Assembly (NCBI GenBank): GCA_050633245.1 | Contig: JBOEGD010000016.1 | Location: forward strand, 46 to 64,045 | Direction: 5' to 3' | DNA from: Calditrichia bacterium | GTDB taxonomy: Bacteria > Calditrichota > Calditrichia > RBG-13-44-9 > J075 | DNA length: 64,000 bases | Part shown: piece after piece, positions 1-64,000 of the stretch | Layout: the number at the start of each line of letters is the position of its first letter | Numbering within the stretch: the first letter of the stretch is position 1 | Position numbers and translations under genes: made by a program | Notes under the pieces: model-generated | Seen by the model: the letters and a program-made list of their open reading frames with translations, nothing else | What the model was told of the DNA's origin: nothing | Database searches by the model: none

Positions 1-521
1 GCTGAGGTATGGAAGCAGTGCAGGGATTTCACGTCGAATCGCGCTTAAGCCACCTTCTGATGTGATGGCGTTGCTCACTGCAGCAGAAACAAGGCCACCA
101 AGCTCCGAGGGCGAGCTGAAAAAACTGACAATATGAGCATTGGCAAGTTGCCCCCGCAGGTTAGACACATTCTTGAAATCCGTCTCGTCACCCAAACGCT
201 CTTGCGGCCAATCTACATCCTTATGCAGCAGAAAAATGAGGCAAGGAATATTCATTTCACGTGCGGCTTCATATTCCATCTGCGTAATGCTTTTTTCATA
301 TCCGTCCGGCACGTAGCCGTAGCGCCGCGCAAAGATGCCGATATACACATCACTACATTTTACGTCATCAACACATTTTGCCAGAGGGCGTGAATCCGTA
401 GCAACATAGTCTTCCATTGCAACGGCATGGTGCCCCAGTCGCCGAACAGCCTGAGCTGCAGCATCCCTTTCAGGAATCAGGTCGCTGTAGGTAGATGAAA
501 TATAAACCTTCTTAACCAAGA
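1..521 (-). CDS. DUF4062 domain-containing protein, N-terminal ~170 aa only (C-terminal part lies beyond position 1)
   Basis: Minus-strand frame is open from ~521 to the window edge (absent from the ORF track because it is truncated). The translation ...KVYISSTYSDLIPERDAAAQAVRRLGHHAVAMEDYV...SITQMEYEAAREMNIPCLIFLL... matches the DUF4062 signature (hFISSTxxDLxxER ... TEMEYxxA). Probable TTG start near 521. Confidence 0.5.
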
Positions 522-705
522 TAAGCTCGCATGTTGATTTGACGCAGAGTTGTGCAATGGAAGCGTCATTTTAACAATCCCGCAGGATTGCCAGTTTTGC
601 AGAATGAATGGATTTCTGGCTAAATATAGCTAGTTGTCGTATGCAATCAAATAAAGGATTTTTGGGGAGGTCTGCTGTGATCTGCTGCAAGGAGGGTGGA
701 TAAGC

Positions 706-1128
706 TTAATCTTCAAAACCTTTTGAGCGCTGCTTTTTAATATCACTACGCTGTCTTTTGGCTTTTAAACGTTTTTCCTTTGCCGCGCGTGAGGGCTTTT
801 TCCTGATGCGAATTGTCGGACGCAAACAGGCCTTTTTTATCAGCTCGATAAGTTTCTCGCGAGCATCTTCACGATTGCGTTCCTGCGTGCGATAGCGCTG
901 GGAGGTAATAATCAATATTCCAGTCGTCGTTGCACGCTTTCCGGCAAGTTTTATGAGCCGCTGCTTTACATCTGATGGCAAGTTTGGTGAGTTAACAACA
1001 TCAAATCTCAACTGCACTGCAGTTGAGACCTTGTTTACATTCTGCCCACCAGGGCCAGAGGCACGAACAAAGGTCTCATCGATTTCATTCTCATCAATAC
1101 TAAATCTGTGGTTTATACGCATTTTCAA
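706..1128 (-). CDS. arfB: alternative ribosome-rescue factor ArfB (peptidyl-tRNA hydrolase, GGQ-motif RF-1 domain protein)
   Basis: 140 aa with ...VRASGPGGQNVNKVSTAVQL... (GGQ motif) followed by a Lys/Arg-rich C-terminal tail, as in ArfB/YaeJ. Confidence 0.85.
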   Translation of the reverse strand: MKMRINHRFSIDENEIDETFVRASGPGGQNVNKVSTAVQLRFDVVNSPNLPSDVKQRLIKLAGKRATTTGILIITSQRYRTQERNREDAREKLIELIKKACLRPTIRIRKKPSRAAKEKRLKAKRQRSDIKKQRSKGFED

Positions 1129-1150
1129 AAGTTCTCAACTTCTTTCCAGG

Positions 1151-1423
1151 CTAATAGAAAATAGAGCTTAGAATGCGCTTCAAAAACCAGAAGCCAATGA
1201 ACAGAACGGCCGGAGAAAAGTCGAACGCGTTGCTATCCCCTCCCGTTAGTGGCTTAATTTTGTCTCGCACCCAAACAAGCATAGGTTCATAAATTCCCGC
1301 TAAAAACTCACGCGTTTTCACAACTTCCTCGCGAAAGGAATTGCGGAAGAACATATTCAATACCCAGTAAATTATCAAGCCGAGCATTAGAACGTTAAAT
1401 GCTAATACAATTATTCCGGCCAT
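1151..1423 (-). CDS. YggT-family small integral membrane protein
   Basis: 90 aa with two hydrophobic helices flanking a charged loop; size and topology fit YggT/Ycf19. Assignment is from pattern only. Confidence 0.4.
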   Translation of the reverse strand: MAGIIVLAFNVLMLGLIIYWVLNMFFRNSFREEVVKTREFLAGIYEPMLVWVRDKIKPLTGGDSNAFDFSPAVLFIGFWFLKRILSSIFY

Positions 1424-1449
1424 TTTTGTTACCTCCTAATACACTCTAT

Positions 1450-1869
1450 TTATTTTGCAAAGATCTGCGCTGTATCCTTAAATGCTTTAAACTCCAGTCC
1501 GTTTCCACTCGGATCGGAAATAAACATTGTAGCCTGTTCACCCACTTCGCCTTTAAAGCGAATATAGGGGTCGATAATAAACCCGCTTCCTGCTTCTTCC
1601 AATTTTGCTGCCAACTGATGCCAGGCATCCCAATCTAAAATAGCTCCAAAATGACGAACCGGAACGTTTTTTCCATCAACCGCATTGGTTTTTGCTTGTG
1701 CTAATTCTTCCGGCTTTAAATGTGCCGTAATTTGATGCCCATAAAAGTTAAAGTCTATCCACGCATCGCTCTCGCGACCAACCTTGCACCCGAGGAGATC
1801 GGCATAGAAAGCACGGGTTTTTGCAAGGTCTAAAACCGGAAAGGCCAGGTGAAATGGCGGAATACTCAT
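1450..1869 (-). CDS. VOC-family (glyoxalase/bleomycin-resistance/dioxygenase fold) protein
   Basis: 139 aa with [22 protein letters not shown]... and a C-terminal half ...[22 protein letters not shown]..., typical of the paired beta-alpha-beta-beta-beta VOC fold. Overlaps the downstream gene by 4 nt, suggesting an operon. Confidence 0.7.
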
Positions 1870-2591
1870 TTAGTGTCTCCACTCTTATCAGAGGTTGAAT
1901 GTTCAATTATTTCGTGCGGGATTTTAGAAACGTCCCAATCAAGTACCATTCCTCTGGCGGTAAGACGCGCATTTTCTGTAGAATACAGGTGTTCCAATAA
2001 CCATAATGCGGGTTCATAGCTTAGCGCACCACCAACACTGGTGATGTACTTTCCATCAACAACGAAGTTAACCTTACGTACATCAATTTTCGGAAACAGC
2101 TCTTTTAAACGCTCGCGATCTCCCGGAAAGGTTGTTGCAACTCTGCCATTCAATAACGTTGTAGCTGCCAGCGGAAAAGCTCCATCACATAACGTCATCA
2201 CAAACTCGGCACTTTCGGCAGTCTTTTTTATCCAGGTCATATAAGATTCATTTTTCAGATCGGTGTCCATACTGTTTTCCGTACTGGGGATAATCAGAAT
2301 ATCTGCTGCCGGGGCATCTTGAAATGAATAATGGGGAACGATAGTAATTCCTTCAGATGTAACAAAGGGCTTTCCATCGGGCGTAACAACATAACAGGCA
2401 ATGTAGTTCAGAGAATCGCGATAAACAGAGTGCTGAAGAATGTCGTATGGAGCCATTAACTCGGAGTTGTATACATCTGGCAGACATACAAATGCCGCCT
2501 GTCTAATTTTCTTCTCAGAACTTTGCTGTGCTGAAAGCGAGCTACTCAGTGCAAAGACTGCAAGAATGCAAACGCGATATAGTAGAGCCAC
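1866..2591 (-). CDS. DJ-1/PfpI-family protein (class I glutamine amidotransferase-like) with N-terminal signal peptide
   Basis: 241 aa. Signal peptide [23 protein letters not shown]; nucleophile elbow ...[13 protein letters not shown]...; overall DJ-1/ThiJ/PfpI pattern. Confidence 0.7.
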
Positions 2592-2683
2592 TTCAAACCC
2601 ACCTTTAATTATTGCACTGGAATATACAATATTTTCGCAAGTATGGAAGGGCTCTTTGAAAATGTTGACCTGTTTAAAAAGCG

Positions 2684-4384
2684 CTATAACTGGATTAGGT
2701 CACTTGCTTCCAAACCGAGCTCATATTCCTCTTCAGGATCTTCTACCTGCCCCGAGGAAGTGATCAGGTCGACACGGGATTGTTTTTTATCATCAGAAGA
2801 AACAAGATAGATCGCCAAATCCTTTTCGGCAAATTCACCCTCCTCAAGCAGCTCCAGCAAGCGAGTTAAAAAGGCTTCACTATGCGTTTCCACAAAGAGT
2901 TGAGATCCGGAGTCTTCTCGCAGCTTTCCGATAAAGAGATCTGCTAAAACAGCCTGTGCTCCCGGATGCAAATTGTTCTCCGGGTGCTCAAAAAAAAGTT
3001 TTTCACCTTCTGAAGAAGCAACCAAAAGAAGGATTTCTATCAACTGACGTGTCCCGGAGTTGCGATCGAATTCATATACAGGCTCTCCATTCGAAATGCG
3101 CTCCAGCCTCCAATCGAATTGGGAATGATCAGACTCGATAAAATGAAGATCGGTATGAAAACGTCGAAGCCAGCGATTCAGCGCATCGATTCGGTCATTT
3201 GAGAACCGCTCTGCCGCTTTGGTAAAGGCCTCAATATCCGATTTCTGCTGCTCAAGCGGCCAATATGTTACGCGCCTCTCAAGATGAACCTTGCCGACAA
3301 GTTCATGAATTAAACGACGACGAATTTCTCTGGAGCGATGCAGCGCAAGATCGCAGAATCGCAACACGGCCCAGCGAACATTCAGACGGATAAAACTTGC
3401 CTTATCAGGATGATATGCCAATACCTGACGTGCACGTTCAATCGTTTTCAGTCGACTCAATAGCGCGCCAAAGTATTGATCAATTCGCGCATCCTCAAAG
3501 ACATGCTTTCGCTCGGCAAACTGACCGATCATATCCAATTCACGTGCATCAGAAGGCATTCGAGCAGAGTAGTTCAATTCTTTTAGCAGTTCAACAGACT
3601 CATCATCCTCAGGGCGTGCAATCTCTTGAAATTGTTGTCTTCCCTCGCACAACTCACGGTTAATGCGGTAAGCTTCCAGAAGCACATAGCCCCGCAAGTC
3701 ATTAACCAGATACAGCTGAGACGGATCTTCTTCATCCAATGCCTGATGATGCCACGAGAATGCGGCACTTTCCAGGGTTTTGGCGGAAATTGCTGCTGGC
3801 GTTGCATACAGATGAATTGGAAAATCTACTATGTCTTCCACAAATGGAAAGCCCACCAGTTTACCGCGGTCACGACGGCAGGATTCGGTCACAAAAAAAC
3901 GATATGACCGCATCGCTTCCTGAATGATAACCTCATCCTCTAAAAAACCAGTCCACGCAAACCCCTTGCGGGTTAAACCGAATTCAATCGGCTGATGCTG
4001 CAGGTTGACTACATTCTGATGATCACCATTGCTCTTGGCTTCACCCTGTAACGCCAGAATCTCGCTGACGATGCTGCTTTTTTTCACCACTAATTCACCC
4101 TGTTCCACAGCAGCAACAAATCCACTGCGCAACTCGTTATCCAGCTTGGAGTCCGCTCGTTCACAGGCGATTTCTATTCGTATTTCTTCTTCGGCAGGCA
4201 ACAGACCCTGCAGTCGAGCGGTCGACTCTTCAGCCGTTCCGGGACTAAATATTCCAGAGATAAGATGCATCAGGCTGGATTTACCGCTTCCATTTGGGCC
4301 TACAAAAATGGTCAGCTGTTTTGGTGAGAGTTCTGTCCACTCTTTAAAGGCTCGATAGTTGTGAGTACGTAGAAAAGATAACAT
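2684..4384 (-). CDS. ABC/SMC-like AAA family ATPase (AAA_21-type with DUF3696-like C-terminal region)
   Basis: 566 aa. Walker A is VGPNGSGKSS at the N-terminus. A ~350 aa helical insertion follows, then a signature-like NSGTRQ, Walker B LFFEHPENNLHP and an H-loop VETHSEAF. No nuclease partner is adjacent. Confidence 0.7.
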   Translation of the reverse strand: MLSFLRTHNYRAFKEWTELSPKQLTIFVGPNGSGKSSLMHLISGIFSPGTAEESTARLQGLLPAEEEIRIEIACERADSKLDNELRSGFVAAVEQGELVVKKSSIVSEILALQGEAKSNGDHQNVVNLQHQPIEFGLTRKGFAWTGFLEDEVIIQEAMRSYRFFVTESCRRDRGKLVGFPFVEDIVDFPIHLYATPAAISAKTLESAAFSWHHQALDEEDPSQLYLVNDLRGYVLLEAYRINRELCEGRQQFQEIARPEDDESVELLKELNYSARMPSDARELDMIGQFAERKHVFEDARIDQYFGALLSRLKTIERARQVLAYHPDKASFIRLNVRWAVLRFCDLALHRSREIRRRLIHELVGKVHLERRVTYWPLEQQKSDIEAFTKAAERFSNDRIDALNRWLRRFHTDLHFIESDHSQFDWRLERISNGEPVYEFDRNSGTRQLIEILLLVASSEGEKLFFEHPENNLHPGAQAVLADLFIGKLREDSGSQLFVETHSEAFLTRLLELLEEGEFAEKDLAIYLVSSDDKKQSRVDLITSSGQVEDPEEEYELGLEASDLIQL

Positions 4385-4471
4385 GTGCTTCTGCCTGTCC
4401 GATTATTGGGTTTAACGCGTTTTAGTTTTAGCGACCGTTAGCGTCATGATCGGAAGGCAATTAGCTGAAGA

Positions 4472-4523
4472 TTAAAAAAAAGAATAAAGAAACCCCTTTG
4501 AACATTTTCATGCGCAAAGGGGT
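4472..4523 (-). terminator. rho-independent terminator downstream of the ABC permease gene
   Basis: Plus-strand inverted repeat CCCCTTTG(4493-4500)/CAAAGGGG(4515-4522) with a 14-nt loop. On the minus strand the hairpin is followed by a U-rich tract (plus strand A-run 4474-4492). Confidence 0.55.
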
Positions 4524-4572
4524 TGTGCTTATCCTGCGATCTTTACAAATCAGGGTAAAATGCAGACGGGAT

Positions 4573-5823
4573 TTATTCGAAACGAAGTGCTTCGATCGGA
4601 TCCTTATTTGAAGCGACAATGGCAGGCCAAAGACCAAAGCCCATTCCGATAATGGTACAGAAGATTAGGCCACCGATTGTCCATTCCAGCGGAACGGAAG
4701 CCGGAAAACCCGTGAAGATTGAAATCACGTTGCCTAGCGCAAATCCCAGCAGCACACCGATAATCCCACCGATATTGCAAAGAATAATCGCCTCTAGCAG
4801 GAATTGATTAAGGATACTCTTTCTTCTGGCACCCAGCGATTTGCGAACACCTATTTCACGGGTGCGTTCAGTAACTGAGACCAACATAATATTCATGATG
4901 CCGATTCCAGCGACAACGAGTGCGATAAAACCTATAAACAATGCACCAGCTTTTACAATAAGTGTTGTTTCATTAAATGCCTTAATCTGACTGGCATTGC
5001 TAAACACCGTAAAGTCATCTTCGTCATTAGGTTTTAGTCCACGCTCGGCACGCATAATTCCGCGTACTTCTTCGATGGCATCTTGAACGCGTTCCGGATT
5101 ATTGGCACGAACGGTAATGTTTACTGACCGGTCTCCACCCCAGCGTGTCTTAGCGCCGTAAATGCGACGAAATTTGGTTATGGGCACAAGGCAATAATTG
5201 TCGTAGTTACCACCCAGGGCAGATTTTTTCTCTTCCATCACACCAACAACATAATACTTATGACCATCCAGCTTGATTTTCTTGCCAAGCGGGTCGATGT
5301 ATGGAAAAAGTTGATTTGCAACAGCGTATCCCAACACAACTACGTTTCTTCCAAGGCGCAGATCTTCCTGTGTCAAATTTCTACCGCGGTTTATAAAGTG
5401 CGTATTATTCGGGCCATATTCCGGCGTTCCACCGCAGATTGTCAGGTTCTCATTCGTTTCACTTTCACGAAAGCGCGCTTTAAATCCAAAGGCCCAGAGC
5501 TCAGATCCCACGAGGTCTACTAATGTAGATTTTTCGCGAATGGCCTTGGCGTGTTTTTCGTTAATCGGTCGACGACGTGCAATTTTACGACGTTCTTCCT
5601 CCGAGCTCACACCTCCGGCCGCCCATTTTTGCACCTGAAAAGTTGTACTTCCCAATACGCTCATTTCCTTTTCGAATGTCTGCTGCAAAACAGACAGAGC
5701 TGTCATTACAGCAATTATCGAAGCAACTCCGGCAATAATTCCAACGAGCGTAAGAACTGAGCGCAGCTTATTTGCTCTCAGTGCATTTAAAGCCATGCGA
5801 AGCGTTTCACTAAATTTCATCAT
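4573..5823 (-). CDS. ABC transporter permease (FtsX/MacB-type, 4 TM with periplasmic MacB_PCD-like domain)
   Basis: 416 aa with an N-terminal TM helix, a large periplasmic domain and a C-terminal FtsX-type 3-TM bundle (...SVTERTREIGVRKSLGA...). Confidence 0.8.
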   Translation of the reverse strand: MMKFSETLRMALNALRANKLRSVLTLVGIIAGVASIIAVMTALSVLQQTFEKEMSVLGSTTFQVQKWAAGGVSSEEERRKIARRRPINEKHAKAIREKSTLVDLVGSELWAFGFKARFRESETNENLTICGGTPEYGPNNTHFINRGRNLTQEDLRLGRNVVVLGYAVANQLFPYIDPLGKKIKLDGHKYYVVGVMEEKKSALGGNYDNYCLVPITKFRRIYGAKTRWGGDRSVNITVRANNPERVQDAIEEVRGIMRAERGLKPNDEDDFTVFSNASQIKAFNETTLIVKAGALFIGFIALVVAGIGIMNIMLVSVTERTREIGVRKSLGARRKSILNQFLLEAIILCNIGGIIGVLLGFALGNVISIFTGFPASVPLEWTIGGLIFCTIIGMGFGLWPAIVASNKDPIEALRFE

Positions 5824-5846
5824 ATCACTTTTCCGGTTTGGGATAA

Positions 5847-7088
5847 TTATTCATATCTCAATGCTTCAATAGGATGGAGTTTTGCGGCGCGAAAGGCCGG
5901 CACAATACCAGCCAACATGCCAACAAGAATCGAAGTTACAATTGCCACAATCACGATGTTTGGTGAAATGCTCGCTGGCATAACAAATTCATTCAGAACC
6001 ATTGTTAAGCCGGATGCAATTAGCAGACCGATGGTTCCTCCCAGCAAACAAATCACTGATGCTTCCAACATAAACTGAGTCATAATTGCGCGTCTTCTTG
6101 CGCCGATCGCTTTACGGAGGCCAATTTCACGGGTGCGTTCCGTTACTGATACAAACATAATGTTCATCACACCCATTCCGCCCACAAACAGTGAAATGCT
6201 GGTGATAACTAAGCCAACCAACAGAACAACTCCCATAAGCTGGTTGTAAGCATCAATAAGCGTCGTCATTTTATTTACAGAGAAATCATCGCTTTCTGCC
6301 GGTTTCAGCTTGCGGATCTTTCGCATTTCGCCAACCAGTTGATACTCAAATTCATCCATCAACTCGGGCACGGGAGCCTTCACTGCGAAAGTAAAGCTGC
6401 GATTTGCCGAGCCAAAAGATTTCAAAAATGCAGAGAGTGGAACATAAATTTGACGATCAAAGTTTGGTCCGCCGAAAAAGGAGGCACTGCCAAGTTCTTC
6501 CATGACACCAATTACCTGAAAACGCTGTCCATTAATGCGGACATATTTATTAATCGGATCGATATCGCCAAAGAGTTTATCGCGGACGCTCTTGCCAATG
6601 ACACAAACTTCGCGTTTAAACTGAGAATCGAAGGCGGTAATAAATCGACCATATTCCGGTGCACCAACAGAAACAAGCATCTGGTTTTCGGTTGTGCCTG
6701 AGACGGGAATCGACTCCATGGTGTTTGAGCGATACTTGACCGTCATTCGGTCGGACGTGGTGGGGTTCACGGCAGCATAACCGGCTAAGACAGTCTTTAG
6801 TCCGTTGGCTTCGCGAGACTCCAAGCGAGGGCGCTTTTGAATCTCGCGCCAGTCGTCTCCCATATGAACCCACGGCGTGCGGGTGACGTAGAAGACATCC
6901 GAGCCCATACTGGAGATACTATCCTCAAAATTGCGGCCAATGCCGTTTGTAATCGTCATGGTGGTTATGACAGAAGCGATGCCAATAAGAATGCCCAGCG
7001 TTGTGAGCGTTCCGCGCAGCTTGTTAGCACGCAGAGCATCGAATGCAATATGTAGCGCCTCAAGAAACTCGTAGAAAAACTTACGCAT
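5847..7088 (-). CDS. ABC transporter permease (FtsX/MacB-type), paralog of the downstream permease
   Basis: 413 aa with the same architecture and the conserved ...VSVTERTREIGLRKAIGA... motif. Confidence 0.8.
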   Translation of the reverse strand: MRKFFYEFLEALHIAFDALRANKLRGTLTTLGILIGIASVITTMTITNGIGRNFEDSISSMGSDVFYVTRTPWVHMGDDWREIQKRPRLESREANGLKTVLAGYAAVNPTTSDRMTVKYRSNTMESIPVSGTTENQMLVSVGAPEYGRFITAFDSQFKREVCVIGKSVRDKLFGDIDPINKYVRINGQRFQVIGVMEELGSASFFGGPNFDRQIYVPLSAFLKSFGSANRSFTFAVKAPVPELMDEFEYQLVGEMRKIRKLKPAESDDFSVNKMTTLIDAYNQLMGVVLLVGLVITSISLFVGGMGVMNIMFVSVTERTREIGLRKAIGARRRAIMTQFMLEASVICLLGGTIGLLIASGLTMVLNEFVMPASISPNIVIVAIVTSILVGMLAGIVPAFRAAKLHPIEALRYE

Positions 7089-7111
7089 AGTTTGCCTTAT
7101 GGTGTGGCGGT

Positions 7112-7801
7112 TTAGTTTAACCGTTTGTCGCTTTCGACCTGGCCATCTTTTAATCGAATAATGCGGCGTGAATATTTTGCAATATCTTCTTCATGAGTGA
7201 CCAGAATAATGGTATTTCCAGCTTTATTCAACTCATCGAAAATTTCCATAATCTCGCTACTGGTTTCGCTATCCAGGTTACCAGTAGGTTCATCAGCGAG
7301 AATAATTGAAGGGTTATTTACCAATGCACGAGCAATGGCCACGCGCTGTCTCTGTCCACCGGAAAGCTCATTGGGCTTGTGCTTCATGCGATCGGCAAGA
7401 CCAACGCGTGCAATTGCAGTTTCTGCACGTTTACGGCGCTCGACAGGGCTCATTCCGGCATAAACAAGTGGCAGTTCAACATTATGAAATACGTCTGAAC
7501 GCGGCAGCAGGTTGAATGTCTGGAAGACAAAACCAATCTTTTGATTGCGGATATCGGCCAGCTTGTCATCAGAGTAATTACTGACGTCATGCCCTTCAAG
7601 CAGGTAGTTACCTTTAGTTGGCACGTCCAAACAGCCCAATAAATTCATCATGGTAGACTTTCCGGAACCGGAAGCGCCCATTATTGCAACGTATTCTTCA
7701 TTCTGGATTTCCAGGGAGACTCCGCGCAATGCGCGAATTGTCTCACCTTCCAAATGATATATTTTGTGTATGTCTTTAACCTGTAGTCCCATAAGAAGCA
7801 T
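7112..7801 (-). CDS. ABC transporter ATP-binding protein (LolD/MacB ATPase family)
   Basis: 229 aa with Walker [10 protein letters not shown], signature [15 protein letters not shown], Walker [12 protein letters not shown] and an H-loop LVTHE. Confidence 0.9.
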
Positions 7802-7810
7802 TTTCCTTTT

Positions 7811-9037
7811 TTAGTCGCCTTTTACTGCTACCAGAGTTCCATCCTTTAAATCCCGGCTGATTGCCCGATAGTTTCCGGTTACAATCACATCCTGCTTGCT
7901 AAGTCCGGTGACTATTTCGATATGTGAATCGCTTTGAATACCGGTCTTCACCTGACGGGCAACAACGCGATCTTCATCCAGCAGGAACACAACCTCTACA
8001 AATCCGTCTTTGTCTGTTTCATAAGCGCTGCTGTCTACTTCGCCTTCAACAAGTTGTTCCGGTGTTCTTACCGCAACGCTTTGAATTGGAACACCGATTG
8101 CCTCTGATCGTGTATCGGTAATAATCTCGCTGGTGGTCGTCATACCCGGACGCAGCTTATCGTGCGATTTGCTGATTGCGATTTTAACCTCGAACTCAGT
8201 CTTCTGTTCATTTCCGCCGTTCTCGGCAATACTGGCGCTATTGGCAATTTCCGTCACCACGCCAAGGAGCTGCACATCCGGCAGTGCATCGACTTCAATT
8301 TGAGCGGAGTCGCCGATTGAAACGTTTACAATGTCATTCTCATCGACCTTTACCAATGCTTCCATACCGGCCATGTTGGAAACTGTGAGAATCACGTCTT
8401 CCTGAAACTGCGAGCCCAGAGCCATTTCGCCTTCTTCCTTATTCAGCTTGCTAATGGTTCCTGCCATTGGAGAGTAGATAGATGTTTTGGACAGGTCGTC
8501 TCTTGCCTGCTTTAAAGCTGCACGGGCGCGTTCAACCTGATCGCGAGAAGATTCATGACGGGCTTTTTCCACTTTCGCACTGGCATAAAACTGATCGAGC
8601 ATTGCTTGAGATTCGAGATTCTGATCGAACAATTCCTTGCTGCGCTGATAATCTTTTTCAGCCTTCAGCATGTTTTCGCGTGCCAAACGAGAGTCAGACT
8701 CCGCAGAGCGGACGTTGGCGGCAGCTTGTTCCTGTAAAGCCTTGTAGCGTTCACTATCCAGCTGCAACAGAAACTGGCCCTTCTCTACCCAATCGCCTTC
8801 TTTAAGGTCCATTTTTACGATCTTGGCACTCACGTCGGCGCTCATCTTCACCTGGGTTTTTGGCTGTATTCGGCCATTGGCACTTACCGTTTGCACGATT
8901 CTCAGCGGCTCGAGTTCAGCCGTTTCCACATCTACTGCTTCCTCCCCCTCAGAATTCATGCTAAATGCCATTGCAGCTGCAAAAATTGCAATCAACAGGC
9001 CAAGTGACAAAAGTAGTTTCTTTCTGGACATATTCAT
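7811..9037 (-). CDS. efflux transporter periplasmic adaptor subunit (HlyD/MacA family)
   Basis: 408 aa with a signal/TM anchor, a long coiled-coil (...YKALQEQAAANVRSAESDSRLARENMLKAEKDYQRSKEL...) and beta-barrel/lipoyl-like segments. First gene of a four-gene efflux operon. Confidence 0.8.
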   Translation of the reverse strand: MNMSRKKLLLSLGLLIAIFAAAMAFSMNSEGEEAVDVETAELEPLRIVQTVSANGRIQPKTQVKMSADVSAKIVKMDLKEGDWVEKGQFLLQLDSERYKALQEQAAANVRSAESDSRLARENMLKAEKDYQRSKELFDQNLESQAMLDQFYASAKVEKARHESSRDQVERARAALKQARDDLSKTSIYSPMAGTISKLNKEEGEMALGSQFQEDVILTVSNMAGMEALVKVDENDIVNVSIGDSAQIEVDALPDVQLLGVVTEIANSASIAENGGNEQKTEFEVKIAISKSHDKLRPGMTTTSEIITDTRSEAIGVPIQSVAVRTPEQLVEGEVDSSAYETDKDGFVEVVFLLDEDRVVARQVKTGIQSDSHIEIVTGLSKQDVIVTGNYRAISRDLKDGTLVAVKGD

Positions 9038-9260
9038 ACCCCACTATGTGAATTTAGTACGTCTTTTAAATAATTGACATTTTATAGCAGGCCGCTGATG
9101 AAGCAACCGTTTCCGGTGTCCCCTATTAACAACCGGTGTGCATGTTGCTTGATAACGGGTGGGCAAGACAAAAAGTTACAAAAAATTGTGAGGTTTATTT
9201 CTAAGAGGTAGGAAAACAAGGCGTTGCGGCTATAAAATTTAGACGCAACGCCTGTTGAAA

Positions 9261-10445
9261 CTACGGAAGTTCTACAATGGGGTCGACATCAGCCGAATAA
9301 TCGACGTTGGGCAATCCGAATCCAAACAGCTTCAAAAATTCTGCTTGATAGCCCTTCAAATCTGTCAGAGTATGCAGGTTTTCGGTGGTAATTTGCGGCC
9401 AGAGTTTGTTAACTTCTGATTGAATCTCGGCACCCATTTCAAGGTCGTCCAGTCGCAATCGACCTGCCTCATCCAGTGGTGGATTGGAATCAGAATAGAG
9501 ACGCTCGCTGAACAAGCGCCATGCTTGCTCAATACAACCCTCGTGCCCGCCCTTTTCCTTCATAATTTTATACAGAAGCGAGATATAAAGCGGCACGACC
9601 GGAATTGCTGAAGATGCCTGAGTTACCAATCCCTTCATCACCGCGACATAGGCCTTAGCGTTCTTATCGGACAAGCGATTTGTCAGATCGGCGGCGGCAC
9701 GATCGAGATCCTCTTTTGCCTTGCCAATAGTGCCTTCCCAGTAAATTGGCCAGGTCAGCTTCGTACCAATATAGGTATAGGCAACCGATTGACATCCCTC
9801 CGCAAGTACACCAACCTCATTGAGCGCATCCATCCACATTTCCCAGTCTTCACCGCCCATAACTGCCACGGTGCTGGAAATATCTTCTTCGGTTGCCGGC
9901 TCGAGATGGATATCTTTAACGATTTCCTTATCGGTATCAAGCGTAATACCGTCATATGTCTGACCAATAGGCTTCAGAGTCGACTTTAAAACTTCACCTG
10001 TTTTCGGATGCGTTCGGCGTGGCGAGGCAAGACTGTAAACAACTAGATCAATCGGTCCCATATCACGCTTAATTATCTCGATGGCCTGCTCTTTCATTTC
10101 ATCTGAAAAAGCATCGCCGTTCAGGCTTTCTGCAAATAAACCTTCAGCTTTGGCTAGTTTTTGAAATGCCGCTGCGTTATACCAACCGGCAGTAGCGGTT
10201 TTTCTTTCATTCGGCTCCCGCTCAAAAAAGAGTCCTAATGTTGAGGCTCCTGCCCCAAAGGCGGCGGTTATTCGCGACGCCAGACCATACCCGGCTGAGG
10301 CACCAATTACTAAAACATTTTTAGGGCCATTTTCAATCTTACCCTGCTTTTTTACAAAATCAATTTGTTCCTGCACATGAGCCTCGCAACCGGTTGGATG
10401 CGCGGTAAGACAGATAAATCCACGAATTTTTGGTTCAATAATCAT
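9261..10445 (-). CDS. fabV: trans-2-enoyl-CoA/ACP reductase FabV
   Basis: 394 aa starting [34 protein letters not shown]...[16 protein letters not shown]..., the hallmark N-terminus and length of FabV. Confidence 0.9.
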
Positions 10446-10544
10446 AAAGTCCTCAGAATCGATTCATATTAGAATGTTGGAAAGATACAGAGAAAAGACG
10501 CAAGTGGCAAGTGATGAGGAAGGAAGAAGCGAGTAGGCAGTAGT

Positions 10545-10574
10545 GAACTTTGAACTTTGAACCTTGAACTTTTT
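10545..10574. repeat. short tandem heptamer repeat (GAACTTT-like, 4 copies)
   Basis: gaacttTgaactttgaacCttgaacttt lies directly 3' of the HD-domain gene stop and ~100 bp upstream of the fabV start. Confidence 0.6.
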
Positions 10575-11119
10575 CACAGATGAAAAAACTCGATCCACTT
10601 TTCGAGCTGGGCAACCTTTTCATCTCCATGTTTGGCTATGCTGCTTCGAACTCGTTGCAGGGGCTTTTCCAAATAGAGCCGTTTCGGATTTTTGGAGTAG
10701 AACTTATCGGCGAAGCAGATAATTTGTTCTTCTAAAGAAACAGGACGCATTTCGCGAAGCGGAATCGGCAATCCCTGCTTCTTGATGTCCTTAATTGAGA
10801 TGCCGACTCCGGTGTGCCGTTCACAAACCAGAGCATGCTTTGGATAATCGAATGCTTCTACCATTTTGCGTCCCAAATAACCGTGTGCGATGTAAGGATG
10901 TTTACCATGACAGCCAATCTTTGGTGCGTCGGTGCGGATAATTCCAATATCGTGCAACATCGCCGCCTCGCTGATGAACTTCATATCCGGCTTAAACTCA
11001 CCTACTCTCTCTGCAAGCCACAACGCTTTATCCCGCACCAATTCCGAGTGCGTCATCAGAACATCATATGCCTTAGACTTTTTGTCATAATATTTGAGAA
11101 TGATTTTTTCAACTTTCAT
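10574..11119 (-). CDS. HD/HDIG-domain phosphohydrolase
   Basis: 181 aa with ...AAMLHDIGII... and ...HPYIAHGYLG...ERHTGVGI..., the His/Asp metal-ligand pattern of HD domains. Confidence 0.7.
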   Translation of the reverse strand: MKVEKIILKYYDKKSKAYDVLMTHSELVRDKALWLAERVGEFKPDMKFISEAAMLHDIGIIRTDAPKIGCHGKHPYIAHGYLGRKMVEAFDYPKHALVCERHTGVGISIKDIKKQGLPIPLREMRPVSLEEQIICFADKFYSKNPKRLYLEKPLQRVRSSIAKHGDEKVAQLEKWIEFFHL

Positions 11120-11174
11120 ATTCTATTTCCCGCCCATCGATAAACTCCATGTAATTCGCATCATTATTCGTCGT

Positions 11175-11801
11175 TTACCTCGCCGTGCGTACTGCACGAA
11201 CAAAACTGCCACCATATTCAACCTGATCATAATGACTATATCCATCACTAAAGTAAACGACCCACGCCCACAGGTTACTTTTTTTATCTGATGTCCAGAC
11301 GGCATATTGTTTTGACGAGAATAAAGGGTCGATATGAAGTTGATTCGATCGCCGTGCCGGCTCCACCAGCGTCATGGCTTCGGACAAGGTCGGCATACGC
11401 CAGTCACTAAAACCCGCATATCCAACGCGATTTAAACTATCCACATAGGAGCGCGTTTGAGAATATGCCATATAATATGCTGATCCGCTGCGTTGCCACA
11501 ACAATCCGCTCTGCCAATCATAAACGACTTTTCCACCAAGCTGTAATTCAAATTCATTTGCATAACCATCGGCTTCCGGATTCTTTCGTGAATCAAAAAC
11601 ACCGTCTTCGCGCAATAATACTTCAGTGCTGTCTTCAGGCAGGCGTGAAGACGCCTCAGAACGAACACGCACATCAGAACTTGAGCGTTTTGCTTTACTT
11701 GGTCCATAATAGCATGAACTCAGCAACAGCAAGGCGCCCAGCATTACGGCTGGTGCATATAGCTGTCTCAAGAAAATTCTCCTCAATTTCACAAAGCGCA
11801 A
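11175..11801 (-). CDS. DUF1566 (Lcl C-terminal domain) lipoprotein
   Basis: 208 aa with signal peptide plus lipobox ...LLLSSCYY... and the DUF1566 hallmark ...GFSDWRMPTLSEAMTL... Confidence 0.55.
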   Translation of the reverse strand: MRFVKLRRIFLRQLYAPAVMLGALLLLSSCYYGPSKAKRSSSDVRVRSEASSRLPEDSTEVLLREDGVFDSRKNPEADGYANEFELQLGGKVVYDWQSGLLWQRSGSAYYMAYSQTRSYVDSLNRVGYAGFSDWRMPTLSEAMTLVEPARRSNQLHIDPLFSSKQYAVWTSDKKSNLWAWVVYFSDGYSHYDQVEYGGSFVRAVRTAR

Positions 11802-11930
11802 AAATATATTATGTTTTCAGTGAATGCAAGATGCTATTTCATATGGGGCAGTAAAAAAACTCAATATTTTTTCAGCAGAAACCTTCTTATCGAATAAAAC
11901 GTAATAGAATAAATCCTAAAGGAGCGCCCC

Positions 11931-12896
11931 TTGAGAATAAAAACAATGATGTATCGTCTTTTTTTCACCATGACGTTACTACTTTTAAGCACGGCTTGCA
12001 TTACCAGAAATCCGGTTGTCCGAAATCTGCAAAATGTACAGATAGACGGTAGCGTTCCCGGCAGTGCTATTCATATTGTCGATGACAGGCAGCCCGGCAA
12101 AACAGAAGTTACGCCCTATGTGCGCATTAATCGCGACCGCAAGTCTTCTACGCGCCTGGATGGCCATACCATGGTAAACGATGAAGGTATTTTTGAAACG
12201 ATTGAGACGGCACCTGAAGAGTTCATTGAACAGGCGAACGTCAATACAATGCCCTATGAGGGCGACAATTTCAGCTGGGAACAACCTGCGTATCAGGCAG
12301 GTATCGACATCGTCGTTCCGCTCTCAAAGCTTGTCGCATTTACCGCCGCATTTGAGACATCCAGCATCAACGAGAGATCGACGTATGCACTTGGCCTTGG
12401 GTTAAACCTCGCCATCGTTGAAAAAAATTGGTCTGGTGAGATCATCGGGATGTTACGCACGCAAAAGCTCTATTATCAGGCTGAGGTTGTTGAAGTTGAG
12501 GACAAGCCGATTAGCGGATCGGAAACAAGGCGTGTTCGTTTCTATTCACTTGACAACGAAACGCTGTACTTCAATCCGTCAATTGCCCTTACTGTTAATG
12601 GTCGAAATCCTGACTGGGTTCTTCATCCATTCGCAAATATTGAATTAGGTAGCTTAGACTTAACCCGATTAGACGAACAACTTCCGGAGGATTCTTTCAC
12701 AGCACCGGTAACCAGTTCAACAAATTTAACACGCAGAGATCGCTATGTTGGTATTGCGGGTGGATTCTATATTCCGTTATCATCGAGCCAAAAAGTCCTC
12801 TTTGGTCTTCGCCGCAAAACCTTTGGCAGAACTGATAGCCTTAAGCCGGTCACAGACGGATTTGTTCAGTTCACTACAACTTTAGGTGGAAGTTAA
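11931..12896 (+). CDS. hypothetical secreted/outer-membrane protein
   Basis: 321 aa with signal peptide MMYRLFFTMTLLLLSTAC and beta-rich, aromatic-rich composition. No recognisable catalytic motif. Confidence 0.4.
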   Translation: MRIKTMMYRLFFTMTLLLLSTACITRNPVVRNLQNVQIDGSVPGSAIHIVDDRQPGKTEVTPYVRINRDRKSSTRLDGHTMVNDEGIFETIETAPEEFIEQANVNTMPYEGDNFSWEQPAYQAGIDIVVPLSKLVAFTAAFETSSINERSTYALGLGLNLAIVEKNWSGEIIGMLRTQKLYYQAEVVEVEDKPISGSETRRVRFYSLDNETLYFNPSIALTVNGRNPDWVLHPFANIELGSLDLTRLDEQLPEDSFTAPVTSSTNLTRRDRYVGIAGGFYIPLSSSQKVLFGLRRKTFGRTDSLKPVTDGFVQFTTTLGGS

Positions 12897-12914
12897 TTTC
12901 TACCGGCAACAATT

Positions 12915-13799
12915 TTGCGCAACATAATTGGTCGCATATCGTTATCTTTATCCATGATAGTAAAGTGGCTAAAACAACCTTTCCGTTTAAATAGCGCTCT
13001 GGAGACCAATTGGAGAACTATTATCTCTATGAGCTGCTTTGTCGGAATCTTCCTTCTGATATTTAAGCCCTTCGGCCTCTCTACATTAACCGGTTTGTTA
13101 AGCATACCCATATTGCTGGGTTTCGGTCTCGTAACATTTTTAGTTCTCCTGTTTACACACATGGTAATACCACGCGTTTTTCCTAATCTTTTTCAGACCA
13201 AAAGCTGGACAGTTTGGAAAGAAATTATTTGGAGTATGACGCATATCTCCCTGATAGGGCTCGGGAATCTCTTCTATTTTGGTTGGCTAAGCCTTACCAC
13301 TGTCGACTGGACGGCCCTGATGAATTTTCAGCTCTATACGCTGGCTGTCGGAATGATTCCGATTGTCGTAATGACGTTAATCAGACAGCCACGATCTCGA
13401 ACCGAGCTAAAAATCGTTCCGGTAGTTGAAGCACCGGACACCATTTCATTACTCGGCAACAATAAAGATGAGATGGTCAAGTTTAGTGCGTCGCAGCTGG
13501 TGTCTCTTCAGTCTGAAGGGAATTATGTTCGGGTGGTGGTTGCCGAAGGTAACAAATCGAAGGACCGTTTAATGCGCGTCAGCCTCTCGGCCGTTGAAAA
13601 ACAACTGGAAGGCCAGCCAAATATTTTTCGGGTTCATCGCACGGTTTTGATAAACCTGTCTCGGGTAGATTCGCTTCGCGGCAGTGCACAGGGCGGAGAA
13701 CTTACAATGCAGGGATTACCCACTCCCCTGCCAGTCTCACGCAGCCGTATTCAAGAGCTACGTCGGTTGGTCGATAGCCGCCTCACTGTTTCCGGCTAA
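12915..13799 (+). CDS. membrane-anchored LytTR-family DNA-binding protein
   Basis: 294 aa with four predicted TM helices, then a C-terminal LytTR domain (...VSLQSEGNYVRVVVAEGNKSKDRLMRVSLSAVEKQLEGQPNIFRVHRTVLINLSRV...). Confidence 0.7.
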   Translation: MRNIIGRISLSLSMIVKWLKQPFRLNSALETNWRTIISMSCFVGIFLLIFKPFGLSTLTGLLSIPILLGFGLVTFLVLLFTHMVIPRVFPNLFQTKSWTVWKEIIWSMTHISLIGLGNLFYFGWLSLTTVDWTALMNFQLYTLAVGMIPIVVMTLIRQPRSRTELKIVPVVEAPDTISLLGNNKDEMVKFSASQLVSLQSEGNYVRVVVAEGNKSKDRLMRVSLSAVEKQLEGQPNIFRVHRTVLINLSRVDSLRGSAQGGELTMQGLPTPLPVSRSRIQELRRLVDSRLTVSG

Positions 13800-14720
13800 A
13801 TTATTCTCAGGCTCATCTATTTTGGCAAAAAGTTTCCCGACACCTCCCCAATTATATTTCCTCCAAAGAACTCCAAGAAAGACCGCTGCCCCGAAAAACC
13901 ACGAAATCATCATCCAGGTCTTATCAGCGGATTGCATTGCAAATATCGAAGTGGTTTCTATGGCAGAGTCCGGAGGACTGACAATCAGAGCACCATATAT
14001 ATTATTCGCCGCATGATACCCCAATGCAAGCTCAAGACCATCGTCCATAATTGTGCACACAGCCAAAACCAATCCGACACTAATGTAGTAGGTCATCATA
14101 TATACAACACCATACGCACCGACTTCCGGATTAGATGCGTGCATTGCGCCAAAAAGCAATGAGGTAATCAGAATTGGGATCAAGCGATACTTTGTCAAAA
14201 GACCAATAATCTGAAAAAGATAACCGCGAAAGAACAACTCTTCGGCGCTGGTTTGTATCGAAATAATAACAAGCGCAATAAGCATTAACGGAATAAAGGC
14301 CCATAGGTCGAGCTGAAACACATAGCTCTCAGGATTATTAAAAAATGCGATGACATCCATCATCATAGACAGCGCAAACCACAAACCAAAAGCGAAGAAT
14401 ATCCTTTGCCAGTCAACCGCCGATCTGGCGGTAACAAGCGTCCTGGGGTCTCGAACATGGATCCACTTTACCACCACAAAAATTGTTGCGAACAAGACAA
14501 TAAATGGTGTAAAAAGGATCATAAAATACAAAAGCTGACCCAGGTTTTCAGGATTAACTCCAACACCAAACTCGCCTTCGGGGCGCGTAACAGCGTGCAG
14601 GAACATAATGCCGATAACAATTAATCTCGCAACTATAAACACAGACAAAATAATTGCGATAAACGACAGCAGATATCTCAGTGCAGAATGTTTTCCCGGT
14701 CGTCCAGCTTCGATATACAT
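13758..14720 (-). CDS. CPBP-family intramembrane metalloprotease (CAAX protease / Abi family)
   Basis: 320 aa polytopic protein with motif 1 EELFFRGYLFQ and motif ...FGAMHASN.... The 3' ends of this gene and the LytTR gene overlap convergently by ~40 nt. Confidence 0.8.
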   Translation of the reverse strand: MYIEAGRPGKHSALRYLLSFIAIILSVFIVARLIVIGIMFLHAVTRPEGEFGVGVNPENLGQLLYFMILFTPFIVLFATIFVVVKWIHVRDPRTLVTARSAVDWQRIFFAFGLWFALSMMMDVIAFFNNPESYVFQLDLWAFIPLMLIALVIISIQTSAEELFFRGYLFQIIGLLTKYRLIPILITSLLFGAMHASNPEVGAYGVVYMMTYYISVGLVLAVCTIMDDGLELALGYHAANNIYGALIVSPPDSAIETTSIFAMQSADKTWMMISWFFGAAVFLGVLWRKYNWGGVGKLFAKIDEPENNLAGNSEAAIDQPT

Positions 14721-14895
14721 TATTTCCCCTTAGATTTGCTAAAATATAAGATTCAAAATCCACGCATCAAACCGATTGTCAATTTTGCTCCTGCAGTTCA
14801 TCCCTTATTCCTGCAATTCAGCACTGTAGGCGAGCATTCTTACTGTAGAAAGCGTATCTAGGATAGAATAGTTTACGCCAAATAATAATGGAGAC

Positions 14896-15567
14896 TTGCA
14901 AATGGATTTTTTTGTTCAATGGACACTTTATACACACATCGCCGCTGGATTTATTGCGCTGGTTGTGGCCCCGATTGCCATGCTCACGCAAAAGGGAGGT
15001 GAGCAACATCGCCGGTGGGGCAAAGTGTATTTTTATGGTATGGCGATGGTAACGGTTACGGCAATTATTGTTTCTCTCTACCGCCCTATACCATTTCTGC
15101 TAATGGTTGCCGTTTTCAGCTTTTACACTATAGTTAGTGCCTATCGCATCCTTTATCTAAAAAAGCTTCACAAGGGCCAAAAGCCGAAGCGATTGGACTG
15201 GATAATTGCCACAATTGCCGGCGCTTTTAACATTGGCTTGCTAGGTTGGGGAATTCAAATCATTACGAGCAGCGAGAACAACTTTGGTATTGTCGCAATC
15301 GTATTCGGCCTAGTAGGCATAGCAGGGGTTGTTCAGAATACGTGGGCTTTTTTTAAGCCTCCTACCGCAGCTAATCATTGGCTGTTGAATCACATGTCGG
15401 GTATGTTGGGAGGGTATATCGCAACCGTGACGGCTTTCTCGGCTGTGAACCTACATTTTATGCCAACGGTGCTACAATGGCTCTGGCCGACTCTGATAGG
15501 TGCGCCATTAATCAGTTACTGGAGAAGACAATATCAGACTAAAAAGAAGGTAGCAGTTGAGGGATAA
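14896..15567 (+). CDS. hypothetical polytopic membrane protein
   Basis: 223 aa with 5-6 hydrophobic helices and no recognisable motif. Confidence 0.4.
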   Translation: MQMDFFVQWTLYTHIAAGFIALVVAPIAMLTQKGGEQHRRWGKVYFYGMAMVTVTAIIVSLYRPIPFLLMVAVFSFYTIVSAYRILYLKKLHKGQKPKRLDWIIATIAGAFNIGLLGWGIQIITSSENNFGIVAIVFGLVGIAGVVQNTWAFFKPPTAANHWLLNHMSGMLGGYIATVTAFSAVNLHFMPTVLQWLWPTLIGAPLISYWRRQYQTKKKVAVEG

Positions 15568-15660
15568 AAAACAGAACACCAATAAAGCATCGTGTGTGGT
15601 GAAGGTCAGGATTCCAGTTGTCCTTCACACGCTTTATCGGTGTTCCTTAGGAGAAGTCGG

Positions 15661-18600
15661 TTAGCTTTTCATCTGCGCATTTTTGAGATCCTGCATGGTT
15701 ACTTCTGTCGGAATCTCTATCAGATAAATTTCGCCATCATATTCAAAAACTATTTTATTTCCGTCACTCGTTGCACAGGCTTCAGTCTTATGAAACGTGG
15801 TGCCGTCCTTATATTTTCCACTTCCGTCCTGTAGCGGAGTCATCAGATCGACAGACTCACCATCTTGCCAAAGTTTAATCGTCGTCATAAATCCAATATT
15901 CAGTCCTGTATAATCACTGATCACAACTTTTTCTCCGCCATTGGATGCAGACAGAAAAGGTGGATTGTTTTTAAAGATCGTAAACAGTTTTCTGCTTTCC
16001 TTCGTATTCACATCAACATACATACAGTTAAGTCTTAACGTGCGCTTACGCTTTGTTTTTTCCTCTTCAAAAAACATGACCCCGGAGTTACCGGCATAAA
16101 AAAGGAGATTATTAAACGGGTCTTTCTCAAAAAGCGTCCTCAGGAATCGCCCATTGTGATCATAAACTTTGTTATTGCTTATAACCCCGGATTTATTAGC
16201 AAGTGGTAGAAAACCAAACCGTGACTTTTTAACAGGAAGAGACAACCGCTGTAAGGAATCGCCGCCCACTTCGAAAAAATATTGATACTGTCCGCCAGAG
16301 TTGTAGGCGGTCAGATAAGCATGCTTATTGTTACCAAGCAGGTAGGGTCGATCCCAATCGTAGAAAAACTCATTCTTTTTGGTAATGCGCAGCTTGCGAT
16401 TGCTCTGTAGATTGTGAATATATACATCTTTAAACCAGATCTTTTTTGTCCATTCCTCAACCGGCTTCACGTAAGCAATTCTGCTTCCATCCGGGCTAAT
16501 ATTGGGATACTTGCCTTTCGTTACTTTACGAACAGAATAAAGCAACTCCATCGGAACATCAATGCTGAAGGCACCTTCACCCCGCCCCAGTTCAACATTT
16601 AGACTCTGGGTTTTGTAACGCACGAATTCAAGCCCATCCATGTCCTCAAGCTGGGTAGGATAGACAACGATTTCTTTTTTACCGATCATGTTATCTTCCA
16701 GACGAAACGCCTGTTTACCTGCTTGCTCACCGACAACAACGGCTTTCTCTCCATCAATAAAAACATGAGCTTTCGCCATCGTTGGCACATTTACGATAAT
16801 GTCTCTATGCATACCGAGCCAATACCAATAGCCAGCTCCAATAAGAGCCAGAAAGCCAACAATGACTGCTGCGCGTTTAAGCATGAGCGACATGGGGACA
16901 CCCGTAGGCTGCTGAGGACGACGTCTTTCACGCTCTCCAACAACGGTAACCAGGGTTTCCGGTGTTTCTTCTTCCGTCGTCAGCGCTGGATGTGAAGGCC
17001 ATTCATCTTGCTCTTCCTCGGCCTCCTGATGCTGAGACCATTCATCTTCATCAACGTCTACTAAATGATCGCGAGCCTCTTCGTCCACTTCTTCTTCAGT
17101 TACGACTTCCGAATCAAAATGGGCAGGCGATTCGAGATTCACCATCGTTGCCTCGCCTTCGAGTTCAGCAACATCATCAAGCGCATCTTCAAGTGCTTCT
17201 TCAACAATGTCTTCTTCTGATGAAGGTAAAATTACGATGGTTGTTTCGGTACTATCTGGTAGAAGCGTTGCCTCTTCACCGGTAAAATCTTCGGATTCAG
17301 GTTTCTCGATTTTGTCTAAATCTTCAGCTGTTGGAGTGGCAAGCTCTGGAATGGTAAGATCTTGTTCCGGGTAGTCTTCGTCTTTAATATCTTCGACTAA
17401 CGAGGCTTCAGTTGCCCTGTCAGGATCCAAAAGAATCGTTTCTGAATCGACAAGCAATTCCTCATCATCCGCATCTGCTTTCGTCGTTCCATCCGGCCAG
17501 TCAATTGCCCCGGCTTCACTATCTTCAGTCACCTCGTCAACATCAGAAACATCATCTTCAGAAGCGACTGCATCATTAGTTAATGAGCCGTTGAGTTCGG
17601 CCTCATGATATTCATCGTGAATTTCGTATACGCCATTATCAGAATCGATGGTCACATCTTCCGGAATCTCGATGTCATCATCATCCACCGCGATATCGTC
17701 AGCTTGCTCCTCAAGAAGCGGTGTTGTCGGCGAGGTTTCTACCAGTGGCTCCGAAAGCACACGCATGACGTCTGCCAACTCGGTATCATCGGTTTCAACC
17801 GAGACCGAATCCAAAAAGTCTTCATAGGTCTTTGCAAGTTCTGCAATATCATTCTCACCAACTGCAACAAAGGGAGTAAACTCATCTTCCACAATATCCG
17901 CTTCTTCAACTTGTGGAATAAGCTGTGGATTGCCTTCGTCATCGGGACCGGCATCACCAAGATCTTCCCATTCTTCGAGACTATCGTAAAGATGAAGCGG
18001 GAGCATCCAGTCCAGCGCTTCATATTTGGAAAATCCACTGGGGTCAACTTCCTGAGAATATGCGATAGGCTGGACGGAAACAGCATTCAGCGAAGGAACG
18101 AACTCGCGTAGTTCGCTTAACAGCGTGGCTGTACCGGTTACATCGGCCACAATAAAGCGACAAATGGCAGCAAGACTGTGCATTTTTTCGAGAACGCCCG
18201 GCGCATTTAACGTTTCATAGTCGAAGACAACAGGTAAGTAGCCCTGTTCTCGCAGCTTTTGGGAGACGGCTTTGCGGATGGTACGACGAGACTCTGTAAA
18301 GGCACCAACAAGTAATACTGCCTTTTCACGATAGCCATTTACCAGAACACCGGCATCGTCATCATGGACAATACGATGCACAAACTGAGAGAAGGTCAGT
18401 CCATCCACGGCGATGTAGGGTTCGTTGCGATAAGAAACGACGAGCGAGTGCTCACGCACATTATCAAGCGCAACCTGTTCTAAGCCAAGACCACAAACAG
18501 ATGCTCCGGACAAATCGGCACCAGTTAAGTTTGTGCGAACAAGAATCGTATTATTAAGATTCACATTTCCCAAATTAGCCGAGGATAAGTCGGCATTTGA

Positions 18601-18813
18601 CAATATGACGCCACGTAAATCCGAATTACGAATATCCGAACCGCTTAAATCGGTATCCGTCAGATCGGTATTTCTAAAATCGATGCCACGAAAATCACCT
18701 GCTTTTAGACGGGTGCGACTAAGAATAGGGCGAACTTCCGCGTTGGCTAAGCGCCACTTGTTCCAGGAGTGAACACCTTCCTCAAGGATCGCGAGATGCT
18801 CTTTATTTGCCAT
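15661..18813 (-). CDS. large single-pass membrane protein: N-terminal pentapeptide repeats, Rossmann/TIR-like segment, long acidic disordered region, TM helix, C-terminal TolB/PD40-like beta-propeller region
   Basis: 1050 aa. Residues 1-140 are tandem pentapeptide repeats (...DLTDTDLSGSDIRNSDLRGVILSNADLSSANLGNVNLNNTILVRTNLTGADLSGA...). An ~350 aa Asp/Glu-rich low-complexity stretch follows, then the TM helix AAVIVGFLALIGAGYWYWLGM. The C-terminal part contains PD40-like ...NISPDGSRIAYV... Confidence 0.6.
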   Translation of the reverse strand: MANKEHLAILEEGVHSWNKWRLANAEVRPILSRTRLKAGDFRGIDFRNTDLTDTDLSGSDIRNSDLRGVILSNADLSSANLGNVNLNNTILVRTNLTGADLSGASVCGLGLEQVALDNVREHSLVVSYRNEPYIAVDGLTFSQFVHRIVHDDDAGVLVNGYREKAVLLVGAFTESRRTIRKAVSQKLREQGYLPVVFDYETLNAPGVLEKMHSLAAICRFIVADVTGTATLLSELREFVPSLNAVSVQPIAYSQEVDPSGFSKYEALDWMLPLHLYDSLEEWEDLGDAGPDDEGNPQLIPQVEEADIVEDEFTPFVAVGENDIAELAKTYEDFLDSVSVETDDTELADVMRVLSEPLVETSPTTPLLEEQADDIAVDDDDIEIPEDVTIDSDNGVYEIHDEYHEAELNGSLTNDAVASEDDVSDVDEVTEDSEAGAIDWPDGTTKADADDEELLVDSETILLDPDRATEASLVEDIKDEDYPEQDLTIPELATPTAEDLDKIEKPESEDFTGEEATLLPDSTETTIVILPSSEEDIVEEALEDALDDVAELEGEATMVNLESPAHFDSEVVTEEEVDEEARDHLVDVDEDEWSQHQEAEEEQDEWPSHPALTTEEETPETLVTVVGERERRRPQQPTGVPMSLMLKRAAVIVGFLALIGAGYWYWLGMHRDIIVNVPTMAKAHVFIDGEKAVVVGEQAGKQAFRLEDNMIGKKEIVVYPTQLEDMDGLEFVRYKTQSLNVELGRGEGAFSIDVPMELLYSVRKVTKGKYPNISPDGSRIAYVKPVEEWTKKIWFKDVYIHNLQSNRKLRITKKNEFFYDWDRPYLLGNNKHAYLTAYNSGGQYQYFFEVGGDSLQRLSLPVKKSRFGFLPLANKSGVISNNKVYDHNGRFLRTLFEKDPFNNLLFYAGNSGVMFFEEEKTKRKRTLRLNCMYVDVNTKESRKLFTIFKNNPPFLSASNGGEKVVISDYTGLNIGFMTTIKLWQDGESVDLMTPLQDGSGKYKDGTTFHKTEACATSDGNKIVFEYDGEIYLIEIPTEVTMQDLKNAQMKS

Positions 18814-19074
18814 TAGACCTCAATACATTTTTTTGGGTATTATACAGGCATTCAACAGATAGAATTAAAACTATATCACATTATCCATGACCATTTTTTT
18901 TAGTATCCCCGAACAGCTTGTCCCCAGAGCAATTTTTTTGACAACATGCCTATAAAATTTGTGTTATTCTTAAAAATGAATTCCGGCGAACGGGCACTGA
19001 ATCACGTTCATTTACTCCTTAAAAACGTTTATTGCGAGAGAAATCCACTATACATTTTTGCCGGGAGATGCCTT

Positions 19075-20112
19075 ATGCTTCGCGTATTGCTATTACTTCT
19101 TTCGCTTTCCCTCTGCGCCAACGGACAACTTGCCAATATGAAGAGTGAGGCAAAACGAGCTGTTGGCAGCGACCAGGTATTACTCCTAATCGACATTTCC
19201 AACGCCTACCGCATTATGTCACCTGATAGTGCCCAGCACTACGCCACTCTTGCTTTGGCAAAGGCCAGAAGCAATCGCAGCGGTATCGATCAGATTCGTG
19301 CTATGCAGTTACTGGGTGACTTACATATGGATAAGTTTGAAGCGCTAAAAGCTCTTGCCATATATGAGGAAGCACGCGTTTTAGTGCAAAAAAAGCAACA
19401 AACGCGTTTTGAGAGTGCTATTAATCGACAGATTGGAAATGCTTTTCTTGCCTTGAAGCAATACGAAAATGCTCTGGAAAAATATCGTAAAGCCCTGATA
19501 AGTGCCAAAGCAGCAGAAAATTCGCTCGAAATTGCGCGTATCAGTATTCAATTGGGACAGACATATGGTAGCATGGGAGACTCGCTGATGGCGACACGCT
19601 ACTTTTCCAGAAGTAGCAAACTGGCCAGAGACCTGGATTCAGATAGTCTTATTATTGAGGCTGCCTTGGGTAATTACAAGATTTACAGTAAGAAGCGCTC
19701 GTACAACAGAGCGCTTTCCGCCTATAGAACATTTGCAACAACTTCCGCTAAGGTAGAAAAGCTTGATTACGAAAATCAACTTACCCAGCTTCGCATAGAG
19801 AATGCTACGGCGCAAGATCAGTTGCGTGCTCAAATAGCGGCACTAACCAGGAATATCACTGAACAGAGTGCCAGCCAATCGAACTGGACAATGGCGTTGC
19901 TCATTTGCATTGGTGTGTTGCTCCTGGTCTGTGGCTTTCTATTCTGGAGCCGTAAAAATCTTCTTGCACCAAAGCAATCTGTAAACCGTCCTGCGGCAGA
20001 AAAACCTGCTGCCGGAGATAGCACTCAGCCGGATTTGTCGGCAATTCAAGAACGTTTGGTTCGCCCAGAGGCAATAAGACGCCTCCGGGACGAACGCACT
20101 AATTCTCACTAA
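19075..20112 (+). CDS. tetratricopeptide-repeat protein with signal peptide and C-terminal TM anchor
   Basis: ORF track begins at 18946, but the signal peptide MLRVLLLLLSLSLCANG starts at 19075. TPR-like repeats follow (...AYRIMSPDSAQHYATLALAKA..., ...AINRQIGNAFLALKQYENALEKYRKAL...), then a late TM helix WTMALLICIGVLLLVCGFLFW. Confidence 0.55.
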   Translation: MLRVLLLLLSLSLCANGQLANMKSEAKRAVGSDQVLLLIDISNAYRIMSPDSAQHYATLALAKARSNRSGIDQIRAMQLLGDLHMDKFEALKALAIYEEARVLVQKKQQTRFESAINRQIGNAFLALKQYENALEKYRKALISAKAAENSLEIARISIQLGQTYGSMGDSLMATRYFSRSSKLARDLDSDSLIIEAALGNYKIYSKKRSYNRALSAYRTFATTSAKVEKLDYENQLTQLRIENATAQDQLRAQIAALTRNITEQSASQSNWTMALLICIGVLLLVCGFLFWSRKNLLAPKQSVNRPAAEKPAAGDSTQPDLSAIQERLVRPEAIRRLRDERTNSH

Positions 20113-20305
20113 AAACGCGATCCTGATTGCGTTCTATCTGCTCCCATAATAGTTCGTCATTTTTTACAAGACGAACAATCAGCATATCAACATCGAGCTC
20201 TCGGCGCTGTTTTTTTGTTAAAACCTTGTAGGCATTTAAGAATCCCATCAGAACTCGTAGTCGTTCTTCATACGGGCTTTCCTTCGGCGGGTACATCGCA
20301 TCCAT
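20099..20305 (-). CDS. hypothetical small protein (68 aa)
   Basis: ORF only; charged helical composition; no motif. Confidence 0.2.
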   Translation of the reverse strand: MDAMYPPKESPYEERLRVLMGFLNAYKVLTKKQRRELDVDMLIVRLVKNDELLWEQIERNQDRVFSEN

Positions 20306-20601
20306 TTAACCAACTCCCTTTGGTATATGGTATTTTACTTCCAAACGCGTTCTATCAACATCCGTGTCGCAGAACGTCCTTCCTATACAACAATCGTCTC
20401 CTGTTAGTAAAAGATTAAACCTTTGTCATAAATTCGGGATACTTATTCTTTATACTTTTGCGGGTTTACAATCAACTTTTACTCACTATCGGGCAGCTTT
20501 TGCATTTTTTGTTAAATACGACTAAACTTGTTCTTTAACGCCGATATTTCCAATCGCCGCCAGATAGTAAGAATCGACCTTTTCATAGATGGAAAACAGG
20601 G

Positions 20602-21702
20602 ATGAACTTAAGTTTTTTTACACTACTTGCGGCGCTTATTTTTACAGCCATTTCAACAACATCCCTTCTTGCGGATGATAAGCTACCGCAAATTCCGATG
20701 GCGGAGAGAGCAACCAAAGATTCGCTCTTTCATGAACCACTTTCACGTGGTATTAATCTTGTTTATGAAGATAAATTTGCAGAGAGCATTGCTATTTTTG
20801 ACAGCCTTCTGGTTCATTATCCGCAACACCCGGCTCCTTATTTTTATAAGGCTGCAGCCTATCAAACCTGGATGTCCAGCTATCGTTTCAACGGATTCCA
20901 GAAAGAACTTGAAGAGAATGTTCAGAAGGCAATCGATACCGGAACCTCATTGTTGGAGAAAACAGAGAACGATCCCTGGCTAAACTTTTACATTGGCGCG
21001 GCATATGGCTATCGCGCTTTTTTTAAGCTACGCAGCTACAATTTTATTGGCGCCTATCGCGATGGAACCCGTGGTATAGACAATTTTAAGATTGCTCTGG
21101 AAAAGGATCCCAAACTATACGATGTCTATTTAGGGCTGGGATCTTATCACTATTGGAGGACGGCACGATCGAAGTTTATCCGCATTATCGCATTCTGGAT
21201 GCGAGACAAACGCAATTTGGGAATAGATCAAATGCGATTCTCGATTGACCACGGACAATATTGCCCGGCGGAGGCCTCTCTGGTACTGGTTACCGCGCTA
21301 TATGATTATAAAAAATACGATGAAGCCCTCGCGGTATTGACAGATTTTATGCAGAGCTCAGAAACGCAGGTCATCTCATCCTATTATATGCTGGGCAGGC
21401 TTCATCTTGAAACTGAAGATTGGCTTGGTGCCGAGGAAAGCTTTACGGCTGTACTAACGAGACTCGAACAAAACAAAGATTCCGCTAAGGGGTATCAGGC
21501 GGAATGTTATTACTGGATTGCACAATCGCACGTAGAACGTTCCGAAAGCCTGATGGCACTTCAAAGCGTCGAAAAAGCTCTGGAACTTGCCAGGCAGCGC
21601 GACAAGAAACGAGAGCTTGAGAGCCAGTTCGAAAGCTTTAATGACATTCACTCGAAGTTGAAAAAGTTACATAAGACATTAAAGAAAGACATGCATGAGT
21701 AA
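20602..21702 (+). CDS. TPR-like repeat protein with signal peptide
   Basis: 366 aa with signal peptide MNLSFFTLLAALIFTAISTTSLLA and helical-repeat composition (...YFYKAAAYQ..., ...YYWIAQSHVERSESLMALQSVEKALELA...). Confidence 0.5.
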   Translation: MNLSFFTLLAALIFTAISTTSLLADDKLPQIPMAERATKDSLFHEPLSRGINLVYEDKFAESIAIFDSLLVHYPQHPAPYFYKAAAYQTWMSSYRFNGFQKELEENVQKAIDTGTSLLEKTENDPWLNFYIGAAYGYRAFFKLRSYNFIGAYRDGTRGIDNFKIALEKDPKLYDVYLGLGSYHYWRTARSKFIRIIAFWMRDKRNLGIDQMRFSIDHGQYCPAEASLVLVTALYDYKKYDEALAVLTDFMQSSETQVISSYYMLGRLHLETEDWLGAEESFTAVLTRLEQNKDSAKGYQAECYYWIAQSHVERSESLMALQSVEKALELARQRDKKRELESQFESFNDIHSKLKKLHKTLKKDMHE

Positions 21703-21750
21703 CAAACCAGGTACGGTCTTGTTACTCATGACTTGTAAAATGGAGGAGCT

Positions 21751-22038
21751 ATGCCTCAGGCATTTGCATTACCCTTATCCTGGCTGATACTTGCCTATCT
21801 GGCAATTGGTGTTGTTTTCGCAATTCCCTTCGCATTTCGCGGAGCAAAAGCGATTGACAGTGCCGCTAAAGAAGCTACGTGGGGATTTAAATTGTTGGTT
21901 ATTCCCGGAGCAGTCATGCTGTGGCCATTTTTGCTTAAGCGATGGGCATCAGGGCTGGCTGATCCGCCGGAAGAAAAAAACGCGCATCGCAACGCGGCTT
22001 GCGCCCTGCACCAGAAACTGCGGGAGAATCAATCATGA
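21751..22038 (+). CDS. hypothetical small membrane protein
   Basis: 95 aa with two hydrophobic helices. First gene of a four-gene same-strand cluster, with 4-nt overlaps between downstream members. Confidence 0.35.
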   Translation: MPQAFALPLSWLILAYLAIGVVFAIPFAFRGAKAIDSAAKEATWGFKLLVIPGAVMLWPFLLKRWASGLADPPEEKNAHRNAACALHQKLRENQS

Positions 22039-22559
22039 TAAACCACCTTCGCAAACGCCATTTTAAAATGGCAGTCTTTATCGGTATTGCCGTACCAGTT
22101 GTCCTGTCTCTGGCAGTGATGAATAAAAAGTCTCCACAACCCAGCAGTAGTGCTCAATCCGTTTCAAAAATTGTGAATGCACAGAGTCAGTGGGAATCAA
22201 CTTTCAGTAAAAAGTTGAACTCTGTAGAAGTTGCCAACTCAGGGATAACGCTTTCTGTAGCTGCAACTACTGATTCGGTTCTCTCCCTTGGCCTAAAGGC
22301 CAGCGGAGGTGCAAAAACCAATATTCCTGATTTGCTGGCATATTGGCATCAGCAAAACGCCACTCAAACTCTTCCCGGGAATGCTTACCTGTTAGGCCCC
22401 TTTAACTCAGGAGAAGCAAGTTCAAACTTCTATGTCCTGCCGGCAACGGCATGTAATGTGGATGGATTCATTTCACTTTATAGCCTGGCGCAGCAGCGTG
22501 TTTACACTGTTAATGCACTTCCAACCGCATCGTTACTAACCTCCGGAGGTGCACAATGA
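22035..22559 (+). CDS. hypothetical membrane-anchored protein
   Basis: Start is moved to the MINHLRKRHFKMAVFIGIAVPVVLSLAV signal/anchor (ORF track starts at 21999). No motif recognised. Confidence 0.4.
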   Translation: MINHLRKRHFKMAVFIGIAVPVVLSLAVMNKKSPQPSSSAQSVSKIVNAQSQWESTFSKKLNSVEVANSGITLSVAATTDSVLSLGLKASGGAKTNIPDLLAYWHQQNATQTLPGNAYLLGPFNSGEASSNFYVLPATACNVDGFISLYSLAQQRVYTVNALPTASLLTSGGAQ

Positions 22560-23590
22560 GTCATTCTTATCAAGCAGTTCAATGGAATCGGCAGAAAAAA
22601 CGTTATGATCTCGCAATTCTTGCAGGTGTGTTACTTTACCTGGGGTTATTTGTAGGATTGGGAGCGACCATCTTCCCCTACTCTACCGCAGAGACGTTAT
22701 TACTTCGTGGATTGTCGACAGCCGCATTTTTGATTCTTCACATCATCCTATCTATCGGACCACTGTGTCGGTTGACTCCAAAATTCTTGCCGCTGTTATA
22801 TAATCGCCGCCACCTGGGCGTGACCATGTTTATTCTCGCCTTGGTCCACGGGGTTCTTGCGACAATTCAGTTCCATGCCTTTGGTAATATCAATCCACTG
22901 GCAAGCATCCTGAGTTCTGGTGCAGACTATTCGTCGATAAGTTCTTTCCCCTTTCAACCGCTTGGTCTTGCTGCGCTGGCAATCTTCTTTCTAATGGCTG
23001 CAACAAGCCATGATTTCTGGCTTGCCAACCTATCTGCGCCGGTATGGAAAGCAATGCACATGCTGGTATACGTGGCGTATGTTTTGGTGGTCTCACATGT
23101 GGCATTAGGAATTGTGCAGGCAGAACCGGTTCCGGTTATGGCCATTTCAACAGGAGCAGGATTCCTTTGGCTAATTGCGCTGCACTTTATTTCCGCGAAT
23201 AAAGAGAAATCGATCGACCAAAGGAGTTTTGAAGCGAATAAAAACGGCTATGTCGAAGTGTGCAGCATCAATGAAATTCCAGAAAACCGCGCCAAAATTG
23301 CCAATATAGGTGGAGAGCGCATCGCGGTTTTCAAGTATGACGGGAAAGTTTCTGCAATATCGAATGTTTGCCAACATCAGAATGGACCGTTGGGTGAAGG
23401 AAAAATTGTTGATGGATACGTAACCTGCCCTTGGCATGGATTTCAGTATCGTCCGCATGACGGCGCATCACCTGCTCCGTTTACAGAGAAAGTGCCAACG
23501 TTTAATTTGATGATTTTAGATGGCAAGGTTCTGGTAAATCCGAAGCCCAATATGGCGGGCACAGCAGTTGAACCGGTAACAATCGACTAA
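22556..23590 (+). CDS. ferric-reductase-like transmembrane domain fused to a C-terminal Rieske [2Fe-2S] domain
   Basis: 344 aa. The N-terminal ~200 aa has 6 TM helices with conserved His residues, MsrQ/FRD-like. The C-terminus carries Rieske boxes CQHQNGPLGEG...(17 aa)...CPWHGFQY. Confidence 0.65.
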   Translation: MSHSYQAVQWNRQKKRYDLAILAGVLLYLGLFVGLGATIFPYSTAETLLLRGLSTAAFLILHIILSIGPLCRLTPKFLPLLYNRRHLGVTMFILALVHGVLATIQFHAFGNINPLASILSSGADYSSISSFPFQPLGLAALAIFFLMAATSHDFWLANLSAPVWKAMHMLVYVAYVLVVSHVALGIVQAEPVPVMAISTGAGFLWLIALHFISANKEKSIDQRSFEANKNGYVEVCSINEIPENRAKIANIGGERIAVFKYDGKVSAISNVCQHQNGPLGEGKIVDGYVTCPWHGFQYRPHDGASPAPFTEKVPTFNLMILDGKVLVNPKPNMAGTAVEPVTID

Positions 23591-23607
23591 AATGGTGGAT
23601 ACAACAA

Positions 23608-24378
23608 ATGTCAGACAATGATTTTTATATAGGTTACTACCCAAAAGCTTCCAAAAAGCAGGGAGCTCTGCTCTGGAAGATTGTTGCAGGTCTTCTGGTT
23701 TTTTCAGGAGCCGTTGCAGTCACCTTAACAATGATGCAGCCGGACTATCCGCCGAGTGCATTTGAATTCGGTGTCGAGCGGGATTTTGAAGGTATCATTA
23801 CCGAAGCCCCTTATCCGGTTCTCAATATACCGCGTCCTGACGCCGAAACGCAGATGCCCGGATATTCACCTTATTTGCTGGTGGTATTCGGTAAAAGTGG
23901 TGCTCAACAGGCAGTTAGCGGAATGGACAGAAAGCGCGTTAAGCTGCGCGGGAGTCTCATTTATCGAGAAGGGCAAACGATGATCGAGATCGTTGACAAT
24001 TCGATCGAGCTAGTCTCCGATGCGCCGGCAACATCGCTGCCGGCATTATCCCGGGAGGGCGAAAATCTCGGCACGCACGAACTTCAAGGTGAAATCGTAG
24101 ATAGCAAGTGCTTCCTGGGGGTTATGAATCCCGGTTCATTTAAGCTGCACAAGGCATGTGCAACACTTTGCATTTCCGGAGGAATACCTCCCGTATTTGT
24201 AGTGCAGGACGAGAATAACCTCGCCACGTATTTTATGCTGGTTTCCAGCGATGGAAAAGCCGTAAACCAGGAAGTGTTGCCAATGATTGCTGCGCCGCTT
24301 TCCATTAAGGGTAATGTCATAAAGCATGGCGATCTGCTAATTCTACAGGCCGACCCTGCAACATATAAGCGTCTTTAG
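23608..24378 (+). CDS. hypothetical membrane-anchored periplasmic protein
   Basis: 256 aa with one N-terminal TM helix (LLWKIVAGLLVFSGAVAVTL) and several Cys in the C-terminal half. Confidence 0.4.
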   Translation: MSDNDFYIGYYPKASKKQGALLWKIVAGLLVFSGAVAVTLTMMQPDYPPSAFEFGVERDFEGIITEAPYPVLNIPRPDAETQMPGYSPYLLVVFGKSGAQQAVSGMDRKRVKLRGSLIYREGQTMIEIVDNSIELVSDAPATSLPALSREGENLGTHELQGEIVDSKCFLGVMNPGSFKLHKACATLCISGGIPPVFVVQDENNLATYFMLVSSDGKAVNQEVLPMIAAPLSIKGNVIKHGDLLILQADPATYKRL

Positions 24379-24413
24379 CGTCAGATAAGTAAAAGGTAAA
24401 CAGGGAGAGCTAT

Positions 24414-25220
24414 ATGTCCGGAAGAACACGGCAAAAGCAGCCAGGTATTATTCGAAACAGCGTTGCGCCACCGCAGCAGATTATTACCGACAACCGATAT
24501 ACGGTGCGATTTGCTCAGGATGAAAGCGATATCGATGCCGCACTAAAGCTACGCTTCGATGTCTTTAATCTTGAACTTGGTGAAGGGCTCGATAGTTCAT
24601 TCGATACAATGCGCGACCGCGACAAATATGATGAGCAGTGTCATCACCTAATTGTGGTCGAAAACGCAACGTCTCAGGTTATTGGCACCTACCGAATGCA
24701 AAGCAACGATATGGCGGCTGCCGGGATAGGTTTTTATTCAGCAGACGAGTTCTGTATGGACGCTATGCCTGAAAAAATTCTGAGACAGTCGGTCGAAGTG
24801 GGACGCGCCTGTATTTCCAGCAATCATCGCAATGGACGTGTTCTGTTTCTCCTATGGCGTGGGCTGGCTGTTTATATGATACACATGAAGAAACGCTATC
24901 TGTTCGGCTGCTGCTCCCTAACCAGCCAGGATCCGCTCGATGGACAAAGCGCGTTACGCTATTTAAATGAAAATGGATACTTGCATCAGGAGTTTAGACT
25001 TCACGGTCAGCCAGACTATATCTGCCCTGAGATCAATGATTCATTGCTCATTCCAACCGACGAGATACGCTTACCACGATTATTCCGCACATATTTAAAC
25101 TATGGCGCAAAAGCCTGTAGCGCCCCGGTAATAGATCGACATTTTAAGACCGTTGATTTTCTGGTGCTTCTGGACATCAATGAGCTGGGAACGCGCAATT
25201 TCAACCTGTTTTTCTCTTAG
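24414..25220 (+). CDS. OlsB/GlsB-family N-acyltransferase (hemolysin-like GNAT; amino-acid N-acyl lipid synthesis)
   Basis: 268 aa with ...ALKLRFDVFNLELGEG..., ...HLIVVEN..VIGTYRMQ..., ...YSADEFCMD... and ...VEVGRACISSNHRNGRVLFLLWRGLAVYMI..., matching the OlsB/GlsB N-acyltransferase pattern. Directly followed by a PlsC-like acyltransferase. Confidence 0.6.
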   Translation: MSGRTRQKQPGIIRNSVAPPQQIITDNRYTVRFAQDESDIDAALKLRFDVFNLELGEGLDSSFDTMRDRDKYDEQCHHLIVVENATSQVIGTYRMQSNDMAAAGIGFYSADEFCMDAMPEKILRQSVEVGRACISSNHRNGRVLFLLWRGLAVYMIHMKKRYLFGCCSLTSQDPLDGQSALRYLNENGYLHQEFRLHGQPDYICPEINDSLLIPTDEIRLPRLFRTYLNYGAKACSAPVIDRHFKTVDFLVLLDINELGTRNFNLFFS

Positions 25221-25224
25221 GATG

Positions 25225-26004
25225 AAGATGCCCGGATTCATCCTTGCACTTTATCGAACCGCCGGATTTTGTGTTGTTACTGCGATTCACGTGCCTATTT
25301 TATGGCTCGGCTATCCATTTGCAGCGGTTTTCGGAAAGTCTGATGCCTGGCGCGTTCGCATGGTCCGACGTTGGGCGAAAAGCATCTGCAGGATGATCGG
25401 AATGAACATACAGGTAATCGGCCAAGCGCCAAAACCACCTTTTTTCCTGGTCTCAAATCATCTGAGCTATATTGATATCATCTTGTATTTCTCTCTTACA
25501 GACTGCATCTTTGTCGCCAAGAGTGAGGTAAGCAACTGGCCGGTAATGGGTTCATTGGCAAAAATAGCCGGAACGCTTTTTATTAACAGGAAACAACATC
25601 GCGATATTCCGCGTGTAAATCGACTGATGCAAGAACTGTTAAACGAACAGCAGGGCATTTTGCTTTTCCCGGAAGGAACGAGCAGTGCCGGCGAAAACGT
25701 TTTGCCTTTTAAACCTTCGCTTTTGCAGTTTCCTGCAGAGCAGGGTTTACACATTCACTGTGCCGCCGTAAAGTATGTCGCGCCGAGTGGATATGATGTG
25801 GCAACCGATATTTGCTGGTGGGGAGACATGACGTTCGTCGATCATCTTTGGAAGCTGTTTCAAATACCCTGCTTTAGCGCAAAAGTAGCTTTTTCGCAGC
25901 AAACGGCCTCTGCAGAAGATCGAAAAGCAATTGCTGTTGAGGCTGAAGTAGTGACAAAAGATTTATTTAGAAAGTTAGACACCAAGGAGTTTTTATGTCA
26001 GTAA
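25225..26004 (+). CDS. lysophospholipid acyltransferase family protein (PlsC-like; OlsA/GlsA-type O-acyltransferase)
   Basis: Acyltransferase motifs NHLSYIDI (HX4D) and FPEGTSS. The start is moved to MKMPGF (25225), removing the overlap with the upstream gene. Confidence 0.65.
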   Translation, partial: KMPGFILALYRTAGFCVVTAIHVPILWLGYPFAAVFGKSDAWRVRMVRRWAKSICRMIGMNIQVIGQAPKPPFFLVSNHLSYIDIILYFSLTDCIFVAKSEVSNWPVMGSLAKIAGTLFINRKQHRDIPRVNRLMQELLNEQQGILLFPEGTSSAGENVLPFKPSLLQFPAEQGLHIHCAAVKYVAPSGYDVATDICWWGDMTFVDHLWKLFQIPCFSAKVAFSQQTASAEDRKAIAVEAEVVTKDLFRKLDTKEFLCQ

Positions 26005-26531
26005 TACATCCGGTCATTGAGCAGAATAGACAATTCCTATCTCAAGGAATTGCATTTTTGGAAGCTCTTGAAGATGACCAATACATTCTCGATAACCACG
26101 AGTATTTTTCCAGCAGCATTGGTAAGCATATGCGTCATGTTTTGGATCATTACCGCAATTTTGTTAGCAGCATTAATGGACAGATAGACTATGATTCGCG
26201 TGAACGTGACGAAAAGGTTGAATCCCAGCGTAGTCTTGCCATTGCAACTTGCAGGGACTTGTATGTTGCGCTGGGACGATTAACCTTTCCGGCAGGTGGA
26301 ATTGAAGCGTCTGTTAACGTGCGCTGTAACGACACCTCAGATGGCAAACAGCTTTGGAGCAAATCCACTTTTCTACGCGAGCTTCAGTTTTTGAGTGGTC
26401 ATACCGTTCACCACTATGCATTGATATCAATGATTCTACGCGTATTGAAGGTTAAGCAGCCGGAAGGATTTGGCATTGCACCATCGACGCTAAAGCACGA
26501 AAGCAGTCCGGAGCGCCAATGTGCACAGTAA
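25995..26531 (+). CDS. DinB/YfiT-like (DinB_2 superfamily) protein
   Basis: 178 aa with His-rich helical-bundle motifs ...GKHMRHVLDHYRNF... and ...LSGHTVHHYALI... Confidence 0.5.
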   Translation: MSVIHPVIEQNRQFLSQGIAFLEALEDDQYILDNHEYFSSSIGKHMRHVLDHYRNFVSSINGQIDYDSRERDEKVESQRSLAIATCRDLYVALGRLTFPAGGIEASVNVRCNDTSDGKQLWSKSTFLRELQFLSGHTVHHYALISMILRVLKVKQPEGFGIAPSTLKHESSPERQCAQ

Positions 26532-27277
26532 GCTGGAAGCTTAGAGAAGATGGTTTCGATTTATTCTTTAACAGGGACGAGTTAAAAACCCGCAGCATTG
26601 CCCTCCCTCCCGCAGTTCAGCTTTCGGAGTCTATGCCATATATTGCGCCAATGGATCCGGACGGTGGTGGCACCTGGATCGCTGTCAACACCGCGGGAAT
26701 TGGCTTTTTTATTCTAAATAATTATCAAAACACCTATTTGCCCGACCCGGCAATTCGCAAAAGCCGTGGCGGCCTTATCGATGGTCTTGTTCATTTTGGT
26801 TCCATAGAAACTGCTGTAAAAAAACTATGCTGGATAGATCTTACCTGTTACGAACCGTTTACAATTGGAATGATCGCAGGTGGTGAAGCCGTTACCGTTT
26901 ATAGCTGGGACGGATTTATTCTGAGCAGGAAAGAAAAGATAAAAGCTCCGATCTCATCGTCTTCTGCAAAGAACTGGCCCGATATTGCCAAGTGGCGCCG
27001 CCAGCGTTTTGCTCAAATCGTTACAGACGCTGCCAATACCAAACAGTTTATTCACTTTCATAGCGACTATTATTCTGTCGATGCGGCAGCTTCAGTTTGC
27101 ATGCGCCGTAAAAATGCAGTGACGGTAAGTCTTAGTCATATCTCAGCGACTCAAAAAGCCGTCACATTTAATTATAAAAACGGTGCGCCGGATGCAGTTG
27201 ATTGGCAGACTCCTGTTGTTTTGTTGCGGGAGGCAAGACAAATCGCTGCTCCCCGACTAACCAATCTCGCCGAGTAA
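26519..27277 (+). CDS. NRDE-family protein (TANGO2-like)
   Basis: 252 aa starting MCTVSWKLREDGFDLFFNRDE..., carrying the family-defining NRDE motif near the N-terminus. Confidence 0.7.
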   Translation: MCTVSWKLREDGFDLFFNRDELKTRSIALPPAVQLSESMPYIAPMDPDGGGTWIAVNTAGIGFFILNNYQNTYLPDPAIRKSRGGLIDGLVHFGSIETAVKKLCWIDLTCYEPFTIGMIAGGEAVTVYSWDGFILSRKEKIKAPISSSSAKNWPDIAKWRRQRFAQIVTDAANTKQFIHFHSDYYSVDAAASVCMRRKNAVTVSLSHISATQKAVTFNYKNGAPDAVDWQTPVVLLREARQIAAPRLTNLAE

Positions 27278-27290
27278 CTCAGGATTTACA

Positions 27291-29847
27291 TTTGACTCGC
27301 TTTAAAATTCTTCTCCTCATTTACGCTTTTCTGTTAACGACATCCTTTATTTATCAGTGGATTTATCCATTTGATACCACGCCAACTAATCATCAAACAA
27401 GTGTCCCCATCGCAGGCTCGGGTGAGCCGGTGATTGTGAATACTCTGGATCTGAAGGCATCTGATACCACAGATGCTCCTGTAATTTTGCTGCTACACGG
27501 TAGCCCGGTTGCGGTTGAAATGTTTGACGATCTGCTTCCTGAACTAAGGCGATACTGTAGAGTTATCGCGCCCGATCTTCCCGGCTATGGAACGTCGAGT
27601 AGAGAGATTTCCGATTACTCCGTTGCAGCGCATGCTGTATACATGCAGCAATTGTTGGATTCGCTACAGATACAAACTCTTCACGTTGTTGGTTACAGTC
27701 AGGGAGGTGGTGTAGCCATTTATCTTTCAGAAATGCTTGGCGAGCGTATTAAATCGCTGACCCTGCTTTCGGCAATCGGCGTTGTTGAGCTTGAATTACT
27801 TGGGGATTATCACCTCAATCATGCTATTCATGGAGCACAGCTGGCAGGTTTCTGGTTACTCCACTATGGCTTTCCCCATTTCGGATTTATGAAGCGTTTT
27901 CCACTAAACATTTACTATGCGCGAAATTTCTATGACACGGACCAACGTCCGCTGCGCGCTTTATTGAAAAAGCTGGAAATCCCGTTACTTATCCAACATG
28001 GAAATAAGGATGCGCTTGTCCCCTACCCGGCTGCGCTTGAACATCATCGCATTGTGCCGCAAAGCGAGTTGATCACCTATAAAGGTGGGCACGGAATACT
28101 GTCAGGCAAAGGCCCGCAAATGGCGCAGGATTTAAGTGAATTTATTTATCGGGTGGAATCGGGCACAGCCCTTTCCAGAAGTCAGGCAGATTTGCACAGA
28201 GTACAAAAGGCAGACGTACCATTTGTTGGCATCGAAAGTGGTCCCGCTGAAGGGCTCGTTCTATTTGTATTGATTCTGGTAATTGCCTTTGGAACTTTAA
28301 TTAGTGAAGACTTGGCCTGTATTGCTGCCGGCATTCTGGCTGCTCGCGGAATGCTGAGCTTTCCAAGCGCAGTATTTGCATCGTTTATCGGTATTTTTAT
28401 TGGTGATATTCTGTTATTTCTTGCTGGAAAGTGGCTTGGAAGACCAGCGCTAAAAAAAGCACCGCTTAAATGGATTATCAAAAGCGAAAGCGTTGAAAAG
28501 AGCACGCGTTGGTTCCAGGCGAGTGGGCCACAAATTATATTGGCCAGTCGCTTTTTGCCCGGTACCCGCCTGGCTACCTATTTTGGCGCAGGCATGCTGG
28601 GAGCATCCATGCGCACGTTTGTATTGTATTTTGGTCTCGCAGCCCTCATCTGGACGCCGCTGCTGGTTGGTATGGCAATGTTGTTGGGAAATCCATTGAT
28701 CGAGATATTCACTGCCTACAGCGCTCACATTCTTTGGTTGCTGCTTGGCGGTCTCATTCTGCTACATCTGCTGACGCGCACGTTACCCAAGCTCTTCACA
28801 TGGAAAGGCCGCCGCTTAGTTTATTCTTCGTGGAAGCGATTTACCAACTGGGAGTTCTGGCCGCCATACTTTTTTTATCCACCGCTGATTGTCTATCTGA
28901 TCTATCTGGGAATTCGTCATCGCTCGTTTACACTCTTCACTGCTGTGAACCCGGCAATGCCGGCTAGCGGATTCGTCGGTGAATCGAAGAGCGACATTCT
29001 TGCCGGTCTTTCCGAGAACAATGATTGCATTGCTGATTTCAAACTAATTGAGGACGGACTCAAGCGTGCAGAGAAGCTAAGAGCCATTACTGAATTTCAA
29101 TCTGGTTTATCACCAATATGGCCGGTGGTTTTAAAACCCGATACCGGTGAGCGTGGAAGCGGCGTGACCATCGCTAAAAATATGCTTGAGCTGGAAAGGT
29201 TTATCGATCAGACAAAAGTCAATTTTATCGTGCAAAAATATGTTTCGGGAGTAGAGTTTGGTGTGTTTTACTATCGCTATCCCAATGAAAAATCCGGCCA
29301 AATTTTTTCAATAACCGACAAACAGTTTATTACCGTTCGTGGCAACGGAAAAAATACGCTGGAAGAACTTATTCTACTGGATGAGCGAGCCGTTTGTATG
29401 GCGGCGTTTCATCTGGACAAGCATGCGCAGCTTTTGTATGAGGTTCCTTCTGCCGGAGAAGAGATTCCCCTTGTAGAGCTCGGAACTCATAGTAAGGGCG
29501 CGCTATTTCTGGACGGCAGTCGCATTAATACGCCGGCCTTATTAAAAAAGATTGATGAGAATAGTCAGGGCTACGAGGGCTTCTACTTTGGGCGGTATGA
29601 TATACGTGCTGAAACGGAAGAGGACTTTCGCAACGGCATCAATCTGAAGATTATCGAACTAAACGGTGTTACCTCGGAAGCAACGCACATTTATGATCCA
29701 AAAAACAGCGTTTTTGATGCCTATCGAATACTGGCCGAGCAATGGCGTATAGCCTTTGAAATCGGCCGGCAAAACAAAGAACGCGGCGAAAAGCCGGTGG
29801 GTCTGATATCGCTGCTAAAGCTGATAATCACGTCGAGGACTACATAA
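27291..29847 (+). CDS. multidomain fusion protein: alpha/beta-hydrolase + DedA/VTT membrane domain + C-terminal ATP-grasp-like domain
   Basis: Probable TTG start at 27291, just after the NRDE stop (the ORF track ATG at 27202 overlaps). An N-terminal TM helix is followed by a hydrolase with nucleophile elbow GYSQGGGVA. The DedA core is ...ILASRFLPGTRLATYFGAGMLG.... The C-terminal ~300 aa (...WPVVLKPDTGERGSGVTIAKNMLELERFI...IVQKYVSGVEFGVFYYRYP...KIIELNGVTSEATHIYDP) has an ATP-grasp-like pattern. Confidence 0.65.
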
Positions 29848-29940
29848 TGCAGAGTCATCGGTAAAGACACTCAATTGCGCGTCTCTAGAACCTCGGGACA
29901 TACCCAAAGACGCACTGCAGTGGTCTCTATCCATGCGTCT

Positions 29941-30807
29941 CTATAACCGAACAAACGCACCCAGCGTATATGACGGCGAAGACGCTACAAGATTACCGTC
30001 AAACGCCCCAAATGATGCGAAGCTAATCCCAATTTTCGGCGTAATGTCTGCCAGAACTTTCACTCCCGACGCGATCCACTCTTGTCCATCAGCATATAAC
30101 CCGGTCTGAGACAGGTTATTATCTATGTTGACAGCATCGGTAATAGATTGGCGAATGTCGACAGCTGCGATCAGCCAGAAGCGAGAGCCAATTTTCGCGC
30201 CAGCCTCTCCTGCAAACAGAAAGTCATCGCTGTAATCATTCGTTCGGAAACGTAGACTGATATCGCTGGAAACATAATATTTGTTACCGCTTGTTCCCAG
30301 GCTGATTCCTGGAACAATTCCCAATGCATCTACCCCACTCGCCAAACCAGTTGCAACGTCGGCTTCGCCTGCAGGCATCTCTGCTTTAAATGTGATAGCA
30401 GCCTGAAGGCGATTAAAAGCCTTCCCAGACTTTAGTGCAATAGCCGCATTCCCAAGTGCAGACTTACTGCCAGATTCAAGTAGTGGCGAAAAACTTCCTG
30501 CTCTACTATCCTCGGAAGTAGAAACGGATTTAAAGGGAACTTCAATTGAGGCAGACAAGAAAGGTGTTAGTCCGTATTCCGCATAAAACTGAGTTGTGAT
30601 GTCAGAAACATCACGATTCAGTGTAAAGTTATCGCCATCGCCATTATATAGGCCATCATAAGTTGGTATGACGGTAAGCGACAGCTGAGCAAACCCCTTA
30701 CTTTTTTGCTGTAGCCACGGACCACCTGCGAATGCAAATGATCCAAATAGAACTAGCAGGAACAAACTGGTTGCGATCGTATTTCGAGTTGTATTAAACA
30801 GATTCAT
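29941..30807 (-). CDS. hypothetical outer-membrane beta-barrel protein
   Basis: 288 aa with signal peptide, alternating amphipathic beta-strands rich in G/S/A/aromatics, and a C-terminal ...YTLGAFVRL. Confidence 0.5.
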   Translation of the reverse strand: MNLFNTTRNTIATSLFLLVLFGSFAFAGGPWLQQKSKGFAQLSLTVIPTYDGLYNGDGDNFTLNRDVSDITTQFYAEYGLTPFLSASIEVPFKSVSTSEDSRAGSFSPLLESGSKSALGNAAIALKSGKAFNRLQAAITFKAEMPAGEADVATGLASGVDALGIVPGISLGTSGNKYYVSSDISLRFRTNDYSDDFLFAGEAGAKIGSRFWLIAAVDIRQSITDAVNIDNNLSQTGLYADGQEWIASGVKVLADITPKIGISFASFGAFDGNLVASSPSYTLGAFVRL

Positions 30808-31339
30808 CAGATGCTTCTCCTAAAGTGTTTACGGAATCTACGAATCTGATATAACAAAACTTTCACGAGCAGATCATATTAGTTCAACGTTCAGACATAT
30901 CAGTGAGTAGCTACTTACCTAAAAAGTTTAGGCCATTTTTATTGACCGAATTAGCTTAGCCGCCTTGTCTTCGTAAGCGTGATTTCGTTTTAACAAACGA
31001 AAAACCAGTCGTATTCGTCATTTACTACTACTTATTTAGTATTCTCTTGGAAAGCTCAAAAAAGATCAATAGAATAAAATAGTAACCAAACGCACCAAAG
31101 CAATTACATCGGCTAATATGGCTTGAAAAGGCCGTGTGCTCGGACAAATCATCATACCTCCGACATAGGGCTATTTCGACCAATTCAATAGATATTTCCT
31201 CCAGGTAATGCGCTAGAGTTGGACTGAAGTTGAAGGTGTTTGTAGCTATCTGAATGAAGCACTTGCATTCCTTTTCTGTTCTACCAACTATCGATCCCGG
31301 CTCATCGTATTATAAACCTTATTGTGATGAGATTTATTT

Positions 31340-31603
31340 ATGCCGATTAAAAGCTATCTCGCCCATCCTGTCCCGCATCAAAAAAAAGAGCTTCAGCAAG
31401 TTCTTTCTGCAATGCCGGAATGTGACTGTTTACATTCCGAAACGCATGACGTTTTGGTGCTGGTTACCAGCACAGAAACAAAGGATGCAGAACTTATTCT
31501 GGAGCAGAGGCTAAAAGAGATTGACGCTCTTCAATGCCTCGTTTTAGTTGCGGGGTACGAAGATCCCCCTCAAAAAATGGTGGTAACAAATGATGAATCG
31601 TAG
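31340..31603 (+). CDS. napD: periplasmic nitrate reductase chaperone NapD
   Basis: 87 aa immediately upstream of napA and overlapping it by 14 nt; size and position typical of NapD. Confidence 0.65.
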   Translation: MPIKSYLAHPVPHQKKELQQVLSAMPECDCLHSETHDVLVLVTSTETKDAELILEQRLKEIDALQCLVLVAGYEDPPQKMVVTNDES

Positions 31604-33911
31604 AGAGTTTCTCAAGGAACTCGCTGCCGCATCGGCAATGTCTGCAGCAGCGATGTTTTTCCCGGGAATTGTCTTCGCGGAAATGCAAAACAAAAATTTC
31701 CCCGGAGAAGATATTGCATGGAAAAAAGCTCCCTGCCGCTTCTGTGGTGTTGGTTGTGGCTTGTTAATAGGTGTATCGGATGGACGCGCTGTTGCTGTAA
31801 AGGGAGATCCGGCAAGTCCGGTAAATAAAGGGCTGTGTTGTGTGAAAGGCTACCACTCGGTTCTTGCACTATACGGTAAGGATCGTTTAAAAACCGCATT
31901 GATTCGCAAAAACGGCAAACTTGTTCCGGCACCTATTAAAGAGGCTCTTGATTTAGTAGCCAGCAAGATGCAAAGCACGATTAAGGAACACGGGAAAGAT
32001 TCTGTGTCGATCTATGGCTCCGGACAGTGGACGATTCCGGATGGCTATGTTGCCTCAAAATTTATGAAAGGGGCAATTGGAACCAACAATCTTGAGGCCA
32101 ATGCCCGGCTCTGCATGGCTAGTGCAGTTACCGGTTTTATAACCAGCTTTGGAATGGATGAACCGATGGGTTGCTACGAAGACATCGACCATGCTGATGT
32201 CTTTGTTCTGTGGGGCAATAATATGGCAGAGATGCACCCGGTGCTTTTTTCGCGGCTGCTGGATCGGCGCATTAAAAATAGTAATGTAAAAATAATAGAT
32301 TTGGCAACTCGTACAACTCGTACCAGCATCGCTTCCGACAAATCTATTTTGTTCATGCCGCAAACAGATTTAGCAATAGCAAATGCAATCTGCTATGAGT
32401 TACTAACAACCGGTAAGATTAACAGAGATTTTTTAAAGAAGCACTGTGAATTTAAAACCGGTAAAACAAACATTGGATTTGGGCTCGAAGAGAAGTTCGC
32501 GTTTAAGGATGAAGCCTCGGCCAGCTCGATGGAAGAGTTCGCAAGTCTTCTTAGCGATTATTCTCCGGAAAAGGTAGAAAGCACATCCGGTGTTTCTGCA
32601 GCCGATATTCGCTACCTTGCATCTCTATATGGTGATCCGAATAAAAAAATTATGAGCCTGTGGTGCATGGGCGCCAACCAGCATACGCGCGGAACCTGGA
32701 TAAATAACCTAATTTATAACATCCATCTTCTAACCGGCAAAATCTCTACTCCCGGTAACAGTCCATTCTCTCTAACCGGACAACCAAGCGCCTGCGGTAC
32801 GGTAAGGGAAGTCGGCACGCTGACTCATAAATTGCCATATGGCGTGGTCATGAAAGAGGCAGCTCGTAAAAAGGCAGCAGATATCTGGCAGGTGCCGGTA
32901 GAAAATATCCCGGCCAAACCAACACATCATACAGTGTCTATGTTCCGGGCACTGGATCGTGGAGATATTCGTTTCATGTGGATTCAAGTGACCAATCCGA
33001 TGGTGACAATGCCGAAACTAAATCGCTATCGGGACGGGACTCTTAAGAAAGGTCGCTTTATTGTTGTTTCAGACGTATATCCCACACCAACCACAGATAT
33101 TGCAGATGTGGTACTACCGTCCGCGATGTGGATTGAACGGGAAGGTATGTACGGAAATTCGGAGCGCCGCACCCAACATTTTGATCAGCTTATTTCCCCT
33201 CCCGGAGAAGCAATGAGCGATACATGGCAGATTATAGAAGTTGCTCGCAGAATGGGTTATCAAAAGCTCTTCCCCTGGAGCGAGCAAGAACATATTGAAA
33301 AAATCTGGGAGGAATACAGTCGGTTTCACGCCGGTGCAAAACACGGGCTGGCACCTTATAAAGTATTGAAAGAACTTCCCGGTGCACAGTGGCCATATGT
33401 CAACGGGAAAAGCACCAAATGGCGTTTTAATGTCGAGCTTGATCCGGCAGCCAAGGGGCAAGGATTCGATTTTTATGGTAAGTCAAATGGCAAAGCCTGG
33501 ATTTGGTTTCGCCCTTACGAAGCACCACCTGAAGTTCCCGACAACGAGTATCCCTTTTGGTTAAACACCGGTAGGGTTCTGGAACATTGGCACACCGGCT
33601 CCATGACCAGACGTGTAGCGATCCTACACCGTGCAGTCCCGAAAGCCTATGTGGAGTTAAACCCTGATGACGCTCGACATCTGGGAATTCGCAACGGTGA
33701 TCCTGTAAAACTGATCTCCCGTCGCGGACAAATAGTTCTACCCGCCTCAATTAATCAACGTGGAAAGCCGGTAGCGGGTCAGGTGTTTGTACCTTTTTTC
33801 GATGAAGCGAAACTGATTAATGAATTGACGCTGGATGCTTATTGCCCAATCTCTAAACAACCGGACTATAAAAAATGCGCGGTAAAAGTGGAAAAAGTAA
33901 CCGGGGTTTAA
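31590..33911 (+). CDS. napA: periplasmic nitrate reductase catalytic subunit NapA
   Basis: 773 aa with Tat signal MMNRREFLKELAAASAMSAAAMF, N-terminal [4Fe-4S] motif CRFCGVGCG and molybdopterin oxidoreductase signatures (KGDPASPVNKGLCCVKG...). Confidence 0.95.
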   Translation: MMNRREFLKELAAASAMSAAAMFFPGIVFAEMQNKNFPGEDIAWKKAPCRFCGVGCGLLIGVSDGRAVAVKGDPASPVNKGLCCVKGYHSVLALYGKDRLKTALIRKNGKLVPAPIKEALDLVASKMQSTIKEHGKDSVSIYGSGQWTIPDGYVASKFMKGAIGTNNLEANARLCMASAVTGFITSFGMDEPMGCYEDIDHADVFVLWGNNMAEMHPVLFSRLLDRRIKNSNVKIIDLATRTTRTSIASDKSILFMPQTDLAIANAICYELLTTGKINRDFLKKHCEFKTGKTNIGFGLEEKFAFKDEASASSMEEFASLLSDYSPEKVESTSGVSAADIRYLASLYGDPNKKIMSLWCMGANQHTRGTWINNLIYNIHLLTGKISTPGNSPFSLTGQPSACGTVREVGTLTHKLPYGVVMKEAARKKAADIWQVPVENIPAKPTHHTVSMFRALDRGDIRFMWIQVTNPMVTMPKLNRYRDGTLKKGRFIVVSDVYPTPTTDIADVVLPSAMWIEREGMYGNSERRTQHFDQLISPPGEAMSDTWQIIEVARRMGYQKLFPWSEQEHIEKIWEEYSRFHAGAKHGLAPYKVLKELPGAQWPYVNGKSTKWRFNVELDPAAKGQGFDFYGKSNGKAWIWFRPYEAPPEVPDNEYPFWLNTGRVLEHWHTGSMTRRVAILHRAVPKAYVELNPDDARHLGIRNGDPVKLISRRGQIVLPASINQRGKPVAGQVFVPFFDEAKLINELTLDAYCPISKQPDYKKCAVKVEKVTGV

Positions 33912-34594
33912 CGGACGACTTAAACTCAAAATACCGATTCATATTTATTGGCCTATGTATACTCCTGATGGCATCATCCGTTTTGATTATTGGTAAGAGC
34001 CTACGTGAAAACGCACGAGAACCGGATATCTCTTTGCAATCGAAGGGTGATCGCTCGGCAATTGCAATTGAGGCAGACGTGTTTCGAAGTGCCGGTAAAA
34101 TGTCGGAGAACTTTTTTTCTCAGGCTGCGAAAGGCTCCTCTCGAAAACTGGTTGATTTTTATTCTCTTAGGGCGTATCCGGGTGCTCCTCCCTCTATTCC
34201 ACATCCGGTAGCGAAGAACAATACCATTGGACACAACGTTTGCCTGCAATGCCACGAAAACGGAGGATATGTACCCAAATTTGAAGCATTTGCACCTGTG
34301 ACACCCCACCCGGAATTTGTTAACTGTTTACAATGTCATTCCGTTAACACGACCAACAGCACGTTTGTAAATTCTGATTGGAGAGTTCCCGCTCCGCCCC
34401 GAATAAATCAGGAGGCACTCTCCGGAAGTCCTCCACCCATTCCACACGCGCTCCATCTAAGAGGTAATTGCCTCGCGTGTCATTCGGGTCCGGGCGCCGT
34501 TGAGGAACTAAGATTTACCCATGCAGAGCGTACCAATTGTCTACAATGCCATGCCTTGAGTTCTGGCATATCGCCCTGGCAACGTGAACAATAA
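33875..34594 (+). CDS. tetraheme c-type cytochrome, NapB-like (apparent tandem diheme duplication)
   Basis: 239 aa with a signal anchor and four CxxCH motifs (CLQCHEN, CLQCHSV, CLACHSG, CLQCHAL), each preceded by NapB-like P..P.HP segments. Confidence 0.65.
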   Translation: MRGKSGKSNRGLTDDLNSKYRFIFIGLCILLMASSVLIIGKSLRENAREPDISLQSKGDRSAIAIEADVFRSAGKMSENFFSQAAKGSSRKLVDFYSLRAYPGAPPSIPHPVAKNNTIGHNVCLQCHENGGYVPKFEAFAPVTPHPEFVNCLQCHSVNTTNSTFVNSDWRVPAPPRINQEALSGSPPPIPHALHLRGNCLACHSGPGAVEELRFTHAERTNCLQCHALSSGISPWQREQ

Positions 34595-34652
34595 TTCTAC
34601 AGTGACAAACATTTATGTGTCATTTAGCAACCATTCGAAAGTAGAGAAACGA

Positions 34653-35297
34653 ATGAAAATTTTGCCTAAAATTCCATCGGTGAATTACTTATTTCTTACC
34701 ATTGGTTTCGGTTTTCTCCTAATGGCCTGCAGTTCTGACCATGAAGATAAGACACATCACCAGAGCTTCGCCGAACAGTTATCGGAGAAACATGATCGGA
34801 CCTTAAAGGTGGACATAAATCGTGTAACAGATTTCGATCTTGAAAATTTTATTCCGGTAGACGTTTTATCAACCAACCCCAAATTCTACGTCTCCCCACA
34901 GCTTGCTACAATTTCATCATTTCCCTGCAATGAATGTCATGATCGTCCTTTGAGACAGCTTACTAAGCTTGTCGATCCGGAGATTCAAAAGGCCCATTGG
35001 CAGATTCAGCTAAAGCACGCTTCTACAGATGCGATGGACTGTCAAACTTGTCACAACTCGGAGGACATGAATACATTGGTTAGCTTAACCGGCAAGAAGA
35101 TATCCCTTAACCACAGTTATCAACAGTGCGCTCAGTGTCATTCCGGTCAAGCGACAGACTGGATTGGTGGTGCACATGGCAAACGTGTTGAAGGATGGAT
35201 TCCTCCTCGAATTATCAAAAACTGTGTCCAGTGTCATGATCCACACCAACCGGGTTGGGAAAAAAGATGGCCGACTCAAACACAACAAGTGAGATAA
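34653..35297 (+). CDS. tetraheme c-type cytochrome lipoprotein
   Basis: Start placed at MKILPKIPSVNYLFLTIGFGFLLMACSS (lipoprotein-type signal; ORF track begins at 34584). Four CxxCH motifs: CNECHD, CQTCHN, CAQCHS, CVQCHD. Confidence 0.6.
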   Translation: MKILPKIPSVNYLFLTIGFGFLLMACSSDHEDKTHHQSFAEQLSEKHDRTLKVDINRVTDFDLENFIPVDVLSTNPKFYVSPQLATISSFPCNECHDRPLRQLTKLVDPEIQKAHWQIQLKHASTDAMDCQTCHNSEDMNTLVSLTGKKISLNHSYQQCAQCHSGQATDWIGGAHGKRVEGWIPPRIIKNCVQCHDPHQPGWEKRWPTQTQQVR

Positions 35298-35596
35298 CGA
35301 TACAATGAAAACTCTTCCACAGCAAAACCAGTGTTCTCAAGGATGTTGCTCTAATAAGACAGACGCCAATTCTCCCCCCCAAAGTTTCGCAAGTGGCATC
35401 GCGAATAAGACACTTGCCGGGCTTAAAAAGAACACTCAGGAACTGCTTGCCGAAAGCCAGTTGAAACTAACGCCGACGCCCCGATTTGAATCCTCCGTAA
35501 ATTCAGCGTCTGGTTTAAATGACGTTTTGCTATGGCATCTGATGAAGGATGATGTTTCAAACTCAAAAGCTCAGGCAAAATCAAAGCACATTCAAA

Positions 35597-36525
35597 TGGA
35601 GCAAGCCATTCAACGCCCAATGTCACGTCGTTCAGCAGTGAAAGGTCTGGCCGCAGGCTTAATGGCCGGTCTCGGACTTGTGCAAAGTAGCTGTAGTCCG
35701 TTTGAGGGAGATTCCGGCAAAGCGAGCAAACTAAAATGGAATGAATACTTCAAAGGGAATTTCCGCTTAATGACCGCGACGGAAAAACGGGAAACAATAG
35801 ACCGCCTTCAGCAACTGTATGCACTAAACACCGGGGAACACATTCAGATTAGCGCCGCAAGTGCGCCGAAGAATGTGCTATTTGGCTATGCGTTTAATAT
35901 TGGTAAGTGCCAGGGTTACATGGATTGTATAAAGGCATGTATCAATGAGAATAATCAGGATCGCAAATCCGATATGCGCTACATTCGTATTCATGAGCAC
36001 AAAAAAGGGCATTTTAACTTTGAACATGCCAAAGACGATTTTTTTCATGAGGTTCCCCTGGAAGGGCACTTCTATATAGGAACTCAATGTTTTCACTGTG
36101 AGAATCCGCCATGTGTTGATGTCTGCCCTGTCCAGGCTACCTGGAAGGAGGAAGACGGGATTGTGGTTGTCGATTACGACTGGTGCATCGGCTGTCGATA
36201 TTGTCAAGCTGCCTGCCCTTATGATGCTCGTCGGTTCAATTGGAATGATCCCACTGTTCCGGAAGAGGAAGTGAATCGCAAGCAACATTACCTCGGGAAC
36301 AGGCTCCGGAAGAAAGGCGTCATGGAAAAGTGCACTTTCTGCATTCAGCGCACGCGCGCAGGCAAAAACCCGGCCTGTGTTGAAGCATGCCCAACCGGAG
36401 CGCGTGTGTTTGGCAACTTACTAGATCCCGACAGCGAAATCCGATGGATTATTGAGAACAAAAAAGTGTTTCGTTTAAAAGAGGAATTAGGGACTGAGCC
36501 TAAATTTTGGTATTACATGGACTAA
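35597..36525 (+). CDS. 4Fe-4S ferredoxin-type iron-sulfur subunit (NrfC/PsrB/ActB-like) with Tat signal
   Basis: The ORF track ATG at 35305 adds ~100 aa before the Tat motif, so the start is placed at 35597 or 35621 (MSRRSAVKGLAAGLMAGLGL). Four Cys clusters: CQGYMDCIKAC, CFHCENPPCVDVCP, CIGCRYCQAACP, CTFCIQR...CVEACP. Confidence 0.75.
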
Positions 36526-36540
36526 GATGACTGGATAAAA

Positions 36541-37764
36541 ATGGTAAATCTTTCTGTTCTAAAAAGTTTTTTTAAAGATGCCTTGGCCTCCACAATACGC
36601 GGCAGTTTGCAATATCATTTGTGGATGGCTTTTCTGACCTTCATAATGCTCTGTGGAGCCTACGCCTATTCGGTGCAACTTGAAGAAGGTCTTGCTGCAA
36701 CAGGAATGAGCGATAGCGTTAGCTGGGGCATTTACATCTCTAATTTCACCTTCCTGGTAGGCGTTGCTGCTGCTGCTGTAATGCTGGTTCTTCCGACATA
36801 TATCCTAAAAGATATAGACTTTTCACGAGCCGTTCTTATCGGCGAGGGGCTCGCTGTAGCGGCATTGGTCATGTGTCTTGCCTTCGTAACCGTAGATCTT
36901 GGAGGCCCGGCAAGAGCCTGGCACCTGCTGCCAATAGTTGGATTATTCAACTGGCCGAGTTCTATGTTGGCGTGGGATGTTATTGTATTAAACGGTTATC
37001 TCTTCATCAATATCACCATTCCTTTTTACATCCTGTTTCACCACTATCAGAATAAAAAGCCCAGCAAAAATGTCTACCTTCCTGGAATAATAATTTCCGT
37101 ATTTTGGGCTGTTGCAATCCATTTGGTAACAGCGTTTCTATACGCAGGGCTGGCCTCACGCCCCTTCTGGAACTCTTCATTATTGGGGCCGCGCTTCCTG
37201 GCCTCGGCATTTGCAGCAGGCCCGGCATTAATTGTAATCGTACTCAGTCTTATCCATCACAAAACAGACTACAATATTCAACAAAATACGATTAATAAGA
37301 TTGCCCTGATCGCCACCGTCTCGGCTCAAATAAATCTCATTATGTTGGGATCTGAAATATTTAAGGAATTTTACGCACCGACTCATCACAGTCAGAGTGC
37401 GGTTTATCTGTTTTTCGGCTTAGGTGGTAACACCTCTCTGGTGCCCTGGATTTGGACATCAATTGGGATGAACCTACTTGCAACGGGGATGCTGACATTT
37501 CACTTCCTTCACCGAAAACCCATGTTCTTGTACAGTGCATGCACCATGCTATTCGTCGCCATATGGATCGAAAAAGGAATGGGTCTTATTATTCCCGGCT
37601 TTATTCCCGGCCCATGGGGTAAGATTGTTGAATACAGCCCAAGCTGGGTGGAAATAACAGTAACTGCCGGGATTTGGGCCATGGGTATTTTTCTGTTTAC
37701 AATGCTCGTAAAAGTTGCTATCTCCATTGAAACAGGACGCATGCGCTACCAGGCCGGGAGCTAA
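36541..37764 (+). CDS. NrfD/PsrC-family polytopic membrane quinol-interacting subunit
   Basis: 407 aa with ~10 TM helices, immediately downstream of the NrfC-like FeS protein. Confidence 0.75.
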   Translation: MVNLSVLKSFFKDALASTIRGSLQYHLWMAFLTFIMLCGAYAYSVQLEEGLAATGMSDSVSWGIYISNFTFLVGVAAAAVMLVLPTYILKDIDFSRAVLIGEGLAVAALVMCLAFVTVDLGGPARAWHLLPIVGLFNWPSSMLAWDVIVLNGYLFINITIPFYILFHHYQNKKPSKNVYLPGIIISVFWAVAIHLVTAFLYAGLASRPFWNSSLLGPRFLASAFAAGPALIVIVLSLIHHKTDYNIQQNTINKIALIATVSAQINLIMLGSEIFKEFYAPTHHSQSAVYLFFGLGGNTSLVPWIWTSIGMNLLATGMLTFHFLHRKPMFLYSACTMLFVAIWIEKGMGLIIPGFIPGPWGKIVEYSPSWVEITVTAGIWAMGIFLFTMLVKVAISIETGRMRYQAGS

Positions 37765-37819
37765 AGAGCTTAGCGAACGCCAAATTGGATGTGAAACAAG
37801 CAGGTCGTTTATACCCGGC

Positions 37820-37950
37820 CTACCCCCAACCAGCGGCGAAGCCGCGACATACAAGCGAATGCAGTGAGCGACCTATCCACGACCAGCAGCGAAACCGCGT
37901 TTTGCAAGTCCCGCGGGGACGACCTTCCTGCCAGCAGCAAAGCTGCGTCC
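37820..37950. repeat. three degenerate ~50-bp direct repeats, each with a short GC hairpin
   Basis: aCCAGCgGCGAAgCCGCG (37829), aCCAGCaGCGAAaCCGCG (37882) and gCCAGCaGCaAAgCtGCG (37930), spaced 48-53 bp apart, with similar downstream caag...gacct segments. Lies in the intergenic region between the NrfD-like gene and the convergent hypothetical gene. Confidence 0.5.
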
Positions 37951-37963
37951 TACTTCCTCCCCC

Positions 37964-38827
37964 CTATTCTTTCTCATATAGCAGCCCATAACTCAAATCA
38001 TACGCTTCTTTTTGAAATCGCTGAGCAAAAGTTGCCTGCTCATGCACAGGAAGACTCGCCAAGTCACTATATTTCAAAACAGCGCCAACCCATCCCTTCG
38101 TATGCCAGTGTCCTGACGGGAGTTCGCCAAGCTCCGGCAGCGGCTTTGGATAAGGCCAGGGTGTAACATAAAAATAAGGTTCAGAATAACCTTCATCTCC
38201 CGGCGACAGACCAACACCTATGGACTTAGCTAATTCAGGATCAGGATTGCCCTCCACCTTTATTAACGTTGCGATATCAAAGTGATGCGGCCAGGTGCGA
38301 ACCGGCGAAGCCTTGTCTTCCAGATAAAATTGATTTTGCAACATTGCAGCAGAGTTGCTCCAACAGGCAGTCAAGGCTGCGCGTGCATCGGTAGTTGCTC
38401 GTTCAGAGGAAAAAATTCCGCCATCTTTCAATATATGATCCGGCATCTCATACGGCATCTCTAACCTGGCCTGCTCGGCATTCACCCCTTTAGAGCGGAG
38501 CGCCTCCTGGAACTCCTGTAATACCTCTTCCATGCTCTTCCCATCGAGGGCAATCTCAATAAGCTCTCCACGACGCTCTTCAACAAGCAGCGAAAATGAG
38601 CTTGGAGAAAGTCCGGCTCTTATTCGTTCGGCAGCAGATAATTCACGTGTCCAGAAGCGCTGTTCATCCACATGCCAGTGCAGACTGGTATGGCTATCAT
38701 CCTTCCTGGGTGGAAGCAGATATCTTCCAAAAGACGCACAATATTGTGCTGCGAAGTGTAGCTGTATTCTTGCCTCAATTATATCTGCAGATGCAACCTG
38801 CTTTATGGGGTGCCAATCCATTTTCAT
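37964..38827 (-). CDS. hypothetical protein
   Basis: 287 aa soluble protein with no recognisable motif, divergent from the Hsp70-like pair. Confidence 0.45.
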   Translation of the reverse strand: MKMDWHPIKQVASADIIEARIQLHFAAQYCASFGRYLLPPRKDDSHTSLHWHVDEQRFWTRELSAAERIRAGLSPSSFSLLVEERRGELIEIALDGKSMEEVLQEFQEALRSKGVNAEQARLEMPYEMPDHILKDGGIFSSERATTDARAALTACWSNSAAMLQNQFYLEDKASPVRTWPHHFDIATLIKVEGNPDPELAKSIGVGLSPGDEGYSEPYFYVTPWPYPKPLPELGELPSGHWHTKGWVGAVLKYSDLASLPVHEQATFAQRFQKEAYDLSYGLLYEKE

Positions 38828-39066
38828 ACTCCGATCTATAAAAACGTTTTAACTTGCGATAGTCAATTATTCACAAAAAATAGTATCAACGTGAGGTGAT
38901 GTATACCGAGAATACTCTTAGAACATACTCTATAATACGACGTATTTAATGTATTCGCATCAAGAAAGTGTTGCTATTGCGAACAAAAGCAAAACGAGCA
39001 TATTCGTTGCTTGCGTAACCTTTTATCGAGTATTAAGTTACGAGCGCAATATTAGTAAAGGAGAAT

Positions 39067-40869
39067 TTGTTGAGCAGCAGTCCATATATAGTCGGCATCG
39101 ATCTCGGCACAACGCACTGCGTTTTGGCCTACAGTAAGATTGACGAATCGTCCGATACCCCCTCAAAAATTGAATTAATGCGCATTCCGCAGGTTGTCAG
39201 CCCCGGTGAAATTAAAGAGTTGGCGCTTCTACCCTCTTTCTTACTGCTCCCCGGCCCGCATGATGTGCCGGAAGGTGGCCTGGCGCTACCTTGGGATGCT
39301 GCAAAAGACTATGCGGTTGGTGAATATGCGCGCAGTCGTGGAAATGAAATCCCAAACAGACTAGTGGCCTCTGCAAAGTCCTGGCTTTGCCATAGTGGTG
39401 TAGATCGCAGGGATGCTTTATTGCCCTGGAACAGCGGTGACGATGCACGACGCGTCTCACCGATTGAGGCGACGCAACGCTACCTCGAACACATTCGCGA
39501 CGCCTGGAACGCTCAAATGGCCGAAGATGACAAAAAGCATCGCCTGGAAGAACAGACGATCTATCTGACTGTTCCGGCTTCTTTTGATGCCGTAGCACGT
39601 GAATTGACTGCTGAAGCCGCCAGTGCAGCCGGGCTAAAGCGATTGACGCTATTGGAAGAACCACAGGCGGCCTTCTACGCCTGGCTGGAAGCAAAAGGCA
39701 ATAACTGGCGCAATGATGTCGAGCTTGGAGAATCTATTCTCGTTTGCGACGTAGGCGGCGGAACCAGCGACTTCAGTTTAATTGAGGTCAGCGGCAATGA
39801 AGGTTCACTGGAACTTGAACGTGCAGCGGTTGGCGAACATATTCTGCTTGGTGGCGACAATATGGATCTCGCGCTGGCCTATCTGATTCGCTCAAAGCTT
39901 GCACAAAACGGTACGAATATCGATGATTGGCAGTTCAAAGGCCTATGGCATAGCTGTCGGTCTGCTAAGGAGAAGCTGCTTAATAATCCGGAGATTGAAA
40001 CTGAGCCTTTGGTTATTCTTGGAAGAGGATCTTCCCTGATTGGCGGAACCATTCGCAGCGAGCTTACCCGCGAAGAAATGAATACGTCACTGGTCGATGG
40101 TTTTTTTCCCGCCGGAAATAATGATGATTTTCCACAGGAAGGCACGCGAATAGGAATGCGCGAAATGGGACTTCCCTATGCAGCAGACGCTGCAGTAACG
40201 CGCTACCTGGCGCACTTTCTAAGTAAGCATAGTGGGGAAACAACAGCATTTCCTTCCGCCGTGCTGTTTAATGGCGGCGTAATGAAGGCGGAGTCTTTCA
40301 GAACACGCGTTTTGGAAGCACTTTCTGCCTGGAAAGGCGATACCGTACGCGAGCTTAAAGCCAATGACCTGGATCTCGCCGTGGCAGTTGGTGCAACCTA
40401 CTATGGTCTTGCGCAATCCGGCAAGGGGATTCGTATTCGCGCCGGAGCTGCACGGGCCTACTATATCGGTGTCGAAAGCTCGATGCCCGCGGTTCCCGGC
40501 ATCCCTATTCCAATAAATGCTTTAAACGTCCTGCCATTCGGCACCGAAGAAGGAACAGAAACGGATATTCGTCAGCGCGAATTTGGCCTAATTGTCGGAC
40601 AGCCGGTAGTCTTCCATCTGCTCGCCTCCACGGCAAATGCAGATGACAAAGCCGGTGAAATTGTAGAAGACTGGGCCGGTAATATTCAGAATGTCAGCAC
40701 AATGGAATTAAATCTACCCGCAAGTGCCGACGAAGCTGGTGGAACGATTATCCCGGTATGGCTGCAGAGTAAACTGACGGAAGTCGGCACGCTTGAACTG
40801 TGGTGCGTTTCCACTAAAGATGATCGTCGCTGGAAACTTGAATTTTCAATACGAGATGAAACGGAGTAA
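39067..40869 (+). CDS. Hsp70-family protein (divergent DnaK paralog, no C-terminal lid)
   Basis: 600 aa. Hsp70 NBD signatures YIVGIDLGTTHCVLAY (phosphate 1) and ...ILVCDVGGGTSDFSLIEV... (connect 1). Then a beta-rich SBD-like segment (...TIIPVWLQSKLTEVGTLELWCVSTKDDRRWKLEFSI...). No alpha-helical lid or EEVD. Confidence 0.8.
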   Translation: MLSSSPYIVGIDLGTTHCVLAYSKIDESSDTPSKIELMRIPQVVSPGEIKELALLPSFLLLPGPHDVPEGGLALPWDAAKDYAVGEYARSRGNEIPNRLVASAKSWLCHSGVDRRDALLPWNSGDDARRVSPIEATQRYLEHIRDAWNAQMAEDDKKHRLEEQTIYLTVPASFDAVARELTAEAASAAGLKRLTLLEEPQAAFYAWLEAKGNNWRNDVELGESILVCDVGGGTSDFSLIEVSGNEGSLELERAAVGEHILLGGDNMDLALAYLIRSKLAQNGTNIDDWQFKGLWHSCRSAKEKLLNNPEIETEPLVILGRGSSLIGGTIRSELTREEMNTSLVDGFFPAGNNDDFPQEGTRIGMREMGLPYAADAAVTRYLAHFLSKHSGETTAFPSAVLFNGGVMKAESFRTRVLEALSAWKGDTVRELKANDLDLAVAVGATYYGLAQSGKGIRIRAGAARAYYIGVESSMPAVPGIPIPINALNVLPFGTEEGTETDIRQREFGLIVGQPVVFHLLASTANADDKAGEIVEDWAGNIQNVSTMELNLPASADEAGGTIIPVWLQSKLTEVGTLELWCVSTKDDRRWKLEFSIRDETE

Positions 40870-40877
40870 CTACCTGA

Positions 40878-43688
40878 ATGAGTTCGCTGTTCGACTTTCA
40901 AAATCGCGATTACAAATATATTATTGGTGTCGACCTCGGCACCACCAATTCCGCCGTAGCCTATGTAGACCTCAGCACCACGCGTCGTGCAATCAACTTT
41001 TTTCGAATTCCGCAACTTGTAGCCGCTGGTGAAATCGCAGAACGCGATATTCAACCCTCGTTTTTATATCTTCCGGGCGCATACGACTTACCTGAAGGCA
41101 GCACAGAACTTCCCTGGGACAAGAAGCGCGCTTATATGGTAGGTGAATTCGCTCGTGAACAGGGGGCAAACGTCCCGTCACGGTTGGTGGCCTCTGCAAA
41201 ATCCTGGCTATGCCATGCCGGTGTAAATCGCAAAGCACCAATCCTGCCTTGGGGGGCACCAGAGGAAATCTCCAAAGTGTCTCCATTGGAAGCCAGCAAA
41301 CGCTATCTGCAGCACATCAAGGAATCCTGGAACCACATGATGGCGAAAGGACGCGAAGATTTTTCCTTTGAAGAGCAGCTGGTAGTCTTAACCGTTCCGG
41401 CATCTTTTGATGAAGTTGCTCGCGAACTTACCGTAACCGCAGCGCAGGAAGCGGGTATTCCGCGAGTAGTGTTATTGGAAGAGCCACTCGCCGCTTTTTA
41501 TGCCTGGCTTTCGGCAAATGAATCGACCTGGCAAGAACAAATGCAGGTTGGGCAGCTCATCCTGGTTTGTGACGTTGGCGGTGGAACAACAGACCTTTCA
41601 CTGGTGGGCATTTTCGAAGGCGAAAAGGGCCTTCGTTTTAATCGCATGGCAGTTGGTGAACACTTGATGCTGGGTGGTGACAATATGGACCTGGCACTTG
41701 GGCGCTACCTCGAGCAAAAGCTGATGGGACAGCCCGGTCAGCTCGACAACCAGCGCTGGCATCAGCTTGTCTATCAATGTCGCAAGGCAAAAGAGACGCT
41801 GCTGGGTAATTCCAACCTGGCTGCTATGGATATTACCGTGATGGGAAGTGCGGGAAAGCTCATCGCCAATACCCTTAAAGGCAACTTTACTCAGGAAGAT
41901 ATTCAGAAAATTATTCTGGAAGGATTTTTTCCGAAAAGTGCGCTGGGCGAAAACCCCGACAATTCTCCACGTAGCGGCCTAACCGACCTCGGACTACCTT
42001 ATGTGCAAGATGCGGCTGTTACACGCCATCTGAGCGCTTTCTGGCGACGGTTTGAGAAGCTGATGCTCGATGAAACAGGCCGCAGCTCGGTATTCCCGGA
42101 TTTCGTACTATTCAATGGTGGTGTTCTCAGCCCGGAACTAATTCGCAATCACATTCGTGGCGTTGTTGGCGACTGGTTTGCACCGCTTGCCGGAGATGGT
42201 TGGACGCCCGCAGAATTAGATAATCCAAGACCAGACTTATCCGTCGCTATCGGCGCCGCATATTATGGAAAAGTTCGCGTCGGTGAAGGCGTGCGCGTCG
42301 GAAGCGGCAGTCCGCGAGCGTACTATTTAAATCTCGATGCAACAGCCGGTAAGGAGAAAGAACTTTGCCTGTTGCCACGCGGCGCCGAGGAAGGCGCAGA
42401 TATTCAGCTATCTTCACATAATTTTGAAGTGCTGACCAATCAACCGGTTGCATTTAACCTTGCGACATCAAGCACGCGGCTGGGTGACAAACTGGGCGAT
42501 GTGGTAAAGCTGGAAAGCGAGGAAAGAACCGCGCTGCCGGCAATTCAAACGGTACTTCGCTACGGCAAGAAGAATGAGGCACGCTCACTTCCCGTTGAAG
42601 TCGCAGTTCGACTTACCGAAATAGGCACGCTGGAGCTTTGGTGCCAGTCAAATGAAAGTGATCATCGCTGGCAGCTGCAGTTCGATGTACGCCTCGAAGC
42701 CGATGCGGCGTCTACTTCAAAAGGCGAGACTATCGACGCGGCATTGGTCGAAGAAGCCAATGCTGCAATAGAGAACACGTTTACCTCTTCGGAAAACGCG
42801 CTAAAACCAAGCAAGTTAATGAACGAACTTGAAGAAACACTCGATATGCAAAAAAATAAATGGCCAACCTCACTTATTCGTAAAATGGCAGACAGCCTCC
42901 TGGGAATGCCGGAAGCGCGAGATCTCTCCTTTGCGCATGAATCCCGCTGGCTTAACCTGCTGGGCTACAGTATGCGGCCTGGATTTGGCGATCCGGTCGA
43001 CGATTGGCGCATCAAGCAGTCCTGGAAGCTCTTTCTACAGGGTTTGCGCAATCCAAAGCAGCCGCAGGTAGTAAGTCAATGGTGGATTTTCTGGCGCCGC
43101 ATTGCCGGTGGACTCAGTGAAGGGCGGCAATCACAAATTTATCAGATGTATGCGCCCCTCGTTCATACCGGCAAAACAGCGAAGAAAAAGAGCGAGTTCG
43201 GTAAGCTCAACCCGCAGCAGGAACTGGAAGTTTGGATGCTGCTGGCAAACCTGGAACATTTACCCAAAAATGCCAAACAGGAATTGGGGCGCATCTTATT
43301 AAAACGTATTGCGAAGGGCAATGCCAAGCCGCAGGAATATTGGGCGCTGGGCCGCTTTGGCGCACGCATCCCTTTTTATGGTCATATCGACAATGCCCTA
43401 TCCGGAGCGGAGGTAGCAAGCTGGTGCGAATCTCTAATGAAGTCCAATCCGCAACTTTCAAATAATACCGCGATGACGTTCGTACACCTGGCGCGTAAAA
43501 CAGGTGATCACACACGCGATCTCTCAGGCGAGGTGTTCGAGAAAGTTGAAAACTGGCTGGCACAATCAGACAAGCAGCGCTATGTTGAATTGCTCAATAA
43601 TCCTTCCGCTGCTCTCGAACAAGACGAAAGAAATCAGCAATTCGGAGAATCTCTTCCATCCGGTCTCATCCTTCAATCCAGCCAATAA
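40878..43688 (+). CDS. Hsp70-family protein (second divergent paralog) with ~330 aa unique C-terminal helical extension
   Basis: 936 aa, 8 bp after the first paralog. NBD motifs YIIGVDLGTTNSAVAY and ...ILVCDVGGGTTDLSLVGI.... SBD-beta-like segment (...RSLPVEVAVRLTEIGTLELWCQSNESDHRWQLQFDV...). A C-terminal extension (...WLNLLGYSMRPGFGDPVDDWRIKQSWKLFLQGL...) has no recognisable family. Confidence 0.8.
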   Translation: MSSLFDFQNRDYKYIIGVDLGTTNSAVAYVDLSTTRRAINFFRIPQLVAAGEIAERDIQPSFLYLPGAYDLPEGSTELPWDKKRAYMVGEFAREQGANVPSRLVASAKSWLCHAGVNRKAPILPWGAPEEISKVSPLEASKRYLQHIKESWNHMMAKGREDFSFEEQLVVLTVPASFDEVARELTVTAAQEAGIPRVVLLEEPLAAFYAWLSANESTWQEQMQVGQLILVCDVGGGTTDLSLVGIFEGEKGLRFNRMAVGEHLMLGGDNMDLALGRYLEQKLMGQPGQLDNQRWHQLVYQCRKAKETLLGNSNLAAMDITVMGSAGKLIANTLKGNFTQEDIQKIILEGFFPKSALGENPDNSPRSGLTDLGLPYVQDAAVTRHLSAFWRRFEKLMLDETGRSSVFPDFVLFNGGVLSPELIRNHIRGVVGDWFAPLAGDGWTPAELDNPRPDLSVAIGAAYYGKVRVGEGVRVGSGSPRAYYLNLDATAGKEKELCLLPRGAEEGADIQLSSHNFEVLTNQPVAFNLATSSTRLGDKLGDVVKLESEERTALPAIQTVLRYGKKNEARSLPVEVAVRLTEIGTLELWCQSNESDHRWQLQFDVRLEADAASTSKGETIDAALVEEANAAIENTFTSSENALKPSKLMNELEETLDMQKNKWPTSLIRKMADSLLGMPEARDLSFAHESRWLNLLGYSMRPGFGDPVDDWRIKQSWKLFLQGLRNPKQPQVVSQWWIFWRRIAGGLSEGRQSQIYQMYAPLVHTGKTAKKKSEFGKLNPQQELEVWMLLANLEHLPKNAKQELGRILLKRIAKGNAKPQEYWALGRFGARIPFYGHIDNALSGAEVASWCESLMKSNPQLSNNTAMTFVHLARKTGDHTRDLSGEVFEKVENWLAQSDKQRYVELLNNPSAALEQDERNQQFGESLPSGLILQSSQ

Positions 43689-43787
43689 TTTGCCTGTTAT
43701 CCTCAAAACCTCTATATTTTTCAAATCTAACCCACCAACCCATCAGGCTGAGTAATCTTCAGCCTCACTGCAACTTGTATTACAACA

Positions 43788-44222
43788 TTGAAGGAGAAGT
43801 CTATGAATTGGACGAAGATTCTAATCGTAACTGCTGCAGGTGGATTTGTTATGTGGCTCTACAGCTTTATTACGCATGGTATGATGCTTGGAAACACCTA
43901 TGCCGGAATGCCGGAAGTATTTGTGCCCGGTGATCAGGGAAATCCGATCAGCTTTTTAGTTGTTCAGGTTTTTGTGGTATTTGCCGGAGCCATGCTGTTT
44001 GCTAAAACGCGTGGTTCATGGGATGAAGGTGCAAAAGGTGGAGCCATGTTTGGTTTCTATTTGGGACTTGTTCCACTCTTTGCCTCGCTGATGAATCCCA
44101 TGATCTTTGCAGATTTCCCTTACTATCTCGGATGGTGCTGGGGAACGATTAGCTTGATTGGCTGGACTCTTGTCGGGGCTCTGGCAGGCGTTCTTTACAA
44201 GCGTACCGATGTAGTCGCTTAA
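43788..44222 (+). CDS. hypothetical 4-TM membrane protein
   Basis: 144 aa with four hydrophobic helices; 100 bp downstream of the Hsp70 pair. Confidence 0.4.
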   Translation: MKEKSMNWTKILIVTAAGGFVMWLYSFITHGMMLGNTYAGMPEVFVPGDQGNPISFLVVQVFVVFAGAMLFAKTRGSWDEGAKGGAMFGFYLGLVPLFASLMNPMIFADFPYYLGWCWGTISLIGWTLVGALAGVLYKRTDVVA

Positions 44223-44230
44223 TAAGACTC

Positions 44231-44279
44231 CCGGCGTCTGACTTTTGGGGGAGAACATTATGTTCATTTCAGACGCCGG
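44231..44279. terminator. stem-loop between convergent genes (possible bidirectional terminator)
   Basis: 11-bp inverted repeat CCGGCGTCTGA / TCAGACGCCGG separated by 27 nt. The loop contains a nested GAACA..TGTTC hairpin. No strong U-tract. Confidence 0.35.
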
Positions 44280-44342
44280 TCGCTGTTCACATTATCGGAA
44301 CAGCGACCGGATTGTTAAGTTATTTTAGTACACTCTCCCGTA

Positions 44343-45092
44343 TTATCTTCCAAAACCAAATCCAAATGTCATATCCAGCACCCACTGACTACCCTCTGCA
44401 TCAAAATCAAGTGCTACGCCGGTTAGGGTAATTGCGGTAAACGTAACCGTCTTCCTCTTGAACCCAAATGTAATGGAATAGTTGGACATAAACGTGGTCA
44501 TTTCCACTCCGAATGTTTCCGTATCCCCCTTAAATCCGTCTTCCACTTCATCGAGCCAATTAACATCACCAATACCGGCAACCAGAAACAACGTAGTTTC
44601 ATTACCGCTTTTAAACCACTGCCATACACGTGGGTTTATCTTAATAAGATATTCCTCAGTGCGATAGTCGAGGTCTACCTCTACCCGTTTACTATCAAGC
44701 TTATGTGTTCCCTTGGCCTTCATGTACTGAATCTGTGCAATATTGCTGAAACCGGCCCGACCACCCCACTGAAAAACAAGGCTGGATAGAATGTCCAGCT
44801 GATTATCGAAGATATCTTCTACGTCAGAAGACCTAAGGTGGCTAAATCCCATTCCCCCCAACGCATGGACATATACAAAGGGCGGCTTGTATCTGCGTTT
44901 TTTACGCTTAACAACCGGCACCTGTTGTTCTGGCACAGCGGTTTGTGACGAGTCACTTTTCGTTTCCCCTATTGAAGGCTTTTGCAAAGAGTCGCTTATA
45001 GAAGAGTCTGGCAATGCAACTGGTTCTTGTGCAACAGCGAGCAAGGTGAAAAGAAACATACCTAAAAGTAGATGTTGAATGAATGGCCTCAT
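44343..45092 (-). CDS. hypothetical outer-membrane beta-barrel protein
   Basis: Start placed at the signal peptide MRPFIQHLLLGMFLFTLLAVAQ (ORF track starts at 45194). The C-terminal half has alternating beta-strand pattern and ends ...DMTFGFGFGR. Confidence 0.45.
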   Translation of the reverse strand: MRPFIQHLLLGMFLFTLLAVAQEPVALPDSSISDSLQKPSIGETKSDSSQTAVPEQQVPVVKRKKRRYKPPFVYVHALGGMGFSHLRSSDVEDIFDNQLDILSSLVFQWGGRAGFSNIAQIQYMKAKGTHKLDSKRVEVDLDYRTEEYLIKINPRVWQWFKSGNETTLFLVAGIGDVNWLDEVEDGFKGDTETFGVEMTTFMSNYSITFGFKRKTVTFTAITLTGVALDFDAEGSQWVLDMTFGFGFGR

Positions 45093-45354
45093 ATGGCTCC
45101 CCTCTATTCCGGTAAGAGAATTGTAAGCTGGTTCCGTGGTCTTACCGATCTTCAAATTATGCGGTGTATGAATCGATAGTCTTACTATTGACAAGTTTCA
45201 TGCCAGCGGGAAAGGTGTGTCAGGACGTTGTTTTAAGCACGCATGTCCCGAATTTGCTACGCTTTTTCTGGAATCATGTAACAAATTTGATACATTCGTG
45301 GATTTGACTTCCGGAACGCTTTCGGTATATTTTAAAAATCAAACTAATCCACGG

Positions 45355-47877
45355 ATGCTACCAATGCGTTTAAAAGGCAATATGTATTCACATCACCTGG
45401 TCATACTATGGCTGACCATGTCGATTGCTCTGTCTGCATTTACAACCTGGATTATTTCACAGAAATCACAGCCATTCAATGTCAACGAGCTGGAGCACTT
45501 TGCCAGCAAGAAAAACAACAATCACTATTTCCACGATTTAGATCGCGACGGATACAGTGAGCGATTTCGCATATCAAATCGCCCCGAAAAGACTTCTCAT
45601 AATATTCTGGTGCGAGACTACGACTCACGCGTCATCGATCAGGCAAACTACCTGGAACCAATCACCAGAGAAGGACTGTATTTTGAAGACATTACGAGAG
45701 ATAACTTTGATGAAGTTTTTGCACTAACCTGGCAGGACGACTCGCTTTTTTTATACATCCACAACCTGCAAACGAAAAAGGCCATCCTGAACAGACAGCA
45801 TGTTGCAATGCCAATGGCAGATTCCGCAAAAGAACGCCAGGTCTATATCTTTTTTCCAATAATGCTTTCCGATGTCGATGGAAATGGCTCAGCCGAATTC
45901 GTTTTCGCTTTATTTGGTAATGACCGATCCACGCGATCGGTCTATGCCTGGGACTTCCATCAGGCAAAAATGATAAAGAGCTTTGCCACGCACGCTGCCT
46001 TTCAGCAGATAAGCCTAGTGGATATGAATGGAGATGGGGAGCAGGAAATCATTATCGCCTCCGGTGCCACCGGTAATTTTCATATCCCGGTTGACTATGG
46101 AGATCAGGAGGCCTGGCTCTTTGTGCTGACAAATAAGCTTGAATTACTTTTTCCGGCAAAGCGTTATATCGAATTCCCAGGACGCATTGCCGCCTCCCCG
46201 CTTTTCATTGGAGATAAAAGCCACATTCTGGTAAGTGAAGCTTATGCAGGCGTGCGTAACCGCGAGAACTTCTTTTACCTTCTGGATAAAAACGGAAACG
46301 TGATTCGTAAAAACCACTCTCCATTGCAATTGAGTCCATACATACAACCTCTGATAGATAATGCGCAAAATCCACCATCACTCTTTTCCAATACACGGGA
46401 CAAGACGTTGATAAAGTTTAATACTGATCTGAACATCGAAGCAAAATTTCGTCCAGCGGGCAAATACATCTTTCCCTTCCTGTTGCAGGATCTCGATAAT
46501 GATGGTCTCAAAGAGGTACTCGCATCAACCGGAGATGAGCTTTTAATCTTTGATAACAATCTGAAGCAGCTCACCAAATGGGATGGAAAAATTGAGCTGT
46601 TAAGCTGGTCTGTTCGCCATACCGGGCCCAATTCACCGGTTGAGTTGATGTTCCGCAGTCCGGATGAAAATTTACAATACCGCATTCAACTGGTAGCGAA
46701 TCCACTGTCCGCACCGGGAACTATTTTTCTTTTTTCGCTGTTGGCATTTGGCCTTTTATGCTGGCTGATCTATCGGGTTTATTTACACAGTTCAGTAAAG
46801 TATCGCGGCTACCGCAGCGCCTTCATGCAGCATGATGGAGCGGTCGGCATTTTTTCACCTGATTTTAAGATCATTCGTTTTAACGCGAACTTTCGCACCG
46901 TTTTTAAAATGCCTGCCGATTTTGCACGGTTTTCAAATCTGAGTAAATCAATGCGGCATCTTCCAGGTGTGGTCAATGCTCTGTTAGAGTGCGTTAAAAC
47001 CACACGAACACTAAGTTTGGAAGTAGCGCCTGACAATACTCAGAGTTTTCCAGGCGGAAAGTTGGTGGTGCGTCCATGGATCGCCTTTCGGCGATGGCCT
47101 TTACTCTATGCGCTGGAATTTCGCCCATCAGAATACTCAGGGAATGATGCACAAACCCAAATTTGGACCAGCTTTATCGCGGAACAAGGTCATACGGTAA
47201 AGAATAACATTGTAGCGCTTCGCAACTTCACCGCTGCCATATTAACGCGCTTGAATGAAAGTCCCGGAGACACGCCAAAAGAAGTATTTGAAGACCTGCA
47301 AAGCTTAAAGCGTAACATTGGTTTTACGATCTCAACGGCTCGGAAGCTGGTCGATTTTTCTCAATATCAACCGCCTGCATATCGCATGGCGGATATCAGC
47401 ATTCCGCTCAAAGAAGCAATCGAAGAATACCAGCGTCAGTTTGCGGCGGGCCCGATATTGGAATATCAAATTGCAGACAATGCCACTCATGCATATACCG
47501 ATGTACTGCATCTAAAGCAAGTTCTACGAGTCCTGTTGCAAAATAGCGCTCGGGAGGCCGGAGACAGCGGCCAGATACAACTTTCGGCACAGTACATCAG
47601 CAATCCTACAATGATTGCCGATTTGTGGGAAGTTGAGATTTGGGATAATGGTAATGGCATTGCACCGAAATCTTTGGAAAAAATATTTGACGCGAATTAC
47701 AGCACCGCCCCCGATGGTAACGGCATGGGTCTTGCTTATGTTAAGCTGATTGTAGAAAACAATCTCGGCAGCATTCGGGCAGAATCGAAGGTTGGTCATT
47801 TTACACGATTCATCGTCCGGCTTCCGGCAACACATGAGGCATTTATACGCTTGAAAGAGGCGGGCAATGAACACTAG
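45355..47877 (+). CDS. sensor histidine kinase with periplasmic FG-GAP/beta-propeller-like repeat domain
   Basis: Start placed at MLPMRLKGNMYSHHLVILWLTMSIALSAF (TM1). The periplasmic region has repeated DxDxDG loops (DLDRDGYSE, DVDGNGSAEFVF, DMNGDGEQEIIIA, DLDNDGLKEVLAS). A second TM helix follows, then the C-terminal HATPase_c (...EIWDNGNGIAPKSLEKIFD...GNGMGLAYVK...). Confidence 0.75.
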   Translation: MLPMRLKGNMYSHHLVILWLTMSIALSAFTTWIISQKSQPFNVNELEHFASKKNNNHYFHDLDRDGYSERFRISNRPEKTSHNILVRDYDSRVIDQANYLEPITREGLYFEDITRDNFDEVFALTWQDDSLFLYIHNLQTKKAILNRQHVAMPMADSAKERQVYIFFPIMLSDVDGNGSAEFVFALFGNDRSTRSVYAWDFHQAKMIKSFATHAAFQQISLVDMNGDGEQEIIIASGATGNFHIPVDYGDQEAWLFVLTNKLELLFPAKRYIEFPGRIAASPLFIGDKSHILVSEAYAGVRNRENFFYLLDKNGNVIRKNHSPLQLSPYIQPLIDNAQNPPSLFSNTRDKTLIKFNTDLNIEAKFRPAGKYIFPFLLQDLDNDGLKEVLASTGDELLIFDNNLKQLTKWDGKIELLSWSVRHTGPNSPVELMFRSPDENLQYRIQLVANPLSAPGTIFLFSLLAFGLLCWLIYRVYLHSSVKYRGYRSAFMQHDGAVGIFSPDFKIIRFNANFRTVFKMPADFARFSNLSKSMRHLPGVVNALLECVKTTRTLSLEVAPDNTQSFPGGKLVVRPWIAFRRWPLLYALEFRPSEYSGNDAQTQIWTSFIAEQGHTVKNNIVALRNFTAAILTRLNESPGDTPKEVFEDLQSLKRNIGFTISTARKLVDFSQYQPPAYRMADISIPLKEAIEEYQRQFAAGPILEYQIADNATHAYTDVLHLKQVLRVLLQNSAREAGDSGQIQLSAQYISNPTMIADLWEVEIWDNGNGIAPKSLEKIFDANYSTAPDGNGMGLAYVKLIVENNLGSIRAESKVGHFTRFIVRLPATHEAFIRLKEAGNEH

Positions 47878-49240
47878 CGTATTGATAATTGATGATAATC
47901 GCGTTTACCTGGAAAGCATTCAGGCCTTTCTAAAGGCAAGACGCGTTCAGGTAGACATCCTGCAAAATCCACTGCATCTGGAAGCAAAGCTGCACCGCAG
48001 CAGCTACCACTGCATTGTATTAGACCTCGTGATGCCGGGTATGGATGGCGAGAAGACGCTGGAGCTGGTTCAAAAGATCGCTCCGGAAATTCCAGTTGTT
48101 CTCAACTCCGGCGCCAGTAATATTGAAACCGCAGTACGCTGCATTAAAAAAGGTGCATTTCATTTCATCGAGAAAAGTGAATCTCCCGAAAGTTTACTAC
48201 AACTTATTCATCTGGCGCAGCGCCAATACCGCCGTACCTATGAAGAAATTGAGGCTTATCGGTTAATCGGCTCCTCAAAGTCGATGGAAAAACTACGTGG
48301 TGATATCAACAAAGTAGCAGACAGCAGCGCAACGGTTTTAATTCTGGGAGAAAGTGGCACCGGCAAGGAACATGTTGCTGGTCTGCTTCATTATCTTAGC
48401 AGCCGGGCCAACGAGCCATTTGTTACACTCAACTGCGCAGCGATTTCCGAGAATCTGATTGAGAGTGAGCTATTCGGACACGTGAAAGGTGCATTTACCG
48501 GTGCCATCCGCGATCAGGATGGAGCATTTATTGCGGCTCATGGCGGGACACTGTTTTTGGATGAGATCGGCGATTTGCCTCAAAGTGCTCAGACCAAGCT
48601 GCTACGCGTGTTAGGTAGCGGAGAGATAAAACGAGTCGGCGACGCTCAAACGCGTACCGTTGACGTGCGAATTGTTGCTGCTACCAATCAGGATCTTAGT
48701 GAGTTAATTCGAGCCGGTACATTTCGTGAAGAGCTTTTCTATCGCCTGAACCAGCTGGTATTACGCACTCCACCACTCCGTGATCATCCCGAAGACATCC
48801 CCGAACTTTCTGAACATTTTCTGCCGGTGGCGAATCGCAAGAACAATCGTTACGTGGCAGCCTTCGCTAAAGACGCAATGTATTTCATACTCAGATATCG
48901 TTGGCCCGGAAATGTAAGGCAGCTACAGAGCGTTATTCTTCGCGCGGTGGCATTTGCCGAGGGAAATGAGATAACGCAGCAGGATGTTTCTGATGCCTTG
49001 GAAGTTACGGAGAACTCACGTAGCAGCAGCCCAAATCAAGAACAAGCCAAGCCAATAGACGTTCAGCCAATGGAAGAAGCGGTTAATGAGTTTCAGCGTC
49101 AGTACGTTATCGCTGCCCTCTATGCCTGTGGCGGCCGCAAAGGTGAAACTGCCGAGAAACTGGGACTAAGTCGGCAGACATTCTATCGGTTGATGGAGAA
49201 GCTGGACCTTAGTAACACCGATTTTAAGCCGGGTAATTGA
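47867..49240 (+). CDS. sigma-54-dependent response regulator (NtrC family)
   Basis: 457 aa with receiver VLIIDDN...VLDLVMPGMDG, AAA+ sigma-54 interaction domain (GESGTGKEHVA, GAFTGA, ESELFGH) and a C-terminal Fis-type HTH. Overlaps the kinase gene by 11 nt. Confidence 0.9.
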   Translation: MNTSVLIIDDNRVYLESIQAFLKARRVQVDILQNPLHLEAKLHRSSYHCIVLDLVMPGMDGEKTLELVQKIAPEIPVVLNSGASNIETAVRCIKKGAFHFIEKSESPESLLQLIHLAQRQYRRTYEEIEAYRLIGSSKSMEKLRGDINKVADSSATVLILGESGTGKEHVAGLLHYLSSRANEPFVTLNCAAISENLIESELFGHVKGAFTGAIRDQDGAFIAAHGGTLFLDEIGDLPQSAQTKLLRVLGSGEIKRVGDAQTRTVDVRIVAATNQDLSELIRAGTFREELFYRLNQLVLRTPPLRDHPEDIPELSEHFLPVANRKNNRYVAAFAKDAMYFILRYRWPGNVRQLQSVILRAVAFAEGNEITQQDVSDALEVTENSRSSSPNQEQAKPIDVQPMEEAVNEFQRQYVIAALYACGGRKGETAEKLGLSRQTFYRLMEKLDLSNTDFKPGN

Positions 49241-49394
49241 TGATGTTACGCACTTCACTAGGCAAGAAGGCTTGTCTTGTAAGGAATACGTCAGTTTAAA
49301 AACATGTGCCATTATTGAAAAAAGTATCCGAGGCACCAGAGATTTGAATCTCCGATGCCCCGTTGTCTAACCTGTCCCATTGTCTGAAGACAGC

Positions 49395-52043
49395 TTATTT
49401 AAAAAAGCGATAGGTGGCTTTAATCAAGAATGTGTTTTCAGGTCGTTTCTTAATAATTTGTTCTCTGAAGCGATTTGCAAGGCCTGAACCCGGTGTGGAA
49501 TAGTCATTAATTCCCTGCGACCACACCAGAAAGATTGCTGAGCCCGGACGATATTCGTAGCGCACCACCAAATTCGACCTGAACTGTGCAAAGGAAAAGT
49601 CCAGATCATTAAACGAGTAGTCGGCGGTGCCATTGCGATCTTCATCAACCTGAAAACCACCATTTGCTGCGCTGGTTAATTGAGCATCATCATACCTAAC
49701 CAGCTGTTCACGCTCGCTATCTGCAAGTGGATTTTGCACGTAGCTATAGCGATCATATTCGCCGCTCGAAAGATAAACCTCACCATAATATTGGATGGAC
49801 AGCGTTGAACTTTGCGCATAATTTAACCTAAGCGATGTGCTAAAGGTCTCTTGACTGAGCTTTGCGGTCAAGTAGCGAGCATCTCCCTGGAAGTTTGCTT
49901 GCCCAATATATTGCAAACGATTATCAGTTGTTACATAACGAGGCGATAAAGACAGACGAAGTTGATTTATCGGTTGATACGTCACGGTTAACCAATTCTC
50001 CAGAAGACGATAAGCATCTTCGCCACCGCGTTTCGTCCAGCCGTAGAGGTAGGCGTAGAACTTGCGCCTTCTGTCCGAACCGACCTCCCACCATAATCCT
50101 CGCTGATCCGGAAGCCGGATTCTTGGTCCACCGCGTAAAATAGATTTAGAATAGATATGCGGTTGGATAAAAAGGCCAAGCGTGGAAAACCAGTTGTTCT
50201 TAAAGACAGAATTTATATCGATATCCCAATCGTGATAGTTATGGTTTCCTTCAAAATCCCAGGTATACCAGTGATTGTATCCTATCGTAGCGCTGCGAAA
50301 GAGACTGAAGGGCCGAAGCGAACTATAGGTCGCTCCCATATAGTTTTGAATATCATCAGCCTCCCGTAAAAAGCCAATGTCATTTAACTCCAGGCCTGGT
50401 GATCGCCAGGTCAAACCCGTTTCAAACTTCACATGTCCTTTACCAGCCTTGCCGACTTTCAGATCGCCTCCATGTCCGCTCAGCGATGTTTTAGTCGAAT
50501 CGACTGACACATGCCCCGCATCTACCCGCTGATACAGTCGTCTTAAGGAAGTCTGTGTATTTAGTATAGATTCTTTAGTGCCGGCAACGCGACTAAAAAC
50601 CAGATTATTGTCTACATACCAACTTCGATCATTCCATTGATGCTTAAAATCTAAACCACCGGTTAAAGCAGATTTATGAAGAAAGCTTACGTTCTCATTA
50701 TTGTCACGAACGACTGAAGTGATGATACCGCCGATATAGGTATTTTTGTTGTTTAAGTCCTGCTGTGCTCTTCCTACAAAATAGTTTGTTAACGGTTCAA
50801 CCACAACCTCATCAACGCCATCAGTTCCGCTTATCTCGGCGTATTCGGTTCCGGTAACACTTTCCATTAATCCCAGAGATAATCCACTTTTGGTCTTACC
50901 ACTCAGCTTAACAGCACCTAAAATAGTCGTTCGTGCAGGCATATTAATAAAGCCATCACCATTTGTTTGCACACTCCCCTGCGGCGCCCGTCCAATTCTG
51001 CGGGAATAGAACAAATTATCGCTGCTGAACGGCCCACCAACTATCGCGGTAGAAAATCTATAGTCAAAAATGTTTTTGTTTTCGACAAAAAATGGCCGTC
51101 GTTCATTGAAGAACAATTGAAATCCATCGAGCGCAATCGCTGCCGGGTCAGCCTCGACCTGCCCAAAATCTGGATTTGCAGTAAAGTCCAGCGTTAGATT
51201 ATTGGTAATGCTGAATTTTCCATCCACTCCAAACTCAACAGACTTAATGCTTGAATCCCGAAAGGGATTTTGCGGAACGGTTTCAAATGTATTAAGTGAA
51301 TTCACAATAAACGGCTGAATCTCCAGATGCTTTTCGGCACTAAGGTCGTTTAAGCCGGTAAGCTCACCAAATTCGCTCACCCAACCTGCTGCGTCCAGCG
51401 GCACGCGCTGCCAGACGGAGAGTTCTTCATTACGCGAAAGTCGCCTCACAATTTGCAGTCCCCATGTCAGACCATCGCTCGCGCTAAAACGAAGCTGGCT
51501 GAGTGGAATTTTCATCTCGGATGTCCATCCTTCCTCAGAAATATTGCTTCCCGAGTACCACACCGGATTCCAGGTATCATCTTCCTGACTACCGTTTAAC
51601 AAAATCTTTTTATCTCCCTGCACACCTGCAGCAGAGAGAGTGAACGAAAAAGCAGTTCGCAGATCATGGTCACTGTCAAAAAGTACCTCTACCCAATCTC
51701 CTTCAGCTCCATCTCTGCGTGTCATACGTCGGTTTATTTTATCCGGCTCTGCATCGAAGCACTTAATTCCGATGTACAAAAACTCGGGATCGTAAATAAT
51801 TTTGAATGTCGTTTGCTCGTCGGGCTCGGCATTTTCATTTGGTTCGCGCTGAATAAAACGTTGCCCCCACCCCTCTCCTGACCAAACCTCTTCATCGAGT
51901 TTGCCATCGATAACCGGAACCTGTTGCGCATCAATCTGCTGCGTTGAATACGCGCGTTTTTCGATTTCCAATTCCTGGGAGAACCCACTGAGTGACATCA
52001 GCAGGAAGACAACCGGATATAGTAAAACTCGCTTTAAACACAT
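49395..52043 (-). CDS. DUF5916-family protein (CBM9-like N-terminal domain plus large beta-rich C-terminal region; predicted outer-membrane/secreted)
   Basis: 882 aa with a signal peptide. The N-terminal ...VIDGKLDEEVWSGEGWGQRFIQREPNE...DGAEGDWVEVLFDSDHD... resembles the CBM family 9-like domain typical of DUF5916 proteins in the FCB group. Confidence 0.55.
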   Translation of the reverse strand: MCLKRVLLYPVVFLLMSLSGFSQELEIEKRAYSTQQIDAQQVPVIDGKLDEEVWSGEGWGQRFIQREPNENAEPDEQTTFKIIYDPEFLYIGIKCFDAEPDKINRRMTRRDGAEGDWVEVLFDSDHDLRTAFSFTLSAAGVQGDKKILLNGSQEDDTWNPVWYSGSNISEEGWTSEMKIPLSQLRFSASDGLTWGLQIVRRLSRNEELSVWQRVPLDAAGWVSEFGELTGLNDLSAEKHLEIQPFIVNSLNTFETVPQNPFRDSSIKSVEFGVDGKFSITNNLTLDFTANPDFGQVEADPAAIALDGFQLFFNERRPFFVENKNIFDYRFSTAIVGGPFSSDNLFYSRRIGRAPQGSVQTNGDGFINMPARTTILGAVKLSGKTKSGLSLGLMESVTGTEYAEISGTDGVDEVVVEPLTNYFVGRAQQDLNNKNTYIGGIITSVVRDNNENVSFLHKSALTGGLDFKHQWNDRSWYVDNNLVFSRVAGTKESILNTQTSLRRLYQRVDAGHVSVDSTKTSLSGHGGDLKVGKAGKGHVKFETGLTWRSPGLELNDIGFLREADDIQNYMGATYSSLRPFSLFRSATIGYNHWYTWDFEGNHNYHDWDIDINSVFKNNWFSTLGLFIQPHIYSKSILRGGPRIRLPDQRGLWWEVGSDRRRKFYAYLYGWTKRGGEDAYRLLENWLTVTYQPINQLRLSLSPRYVTTDNRLQYIGQANFQGDARYLTAKLSQETFSTSLRLNYAQSSTLSIQYYGEVYLSSGEYDRYSYVQNPLADSEREQLVRYDDAQLTSAANGGFQVDEDRNGTADYSFNDLDFSFAQFRSNLVVRYEYRPGSAIFLVWSQGINDYSTPGSGLANRFREQIIKKRPENTFLIKATYRFFK

Positions 52044-52197
52044 AGCACATCTCTCCTATACAATGGTTAAATATGTTATTGCCTTTCTCAACTTTTGAAA
52101 TATACAGGGCTTTTGGGGCGCTGAAATTGAATAGGTTTGACGGCTTAACTGAAATAATTTCAAGTAACTTTTTCATAAATGCGCTTATATTTGATCC

Positions 52198-53088
52198 ATG
52201 GAACTAAAATACTTCAAACTGATAAAGACCATTGCCGAAGAAGGTAATATCGCCAATTCATCGGAACGGCTCTTCCTTACGCAGTCGGCATTAAGCCATC
52301 AGCTGCGTGAGATTGAAGAGCGACTCGGGTTTAAGGTGTTTCATCGCAGTCGTAACAAGTGGCAGCTGACTCAGGAGGGCTCGGAGCTCTACAAGCTGGC
52401 TAATAATCTGCTAAGTGCGATTGAAGAAGGCTTCAGCAATATCCAGCAGATTAAGCAGGGTTCGAAGGGGTCTATAAAGCTAAATGCGGAGTGCCATTCC
52501 TTTTTTCGCGGCCTCCCGGCGTTTGTTCAAAAGATGGCGGTGTTGTATCCGGAAATTGAGATCGATTTGAATCTTGGGACAACTCACCAAACCATTTCCG
52601 AGCTTCTGTCAGGTGAAATCGATATTGCCATTCTCAGCTCGAAACCGAGTGGAGAAACACTGACCAGTATTGAAGTATTTAGAGATGAGATTTTTGCAGT
52701 GATGCACAAGGAGAGCTATTACAAGAACGTGGACTATCTGGAAGCGAGTCACTTTTCCGATCTGCATCTGATCATCAATTCCTTCCCACTGGAGGGCGTT
52801 GCCGTTTATGAACATTTCTTACGACCCAACAAGATAACCCCCGGCAAGATAACCGCTATCCCCTTTACGGAAATCACGCTGGAAATGGTGAATGCCAATA
52901 TGGGAGTTATGTGTTCGCCCAAATGGGCATTGAAGACCTTTAAGCTTCCGGAAGATTTGGTGTACAAACACATTGGCGAGAATGGCTTAAAACGTACGCA
53001 CTATCTGGTTGTAAAAGAAGAGAATCGGAAGAAGCGCTATATCAGGGATTTTATTGCTACGTTTGAGGAAGATTTTCTGGATAAGTAA
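52198..53088 (+). CDS. LysR-family transcriptional regulator
   Basis: 296 aa. N-terminal wHTH MELKYFKLIKTIAEEGNIANSSERLFLTQSALSHQLREIEERLG; C-terminal LysR substrate-binding fold. Confidence 0.85.
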   Translation: MELKYFKLIKTIAEEGNIANSSERLFLTQSALSHQLREIEERLGFKVFHRSRNKWQLTQEGSELYKLANNLLSAIEEGFSNIQQIKQGSKGSIKLNAECHSFFRGLPAFVQKMAVLYPEIEIDLNLGTTHQTISELLSGEIDIAILSSKPSGETLTSIEVFRDEIFAVMHKESYYKNVDYLEASHFSDLHLIINSFPLEGVAVYEHFLRPNKITPGKITAIPFTEITLEMVNANMGVMCSPKWALKTFKLPEDLVYKHIGENGLKRTHYLVVKEENRKKRYIRDFIATFEEDFLDK

Positions 53089-53259
53089 GATCCAGCCAGG
53101 GCAGGTCAACTCACTTAACGACTCTCGTGATAGCCAGTCCAATATTCGCAGCTGCGGACAGTATACTGCCAGCGGTAGGGCAAATAAACAATGATTAGCT
53201 CTCCATCATAATTTCTTCTATTTGTCCATCTTCATCTTCTTTTGTTTCAAATGCGCTTT

Positions 53260-54441
53260 TTATGGCTGAGCAGCTTCTTCTCGCTTTTTTACTACTTCCT
53301 GGTTAGCGCTCATTTTTTCTACCTTTTCCTTCTTTTCTTTCTTCTCCCTCGGCAACCAACCCAACCCTTTGGCATGTAAACTTTGAATATAGAGACGATC
53401 TTCAGTCTCGGTTACTGCAGTCGTTTCAGGATATTGCCCGGTTGGGTCCTGTAGATCAGAGACGATAATACCATCTTCAGTAAACGCAATGACATGTCCA
53501 TAAGCTTTGGGAACCGGCCAAAGTGCTCGCGGGAGGCGCAGAATCACCTTGCGCAGGAATGGTTTATCGGCCAGCATATCTACAATCGGACTGCGCGGCT
53601 TGGCAAACCCCAGCCAGATTTTTCCGTCCGTTCCGCGTAGCAGATTGTCAGGGTAACCCGGCAAATTGTCAAGTAAGATGCTGGCCAGGTTGCTATCCGT
53701 GTTTACATCAACGTTTTCGGCTGAGACGGCTACTTTCCAGACACGATATCTGCCGGTCTCATTTACAAACAGTGTTTTTTCGTCATCGCTGAGTGCTACG
53801 CCATTGGCAAAGCTGAATCCACTTGCCACAATACGGATAGACTTTGTTTGTGGATTGTATCGGAGAATTCGCCCGCTGGCAGACTGTTCGATAATATCGA
53901 GCACACTGGCCTCAAACGTGCCGCCCCAAAGTCTGGGGGCAAAACGGGTAGATGCTTCACTGAAATAGATCATGCTGTCGCTCGCTACCACGACTGAATT
54001 GGCGTAACAAACTGGCTTTCCATTAATCGCATGTACAAGCACCTCAATAAATCCACCCGGGCTAATAGATAACAAGCCTTTAACTGCATCAGCAGCGATC
54101 AGATAGCCAGCAGCATCAAAATCGAATCCTAAAACGCGTCCTTCGGTATTTACAAACACTTCCAGTTCACTGCCATCGGGCTTCATGCGCAAGATATTAC
54201 CACTCGCTACCGCCATGTATAGCAAGCTATCCGGACCAAGAACCACATGTTCCGGGCCCTCTCCTCCGTCCAATGGAATAATGTTTAAGTCATTGAGTTT
54301 TTGGTTAACAGCATGTGGCCCAACATATCCGGGGGCCTCCGGAGCATTCCAGCTCACTGGTTCTGCCGGTACCGGCCAGAAACAGAGCCAGGCGACAATG
54401 ACAAACGAAAGCAATAGCAGACTTCGAGTCAGCTTTTTCAT
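53260..54441 (-). CDS. SMP-30/gluconolactonase/strictosidine-synthase-like six-bladed beta-propeller protein, secreted
   Basis: 393 aa with a signal/anchor and propeller-like repeats (...GPEHVVLGPDSLLYMA..., ...ANSVVVASDSMIYFSEAS..., ...ANGVALSDDEKTLFVNET...). The Lys/Glu-rich C-terminal tail is unusual. Confidence 0.6.
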   Translation of the reverse strand: MKKLTRSLLLLSFVIVAWLCFWPVPAEPVSWNAPEAPGYVGPHAVNQKLNDLNIIPLDGGEGPEHVVLGPDSLLYMAVASGNILRMKPDGSELEVFVNTEGRVLGFDFDAAGYLIAADAVKGLLSISPGGFIEVLVHAINGKPVCYANSVVVASDSMIYFSEASTRFAPRLWGGTFEASVLDIIEQSASGRILRYNPQTKSIRIVASGFSFANGVALSDDEKTLFVNETGRYRVWKVAVSAENVDVNTDSNLASILLDNLPGYPDNLLRGTDGKIWLGFAKPRSPIVDMLADKPFLRKVILRLPRALWPVPKAYGHVIAFTEDGIIVSDLQDPTGQYPETTAVTETEDRLYIQSLHAKGLGWLPREKKEKKEKVEKMSANQEVVKKREEAAQP

Positions 54442-54540
54442 AGACAGCCTCAGAAATTTATTCTCTGCGTTGAAGGATAGATTTGTTGAAGATATCGATC
54501 TTTGAGGGAATAGGAAAATCGGCAGGTTACGTGCGGATAG

Positions 54541-54895
54541 TTATCTGTTTCCGGTTTGCCAATCATATAGTTTACCATCACGGATGTCAGCACGAAAATA
54601 CGCTGCCACATGCCAGCGATGGTCGGGATTATGATACCAGTCCAAATGATCAGCGCTTACACCAGTTGGAGGGCCCAGCACCGCTTCAGCGTCTGCGCGG
54701 GACATTCCGTCATGCAGCGTTCCATTGTCGATCAAAGCCTTGCGTTCAAGAAAACTGCTCGGCGTGCCGTACGGCCAGCCTTCGGTCACTAGCACTTTTT
54801 CTGACGTGTCTGTTGCTGCTTTTGCAGACTTGGCCTGCTGTTTGTCAGTATGATTACAGCCTGTAATTATGATTGACAGGACAATCGATAGTACC
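54541..54895 (-). CDS. hypothetical lipoprotein
   Basis: Start placed at MVLSIVLSIIITGC (lipobox-like) to avoid a 92-nt overlap with the upstream CHAT gene. Last gene downstream of the NLR/CHAT operon on the same strand. Confidence 0.35.
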
Positions 54896-54910
54896 ATTGC
54901 TCTAATCACT

Positions 54911-56005
54911 CTACAATTCCTCGTCATTTTTTTGCCCCAGAAACACAGGTGTATCCGCACCGTCAAGATTACGCATATCAAGCGCATTGCAACCGATTTC
55001 ATATGCTATTTTATAAGACTTTCCGGCACCCAGAGTATCATAAAACGCAACCGAAAATTCTATCGCTGCCTGCTGCTCAATTTTGTTGCTCATACCAATA
55101 ACGCAGGGAATGTGTGCGCTAATTGCCCTGGCCTGTGGTTCAGAATAACAAGCATTGAGTATGACGCACTCAATATTCTCGCTCAGTATACCCAACAAAT
55201 TTGCCAATGCAGCCTCACCTATCGGCTTTCCGAGTCCATTTTCATCCTCTAGTAGAACGGCGCTCTTATTCTCAGAACGCATACCGTGTCCGCTAAAATG
55301 CACGATATTCGGCTCCTCATCTAAAATAGCACGGCGTAAGTCTGTAGTGCGAACCGCCATTCGCGTTACCAGCTCAAACTCATCGCGACGATTTGCACGG
55401 CGAAGGCCCTCCTCTATCTCGCGGATTTCCTCGGCGATGCGCAGCGGATCCTGATCAATCGGCTGGGCAGCCAGCACCAGAATTTTACGCTTTTTCTTAT
55501 TTGCGGTATGATTCTTATTGGATCGTTTATCGATGGTCACTTGCGCAGCATCACCGGTAATATTGATTTGATCACCTTCTACCTGCGTTGTGCTTTGATC
55601 GACAGTATAGTCACCCGTTACCTTCCCTGGCGAGTTTTGACCATGCGTTGTAATGGTATCACCATAACTGACGTTCTGTACATTGCCATCGCCCTGCTGG
55701 TTGGGGCTATTGGTAAACTGGTTACCGCTTTGGGAATAGTGCTTTTTAGGTTGAATCTCTTTCATTAGCTGTTGCAGCACCGTATTGCTCTCTACATAGG
55801 CTTCAAAATACTTGGCGCTTTTGCGATCTGTCTCACTGGCCTTCATTGCCTCTTCGACAATAGCCGTTAGCTGCTCCTCGCTGATCAGAAACTTCTGTAG
55901 TCGTTCGCGCAGGAATTGTTTGGTTACACTTCCGGCGGCCTTTACAGCGTCATAACAAATTCCGCCTAGCACAGCGGAGGTGAGAAATGCGTTTACTCCG
56001 TCCAT
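54911..56005 (-). CDS. CHAT-domain (caspase-like) protease with N-terminal ~70 aa domain and Gly/Gln-rich motif-bearing linker
   Basis: 364 aa. CHAT catalytic dyad context ...PNIVHFSGHGMRSEN... (His) and ...CVILNACYSEP... (Cys). The linker (aa ~95-170) carries motifs shared with the upstream NLR N-termini. Intergenic gap to the upstream NLR gene is 26 bp. Confidence 0.75.
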   Translation of the reverse strand: MDGVNAFLTSAVLGGICYDAVKAAGSVTKQFLRERLQKFLISEEQLTAIVEEAMKASETDRKSAKYFEAYVESNTVLQQLMKEIQPKKHYSQSGNQFTNSPNQQGDGNVQNVSYGDTITTHGQNSPGKVTGDYTVDQSTTQVEGDQINITGDAAQVTIDKRSNKNHTANKKKRKILVLAAQPIDQDPLRIAEEIREIEEGLRRANRRDEFELVTRMAVRTTDLRRAILDEEPNIVHFSGHGMRSENKSAVLLEDENGLGKPIGEAALANLLGILSENIECVILNACYSEPQARAISAHIPCVIGMSNKIEQQAAIEFSVAFYDTLGAGKSYKIAYEIGCNALDMRNLDGADTPVFLGQKNDEEL

Positions 56006-56031
56006 TGATATTCCTTTTTATTGGGATACAC

Positions 56032-58209
56032 CTACATTTTCTTGCTAATTCGATCTATAAAATCCTGAATTTTCTGATGATAAGGATGCTCTTCCGGCAA
56101 GGCGGCATGGTAAATTTCTGCTGCCCGAGAGCAGTAATTCAGGGCAGCTTCGAAATGCCTCATATCCTCTAAGATAGACCCCATTACCCAGCAGGACAGT
56201 GCTAAATCAGGATGATTCGCATGCAAAACCGGCTCACGAATTTTTAATGCCTTCTGTTGCGCATCCAACGCATCTTCTAAACGACCCAAAGAACGATAAA
56301 CCGTCGACAGATTGCTGTAAGATGTGGCTAAGTCAGGATGCCTCTCATCCAAAATAGCTCCAAAAATCTCATGCGCCTTTAGCTGCACTTCCAACCCATC
56401 TTCTAAACGATCCAAAGACTGATAAATAGACGAAAGGTTGTTGTAGGACTGTGCTAAAGAAGGATGAGTCGCATCTAAAACGGACTCACGGATGTTCACT
56501 GCCTTCTGTTGCGCTTCCAACCCATCTTCTAAACGACCCAAAGAAAGATAAACCGTCGACAGATTGTTGTAGGAGGTAGCTAAAGAAGGGTGAGTTGCAT
56601 CTAAAACGGACATTTTAATCTTTAATGCCTTCTGCTGTGACTCCAGCGCATCCTCAAAACGCCCCAAAGAATTATAAATCAACGACAGATTGTTGTAGGA
56701 CTGTGCTATGTCTGGATGATCCACACCCAAAACGGACTCACGACAATTCAAAGCCTTCTGCTGCGACTCTAGCGCATCCTCAAAACGCCCCAAAGAATTA
56801 TAAATCAACGACAGATTGTTGTAGGAGTTGGCCAGTGAAAGATCATCAGCCTCTAGCAGCTTTTCTTCAATGTCTATTCCGCGCAGCTGCACCTCAAGAG
56901 AGTCAGTTATTCGTCCAAAATGGTAATAAATCCAAGCCAGGCGTTCCATAAATCTCGCCAACGAGGTATTAGCGTCCGTCAAATAAGACACCATATCCTC
57001 TGCATAAGGAACAAGACTTGCCTTTGCAAGCGGATTGTCTCCAGGCTGGACGGTTAGTAAGTTTGTCAGCGATTCGATCAGCTTGCTACACCCCCCCGCA
57101 GTGGGTTTCAACCGCTCCCGTGCCACCGCAGCAATAATTGGGTGCAAAAAGACTTCAAAACCTTCCTGCTCAGACAGCCAGCCTTTGGCGACTAGTGAAG
57201 TAAGGGTATCGCTAATGTCATCCTGTAGCCAGTCGCTGAGCATTTGTGCTTCCATTGGCTCAGAAGGCAATACGCATAGGTTAGCAAGTACGTGGGCTTC
57301 TTCTGCAGATAGACCTTCCATGTTAAAAACGTTATTCAGGTGCTCAAAAAGCTTCTTCTCATCAATTTGATCATGCCAGAGGGTCTTAACCTTTTTCGGC
57401 AGAGCTTCATTTAGGTTAAAGCCGATCTCCTTCAGACGTTCCAGCAGTACGGTAATACTTATTTTGGCATGGTTGGCCGTCTTGGCAAGCAGCTCGACAG
57501 TCAACGTATGCTGCCCGGCAAGGTCGATTATCTCCTCCAGCGTTTCCACATCGCGCTTGCCCTTATAGAAGCGATAGAAAATCTCTCTGCAGCTTTCCAC
57601 ATCCAGAAATCCCAGTGGATAGCTCTCAAAACCTGCCAGCTGCAGCCGCGAGCTGGTTACCACCTTTAGCGGCAGGCCGCGCAGGTTGGCCAGATCAGCG
57701 TCTTCTGCATCAAGAATGTCATCGACAACCAGCAAAGACTTTACGGGCAGATTTGCAATCAAATGCATAATAAGCGCAAACTGTTCGTCGAGCGTTTGGC
57801 CCTGCTGAGGCGTAAATACCTCTGCGCTAATCGCCCGAACCAAAGACTCACGAAAGCTGCCAAAATAGTCTACCCACAGCAAATGATCAAAATTCGTCTT
57901 CTGTTCATGGAAAAAATGACGGCACAGCTCAGTCTTGCCTATGCCACCCAGGCCATTCACTACCACCACTGCTCCGGCATCATTCAGCGAGGTTTCCAGC
58001 TGGCGCAAATCTTCTTTCCGACCAACAAAACCCGCATTCTGCGGAGGTGTTCCGGTGAGGAATTTCGGTAATAGTTTATCACCGGAAATATACTGGTTTA
58101 TGATGTTTCCATAGTGAACGCGCTGAGTTCCACCATCGCCCTGCATATTGGGGCTTTGGATAAAGGCATTGTCAGCCTGCTCTTGCTCTTTTGGTTTCTT
58201 CTTTGGCAT
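56032..58209 (-). CDS. NLR-like STAND NTPase (NB-ARC-type P-loop) with C-terminal TPR repeats, paralog A
   Basis: 725 aa. N-terminal Lys-rich/Gly-Gln motif segment MPKKKPKEQEQADNAFIQSPNMQGDGGTQRVHYGNIINQYISG, then KLLPKFLTGTPPQNAGFVGR, then P-loop VVVVNGLGGIGKTELC and Walker B LLVVDDI. The C-terminus has ~8 TPR units (...SYNNLSLIYNSLGRFEDALESQQKAL...). Confidence 0.8.
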   Translation of the reverse strand: MPKKKPKEQEQADNAFIQSPNMQGDGGTQRVHYGNIINQYISGDKLLPKFLTGTPPQNAGFVGRKEDLRQLETSLNDAGAVVVVNGLGGIGKTELCRHFFHEQKTNFDHLLWVDYFGSFRESLVRAISAEVFTPQQGQTLDEQFALIMHLIANLPVKSLLVVDDILDAEDADLANLRGLPLKVVTSSRLQLAGFESYPLGFLDVESCREIFYRFYKGKRDVETLEEIIDLAGQHTLTVELLAKTANHAKISITVLLERLKEIGFNLNEALPKKVKTLWHDQIDEKKLFEHLNNVFNMEGLSAEEAHVLANLCVLPSEPMEAQMLSDWLQDDISDTLTSLVAKGWLSEQEGFEVFLHPIIAAVARERLKPTAGGCSKLIESLTNLLTVQPGDNPLAKASLVPYAEDMVSYLTDANTSLARFMERLAWIYYHFGRITDSLEVQLRGIDIEEKLLEADDLSLANSYNNLSLIYNSLGRFEDALESQQKALNCRESVLGVDHPDIAQSYNNLSLIYNSLGRFEDALESQQKALKIKMSVLDATHPSLATSYNNLSTVYLSLGRLEDGLEAQQKAVNIRESVLDATHPSLAQSYNNLSSIYQSLDRLEDGLEVQLKAHEIFGAILDERHPDLATSYSNLSTVYRSLGRLEDALDAQQKALKIREPVLHANHPDLALSCWVMGSILEDMRHFEAALNYCSRAAEIYHAALPEEHPYHQKIQDFIDRISKKM

Positions 58210-58224
58210 CGTATAAACCTATTT

Positions 58225-60294
58225 TTATTCTTTCGTCTCGTCCAGTTTCTCCCTGTAGGATTGTAAATTATGAAATGCGATATCAAGATGAGGATGCCCA
58301 CCCGTAAAATTTTTTTGCCAAATCTGCAAGGCCCTTTCTTCAAACACCACTGCAAAATTATAGCTTTCCATGACCGCGTAAATACTCGCAAGGTTGTGAT
58401 AAGACTGCGCTAAGTCCGGGTGATCACCAGACAAAGTTGAGCCACGTATTTCAACCGATTTCTGCTGCATTTCCAAAGCCTCAGCGAAACAATATAACCC
58501 CTTATAAATAAGCGACAGGTTATTGTAGGACGTCGCTAGATTAGGATGATCCACACCCATAACCGAGATATAAATTTTATGTGCTTTCTTCTGCGTAGCC
58601 AACGCCTCGTCCAAACGTCCCATTGATTCAAAAATAAGTGACAAATTGTTGTAAGAGGTTGCTAAATTAGGGTGATCAGAGGGCAACGCCGACTCGAATA
58701 TGTCAATTGCTTTCTGCTGGGAAGCCAGTGCATTATCTAAACGACTCAAAGAACGATAAATTAGCGACAAATTATTGTAGGAGCTTCCTAAGTCAAGGTG
58801 ATCGGGTGGTAATAGTAACTCACTAATTTTAAGATCTTTCAGCTGCGACGCAAGCGCATCATCCAAACGCCCTAAAGAAAGATAAATTTGCGACAGGTCG
58901 TTATAGGAATCAGCCAATAAGGCATCGGTGCTATGAAGGAGCTGCTCTCGAATAGCAACGGAGCGTAGCTGCACCCTGAGGGATTCATTTAACTTTCCAA
59001 TTCCACGATATACCCAGCCCAAATAATACCCCAATGTCGCCAAGATTAGATGATCTTCGTTAAGATGGTTAAACAGTTCCTGACTGTAGGGAAGAAAAAT
59101 TGATTTACTAATTGGATTATCCCCCGGCTTCATTTCAAGTTTACTGATAAGCGAGTTGACCAAGATATTACAAGACATTGCCTTTGGCTTCAGCCGTTCC
59201 CGAGCCACGGCAGCAATAATTGGGTGCAAAAACACTTCAAAACCTTCCTGCTCAGACAGCCAGCCTTTGGCGACTAGTGAAGTGAGGGTATCGCTAATGT
59301 CATCCTGTAGCCAGTCGCTTAGTATTGCGGCTTCCATAGGCTCAGACGGCAATACACATAGATTAGCCAGCACGTAGGCTTCCTCTTCTGACAGGCTGTC
59401 CATTGCAAAAACGTTGTTTAAATGCTCAAAAAGCTTCTTTTCATCGACCTGCTCATGCCAGAGCATCTTCACGTTCTTTGGCAAGGCCTCATTCAGATTA
59501 AAGCCGATATCTATCAGGCGTTCAAACAGAACGGCAATGCTGATTTTTGCATGGTTGGCCGTCTTGGCAAGCAGCTCGACGGTCAGAGTATGCTGCCCGG
59601 TAAGATCGATCACGGCATCCAGCGTTTCCTCATCGCGCTTGCCGTTGTAAAAGCGATAGAAAACTTCCCGGCAGCTTTCAACGTCCAGAAATCCCAACGG
59701 ATAGCTTTCAAAACCTTCCAGCTGTAGACGTGAGCTGGTAACCACCTTTAGCGGCAGGCCGCGCAGTGCGGCCAGATCAGCGTCTTCTGCATCAAGAATG
59801 TCATCAACCAGCAGTAATGACTTTTCCGGCAAGTCGGCAAGAATAAGCATCACCTGCTCAAACTGTTCATTTAATGTTTGCCCCTCTCGCGGTCTGAATA
59901 CGTCTGTTCTAATAGCACGTACTAATGATTCCCGAAAGTTGCCGAGATAATCTACCCAGAGCAGGTGCTCAAACTTCGCCTGCTGTTCATGAAAAAAATG
60001 CCGGCACAGCTCGGTTTTGCCAATTCCACCCAGGCCATTCACCACCACCACTGCTCCGGCATCATTCAGCGAGGTTTCCAGCTGACGCAGATCTTCCTCC
60101 CGACCAAAGAAACCTGCATTCTGCGGTGGCGTGCCGGTGAGGAATTTGGGCAGCGGTTTTTCACCGGAAATATATTGATTTATGATATTTCCATAGTGAA
60201 CGTGCTGCGTATTGCCATCGCCCTGCTGATTCGGGCTTTGGCTAAAGGCATTAGCGCTCTGCTCTTGCTTTTTTGGCTTCTTTTTTGACGACAT
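58225..60294 (-). CDS. NLR-like STAND NTPase with C-terminal TPR repeats, paralog B
   Basis: 689 aa with N-terminus MSSKKKPKKQEQSANAFSQSPNQQGDGNTQHVHYGNIINQYISG and the same P-loop GLGGIGKTEL. The TPR region diverges from paralog A. 15 bp gap to A. Confidence 0.8.
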   Translation of the reverse strand: MSSKKKPKKQEQSANAFSQSPNQQGDGNTQHVHYGNIINQYISGEKPLPKFLTGTPPQNAGFFGREEDLRQLETSLNDAGAVVVVNGLGGIGKTELCRHFFHEQQAKFEHLLWVDYLGNFRESLVRAIRTDVFRPREGQTLNEQFEQVMLILADLPEKSLLLVDDILDAEDADLAALRGLPLKVVTSSRLQLEGFESYPLGFLDVESCREVFYRFYNGKRDEETLDAVIDLTGQHTLTVELLAKTANHAKISIAVLFERLIDIGFNLNEALPKNVKMLWHEQVDEKKLFEHLNNVFAMDSLSEEEAYVLANLCVLPSEPMEAAILSDWLQDDISDTLTSLVAKGWLSEQEGFEVFLHPIIAAVARERLKPKAMSCNILVNSLISKLEMKPGDNPISKSIFLPYSQELFNHLNEDHLILATLGYYLGWVYRGIGKLNESLRVQLRSVAIREQLLHSTDALLADSYNDLSQIYLSLGRLDDALASQLKDLKISELLLPPDHLDLGSSYNNLSLIYRSLSRLDNALASQQKAIDIFESALPSDHPNLATSYNNLSLIFESMGRLDEALATQKKAHKIYISVMGVDHPNLATSYNNLSLIYKGLYCFAEALEMQQKSVEIRGSTLSGDHPDLAQSYHNLASIYAVMESYNFAVVFEERALQIWQKNFTGGHPHLDIAFHNLQSYREKLDETKE

Positions 60295-60315
60295 AGTATG
60301 GACCTAGTTTTGTTG

Positions 60316-62259
60316 CTATTTCGTCTCATCCAGTTTCTCTTGATAGGATTGCAAAGCACTGGATGAACTGTCAACGTGAGGGTGCCCATCAGGAAAGTTC
60401 ACCTCAAGTATTTGCAGGGCCTTCGCTTCGAGTTCTAGTGCCTTCTGGTAATTTTTCTGCACTGCATAAATGCCGGCTAGGTTGTGATAGGAAATCGCTA
60501 AATGAGGATGAGCCGTATCCAAAACAATTTCAGCAATTTTGTGCGCTTTCTCTTGCGTAGCCGACGCCTCGTCCAAACGCCCCAAAGAACGATAAATCAG
60601 TGACAGATTGTTGTAGGACCCCGCTACATGGGGATGAGTCGAATCCAAAGCCGACTTAAGTATTTTGTGCGCTTTCTCTTGCGCAGCCAATGCCTCATCC
60701 AAACGACTCAAAGAACGATAAATCAGTGACAGATTGTTGTAGGACGTCGCTAATAAAGGATGATTTGCTTCCAACACTGACTCGCTGATTTCAATATCCT
60801 TCTGCTGCGCAGCCAATGCCTCATCCAAACGCCCCAAAGACTGAAAGGTTAGTGCCAAATTGGAATAGGATGAAGCCAGAGAATTATCATTATTTTCTAA
60901 CAGCCGCTCTTCGATCTCAAGCCCACGGTGTTGAACTTTTAGAGAGTCTTCTAACCTTCCAAGATCGCGGTAAACCCAAGCCAGGTGAAACATCAATTTT
61001 GCCACCAGCGTACTATCTTCATTCAATTGATCGACCAGTTTTTGCGCAAAGGGCACATAGCCGGCACGACGAAGTGGATTATCTTCCGGCTCAACAGTCA
61101 GCTTTATTGTAAGCGATTCGATCAGCTTCCTACAGGTGTCGGGAGTGGGCTCTAACAGTTCGCGAGCCACTGCGGCAATAATCGGGTGCAAAAACACTTC
61201 AAAACCTTCCTGCTCAGACAGCCAGCCTTTAGCTGTGAGGGCAGTCAGCGTATCGCTGAGATCCTTTTTCAGCCAGTCGCTTAAGGTCTGGGCTTCCAAT
61301 GGTTCAGACGGCAGCACACAGAAATTAGACAAAACCTCGACCTCGTCGTCAGTAAGGTCCTCCATTGCAAAGACGTTTCTTAAGTGCTCAAAGAGCTTCT
61401 TTTCATCAATCTCGTCATGCCAGAGCGTCTTTACGTTCTTCGGTAGAGCCTCATTCAGGTTAAAGCCGATCTCCTTCAAGCGTTCAACCAGATCCGCAAT
61501 GCTGATTTTGGCATGATTGGCTGTCTTGGCCAAAAGCTCGACGGTAAGCGTATGCTGCCCGGCAAGGTCGATAATCTCCTCCAGCGTTTGCTCATCGCGC
61601 CTGCCCTTGTAAAAGCGATAGAAAATCTCTTTGCAGCTTTCCATATCCAGAAATCCCAGCGGATAGCTTTCAAAGCCTTCCAGCTGTAAGCGCGAGCTGC
61701 TAACCACCTTTAGCGGCAGGCTGCGCAAGGCCGCTAAATCGGGATCATTAACATCATCAATATCATCAACAACCAGCAGGGTCTTCCTCGGCAAATTGGT
61801 AGCCAGCCCCATAACCAGCGCAAACTGCTCATCCAGAGTCTGCCCTTCGGTTGGCATAAATACTTCGGATCGCATTACCCGCACCAAAGACTCGCGGAAG
61901 CTACCGAGATAATCCACCCACAGCAGGTGCGTAAACTGCTCTTTCTGCCGGTGAAAAAACTGCCGGCACAGCTCGGTTTTGCCAATCCCGCCCAGACCGT
62001 TCACCACAACCACCGCCCCGGCACTGTTCAGCGTATTTTCCAACTGCGCGAGGTCTTCCTCCCGGCCAAAAAAGCCGGCATTTTGCGGTGGCGTACCGGT
62101 AAGAAATTTGGGCAGCGGCTTTTGCTGCGGAAGATTGTTAATCGTGCGCTTATCAATATTTACGGATGCCTGTTCACCGCTAATATTTAGCTGGTCATTG
62201 GCAATTTTAGTTTTTGAGTGGCTGACAGAAGTCTGTTGAGGCTTTTTCTTTTTTGCCAA
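60316..62259 (-). CDS. NLR-like STAND NTPase with C-terminal TPR repeats, paralog C
   Basis: 647 aa with a distinct N-terminal motif MAKKKKPQQTSVSHSKTKIANDQLNISGEQASVNIDKRTINNL, then the shared KPLPKFLTGTPPQNAGFFGREEDL and P-loop GLGGIGKTEL. 21 bp gap to B. Confidence 0.8.
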   Translation of the reverse strand: MAKKKKPQQTSVSHSKTKIANDQLNISGEQASVNIDKRTINNLPQQKPLPKFLTGTPPQNAGFFGREEDLAQLENTLNSAGAVVVVNGLGGIGKTELCRQFFHRQKEQFTHLLWVDYLGSFRESLVRVMRSEVFMPTEGQTLDEQFALVMGLATNLPRKTLLVVDDIDDVNDPDLAALRSLPLKVVSSSRLQLEGFESYPLGFLDMESCKEIFYRFYKGRRDEQTLEEIIDLAGQHTLTVELLAKTANHAKISIADLVERLKEIGFNLNEALPKNVKTLWHDEIDEKKLFEHLRNVFAMEDLTDDEVEVLSNFCVLPSEPLEAQTLSDWLKKDLSDTLTALTAKGWLSEQEGFEVFLHPIIAAVARELLEPTPDTCRKLIESLTIKLTVEPEDNPLRRAGYVPFAQKLVDQLNEDSTLVAKLMFHLAWVYRDLGRLEDSLKVQHRGLEIEERLLENNDNSLASSYSNLALTFQSLGRLDEALAAQQKDIEISESVLEANHPLLATSYNNLSLIYRSLSRLDEALAAQEKAHKILKSALDSTHPHVAGSYNNLSLIYRSLGRLDEASATQEKAHKIAEIVLDTAHPHLAISYHNLAGIYAVQKNYQKALELEAKALQILEVNFPDGHPHVDSSSSALQSYQEKLDETK

Positions 62260-62691
62260 GGCTGGTTGCTCCCTATTGCTTTATGCAACGTTTATCCAGC
62301 TCGCCTGTCCTGGAATCAGCAGTAACACGTTGCTGACACAAAATTCAGGTAGGTCTATGATTGTCACTACTTTAATAGGTGCAGATATAGGGGAGATTTC
62401 GCAAAAAGATATAATTTTTTTGCTAAAATTTCAAGGCTTGAAAAAACCAGTCGCATCCTTTTTAGCAGTTCGCATGAGAATATAGATATTTATTGCTGAG
62501 GAAAATATCTGCAGGATCTCCGTCAGCATCTCGACTCTGCTCGATGTGATAAACGGATCAAACAGGTTAAGACCAATTTGTTCTGTTGTTCATAGTTTAT
62601 AAGCAAATTAAGATGAGGTAGCAAACAAAAAAGGAGGCTCCGCAAATTGCAGAGCCTCCTCGAGTAAAGATCTAATCATGATTTTAGAAGA

Positions 62692-64000
62692 CTAAGCCAC
62701 CTTCTGCGTTTGCTTTGCTTTCTGCGGCTTTTTCACCTCAGGATCCTTAGCCGCCGTGCGCATATATTCATCCTGCGAGAAGTCGTCGACTTGAATAACA
62801 TCGGTGCGGACTTCTTCAGCACGTGCCAGCAGTGCGGCTTCGTCCTTGCTGATAATGCCATCCTTGACAGCTGCAACCACCATAAGGTCGAGACGATCAC
62901 GCTTCAGCTTGCTGCTTTTTAAGGCAGACATAACCTTCTTCACCACCGGCTGAGATTGGGCAGCTAAGGCCAGCCCAAGATTCAGGCGACCCAAAGCTTC
63001 AGTCGTATCTTCAGGATTGTAGCAGAGCGGCGTTAAACGATCTCGCTGCTCACCGGGCTGCTGCAGAATGCGTGCAACCTGACTACCTAACAAGTCACTC
63101 GGCTGCTTGCCGATGCTGTTTAGGCGAGACCACCAGGCCAGCGGGCCGCTAAACGGAAAGCCAAGATTGGCGAGTAAGCCGTCGAAACCCTGCTGAATTT
63201 CTGCAAAGGCATATTCCATCGACCACTGCATCAGAGCAAGATCTTCTTTCTTGCGACCTTCTGCTTCAAAGCGACGCAGAACCGATGCGCCCAAATACAT
63301 CCAGGAAAAGATGTCGGCATAACGACCGGTAATTTTCTCCATGCGCTTAAGGTTTCCACCAAATCGTCCCATTGCGATATCTGCCAGCAGCGCAAAAGAT
63401 GCCGAACTCCAGGCCAGCTTGCGCCAGTAACGTGCCGCTTCACCGCTTACCGGAGAACTTGCCAGGTAACCACGCGTGACGCTTAAACCAATCGAGCGAA
63501 ATAGATTGCGCACAACATGTCCGATATGAGACCAAAATGCTTCATCAAAGGCCTTCAGATCGTTATTGCCAAGCGCTTCAATTTCTTTCAGTGCATAAGG
63601 ATGACAGCGAATGGCACCCTGACCAAAGATCATCAGCGTTCGCGTCAAAATGTTCGCACCTTCCACGGTAATGCCAACCGGCGTATTCAAATAGGGATGC
63701 GCCAGCAAATTGCGCGGGCCGCGGGAAATTCCCGATCCACCGGCAATGTCCATGGCGTCATTAATGGCTTTGCGCCCAAGCTCGGTAAAATTGTATTTTG
63801 CCATCGCGGTAATCACCGGAGGCTTCTCACCACTGTCCAGGGCACCGCAAGTAAAACGTCGCGCCGCTTCCAGGATGTAGGTAAATCCACCAATGCGCGC
63901 CAAAGGCTCTTCGATACCCTCAAACTTGCCGATTGGTAGGCCAAACTGCTTACGCAGGCGTGCATAGGCACCAATACCGCGGGTAATCATTTGCGTGCCC
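62692..64000 (-). CDS. fadE: acyl-CoA dehydrogenase (FadE-like), C-terminal ~435 aa (N-terminal part beyond the window)
   Basis: The frame stays open to position 64000. ...TRTLMIFGQGAIRCHPYALKEIEA... and the following helical domain match the C-terminal region of large FadE-type acyl-CoA dehydrogenases. Confidence 0.7.
   Translation of the reverse strand, partial: GTQMITRGIGAYARLRKQFGLPIGKFEGIEEPLARIGGFTYILEAARRFTCGALDSGEKPPVITAMAKYNFTELGRKAINDAMDIAGGSGISRGPRNLLAHPYLNTPVGITVEGANILTRTLMIFGQGAIRCHPYALKEIEALGNNDLKAFDEAFWSHIGHVVRNLFRSIGLSVTRGYLASSPVSGEAARYWRKLAWSSASFALLADIAMGRFGGNLKRMEKITGRYADIFSWMYLGASVLRRFEAEGRKKEDLALMQWSMEYAFAEIQQGFDGLLANLGFPFSGPLAWWSRLNSIGKQPSDLLGSQVARILQQPGEQRDRLTPLCYNPEDTTEALGRLNLGLALAAQSQPVVKKVMSALKSSKLKRDRLDLMVVAAVKDGIISKDEAALLARAEEVRTDVIQVDDFSQDEYMRTAAKDPEVKKPQKAKQTQKVA

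Follow-up and report, generated by a model that had tools for sequence, protein, structure and literature searches.

The two Hsp70-like genes that we analysed in a 64-kb stretch of Calditrichia DNA (hereafter the window, meaning that whole stretch) appear, from sequence comparison, to encode the two ATPase subunits of a widespread and horizontally mobile Hsp70-derived module, the canonical form of which is DUF2760 - Hsp70 (A, ~600 aa) - Hsp70+DUF3731 (B, ~940 aa). The Calditrichia locus itself is a reduced A-B variant without a linked DUF2760 gene, and the module at large is widespread, catalogued in Pfam and functionally unstudied. As for what it does, we consider it slightly more likely than not that the module is no general folding chaperone but a dedicated remodeller, powered by ATP and independent of J-proteins and GrpE, whose particular client is probably associated with the membrane.

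Results

Layout of the locus

Three open reading frames (A, B and C) that a first-pass annotation had placed here are real, as judged by their translations and ribosome-binding sites (RBS). Together with the domains of B and a hairpin further downstream, they are laid out as follows:

39067..40869, plus strand: gene A, 600 aa, lidless Hsp70 paralog with a nucleotide-binding domain (NBD) and an SBD-beta-like domain (ORF, translation, Pfam HSP70)
40878..43688, plus strand: gene B, 936 aa, Hsp70 paralog with a C-terminal DUF3731 solenoid (ORF, translation, Pfam)
40878..42287, plus strand: B residues 1-470, actin-fold nucleotide-binding domain with the complete Hsp70 catalytic set (DnaK alignment, Foldseek)
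42300..42692, plus strand: B residues 475-605, beta-sandwich, SBD-beta-like domain (all-beta in the AF2 model)
42738..43673, plus strand: B residues 621-932, DUF3731 (PF12531), predicted all-alpha ARM/HEAT-like solenoid in place of the Hsp70 lid (Pfam, domain model)
43803..44222, plus strand: gene C, 139 aa, small 4-TM protein, weak DUF1761 relative (translation, RBS)
44276..44310, strand unassigned: GC-rich 13-bp hairpin, then a T-rich run (sequence, RNA fold)

Gene A starts with TTG at 39067 or 39070, preceded by GGAG at 39060-39063, and its stop is followed after 8 nt - a spacing already given by the first-pass annotation, which we confirm - by the start of gene B, whose own GGAG sits within the end of A. 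For gene C, the product of which has four hydrophobic segments, the best start is ATG at 43803 with AAGGAG 6 nt upstream, leaving 114 nt between B and C. This interval holds no terminator-like structure (z -0.09). The hairpin 3' of C folds at -41.6 kcal/mol (z -4.2; none of 200 shuffled sequences being as stable), separates C from a convergent minus-strand ORF at 44343-45194 and likely marks the end of an A-B(-C) transcript. Around genes A-C, Rfam gave no RNA element, scans for promoter and terminator patterns stayed at background level and a consensus sigma54 promoter (TGGCAC-N5-TTGC type) is absent from the plus strand of 37000-45300. Among the neighbours of A-B in the window are a molybdopterin oxidoreductase gene, cytochrome genes and a DUF5996 gene, the pair being flanked by respiratory and regulatory genes.

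Two divergent Hsp70 paralogs with different C-termini

That A and B are divergent Hsp70 paralogs holds up well: they share 42% identity over ~605 aa, Pfam HSP70 matches A at E 5.9e-16 and B (PF00012) at 64.4 bits against a cut-off of 20.6, and the B protein is 100% identical to an NCBI entry named ‘MAG: Hsp70 family protein [Calditrichia bacterium]’. Equivalents of D8, T11, K70, E171, D194, G196-198, T199 and D201 (DnaK numbering) do not vary among 40 A-type and 68 B-type sequences, and window A and window B both carry the D8, T11, K70, E171, D194, T199 and D201 equivalents. Going by these alignments, the two paralogs retain all residues needed for ATP hydrolysis; they also have an SBD-beta-like domain. 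Compared to DnaK, their NBDs contain insertions, and before the linker-equivalent region the A/B family has an extra conserved G-x-G-[VI]-R-[VI]-x-x-G-x-x-R-A-Y-Y segment. An AF2 model of B (pLDDT 79.7, pTM 0.71) superposes on the NBD and SBD-beta of lid-truncated DnaK (7kru/7krv) with a target-normalised TM of 0.67 and an rmsd of 5.9 Å over ~625 columns, which supports the earlier notion that the beta-sandwich segment is SBD-beta-like; Foldseek matches the model best to DnaK and BiP and also, among others, to Sse1 (2qxl).

A terminates right at the end of the beta domain, with neither a lid nor an EEVD, and B extends past it by ~330 aa of all-alpha sequence, just as had been described. This extension had been thought to be without a recognisable family, whereas in fact it matches Pfam PF12531 (DUF3731, ‘DNA-K related protein’) over residues 685-932 at E 2.5e-82 and with 276.9 bits against a cut-off of 25. 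Structure prediction, suggested as a check on the extension, yields a 16-helix solenoid (domain model, pLDDT 84, pTM 0.84) for which Foldseek reports only weak and generic ARM/HEAT likeness, namely to Armc8 and importins (E of at least 0.14, TM 0.4-0.48), and a profile search of PDB sequences found no relative of DUF3731 or of DUF2760. As modelled, an ARM/HEAT-like solenoid takes the place of the lid in B. The DUF3731 family comprises 1,383 clusters at 50% identity; the domain invariably forms the C-terminal part of proteins of ~900-1000 aa and is confined to Hsp70s of this type. Over 8,000 word-sharing homologs show the identical architecture.

Phylogeny, too, argues that A and B are not orthologs of HscC or YegD, an outcome that the first-pass annotation had left to be checked. 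In a simple neighbour-joining tree of NBDs, without support values, the two form a clade of their own, separate from DnaK, HscA and HscC, and YegD is the outgroup; their NBDs are 23-30% identical to the E. coli paralogs, and NCBIfam models of known Hsp70 paralogs score them at 25-91 bits, far below cut-offs of 331-822. The A and B subtrees largely mirror each other, and B proteins from loci without A nest within the B clade.

Gene order and the DUF2760 partner

The 48 loci in which gene order could be assessed, among them the window and the relative that is 85% identical to it, span ten or more phyla and come from Desulfobacterota, Gamma-, Beta- and Alphaproteobacteria, Acidobacteriota, Planctomycetota, Verrucomicrobiota, Chlamydiota, Bdellovibrionota and Riflebacteria. 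(A first genome scan of 80 loci was keyed on generic Hsp70 motifs; therefore, most of these loci are ordinary dnaK and only L005-L021 and L027 were informative.) The prevailing order is DUF2760-A-B (30 of 48), followed by DUF2760-B (seven), B alone (seven), A-B only (two) and A-B-C (two, these being the window and its relative). With an A-type gene directly upstream of B in 34/48 loci and in many phyla, the pairing seen in the window is a conserved one; A orthologs of 41-64% identity lie immediately 5' of B-type genes in distant phyla, and module genes often overlap or closely abut (e.g. in L177 and L018). The pair is not obligatory, because 14 of the 48 loci have B without A and one locus (L013) has an A-type gene and DUF2760 without B.

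It had further been suggested that the downstream membrane gene might track with the pair. C does so in 2/48 loci only, whereas the conserved third component is a DUF2760 gene located upstream, which heads the module in 37/48 loci. Of 46 DUF2760 proteins, 29 carry one or more N-terminal TMs; an amphipathic ‘AFRSFFSILF’ N-terminus is common to the others. In the 64-kb window, tblastn with 13 DUF2760 (PF10816) queries did not find this partner, with no match better than E 0.14. What the window has of the DUF3731-type Hsp70 module is PF12531 fused to an NBD, the upstream A-type paralog and intact catalytic residues, and what it lacks is the linked DUF2760 gene.

Homologs of DnaJ, HscB, DjlC and GrpE were not found in the window or in 106 family loci by tblastn, which covers linked genes only and is insensitive to very divergent co-chaperones; this is in line with the non-DnaK context that the first-pass annotation had described. 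Nor did clustering of 735 neighbouring genes from 101 loci reveal a further conserved partner, the only recurrent neighbours being a heterogeneous sigma54/PAS/response-regulator group (11 loci, with no fixed position or strand) and ThiL- and GlpQ-like genes restricted to particular lineages. The module also occurs in Burkholderia and on plasmids; a conjugative plasmid of Bradyrhizobium carries a DUF2760-A-B triad that adjoins a VapC toxin gene and is placed between tra and trb genes, and in Vibrio the module behaves as a core chromosomal gene.

Discussion

Our findings that the paralogs are non-canonical, that their pairing is conserved and that no J-domain or GrpE gene accompanies them make it reasonable to see in them a dedicated multi-component Hsp70 machine, as had been speculated from the window alone. 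The second half of that speculation, a client at the membrane, survives only via the N-terminal TM or amphipathic segments of DUF2760. In the dedicated remodeller that we favour, B would be the core engine, seeing that some loci have B by itself or B accompanied by DUF2760 alone. A would co-evolve with B as its partner, and the two probably pair through their NBDs, by analogy with Hsp70-Hsp110 or Ssz1-type complexes. The DUF3731 solenoid could provide a protein-binding platform for the client or for partners, and DUF2760, anchored by its TM or amphipathic N-terminus, would stand in for a J-protein by holding the machine at the cytoplasmic side of the membrane or activating it there.

A bolder version may be envisaged, in which the triad is a bacterial Hsp70 machine of a third, self-contained type that works without J-domain protein or GrpE. 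Here the two competent paralogs would pair as a counterpart of Hsp70-Hsp110, membrane-anchored DUF2760 would be the targeting or activating factor for a membrane-proximal client, and DUF2760-less variants, the Calditrichia one among them, would use another tether or none. We put this forward tentatively and consider it rather improbable as a whole; if the module were indeed autonomous in this way, Hsp70 engines could be driven and targeted without J-domains.

NBD-containing derivatives of DnaK have generally been proposed to be Hsp110-like co-chaperones (2026 review, PMC13580251), and along these lines A and/or B may act as nucleotide-exchange or disaggregation enhancers of the cell's canonical DnaK. 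Apart from the general proposal, this would fit with an NBD, SBD-beta and enlarged helical C-terminus that loosely parallel Hsp110, with Sse1 among the Foldseek matches and with the lack of a linked, dedicated J-protein or nucleotide-exchange factor (NEF). To our minds, such a role is nonetheless unlikely: the module has a conserved partner of its own in DUF2760 and travels as a unit, even on a conjugative plasmid, both paralogs keep the full catalytic set and SBD-beta, and the tail is, by its model, an ARM/HEAT-like solenoid and not an extended SBD-alpha lid.

Another scenario sees A, B and C as one functional unit, with the Hsp70 pair acting on or with C, and C as a lineage-specific substitute for membrane-anchored DUF2760. 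The compact operon with the 4-TM protein that the first-pass annotation had drawn is physically plausible, given that C lies on the same strand, 114 nt downstream and behind a strong RBS, with no terminator-like fold before it and a strong hairpin after it. What is more, the order A-B-C is kept in the 85%-identical relative, and the usual partner DUF2760, missing from the window, is also membrane-associated. The linkage is, however, not conserved outside the lineage: the two loci with a C-like gene beside B belong to close relatives with whole-region synteny, homologs of C (43-50% identity) sit in unrelated neighbourhoods with no Hsp70 nearby, and in other loci without DUF2760 the downstream genes are unrelated (NnrU-like, FeMo-co/ArsP-like) or absent altogether. 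We hence hold the three-gene unit to be quite unlikely. C is not a conserved partner, because its homologs occur in unrelated contexts; it is a lineage-specific neighbour, possibly co-transcribed, and no conserved part of the Hsp70 module. As for its family, C aligns end to end with DUF1761 (PF08570) at 15 bits and E 0.03 (Pfam cut-off 31), and P0139, a homolog 46% identical to C, attains 32.9 bits against the same cut-off. We also rejected the ideas that C is a disguised DUF2760, there being no similarity between the two, and that DUF2760-less loci share an alternative membrane partner, the genes downstream in L006 and L111 belonging to those unrelated NnrU-like and FeMo-co/ArsP-like families.

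Could the module serve in conflicts or in defence against phages, or be a stress module carried by plasmids, with the Hsp70-like ATPases as sensors or effectors? Its patchy phyletic distribution, the conjugative plasmid copy beside a VapC gene and weak matches to the PADLOC candidate PDC-M61B (E 1e-5 to 1e-6) would be consistent with this. These matches, however, span 53-113 residues of the shared NBD core (~90-110 in the window proteins), and there are none for DUF2760 or C; being partial NBD matches only, they led us to reject PDC-M61 membership. Since there is no effector domain either, since defence or mobile-element neighbours do not recur across the 101 loci and since the module is core chromosomal in Vibrio, with no copies found in phage genomes and the window copy located between respiratory and regulatory genes, we regard a defence role as very unlikely. 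Finally, A and B can hardly be actin-like (MreB/ParM-type) filament formers instead of chaperones: Pfam and NCBIfam do return MreB_Mbl matches, but these are weak (E 1e-7 to 1e-9), the Hsp70 matches are stronger, the two proteins show the catalytic residues specific to Hsp70 as well as an SBD-beta-like domain, and DnaK and BiP are the best structural matches.

A literature search turned up no experiment on a family member and no paper naming DUF3731, DUF2760 or their Pfam/InterPro accessions, and neither YegD nor the words ‘Hsp70 homologs’, ‘additional Hsp70’ or ‘uncharacterized’ occur in Mayer's 2021 review. The Vibrio cholerae operon VC1375-VC1374-VC1373, annotated as ‘DnaK-related protein’, is probably the same module. 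V. cholerae was not among the 120 matches listed for a Vibrio B-type query, which came mostly from V. parahaemolyticus and other Vibrio species, and the link to VC1373-1375 therefore rests on annotation. Should this operon be a member, the experimental knowledge located on the family comes down to three points: HapR binds the VC1375 promoter and activates it directly (PMC10328515), the VC1375-1373 operon appears in a list of genes repressed in biofilm (PMC9201469), and VC1374 is lowered in a vc1639 mutant (PMC5636140).

DUF3731-type Hsp70s are one of the larger groups of their kind (~1,400 clusters at 50% identity), and our comparison provides the group with a testable anatomy: three genes, a membrane-anchored DUF2760 partner, two catalytically intact paralogs, a solenoid for a lid and no linked J-protein or NEF. 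The window's own contribution is a reduced variant of the module and, with it, a correction of the idea that the 4-TM gene is part of it.

Comparison with known Hsp70 systems

With DnaK, A and B share identical catalytic residues in the NBD and, in the model, an SBD-beta-like domain that would be docked as in ATP-state DnaK. They differ from it by an NBD identity of 25-27%, by NCBIfam scores of ~58-64 bits against cut-offs of 648-822 and by having no SBD-alpha lid, no EEVD-type tail and no linked dnaJ or grpE. HscA-HscB, HscC-DjlC and YegD are specialised non-heat-shock Hsp70 derivatives of E. coli with shortened or missing lids, and A and B are likewise specialised derivatives. With HscA models, however, A and B score 54-91 bits against cut-offs of 620-743 (78-91 against 620-709 with TIGR01991 and PRK05183, the two main ones), and isc genes, an HscB match and J-protein neighbours are all absent from the window. 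E. coli HscC groups with DnaK and HscA rather than with A and B, to which its NBD is 23-25% identical, and DjlC has no match in the window. YegD is without any SBD, whereas A and B have an SBD-beta-like domain and reach 25-27 bits with the PRK11678 model, the cut-off of which is 331.

Eukaryotic Hsp70-Hsp110 and Ssz1-Zuo1 (RAC) pairs resemble the module in that two Hsp70-fold proteins, one with an atypical C-terminus, would form a pair, a likeness to be read as mechanistic analogy only. The eukaryotic pairs are not orthologous to A and B, both of which have complete catalytic sites; the bacterial tail is modelled as a solenoid instead of an extended lid, and the partner is DUF2760 instead of a J-protein. 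Myxococcus xanthus StkA, a single 540-aa Hsp70-like exopolysaccharide regulator followed by SCP2-like StkB and PhaE-like StkC (PMC4319316), is also a non-heat-shock Hsp70 homolog within a small operon, but it differs from the module in having no DUF3731, no DUF2760 and no tandem paralog; StkA being a single protein, we rejected the stk locus as a tandem Hsp70 pair. The nearest kin are the PF12531 Hsp70s with their PF10816 (DUF2760) partner, named ‘Hsp70 family protein’ and ‘DUF2760 domain-containing protein’ by NCBI and carried, for example, by Vibrio spp., Burkholderia, the Comamonadaceae plasmid CP099603 and the Bradyrhizobium plasmid pCC829_3. While the window differs from these systems by having no linked DUF2760 and a DUF1761-like gene downstream, it shares with them the domain architecture of B and the A-type paralog upstream.

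Results

The first-pass annotation had described two tandem Hsp70-like genes followed by a gene for a small membrane protein, and ORFs and translations bear this physical description out, including the gene spacing and the four hydrophobic segments of the third product:

39067-40869, forward strand: gene A, Hsp70-like, 600 aa; TTG start at 39067 or 39070, GGAG at 39060-39063
40878-43688, forward strand: gene B, Hsp70-like, 936 aa; ATG 8 nt past the A stop, GGAG within the last codons of A
43803 (best start, ATG), forward strand: gene C, 139 aa, four hydrophobic segments; AAGGAG ahead, 114 nt past B

B is 100% identical to the NCBI entry 'MAG: Hsp70 family protein [Calditrichia bacterium]' and shares 42% identity with A across about 605 residues. 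Pfam HSP70 matches are partial in both proteins, and NCBIfam models score far under their cut-offs on A and B, namely 58-64 bits for DnaK (cut-offs 648-822), 78-91 bits for HscA (620-709) and 25-27 bits for YegD (331). In a neighbour-joining tree of 425 nucleotide-binding domain (NBD) columns, computed with E. coli DnaK, HscA, HscC and YegD and carrying no support values, A-type and B-type proteins form one clade apart from (DnaK, HscA, HscC), YegD being the outgroup; A and B are 23-30% identical to the E. coli paralogs. This separate clade, together with the sub-cut-off scores, rules out that A and B are ordinary HscC or YegD orthologs and agrees with their earlier reading as non-canonical Hsp70s. 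Since the equivalents of DnaK D8, T11, K70, E171, D194, G196-198, T199 and D201 are all present in A and B, and the DnaK-equivalent catalytic residues are invariant among 40 A-type and 68 B-type sequences, both proteins look catalytically competent rather than like pseudo-ATPases.

The C-terminal extension of B, previously taken as unassigned, is a catalogued family, as it gives a strong Pfam match to PF12531 (DUF3731, 'DNA-K related protein') at residues 685-932 (E 2.5e-82). HMMER, run exhaustively over 1.84 billion representatives, returned 1,383 DUF3731 clusters in which the domain is always C-terminal in proteins of about 900-1000 aa (shorter matches being fragments), and because of this constancy we regard DUF3731, on sequence grounds, as a dedicated appendage of the A/B-type Hsp70 clade sitting at the lid position.

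An AlphaFold2 model of B built on 62 sequences (mean pLDDT 79.7, pTM 0.71) comprises the NBD (residues 1-470), an all-beta domain (475-605), a short low-confidence linker and an all-alpha domain of 16 helices (621-925). Foldseek against the PDB returned DnaK and BiP, and the model superposes best on lid-truncated, domain-docked DnaK (7kru/7krv; target-normalised TM 0.67, rmsd 5.9 A, about 625 columns); the beta-sandwich-like segment noted from sequence is thus recovered as an all-beta domain that, in the model, is SBD-beta-like. A ends in '...WKLEFSIRDETE*', its stop lying directly past the beta domain, and therefore has no lid. Modelled by itself (pLDDT 84, pTM 0.84), the helical domain of B resembles only generic ARM/HEAT solenoids, for instance Armc8, importin-alpha and importin-4, and these weakly (E >= 0.14, TM 0.40-0.48), and no sequence relative of it was found in the PDB. 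An insertion, G-x-G-[VI]-R-[VI]-x-x-G-x-x-R-A-Y-Y, is conserved in both paralogs (B residues 469-483 and A equivalents) between the NBD end and the segment aligned with the DnaK VLLL linker, and a Cys within the VLLL-aligned segment (C497 in B) is invariant in B-type and present in 37/40 A-type proteins; relative to DnaK the interdomain coupling element is thus remodelled.

The first informative relative, in Desulforhabdus amnigena (B 56% identical), has the order DUF2760 (PF10816) - Hsp70 (608 aa) - Hsp70+DUF3731 (974 aa). Further loci came from a genome scan (informative loci L005-L021 and L027), a metagenome scan seeded with DUF3731 motifs (L093-L172), encoding-contig look-ups and plasmids. 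Loci counted as assessable if B was full-length and 2.8 kb or more of DNA was available upstream. Of the 48 that qualified, DUF2760-A-B accounts for 30, DUF2760-B for seven, B alone for seven, A-B for two and A-B-C for two, these last being the window and its 85%-identical relative, L001. In a Spartobacteria MAG (L013, 5461-7782), DUF2760 precedes an A-type lidless Hsp70; as no DUF3731 protein is encoded within 6 kb, DUF2760 can be paired with A alone as well as with B alone. Triads are found in Desulfobacterota, Vibrio, Chromatiaceae, Methylococcus, Comamonadaceae and Bradyrhizobium as well as in Acidobacteriota, Planctomycetota, Verrucomicrobiota, Parachlamydiaceae, Bdellovibrionota and Riflebacteria; B-type proteins span many Vibrio species, and the DUF3731 domain is present on replicons of Burkholderia and Caballeronia too (domain presence alone). 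A complete triad lies between trb and tra genes on the 110-kb conjugative Bradyrhizobium barranii plasmid pCC829_3 (L178, 2524-7933), direct evidence of the module's horizontal movement; a MarR regulator precedes it there. The A and B subtrees broadly match each other, with the A-less B proteins falling inside the B clade, a pattern that fits old duplication, co-inheritance and secondary loss. No neighbours beyond the module genes are conserved among the family loci compared. The earlier remark that J-domain and GrpE genes are missing nearby extends to the family, as no DnaJ, HscB, DjlC or GrpE homolog could be detected either in the window or across the 106 family loci screened, and by this sequence survey such genes are never linked to the module.

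DUF2760 proteins share a conserved 124-residue C-terminal domain (Pfam E about 1e-50) for which no PDB relative was found. Their N-termini vary: between one and four TM helices, most often two, are predicted in 29/46, while the remaining 17 are short and start with a conserved hydrophobic-basic segment (RISxAFRSFFSILF). The short-form motif M-x-R-I-S-x-A-F-R-S-F-F-S-I-L-F, hydrophobic with flanking basic residues, is shared by loci L137, L166, L143, L138, L162, L014, L021, L008 and L011; it could be an amphipathic membrane-binding helix or, alternatively, resembles a typical Hsp70-binding peptide. Together, these N-termini point to membrane association of the module in general via DUF2760. The DUF2760 gene is absent from the 64-kb window and from the 18.8-kb L001 locus.

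Gene C has no significant Pfam, NCBIfam or PADLOC match; at relaxed thresholds it aligns end-to-end with DUF1761 (E 0.03, weak), and its 46%-identical homolog P0139 clears the Pfam cut-off. A 13-bp GC-rich hairpin with T-rich tail and flanks (44276-44310, z -4.2) lies between C and a convergent ORF and is probably a bidirectional intrinsic terminator. Because the B-C spacer shows no significant fold (z -0.09) and this hairpin follows C, co-transcription with A-B is plausible in this genome. The proposed compact operon is plausible on physical grounds only, and a C-like gene occurs in no more than 2/48 loci. A word-based search found just 38 relatives of C, and those at 43-50% identity adjoin, among others, FG-GAP proteins, a large PAS/GAF regulator and SEC-C proteins, with no Hsp70 nearby. 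C-like genes are missing from all 46 remaining assessable B loci. The idea that A, B and C form one unit is less well supported than the reading given below, and C as partner of the Hsp70 pair is not supported; on the evolutionary evidence C is a local neighbour, not a module component.

Genes flanking A-B-C in the window

31590-37764, forward strand: five-gene respiratory cluster, resembling a Psr/Nrf/ACIII-like module with additional, unusual cytochromes, made up of
molybdopterin oxidoreductase catalytic subunit, 773 aa
two multihaem c-type cytochromes, 239 and 237 aa, with NapB/c7/MtrC-like matches
4Fe-4S dicluster protein, 406 aa
NrfD-type membrane subunit, 407 aa
37964-38827, reverse strand: DUF5996 protein, divergent from A over a 239-nt AT-rich spacer
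44343-45194, reverse strand: 283-aa ORF, one N-terminal hydrophobic segment, no Pfam match; shorter homologous position in L001 (240 aa)
45217-49240, forward strand: FG-GAP-repeat histidine kinase (886 aa) overlapping a sigma54-dependent response regulator (457 aa)
49395-52043, reverse strand: large DUF5916 protein with CBM9 carbohydrate-binding domain, 882 aa; kept in L001

The divergent DUF5996-A arrangement is kept in L001 and in no other Hsp70-module locus. Sigma54/PAS regulators lie near the module in about 11/101 loci at varying position and strand (in Desulforhabdus, L003, immediately after B), and the region upstream of A yielded no sigma54 promoter motif.

Discussion

Our findings show that the A-B locus does not represent a new kind of system. 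It belongs, as a reduced member without DUF2760, to an Hsp70 module that is widespread and already catalogued but experimentally untouched, so that the first-pass annotation was largely right in what it observed and partly right in how it read it. A literature search found no papers mentioning DUF3731, DUF2760 or their accessions. In V. cholerae, VC1373 and VC1374, annotated 'DnaK-related protein', form one operon with VC1375 that, judged by annotation and by other Vibrio species being members, probably corresponds to this module. HapR binds the VC1375 promoter and is its direct activator (PMC10328515), the operon is on a list of genes repressed in biofilms (PMC9201469) and a vc1639 mutant has less VC1374 mRNA (PMC5636140). 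M. xanthus StkA was dropped as a parallel, being a different kind of locus. To our minds, chaperone biology has an acknowledged blind spot in which the DUF3731 Hsp70 family makes a good target; the window itself adds little past a variant architecture.

What sequences and models together show is two Hsp70-fold ATPases with apparently intact catalytic sites and SBD-beta-like domains, one lidless and the other with a predicted solenoid replacing the lid, which in most genomes are encoded as a unit with a putatively membrane-associated DUF2760 protein. Less well supported are an Hsp110-like co-chaperone role of A/B for DnaK, following a general proposal (PMC13580251), a role of the module in defence or conflict, and an actin-like filament formed by A/B. 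We favour instead a dedicated ATP-driven remodeller of one specific client, made up of A, B and DUF2760. B may be its core engine, because it occurs alone; its solenoid would provide a protein-binding platform, and DUF2760 would tether and/or activate the machine at the membrane. A may serve as the pairing partner of B, as the analogy of Hsp70-Hsp110 and Ssz1 suggests.

Follow-up and report, generated by a model that had tools for sequence, protein, structure and literature searches.

A probable NLR-type amyloid signalosome in a Calditrichia bacterium, with three sensors and one Bab-CHAT effector linked by matching motifs

How might three NLR-like sensors be connected to a single caspase-like protease encoded beside them? 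This question is raised by four collinear minus-strand genes from a Calditrichia bacterium, lying in the 64,000-nucleotide stretch of DNA analysed here (the window). Three encode NB-ARC/STAND NTPases with TPR arrays, STAND-C (60316..62259, 647 aa, TTG start), STAND-B (58225..60294, 689 aa) and STAND-A (56032..58209, 725 aa, with the longest TPR array), and the fourth a composite effector of 364 aa (54911..56005); these and all features below are on the minus strand. The successive gaps of 21, 15 and 26 nt bear out the proposal of an earlier, sequence-only reading that the genes form one operon with 15–26 nt spacing. An intrinsic-terminator-like hairpin with a 14-bp stem (62631..62661), which ends the upstream acyl-CoA dehydrogenase gene, precedes the operon and marks its 5′ boundary. 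That reading had started the four-gene set at position 54541, which belongs to a fifth ORF, a small predicted lipoprotein gene (54541..54927, lipobox IITGC) whose ATG at 54927 creates a 17 nt overlap with the effector stop. This gene may be a fifth operon member; its product had no family match in a profile search, BamE (E 0.24) being not significant. The STAND-C protein is identical to an NCBI entry (P0168), and the effector to a protein of a Calditrichia MAG (P0001).

The three large proteins match Pfam NB-ARC with 24–31 bits (cutoff 23.5), along with AAA_16 and, strongly, TPR_10/TPR_12. Their overall identity is 56–63%, rising to 77–84% in the NOD region, so that near-identical NTPase modules are joined to divergent TPR arrays. 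Alignment of STAND-B revealed Walker A (GLGGIGKT) and Walker B (LLLVDD) motifs, an SSR sensor and an MHD-like “LHP”. Among PDB entries, Foldseek matched its AF2 model (pLDDT 86) best to 6mfv, an archaeal STAND-TPR protein, along the full length (E 4e-15), and also to CED-4. The description of the genes as three tandem NB-ARC-type STAND paralogues with TPRs thus stands. PADLOC matches to Avs4 were not significant (E about 0.004–0.007, 12 bits); at this locus PADLOC recognised the CHAT domain alone and called no known system. At its N-terminus each sensor carries a disordered, N/Q/G-rich tag of ~30 aa (residues 1–38 of the STAND-B model have pLDDT < 50), at the position where relatives have effector domains. 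In one relative a Bab domain is fused straight to a homologous NB-ARC-TPR protein (P0154/L005), and other close relatives have TIR-like or nuclease-like domains there.

The C-terminal part of the effector (aa 172–357; 54935..55492) is a CHAT (caspase-fold) protease domain, matched by Pfam CHAT (46.5 bits) and PADLOC “chat” (E 2e-12) and modelled by AF2 with pLDDT > 94. For this model Foldseek ranks 8tl0, the SAVED-CHAT filament, first (E 8e-14, rmsd 2.4 Å), ahead of MALT1, caspases, Csx29 and separase, with 8eey also listed. The predicted catalytic residues His240 (55286–55288, within HFSGHG) and Cys286 (55148–55150, within LNACYS) are the same in all 52 homologues compared, in agreement with the CHAT fold and Cys/His dyad ascribed earlier to the 364-aa protein. 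The label “CHAT protease gene” was incomplete, as the protein is a composite in which residues 7–88 are a Bab domain. On sequence grounds, the first 88 residues (55742..56005) are a Bab/“Babybell” (HetE-N, GapS6a-like) helical domain, a Bab/Bell-like execution domain that is putatively membrane-targeting and a candidate cell-death executioner. The N-terminus scores 55.9 bits against Pfam HetE-N (cutoff 25) and 65 bits against NCBIfam GapS6a, the latter under the curated cutoff of 90; residues 7–88 match PDB 9h9v “Babybass” (E 6e-6), and AF2 modelled the domain as four helices with pLDDT 50–78. An FLTS..L.G..YD motif is conserved. Residues G11, Y14 and D15, needed for Bab activity, correspond to G15, Y18 and D19 of the effector, while D2, needed for Bab function, has no equivalent directly ahead of the FLTS motif. 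The earlier reading had seen neither gasdermin nor toxin partner. A gasdermin gene is indeed absent, which leaves the analogy with gasdermin activation unsupported, but the statement on toxins was wrong, since the protease itself carries a putative membrane-targeting executioner as a fused domain.

Between the two domains, residues about 89–165 form a disordered stretch (pLDDT < 50 in the AF2 model for aa 85–152) in which N, Q, G, S and T make up 58% and Leu 0%. This composition fits the bias reported for BASS motifs, which are enriched in N, Q and G and depleted in L (bioRxiv 10.1101/2020.01.06.895854). Three motifs can be distinguished in the linker: u1, QSGNQFTNSPNQQGDGNVQNVSYGDTITTH (55643..55732, about aa 92–121); u2, GDTITTHGQNSPGKVTGDYTVDQS (55592..55663, about aa 115–138); and u3, EGDQINITGDAAQVTIDKRSN (55517..55579, about aa 143–163). 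We compared the linker with the sensor N-termini by local alignment, using 2000 shuffles as the null. Motif u1 is cognate to STAND-A and STAND-B, whose N-termini carry u1-type motifs (KEQEQADNAFIQSPNMQGDGGTQRVHYGNIINQY, 58090..58191, score 86 against 28 ± 5 for shuffles, and KKQEQSANAFSQSPNQQGDGNTQHVHYGNIINQY, 60172..60273, 106 against 30 ± 5, respectively), and u3 is cognate to STAND-C, which has a u3-type motif (SVSHSKTKIANDQLNISGEQASVNIDKRTINN, 62134..62229, 83 against 27 ± 5). None of the 2000 shuffles reached the observed scores. The matrix of cognate and non-cognate pairs is block-diagonal, with scores of 81 and 99 for u1 against STAND-A and STAND-B and 74 for u3 against STAND-C, compared with 19 or less for cross-pairs. 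When all six frames of the window were scanned, the linker found strong matches at the three sensor N-termini alone (79 for the STAND-C motif), and u2 had no counterpart. Short N/Q/G-rich motifs common to the linker and the sensor N-termini are, judged by sequence, the signature of amyloid-signalling-motif pairs, and they constitute the sensor–effector link that was overlooked earlier.

The locus is, we believe, probably an amyloid signalosome of the NLR type, in which three sensors template one Bab+CHAT effector via matching tags. Since N/Q-rich tags are common to sensors and effector, the sensors probably switch the effector on by amyloid-like templating. A generic STAND and CHAT module would instead activate its protease by ordinary protein contacts, leaving the N/Q/G-rich segments as relics of ancestry, domain shuffling or gene conversion. 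Over about 100 nt, the u1 segments of the effector and STAND-B are about 78% identical at the nucleotide level, as a fairly recent copying event might leave them, and the effector/sensor likeness reaches into the K-rich residues at the extreme N-terminus, as this explanation would have it. However, the u3 pair of effector and STAND-C has no detectable nucleotide similarity, so this match has been kept at the protein level. The tags of STAND-A/B and STAND-C are unrelated despite their 77–84% identical NOD regions, each fitting a different segment of the effector, and they are placed exactly where relatives have effector domains. Such pairing is also seen in unrelated loci, where motifs and types of partner differ. 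In L027, a different motif is common to a CHAT effector and a homologous NB-ARC-TPR protein (score 124); in L038, a u1-type motif at the C-terminus of a Bab-like protein recurs at the N-terminus of the product of a gene 3 nt downstream; and L030 holds a Bab/Agp-like pair. A module of this kind operating without templating is therefore unlikely. Elsewhere, free-standing Bab-like proteins carry motifs of the u1 type at their C-termini, and L026 has tandem NB-ARC-TPR paralogues with a u1-like N-terminus on each. Motif u2 resembles the motif common to a CHAT effector (P0006) and its adjacent NLR in L027, as well as a motif of P0123.

Caspase-fold proteases cleave specific partners in gasdermin, Csx29/Csx30 and SAVED-CHAT systems. 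Such cutting of partners elsewhere in bacteria, with 8tl0 and 8eey among the fold matches, raises the possibility that the tags are CHAT recognition sites: self-cleavage in the linker would free Bab, the sensor N-termini would be cut, and the motif would act as substrate or pseudosubstrate. The motifs do lie in exposed disordered regions, and release by cleavage is an inviting idea for a Bab domain that is attached to a protease. Yet L038 and L030 are without a protease and still pair a Bab-like protein with its neighbour through a u1-type motif; the common stretch of ~30 aa is much longer than a cleavage site, and two unrelated motifs would call for two specificities. We regard this explanation as very unlikely.

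The Bab-CHAT architecture was seen once, in a MAG: no second case occurs among 47 Bab-domain relatives (from 1.84 billion representatives) or among the best 120 CHAT relatives. Both halves exist separately, as Bab with a C-terminal motif and as a motif with CHAT (P0006, P0043), and frameshift-like breaks occur in the related loci L035 and L026. These observations would suit a fusion created by a MAG assembly or frameshift error from two true genes, Bab-u1 and u2/u3-CHAT. Against this, the ORF is unbroken over 1095 nt, NCBI annotates an identical product of 364 aa, a chimeric join would need to keep frame, and the linker segments merge, the match to STAND-A/B running into the beginning of u2. 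An artefact thus appears highly improbable.

BASS motifs, which form prions and fibrils, connect the N-termini of NLRs with Bell effectors and, in fewer cases, with effectors of the CHAT or TIR type (bioRxiv 10.1101/2020.01.06.895854; PMC7889193). The Bell/BASS-NLR pairs of Dyrka et al. 2020 resemble this locus in their NB-ARC-TPR sensors with an N-terminal motif of about 25 aa, the matching motif encoded by a collinear neighbouring gene at very short intergenic distance, the compositional bias, the reported use of CHAT as an alternative effector and, in other genomes, the fusion of effector domain to NLR (“all-in-one”). Here, in contrast, the effector-side motifs are internal, whereas they are canonically C-terminal (bioRxiv 10.1101/2020.01.06.895854); the effector has two or three different motifs in place of pseudorepeats of a single one, two effector domains share a single chain, and the host, a Calditrichia MAG, is neither an actinobacterium nor a cyanobacterium. 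Bab/Agp (GAPS6a/GAPS6b of E. coli and Vibrio) has been shown by experiment to be an amyloid-controlled abortive-infection system; its motif, BASS11, also occurs with CHAT and NB-ARC (bioRxiv 10.1101/2024.11.07.622273). The N-terminal domain of our effector is homologous to Bab, and in both systems an N/Q/G-rich motif right after this domain recurs at the N-terminus of a TPR-containing sensor whose gene is adjacent and collinear. The differences are the three sensors and two motif classes found here, a u1 that differs from the BASS11 core QNH[ST]G[ST]GDN (score 25, a loose likeness), and the internal position of the motif, which arises because the effector continues into the CHAT protease.

The logic proposed here is that of the fungal amyloid signalosomes HET-S/NWD2 and HELLP/PNT1, in which motifs are paired in adjacent genes and the NLR N-terminal motif templates that of a helical membrane-targeting executioner; they belong to another kingdom, their motifs lack sequence homology to ours and their effectors have no protease domain. 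SAVED-CHAT of type III CRISPR, a CBASS-like protease and the closest solved CHAT fold (8tl0), is activated by filament formation, an induced proximity similar to the effector activation proposed here. Unlike our effector, SAVED-CHAT and the TPR-CHAT protein Csx29 are activated by a cyclic-oligoadenylate-bound SAVED domain or by Cas7-11, and have no NLR, amyloid-type motif or Bab domain. All-in-one bacterial NLRs (Avs/bNACHT; P0154/L005) likewise use a STAND NTPase and repeat sensor to drive an N-terminal death effector, but in our operon sensor and effector are separate polypeptides joined by short motifs only.

In the amyloid-signalosome reading, ligand binding by a TPR array would cause NTP-dependent oligomerisation of that sensor, gathering its N-terminal tags into a cross-beta (beta-arch) fold, an assembly suggested by composition, disorder, context and analogy. 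The folded tags would template the matching effector tag, u1 for STAND-A and STAND-B and u3 for STAND-C. Both effector heads would then be activated: polymerisation could free or refold the Bab domain for membrane attack, as demonstrated for Bab and HET-S, and crowd the CHAT domains into proximity activation, as in caspases and the SAVED-CHAT filament, with cell death or abortive infection as the outcome. Three sensors with two motif channels would thereby act as an OR gate on a single bifunctional executioner. The scheme of sensing, oligomerisation and effector activation suggested by the sequence-only reading is consistent with all of these findings. Several observations weigh against the amyloid-signalosome reading: the effector motifs are internal, between two folded domains, a position that might not allow stacking into a fibril; u1 is only loosely like BASS11 and u2 is unpaired in the window; the GapS6a score falls short of its cutoff and D2 lacks a counterpart; and the architecture is known from one MAG, among metabolic or regulatory neighbours, with no known system called by PADLOC.

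As to the proposal of a programmed-cell-death or defence module, the executioner domain is that of tested antiphage systems; the flanking genes are metabolic or regulatory, with no defence island seen around the operon. No mobile-element signature was found near it, and its GC content is that of its surroundings. Such a setting could suit a developmental, stress-triggered or kin-discrimination system for death or regulation, with TPR arrays sensing endogenous signals, and it was in multicellular bacteria that BASS/NLR pairs first drew attention, with non-immune roles under discussion (bioRxiv 10.1101/2020.01.06.895854). On the other hand, Bab/Agp and GAPS6, which alone among relatives of the Bab module have been tested, are antiphage systems, GAPS6 guarding E. 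coli from phages (10.1101/2023.03.28.534373), and immune receptors typically expand into paralogues whose sensor repeats diverge. A non-immune role is possible but rather doubtful, and the operon may well serve in defence; the alternative bears on biological role, not on mechanism, and is compatible with an amyloid signalosome.

We read the locus as an NLR/amyloid-signalling-motif/effector cluster. It is less new than first implied, because this class has already been described (Dyrka et al. 2020; Ibarlosa et al. 2024). What is new is the convergence of three sensors, through two motif classes, on a Bab+CHAT fusion with internal motifs, and the signalling reading would hold even if Bab and CHAT were separate proteins.

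Five collinear ORFs on the minus strand of the window, identified by ORF calling, make up the region. Three paralogous genes encode NB-ARC-TPR proteins, STAND-C (60316..62259, 647 aa, TTG start), STAND-B (58225..60294, 689 aa) and STAND-A (56032..58209, 725 aa), and are followed by a gene for a 364 aa protein, hereafter the effector (54911..56005), and by a small predicted lipoprotein ORF of about 128 aa (54541..54927, lipobox IITGC). The intergenic gaps from STAND-C to the effector gene are 21, 15 and 26 nt. The collinear arrangement described in the sequence-only reading, an NB-ARC-TPR triplet plus a CHAT gene with short gaps, is thus borne out by the ORF map, Pfam matches and gap lengths. 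The lipoprotein ATG at 54927 gives a 17-nt overlap with the effector stop. This protein lacks a family assignment (a BamE match at E 0.24 is not significant); its gene may belong to the operon as a fifth member, encoding for instance an envelope partner or immunity factor, or may be unrelated. Upstream, a terminator with a 14-bp stem (62661-62631, minus strand) closes an acyl-CoA dehydrogenase gene and is separated from the operon by a spacer of ~370 nt.

Neighbouring genes in the window are metabolic or regulatory, with no defence genes in the flanks, and the idea of a defence island is unsupported there. PADLOC recognised no complete known system at the locus. We weighed the alternative that the module is non-immune, which bears on its biological role, not on its mechanism. 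Elsewhere in the window, two Hsp70-like genes lie side by side (39067..43688, plus strand), the second with DUF3731 (‘DnaK-related protein’); this pair lies in the window’s only stretch of raised GC (0.50 versus about 0.46).

All three STAND proteins (3/3), the putative sensors, have NB-ARC/AAA_16 and strong TPR_10/TPR_12 matches in Pfam, with NB-ARC scores of 24-31 bits (cutoff 23.5). Pairwise identity is 56-63% overall and 77-84% across the NOD region; the paralogues differ mainly in their TPR arrays and over residues 1-45. The Walker A (GLGGIGKT) and Walker B (LL[VL]VDD) motifs are invariant in the paralogues and their homologues, the three paralogues are also fully conserved at the SSR sensor and an MHD-like His, and H357 (‘FLHPII’, the WHD/MHD-like His) is nearly invariant in the alignment. 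The AF2 model of STAND-B (pLDDT 86, with residues 1-38 modelled as disordered, pLDDT < 50) aligns over its full length to the archaeal STAND-TPR crystal structure 6mfv (Foldseek, E 4e-15), and CED-4 is also among the structure matches; the best PDB sequence match, plant ZAR1, is weak (E 0.0017). As judged from sequence and modelling, the sensors are STAND NTPases of the NB-ARC/AP-ATPase clade, with an NBD-helical-winged-helix unit (NOD) followed by a repeat array. PADLOC gave no significant Avs match, the only hits being to Avs4, at 11.6-12.5 bits (E about 0.004-0.007) and over the P-loop only.

The C-terminal part of the effector (residues 172-357) is modelled as a compact CHAT domain with AF2 pLDDT > 94. 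It scores 46.5 bits in Pfam and E 2e-12 against PADLOC ‘chat’, and its best Foldseek match is the SAVED-CHAT filament 8tl0 (rmsd 2.4 Å), with further fold matches to MALT1, caspases-9/-4/-11, Csx29, separase and gingipain. His240 (HFSGHG) and Cys286 (LNACYS) are invariant in 52/52 homologues, and both align with 8tl0. The CHAT fold and Cys/His dyad expected from sequence inspection are upheld, and sequence and model identify the domain as a CHAT/caspase-fold putative cysteine protease with a His-Cys dyad. The earlier interpretation is partly supported: it stands for the domain identities of the sensors and the CHAT protein; its gasdermin analogy does not, as systems pairing a gasdermin with a caspase-like protease require an adjacent gasdermin gene, which is absent here (zero gasdermin matches among the operon proteins and their neighbours). 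As a side observation, copies of the compact CHAT module (~190 aa) with ~50% identity to this one occur fused to TIR, WD40, retron-type reverse transcriptase, AAA-like ATPase, SUMF1/FGE, EAD1/EAD10 and parallel beta-helix domains (database proteins P0002-P0120), and the named CHAT-fusion proteins in this set are mostly cyanobacterial. P0002 carries three tandem CHAT modules, with the His replaced in the motif of the third (HLKGSG).

At the other end of the effector, residues 7-88 match the solved Bab domain 9h9v (‘Babybass’) with E 6e-6. Bab acts as executioner in Bab/Agp, an abortive-infection system that needs BASS11, a bacterial amyloid signalling sequence (BASS) shared by the Bab C-terminus and the N-terminus of the sensor Agp, for phage-triggered killing (bioRxiv 10.1101/2024.11.07.622273). 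The effector N-terminus also matches Pfam HetE-N (PF20701; 55.9 bits, cutoff 25), a name for which our literature search found nothing relevant, and has the ~85-aa helical domain with an N-terminal FLTS..L.G..YD hydrophobic helix seen in the Bab family. NCBIfam GapS6a scores 65.3 bits, under its curated cutoff of 90; that family describes whole proteins of ~105 aa ending in BASS11, and the effector runs on into CHAT to reach 364 aa. An exhaustive phmmer search of 1.84 billion representatives was needed to find Bab-domain relatives (n = 47): a word-indexed protein search with the effector’s first 171 aa gave zero matches. Searching a phage collection with Bab by tblastn also gave none. The 878-aa repeat protein P0137 was rejected as a spurious match. 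The full Bab-linker-CHAT architecture has one instance among the 47 Bab-domain relatives and the best 120 CHAT relatives, and this is MAG-derived. The effector is identical to an NCBI protein entry encoded on a 220-kb contig of a Calditrichia MAG. The Bab-CHAT fusion might be an artefact, a possibility that we weighed; even so, the signalling model would be unchanged.

The two domains are joined by a linker (residues about 85-165) that is disordered in the AF2 model (pLDDT < 50), consists of 58% N+Q+G+S+T and has zero leucine (N 12%, Q 13%, G 12%, L 0%, P 3%, K 4%). Within it, at aa 92-163 of 364, lie three N/Q/G-rich segments, u1, u2 and u3, two of which recur at the sensor N-termini. u1 (…NQFTNSPNQQGDGNVQNVSYGDTITTH…) pairs with the N-termini of STAND-A and STAND-B (…NAFSQSPNQQGDGNTQHVHYGNIINQY…), and u3 (…EGDQINITGDAAQVTIDKRS…) with that of STAND-C (…NDQLNISGEQASVNIDKRT…). 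Local alignment of the linker with the N-termini of STAND-A, STAND-B and STAND-C scored 86, 106 and 83, against 27-30±5 for shuffles, with 0/2000 shuffles reaching these scores. Pairing is specific, cross-pairs scoring ≤ 19. When the whole window was scanned in six frames, the sensor N-termini were the linker’s only strong matches, and u2 (GDTITTHGQNSPGKVTGDYTV) had no partner. Nucleotide identity is ~78% for the u1 pair and undetectable for the u3 pair; the u3 match therefore persists at the protein level.

Free-standing Bab-like proteins end in u1-like motifs of the F.NSP..QG.GN type, which u1 itself fits through its QQGDGNVQNV stretch, and the GapS6a HMM alignment extends through u1, to residue 111. 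We read the BASS11 core, Q-N-H-[ST]-G-[ST]-G-D-N-V, from a plasmid-borne Buttiauxella Bab/Agp-like pair found in a plasmid collection (L030), which provided the BASS11 reference. The reported Bab mutant positions Q92/D99/N100 (bioRxiv 10.1101/2024.11.07.622273) fit the spacing of this core. Direct alignment of u1 with BASS11 scored 25, suggesting that u1 resembles the characterised core only loosely.

BASS pairs are recognised by a motif at the NLR N-terminus that recurs in an adjacent collinear effector, by N/Q/G bias and by ‘all-in-one’ counterparts; the motifs are ~25 aa long, enriched in N/Q/G/V/I, depleted in K/P/L and unstructured as monomers, and CHAT is a reported alternative effector of such pairs (Dyrka et al. 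2020; PMC7889193). Here, the specifically paired motifs sit at NLR N-termini and in an adjacent collinear product, across gaps of 15-26 nt, and the N/Q/G-rich, leucine-free, low-pLDDT linker has the expected composition and disorder. All-in-one counterparts are represented by P0154 (locus L005), in which a Bab domain is joined directly to a homologous NB-ARC-TPR protein, and by many TIR-NB-ARC-TPR relatives. On these grounds of sequence and analogy we place the locus among the NLR/amyloid-motif/effector clusters, a known class. The effector-side motif is canonically C-terminal, whereas here the motifs are internal. The closest pairs also differ in their partner: GAPS6, which couples a small protein with a TPR-PIN protein and was independently shown to protect E. 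coli (10.1101/2023.03.28.534373), has the same gene-pair architecture as Bab/Agp, with a TPR-GreA/B-C-PIN partner, whereas the partners here are NB-ARC-TPR proteins in which Pfam finds no PIN or GreA/B-C. What is new is the putative bifunctional Bab-CHAT executioner, its internal motifs and the three sensors on two motif channels.

The motif similarity might instead be a functionless leftover of ancestry or gene conversion, or the shared motif might be a protease cleavage site. Both explanations are weakened by protease-free and motif-diverse parallels at other loci. At L027 (GCA_028284905.1), the CHAT effector P0006 comprises a TM-like helix, a u2-type motif and CHAT; homologous NB-ARC-TPR genes flank it, and the downstream one opens with the motif of P0006 (score 124). 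At L038, NNTFNNSPVMQGGSGNKQINYNNS forms the end of the Bab-like protein P0127 and QNSFNSSGVMQGGERNTQHIHNHYG the start of the gene 3 nt downstream, making a u1-type pair in which the partner is not an NLR. L026 (1..3965) holds at least three tandem NB-ARC-TPR paralogues, all starting with the u1-like NNNSPQQ.GN.N.QNINYYNN, with the effector off the contig. In other close sensor relatives the tag position, the counterpart of these N-termini, is filled by TIR-like, nuclease-like or phosphoesterase-like domains. A scan of genome contigs found only relatives at ≤ 39% identity, none with matching tags, which were informative in that effector domains occupy the tag position in them; a metagenome-contig scan with a family alignment gave, among the matches listed, one TIR-like all-in-one NLR, which was uninformative. 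Three CHAT proteins have similar-looking motifs (P0114 at L032, P0043 at L029 and P0092 at L040), but their TPR-only, HTH or pentapeptide neighbours share no motif and therefore lend no support to u3-type pairs.

Several comparison loci show further irregularities. At L027 (4534..6962), an 86-aa ORF comprising a TM-like helix and a u2-type motif alone lies just upstream of an NB-ARC-TPR gene without an N-terminus; either a minimal effector or a split gene would explain it. The middle paralogue of L026 is broken between its NOD and TPR parts. At L035 (481..720), the Bab-like ORF P0126 stops at an A-run and a homologous NB-ARC-TPR resumes in a different reading frame that lacks a start codon ahead of the P-loop. 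ORF calling in L036, from a second sequencing run, gives the same 139-aa Bab-like ORF, followed after an equal spacing by another ORF; the frame break is read in L035 only. This could reflect a frameshifted all-in-one Bab-motif-NLR, programmed frameshifting or a homopolymer sequencing error. Small ORFs just upstream of TIR-like NB-ARC-TPR genes (L003, 6264..6632; L004, 6210..6626) are similar to the Bab domain over its C-terminal half but lack the hydrophobic N-terminal helix, and that of L004 ends in an N/Q-rich tail.

The most economical reading of the locus is that two canonical effector types, Bab with a C-terminal motif and CHAT with an N-terminal motif, are fused back to back, and that the three sensor paralogues address the central motifs of the fused protein via two motif classes. 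The analysis shows the anatomy and the motif pairing; amyloid formation, the direction of signalling and the biological role are suggested by analogy with Bab/Agp and HET-S/NWD2. Ligand would trigger NTP-dependent oligomerisation of a sensor, whose clustered tags would nucleate a cross-beta structure and template the matching linker segment of the effector; polymerisation would then unleash the Bab head and activate the CHAT head by proximity. We tentatively extend this to a two-input, two-output amyloid relay, a possibility that we rate somewhat short of even: u1 (STAND-A/B) and u3 (STAND-C) would be orthogonal channels converging on an internal polymerisation region that fires the membrane-disrupting Bab and caspase-like CHAT heads together, and the orphan u2 may answer a sensor elsewhere in the genome. 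If true, this would be the first internal amyloid-signalling motif controlling domains on both sides, and the first single executioner to integrate distinct motif specificities.

In fungi, amyloid templating is established as a wire for immune signalling; recently it was also demonstrated in a single antiphage system of E. coli (bioRxiv 10.1101/2024.11.07.622273). The present locus touches on the specificity of amyloid wires and the kinds of effector that they can drive, and offers a compact natural test case, in which near-identical NTPase modules bear different tags and a single effector contains the counterpart of each. This design predicts that u1 mutants uncouple STAND-A and STAND-B only, that u3 mutants uncouple STAND-C only, and that either input fires both the pore-type head and the protease head. 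If true, motif-based NLR signalling would extend to Calditrichota, and effector-side motifs would be shown not to require a terminal position, a point relevant to genome-mining pipelines that scan protein termini only. Polymerisation-induced proximity would then be a candidate activation mechanism for the very widespread compact CHAT module.

Follow-up and report, generated by a model that had tools for sequence, protein, structure and literature searches.

Old, lineage-specific NLR-like paralogs in a probable Calditrichia operon and a putative shared effector carrying both of their N-terminal motif types

Introduction

Three adjacent genes for NLR-like proteins in a Calditrichia metagenome-assembled genome (MAG) raise the question of how and when such a sensor array arose, and of what its differing ends may say about signaling. 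A preliminary description of the locus proposed a recent tandem duplication, in which gene conversion homogenizes the nucleotide-binding core and the recognition and signaling ends diverge. Here we examine the age of the array, the exchanges among its members and the distribution of their N-terminal motifs across the window, the 64,000-nt stretch of a single MAG contig from which the locus was read.

Results

Gene content and operon layout

The three genes are collinear minus-strand ORFs with exactly the limits first described, and Pfam confirmed the domains of these NLR-like paralogs, all of which carry NB-ARC/AAA_16 plus TPR_10/TPR_12 and intact Walker A and Walker B motifs. Gene C (60316..62259) encodes an NB-ARC and TPR STAND NTPase of 647 aa with a type-2 N-terminal motif and five TPR units; gene B (58225..60294, 689 aa) has a type-1 motif and six units; gene A (56032..58209, 725 aa) has a type-1 motif, seven units and a longer C-terminal tail of its own. 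The NB-ARC match of C scores 24.4 bits (cutoff 23.5), and its TTG start was accepted because of the conserved M-x-KKKKP start common to A and B. Downstream of A, on the same strand, lies gene E (54911..56005, 364 aa), a putative shared effector. The collinear order C-B-A-E and spacers of 15-26 nt suggest one operon. By consensus scan only, a promoter-like site lies upstream of C (62406..62434, minus strand), and a terminator with a 14-bp stem belonging to the preceding gene lies at 62631-62661. PADLOC recognized no complete known defence system at the locus, and the neighborhood of the four genes is not obviously a defence island.

Degree and distribution of similarity

A, B and C are mutually closest relatives (59-66% aa identity), with the next-best match among 5.8 billion protein clusters at 46% or less and most other matches carrying a TIR or fused Bell-like N-terminus; on this comparison the paralogs are lineage-specific. 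The databases searched contained no closer relative, and no related strain for a comparison of copy number. Homologous blocks do recur at equal relative positions (start-to-start spacing 2082 and 1962 nt), and the similarity is far beyond chance, but its degree and uniformity had been overstated. Against the reported ~90% over more than 250 bp in all three genes, the best 250-nt windows anywhere reach 87.6, 86.4 and 85.2%, with none above 88%, and the block named as an example (57100-57420 / 59182-59502 / 61144-61464) shows only 83.8% (A-B), 75.4% (A-C) and 77.6% (B-C). Identities of 92-98% are confined to tracts of ~100-120 nt in one pair at a time, and the longest exact run common to all three genes is 35 nt (A 57152-57186). 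Likewise, the P-loop block repeats well between A and B (87-89%), but reaches just 70-81% against C. The TPR regions are, as described, more diverged than the core (59-66% vs 75-82% nt).

Age, selection and gene conversion

We calculated dS and dN by the Nei-Gojobori method, taking as the conserved NTPase core the gap-free alignment codons 47-375 (A 57091..58077, B 59173-60159 and C 61135-62121, minus strand; nucleotide identity among paralogs 0.82/0.75/0.77). Core dS amounts to 0.77 (A-B), 1.02 (B-C) and 1.55 (A-C), and several segments are saturated at pS 0.8-0.9, values which contradict a recent duplication. The paralogs are lineage-specific yet old, and we regard the evolutionary part of our account as mostly shown. 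Core dN/dS is 0.09-0.14; in the TPR regions it rises to 0.20-0.37, which indicates constraint relaxed relative to the core and gives no evidence for positive selection.

Synonymous divergence is mosaic along the genes. A-B pS ranges from 0.14 to 0.90 (permutation p = 0.0012 for the range), A-C pS falls to a minimum of 0.16 (permutation p = 0.0002), triplet patterns at third positions are heterogeneous (p = 5e-4 to 1e-3), and A and B agree at 13 consecutive polymorphic sites (p = 0.002); restricted to third positions, the longest-run tests showed no significance (p = 0.06-0.85). Two minus-strand tracts stand out. One, between A (57118..57237) and B (59200-59319; C equivalent 61162-61281), encodes ...GWLSEQEGFEVFLHPIIAAVAR and is 96.7% identical, as against 81-83% for A-C and B-C, with A-B pS of 0.14 and pN of 0 where A-C pS is 0.57 and B-C 0.50 (permutation p = 0.007). 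The other, between A (57505..57624) and C (61549-61668), is 92.5% identical where A-B and B-C stand at 83%, with A-C pS of 0.16 against 0.46 (A-B) and 0.32 (B-C; permutation p = 0.0002). GC3 in the low-pS tracts is ordinary (0.53-0.62). Because these tracts are pair-specific, some conversion happened. The proposal that conversion homogenizes the core therefore survives for sporadic, pair-specific tracts, each of ~120 nt and, at dS ~0.15-0.18, not young; conservation of the core protein is explained mainly by the purifying selection evident in its dN/dS.

Apparent hybrid structure of gene B

Gene B appears from sequence comparison to be a hybrid, with an A-like head and 5' core and a C-like TPR tail and C-terminus. 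Its head is that of A (81% aa identity), and with C it has in common the order of TPR units and the C-terminal end LQSY.EKLDETK. The junction of C tail, spacer and B head aligns with that of B tail, spacer and A head, continuously through the stop codon, and the 21-nt C-B spacer (60295..60315, minus strand) is homologous to the B-A spacer (58210-58224); this homology at both gene junctions, together with the lineage specificity of the paralogs, supports tandem duplication. A max-chi2 breakpoint test on B gave p = 0.001 for all sites and 0.13 for third positions, so a hybrid origin is weaker on synonymous sites alone. Outgroup-polarised sites tend to group B with A in the core (4 vs 1) and with C in the TPR part (8 vs 1). 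Since B-C TPR pS (0.65) exceeds A-B core pS (0.48), one event alone would fit only if A and B underwent conversion afterwards or the TPR regions turned over faster. In a comparison of three sequences that lacks a close outgroup, part of the mosaic can also be imitated by rate shifts in particular regions.

TPR arrays

Unit-to-unit comparison resolved seven units of 42 aa (126 nt) in A (56083..56964), six in B (58291..59046) and five in C (60379..61008), all on the minus strand. The array of B mostly matches that of C unit by unit (B2-C2 71%, B3-C3 73%, B5-C4 61%). Units A1-A5, on the other hand, resemble one another more than any B or C unit (A3-A5 85% nt; A1-A2 78% nt, with a 56-nt exact run; pS within A 0.27 and 0.38), and C2 and C3 are 81% identical (pS 0.22). 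Judged by these values, the youngest exchanges are those between TPR units inside A and inside C. The TPR variation originally noted is therefore real, in unit number as well as through exchange between units.

N-terminal motifs and gene E

The assignment of A and B to one N-terminal motif type and of C to another also stands, the motif of C being unalignable with theirs (36-38% nt, chance level), and both types recur in tandem within gene E. By BLASTP, the type-1 motif of A (aa 1-40; 58090..58209) matches E aa 81-121 with 44% identity (E = 8e-9), that of B (aa 6-41; 60172..60279) matches E aa 85-121 with 57% (E = 2e-11; 73% nt over 80 nt against 55653-55732), and the type-2 motif of C (aa 11-39; 62143..62229) matches E aa 134-162 with 48% (E = 3e-8). 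The copies in E occupy 55643..55753 (type 1, aa 85-121) and 55520..55606 (type 2, aa 134-162), all of these features being on the minus strand; outside the three heads and E, the head motifs were found nowhere else in the window. A third short motif in E, SPGKV (TITTHGQNSPGKVTGDYTV, aa ~116-137; 55595..55660, minus strand), was recognized by motif comparison and has no partner within the window; it is also common to a small TM protein and P0079, a CHAT protein, beside an NLR homolog (L022). The motifs consist of 58-82% N/Q/G/V/I/S/T and are poor in K/P/L, the composition described for BASS motifs. The sensor heads differ by motif-cassette replacement with sharp boundaries rather than by gradual divergence. 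The ends thus diverge as proposed, but by routes that had not been named: cassette replacement and changes of TPR units.

Gene E encodes, in order, a Bab/Bell-like HetE-N domain (aa 7-105; Pfam 5.6e-15), the type-1, SPGKV and type-2 motifs, and a CHAT caspase-like protease (aa ~172-346; Pfam 4.2e-12). The protein matches PDB 9h9v ("Babybass"; E = 8e-7 to 6e-6), its CHAT domain matches PDB 8tl0 (1.4e-12) with His/Cys motifs HFSGHG and LNACYS intact in sequence, and PADLOC returned chat and SAVED_CHAT. At the N-terminus, D2 and G..YD are kept, positions which mutants show to be functionally required in Bab (10.1101/2024.11.07.622273). The type-1 copy directly follows the Bab-like domain, at the place of BASS11 in Bab, and resembles the C-terminal motifs of the short HetE-N proteins P0197, P0199, P0200 and P0203. 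Canonical Bell/BASS motifs are C-terminal, whereas those of E are internal with CHAT after them, a point against an amyloid reading. An AF2 single-sequence model had a pLDDT of 38.5, a low-reliability structure.

Discussion

Relation to known systems

The Bab/Agp system of E. coli ECOR25 (BASS11) acts in abortive infection by amyloid signaling, Bab being activated, as established experimentally, by amyloid templating from its partner's N-terminal motif (10.1101/2024.11.07.622273; PDB 9h9v). By sequence, the N-terminal domain of E is homologous to Bab (E ~1e-6) and retains the FLTS..L.GI.YD helix, a short N/Q/G-rich motif follows this domain at the same position in both, and the sensor encoded by the adjacent, collinear gene carries this motif N-terminally. 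Unlike Bab, a 109-aa protein with its motif at the very end, E contains two or three different tandem motifs and a C-terminal CHAT domain, and is known here from sequence alone. Similar architecture is found in the Bell/NLR pairs with BASS1-10 motifs of Actinobacteria and Cyanobacteria, for which CHAT is reported as an alternative BASS-linked effector domain (Dyrka et al., 10.1101/2020.01.06.895854): the sensors are NB-ARC and TPR proteins, the NLR has the motif at its N-terminus, another copy follows the Bell domain encoded by the collinear neighbor, and their Table S2 includes a case of one Bell protein paired with two NLRs. The BASS8 rows of that table (GRDQ[IF]NI) resemble GDQINI, the core of the type-2 motif, a likeness of the core string. 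Their multiple motifs, however, are pseudorepeats of one, whereas the tandem motifs of E differ and would address different paralogs; in E, moreover, Bell and CHAT share one polypeptide, and the Calditrichia host lies outside the filamentous groups emphasized there. A single fungal effector may be under the control of many NLRs (PMC9815663), and in HET-S/NWD2 and other fungal NLR-amyloid pairs NLR oligomerization templates an amyloid motif in a neighbor-encoded membrane-targeting executioner, as it may here; the motifs are without sequence relation, and the fungal effectors have no protease domain.

The nearest NB-ARC-TPR relatives (37-46% identity) are TIR- or Bell-NB-ARC-TPR "all-in-one" proteins (P0004-P0055; L003) from Omnitrophota, Aminicenantes, KSB1 and Clostridia MAGs, which match A, B and C in their TPR_10/12 repeat type and whose paralogs often share one contig. 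Their effector is fused at the N-terminus, whereas A, B and C have a short motif in its place and the effector has moved to a separate gene; none of the relatives inspected has a triple tandem array. NLR clusters of plants and fungi (plant R-genes, Podospora HNWD) evolve by unequal crossing-over, gene conversion and repeat shuffling. The present array resembles them in its tandem paralogs, crossover chimera, patchy conversion and repeat arrays that vary in unit number and exchange internally, but it is a bacterial operon with much older divergence, and its internal repeat identity (up to 85%) is much lower than that of the "highly internally conserved" fungal repeats.

Alternative explanations

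A recent tandem triplication, its core kept near-identical by ongoing conversion and its ends diversifying, would account for the equal relative positions of the blocks, the two short tracts at 92-97% identity and the significant mosaic of synonymous divergence. It is nonetheless very unlikely, being already contradicted by core dS, with many segments at pS 0.6-0.9, by the ceiling on 250-nt windows, by the age of the converted tracts themselves and by core conservation at the protein level. Old duplicates without any exchange are unlikely as well, even though the longest-run and B breakpoint tests at third positions agree with them, the 35-nt three-gene run could be a common constraint, and in the A-C tract pS is slightly depressed in A-B and B-C too. 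Under such a history the tracts would reflect nucleotide or codon-usage constraint and the hybrid look of B lineage rate differences; the pair specificity of the tracts, their unremarkable GC3 and the window-scan permutations (p = 0.0002-0.007) argue otherwise, and the junction and spacer homology and common non-coding-adjacent ends are hard to obtain from rate shifts. An assembly artefact, in which variants of a single gene from different strains were joined into a spurious array, is extremely improbable: the genome is metagenome-assembled and each protein occurs on one contig only, but the copies differ by 18-33% nt and in TPR unit number, head motif and C-terminus, and on their contig of 220 kb the spacers are distinct and the reading frames intact, a pattern that strain-level collapse does not yield.

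The motifs might also be EAD-type homotypic docking or adaptor peptides, or a linker tethering E, with CHAT activated by induced proximity like caspases on the apoptosome. Adjacent genes in which EADs couple STAND NTPases to caspase-like effectors are widespread (PMC7159879; Kaur, Burroughs, Iyer, Aravind), and there as here one small module occurs both in a core NTPase and in an effector of the caspase superfamily from the same operon, with copies in adjacent genes most alike; the internal position of the E motifs, followed by CHAT, fits as well. EADs, however, are globular helical domains with Pfam models (PMC7159879), and no Pfam EAD match was found in A, B, C or E; the present motifs are low-complexity, N/Q/G-rich and beta-prone, with ~25-30 residues, and they come right after a domain homologous to Bab, for which amyloid-templated activation was shown by experiment. 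We consider docking possible but rather unlikely.

Proposed history and signaling

Overall, we think it probable, though well short of certain, that A, B and C are old lineage-specific paralogs shaped by unequal crossing-over and conversion, with amyloid-type signaling to the shared executioner E. Most likely, unequal crossing-over in a two-gene state (C-type, then A-type) gave rise to the middle gene B, which would have joined an A-type signaling head and 5' core to a C-type TPR tail, and would also have duplicated the tail-spacer-head junction. Thereafter the NTPase core would have stayed under purifying selection with a few short ectopic conversion tracts, A-B around the winged-helix "FLHP" region and A-C farther upstream, and the TPR arrays would have changed via substitution, unit gain or loss and exchange between units within A and C.

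The functional part we infer from the shared motifs and domain homologies. Each sensor would bind its own trigger through the TPR array and oligomerize through its NB-ARC module, which would cluster its N-terminal motif to form an amyloid-like, beta-rich seed. This seed would template the corresponding motif of E, type 1 for A and B and type 2 for C. E might then free its membrane-attacking Bab/Bell-like domain and/or switch on its CHAT protease, and abortive-infection-type cell death would be the end result. The three NLR-like paralogs are a tidy yet unsurprising example of immune-sensor family diversification; beyond this, the three sensors seem to signal to a common cell-death protein via short matching address tags, and the operon points to multi-sensor, single-executioner amyloid-type signaling.

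Organization of the sensor array

Three neighboring open reading frames on the minus strand, gene A (56032-58209, 725 aa), gene B (58225-60294, 689 aa), and gene C (60316-62259, 647 aa, TTG start), encode proteins with NB-ARC/AAA_16 matches at approximately residues 60-180 (NB-ARC Pfam scores of 31.3, 30.9, and 24.4 bits in the three sensors, with a cutoff of 23.5; AAA_16 scores of 32.9-37.5, with a cutoff of 32.6) and TPR_10/TPR_12 matches from approximately residue 440 to the end (E-values of 1e-37 to 1e-69). The Walker A (GLGGIGKTE) and Walker B (LL(V/L)VDDI) motifs are invariant and intact in all three, and A, B, and C are STAND NTPases of the NB-ARC clade with a TPR sensor, i.e., bacterial NLR-like proteins. 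Each of the three is represented by one record, on a 220-kb contig of the NCBI entry “MAG: Calditrichia bacterium”; all analyses of A, B, and C are of three sequences from a single MAG contig, without a close outgroup.

Transcription runs in the order C-B-A-E, where E (54911-56005, minus strand) is a 364-aa open reading frame 3′ of A. All four genes are collinear, with spacers of 21 nt (B-C), 15 nt (A-B), and 26 nt (A-E). A terminator with a 14-bp stem (62631-62661) closes the acyl-CoA dehydrogenase gene that precedes C, and a promoter-like site (62406-62434) is located upstream of C; on this basis C-B-A-E looks like a single operon. A terminator-like hairpin is located at 54601-54618. The 3′ end of E shares ~90 nt with a 153-aa open reading frame (54541-55002, minus strand) that has no family match and is unlikely to be a gene.

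PADLOC reported no complete known defense system, only generic TPR and CHAT matches, and defense-island surroundings were not evident around the array. Elsewhere in the window are two adjacent plus-strand Hsp70-like genes (39067-43688; 600 and 936 aa), the second with a C-terminal DUF3731 “DnaK-related” domain, and a minus-strand gene (15661-18813) for a 1050-aa protein whose N-terminal pentapeptide repeats have weak HetL/Alr5209-type matches and whose body is otherwise unannotated.

Divergence and selection among A, B, and C

A preliminary description of the locus had proposed a recent tandem duplication that left blocks of ~90% identity over more than 250 bp at the same relative position in each gene. 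Tandem duplication is supported by homology that is continuous through the stop codon and spacer at both gene junctions: the stretch that leads from the last ~60 nt of C across its stop codon and the spacer into the start of B can be aligned without a break to the equivalent stretch leading from the end of B into the start of A, stop codon and spacer included. Blocks of homology are indeed present at equal relative positions, with start-to-start spacings of 2082 and 1962 nt. Their identity had been overstated, as the block at 57100-57420 is 83.8% (A-B), 75.4% (A-C), and 77.6% (B-C) identical, the best 250-nt windows anywhere reach 87.6%, 86.4%, and 85.2%, and the whole gap-free core (alignment codons 47-375) stands at 82%, 75%, and 77%, respectively. 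Near-identity is limited to two short pair-specific tracts, one between A (57118-57237) and B (59200-59319) with 96.7% identity and one between A (57505-57624) and C (61549-61668) with 92.5%. The longest exact run common to all three genes is 35 nt (A 57152-57186, B 59234-59268, C 61196-61230); it extends to 50 nt in A-B and 47 nt in B-C, encodes the winged-helix “EGFEVFLHPII” segment, and may reflect either three-way conversion or nucleotide-level constraint.

The duplication is not recent. Core dS (Nei-Gojobori) is 0.77 for A-B, 1.02 for B-C, and 1.55 for A-C, estimates that are near saturation, and pS reaches 0.8-0.9 in several 40-codon core windows. The copies are nevertheless lineage-specific: the three proteins are 59-66% identical to one another, whereas no other protein among the 5.8 billion clusters searched exceeds 46% identity to any of them; a scan of genome contigs for relatives gave a best identity of 39% or less.

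The expectation that the ends of the genes diverge was confirmed, with the TPR-encoding part 59-66% identical between copies at the nucleotide level compared with 75-82% for the core, and with a C head that cannot be aligned to the other two. Core dN/dS is 0.12 (A-B), 0.14 (B-C), and 0.09 (A-C), and the corresponding values for the TPR part are 0.37, 0.20, and 0.31; constraint on the TPR part is thus relaxed relative to the core, and overall positive selection is not indicated.

Gene conversion between cores and exchange between TPR units

Synonymous divergence is significantly uneven along the core, with A-B pS lowest at codons 327-366 (0.14) and highest at codons 266-305 (0.90; range p = 0.0012, codon-column permutation). 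The low A-B value compares with 0.48 overall (p = 0.007), and the A-C minimum of 0.16 (codons 198-237) compares with 0.66 overall (p = 0.0002). In its own tract the A-B pair has a pN of 0 and a pS of 0.14, vs. a pS of 0.50-0.57 for both pairs with C, and within the A-C tract A-B pS is 0.46; the GC3 of the two tracts is unremarkable. Segments also differ in how often each of the site patterns A=B, A=C, and B=C occurs (p = 1e-5 to 1e-3, and 5e-4 to 1e-3 at third positions, for three sequences), and A and B agree at 13 polymorphic sites in a row (p = 0.002). A GENECONV-style longest-run test restricted to third positions gave no significance, and we draw the inference of conversion from the pS window scan rather than from such tests.

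We conclude that a few short ectopic conversions between the paralogs took place; they are themselves not young (dS ~0.15-0.18) and do not amount to an ongoing homogenization of the core. What stands of the earlier claim is some conversion, recorded in the pair-specific low-pS tracts. Homogenization is not what conserves the core; the sameness of the core at the protein level, at a dN/dS of 0.09-0.14, is what purifying selection yields. Duplication with conversion is an ordinary route of NLR family evolution.

The TPR arrays are built from a 42-aa unit (consensus xLAxSYNNLSLIYxSLGRLxxALxxQxKAxxIxxSxLxxxHP), present seven times in A, six in B, and five in C. Units A1-A5 are closer to one another than to any B or C unit, with A3-A5 85% identical (pS 0.27) and A1-A2 78% identical and matching exactly over 56 nt, and C2-C3 are 81% identical (pS 0.22). 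This high unit identity within A and within C indicates that the youngest exchanges in the locus occurred from unit to unit inside these two genes, and not between cores.

Origin of the middle gene

Gene B has its head and most of its 5′ core similarity in common with A, and its C-terminal end (LQSY.EKLDETK) and TPR unit order in common with C (B2-C2 71%, B3-C3 73%, B5-C4 61%). With B as query, the A-like share in a max-chi2 scan falls from 58% to 31% around codon 484 (p = 0.001 with all sites, 0.13 with third positions only), and the max-chi2 scans overall gave p = 0.001-0.009 for three sequences with outgroups at 40% identity. Outgroup-polarized sites group A with B by 4 vs. 1 in the core and B with C by 8 vs. 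1 in the TPR part; rooting at this outgroup distance yields few and conflicting sites, which we use as weak support only.

Unequal crossing-over between a misaligned pair consisting of a C-type and an A-type gene would generate the series C, A-head/C-tail, A, and the junction homology, the A-like head of B, and its C-like tail are together the product expected from such an event. A weakness of this model is that synonymous divergence is higher in the B-C tail than in the A-B head, which would fit only if A and B underwent conversion afterwards or if the TPR part turned over faster. On these sequence comparisons, B looks like a crossover hybrid that joins a signaling head to a different sensor tail.

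Head motifs and the product of gene E

The N-terminal 45 codons of A and B are 82% identical, vs. 36-38% against C, which is chance level; the assignment of a type-1 head to A and B and a type-2 head to C therefore holds. The switch is sharp, bounded by a common M-x-KKKKP start and KPLPKFLTGTPPQNAGF, and represents cassette replacement rather than gradual drift.

The E protein carries a HetE-N domain (aa 7-105, Pfam 5.6e-15) and a CHAT domain (PF12770, aa 172-330, 4.2e-12; PDB 8tl0 match, 1.4e-12). It contains HFSGHG and LNACYS motifs, to which the catalytic His/Cys dyad of the CHAT fold is assigned. Between the two domains lie copies of both head motifs: the B head matches residues 85-121 (57% identity, BLASTP E-value 2e-11), the A head residues 81-121 (44%, 8e-9), and the C head residues 134-162 (48%, 3e-8), with no further copies elsewhere in the 64-kb window. 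The motifs consist of 58-82% N/Q/G/V/I/S/T and 4-17% K/P/L, a BASS-type composition. Recent exchange between the E motifs and the NLR heads is not supported, as nucleotide identity is 55-66% and identical codons occur at 11/18, 8/15, and 5/14 conserved residues. An AF2 single-sequence model of E (pLDDT 38.5) was unusable.

A third conserved short motif, TITTHGQNSPGKVTGDYTV (55595-55660, minus strand), lies between the type-1 and type-2 copies in E, and none of the genes in the window encodes a head that matches it. The same motif occurs in a second locus (L022; GCA_028284905.1, 4528-7906), where it is common to an 88-aa protein and a CHAT protein (P0079), preceded by a TM helix, the two flanking an NB-ARC-TPR homolog. 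Given this sharing and the missing head, TITTHGQNSPGKVTGDYTV is probably a third signaling address whose partner is located elsewhere. In L022, 56 nt and a change of frame separate the 88-aa open reading frame (4528-4794) from the downstream NLR homolog (4851-6962), whose called start leaves just a few residues ahead of the P-loop; the small frame may be either an N-terminus split off by a frameshift or a gene in its own right.

Comparison with Bab, Bell/BASS, and EAD systems

The N-terminus of E matches PDB 9h9v, “Babybass,” at an E-value of about 1e-6, in an alignment that includes FLTS..L.GI.YD. The Bab/Agp abortive-infection system of E. coli has the Bell-related protein Bab as its executioner; the N-terminal BASS11 motif of its partner templates the Bab C-terminal motif into amyloid and thereby switches Bab on, and the substitutions D2A, G11A/K, Y14A, and D15A abolish activity (10.1101/2024.11.07.622273). 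E has D2, G15, Y18, and D19 at the positions aligned to these required residues. By its HetE-N and Babybass matches, its N-terminal domain is of the helical Bell/Bab type, in which a hydrophobic first helix goes with an acidic residue at position 2-3 (D2 in E). Scanning with E residues 1-170 in HMMER returned 47 relatives, mostly Bab-like and 110-145 aa long, with C-terminal motifs that resemble type 1 (F.NSP[VI].QG.G). Rather than ending a short effector (~110-140 aa), the motifs of E lie within the protein (aa 85-162), ahead of CHAT, a domain present in none of the eight longer HetE-N relatives scanned with Pfam.

In Bell/NLR BASS pairs one motif copy is N-terminal in the NLR and the other follows the Bell domain encoded by the adjacent collinear gene; BASS motifs are rich in N/Q/G/V/I and poor in K/P/L, and CHAT has been reported as an alternative effector (Dyrka et al.; 10.1101/2020.01.06.895854). 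The operon is like these pairs in motif placement (a motif of ~20-30 aa that the NLR N-terminus has in common with the product of the adjacent collinear gene), in composition, and in its CHAT effector. By eye, the type-2 core GDQINI resembles the BASS8 rows of Table S2 of that study, a table in which one Bell protein is paired with two NLRs. The locus differs from the known Bell/BASS-NLR kind in its three sensors, heterologous tandem motifs, and Bell plus CHAT effector. The nearest NLR relatives of A, B, and C carry a TIR or Bell-like domain fused directly at the N-terminus, an “all-in-one” form, whereas the operon has a split design. A 1237-aa protein from a Clostridia MAG (L003, 9635-13348), in which Bab/HetE-N is fused to an NTPase-TPR body with a C-terminal AAA_21/AbiEii-like ATPase, is such an all-in-one form of the system in the window.

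Proposed mechanism and significance

We propose that each sensor would use its TPR array to recognize a trigger of its own and then oligomerize, clustering the head motifs into a beta-rich seed that would convert the cognate motif in E, with type 1 carrying the signal of A and B and type 2 that of C. Conversion would in turn free the Bab-like membrane-targeting domain, the CHAT protease, or both. In the main alternative, the motifs would be simple docking peptides, with CHAT activated by induced proximity in the manner of EAD-type coupling (PMC7159879); against this, none of the EAD families (EAD1-11) has a Pfam match at an E-value ≤ 0.01 in A, B, C, or E. Returning to amyloid seeding, the full reading is that E is a signal-integrating executioner with two, perhaps three, orthogonal tandem amyloid “address codes,” each served by a different NLR paralog, and that B is a natural rewiring, by unequal crossing-over, of a C-type sensor array to the type-1 channel; we advance it tentatively and consider it, as a whole, rather unlikely. 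If true, the operon would be a compact natural test-bed for amyloid signaling specificity and cross-seeding, and E would be the first Bell-plus-caspase dual effector. To our knowledge, the phylum of the host is not known for multicellularity.

The observation worth keeping is the apparent wiring of three different TPR arrays to one Bab-like plus CHAT executioner through different tandem motifs. If these motifs are amyloid seeds, the locus would give direct access to seed specificity and to sensor-effector rewiring in bacteria, and Bell/BASS-type signaling would extend to Calditrichia and to a protease-bearing effector.
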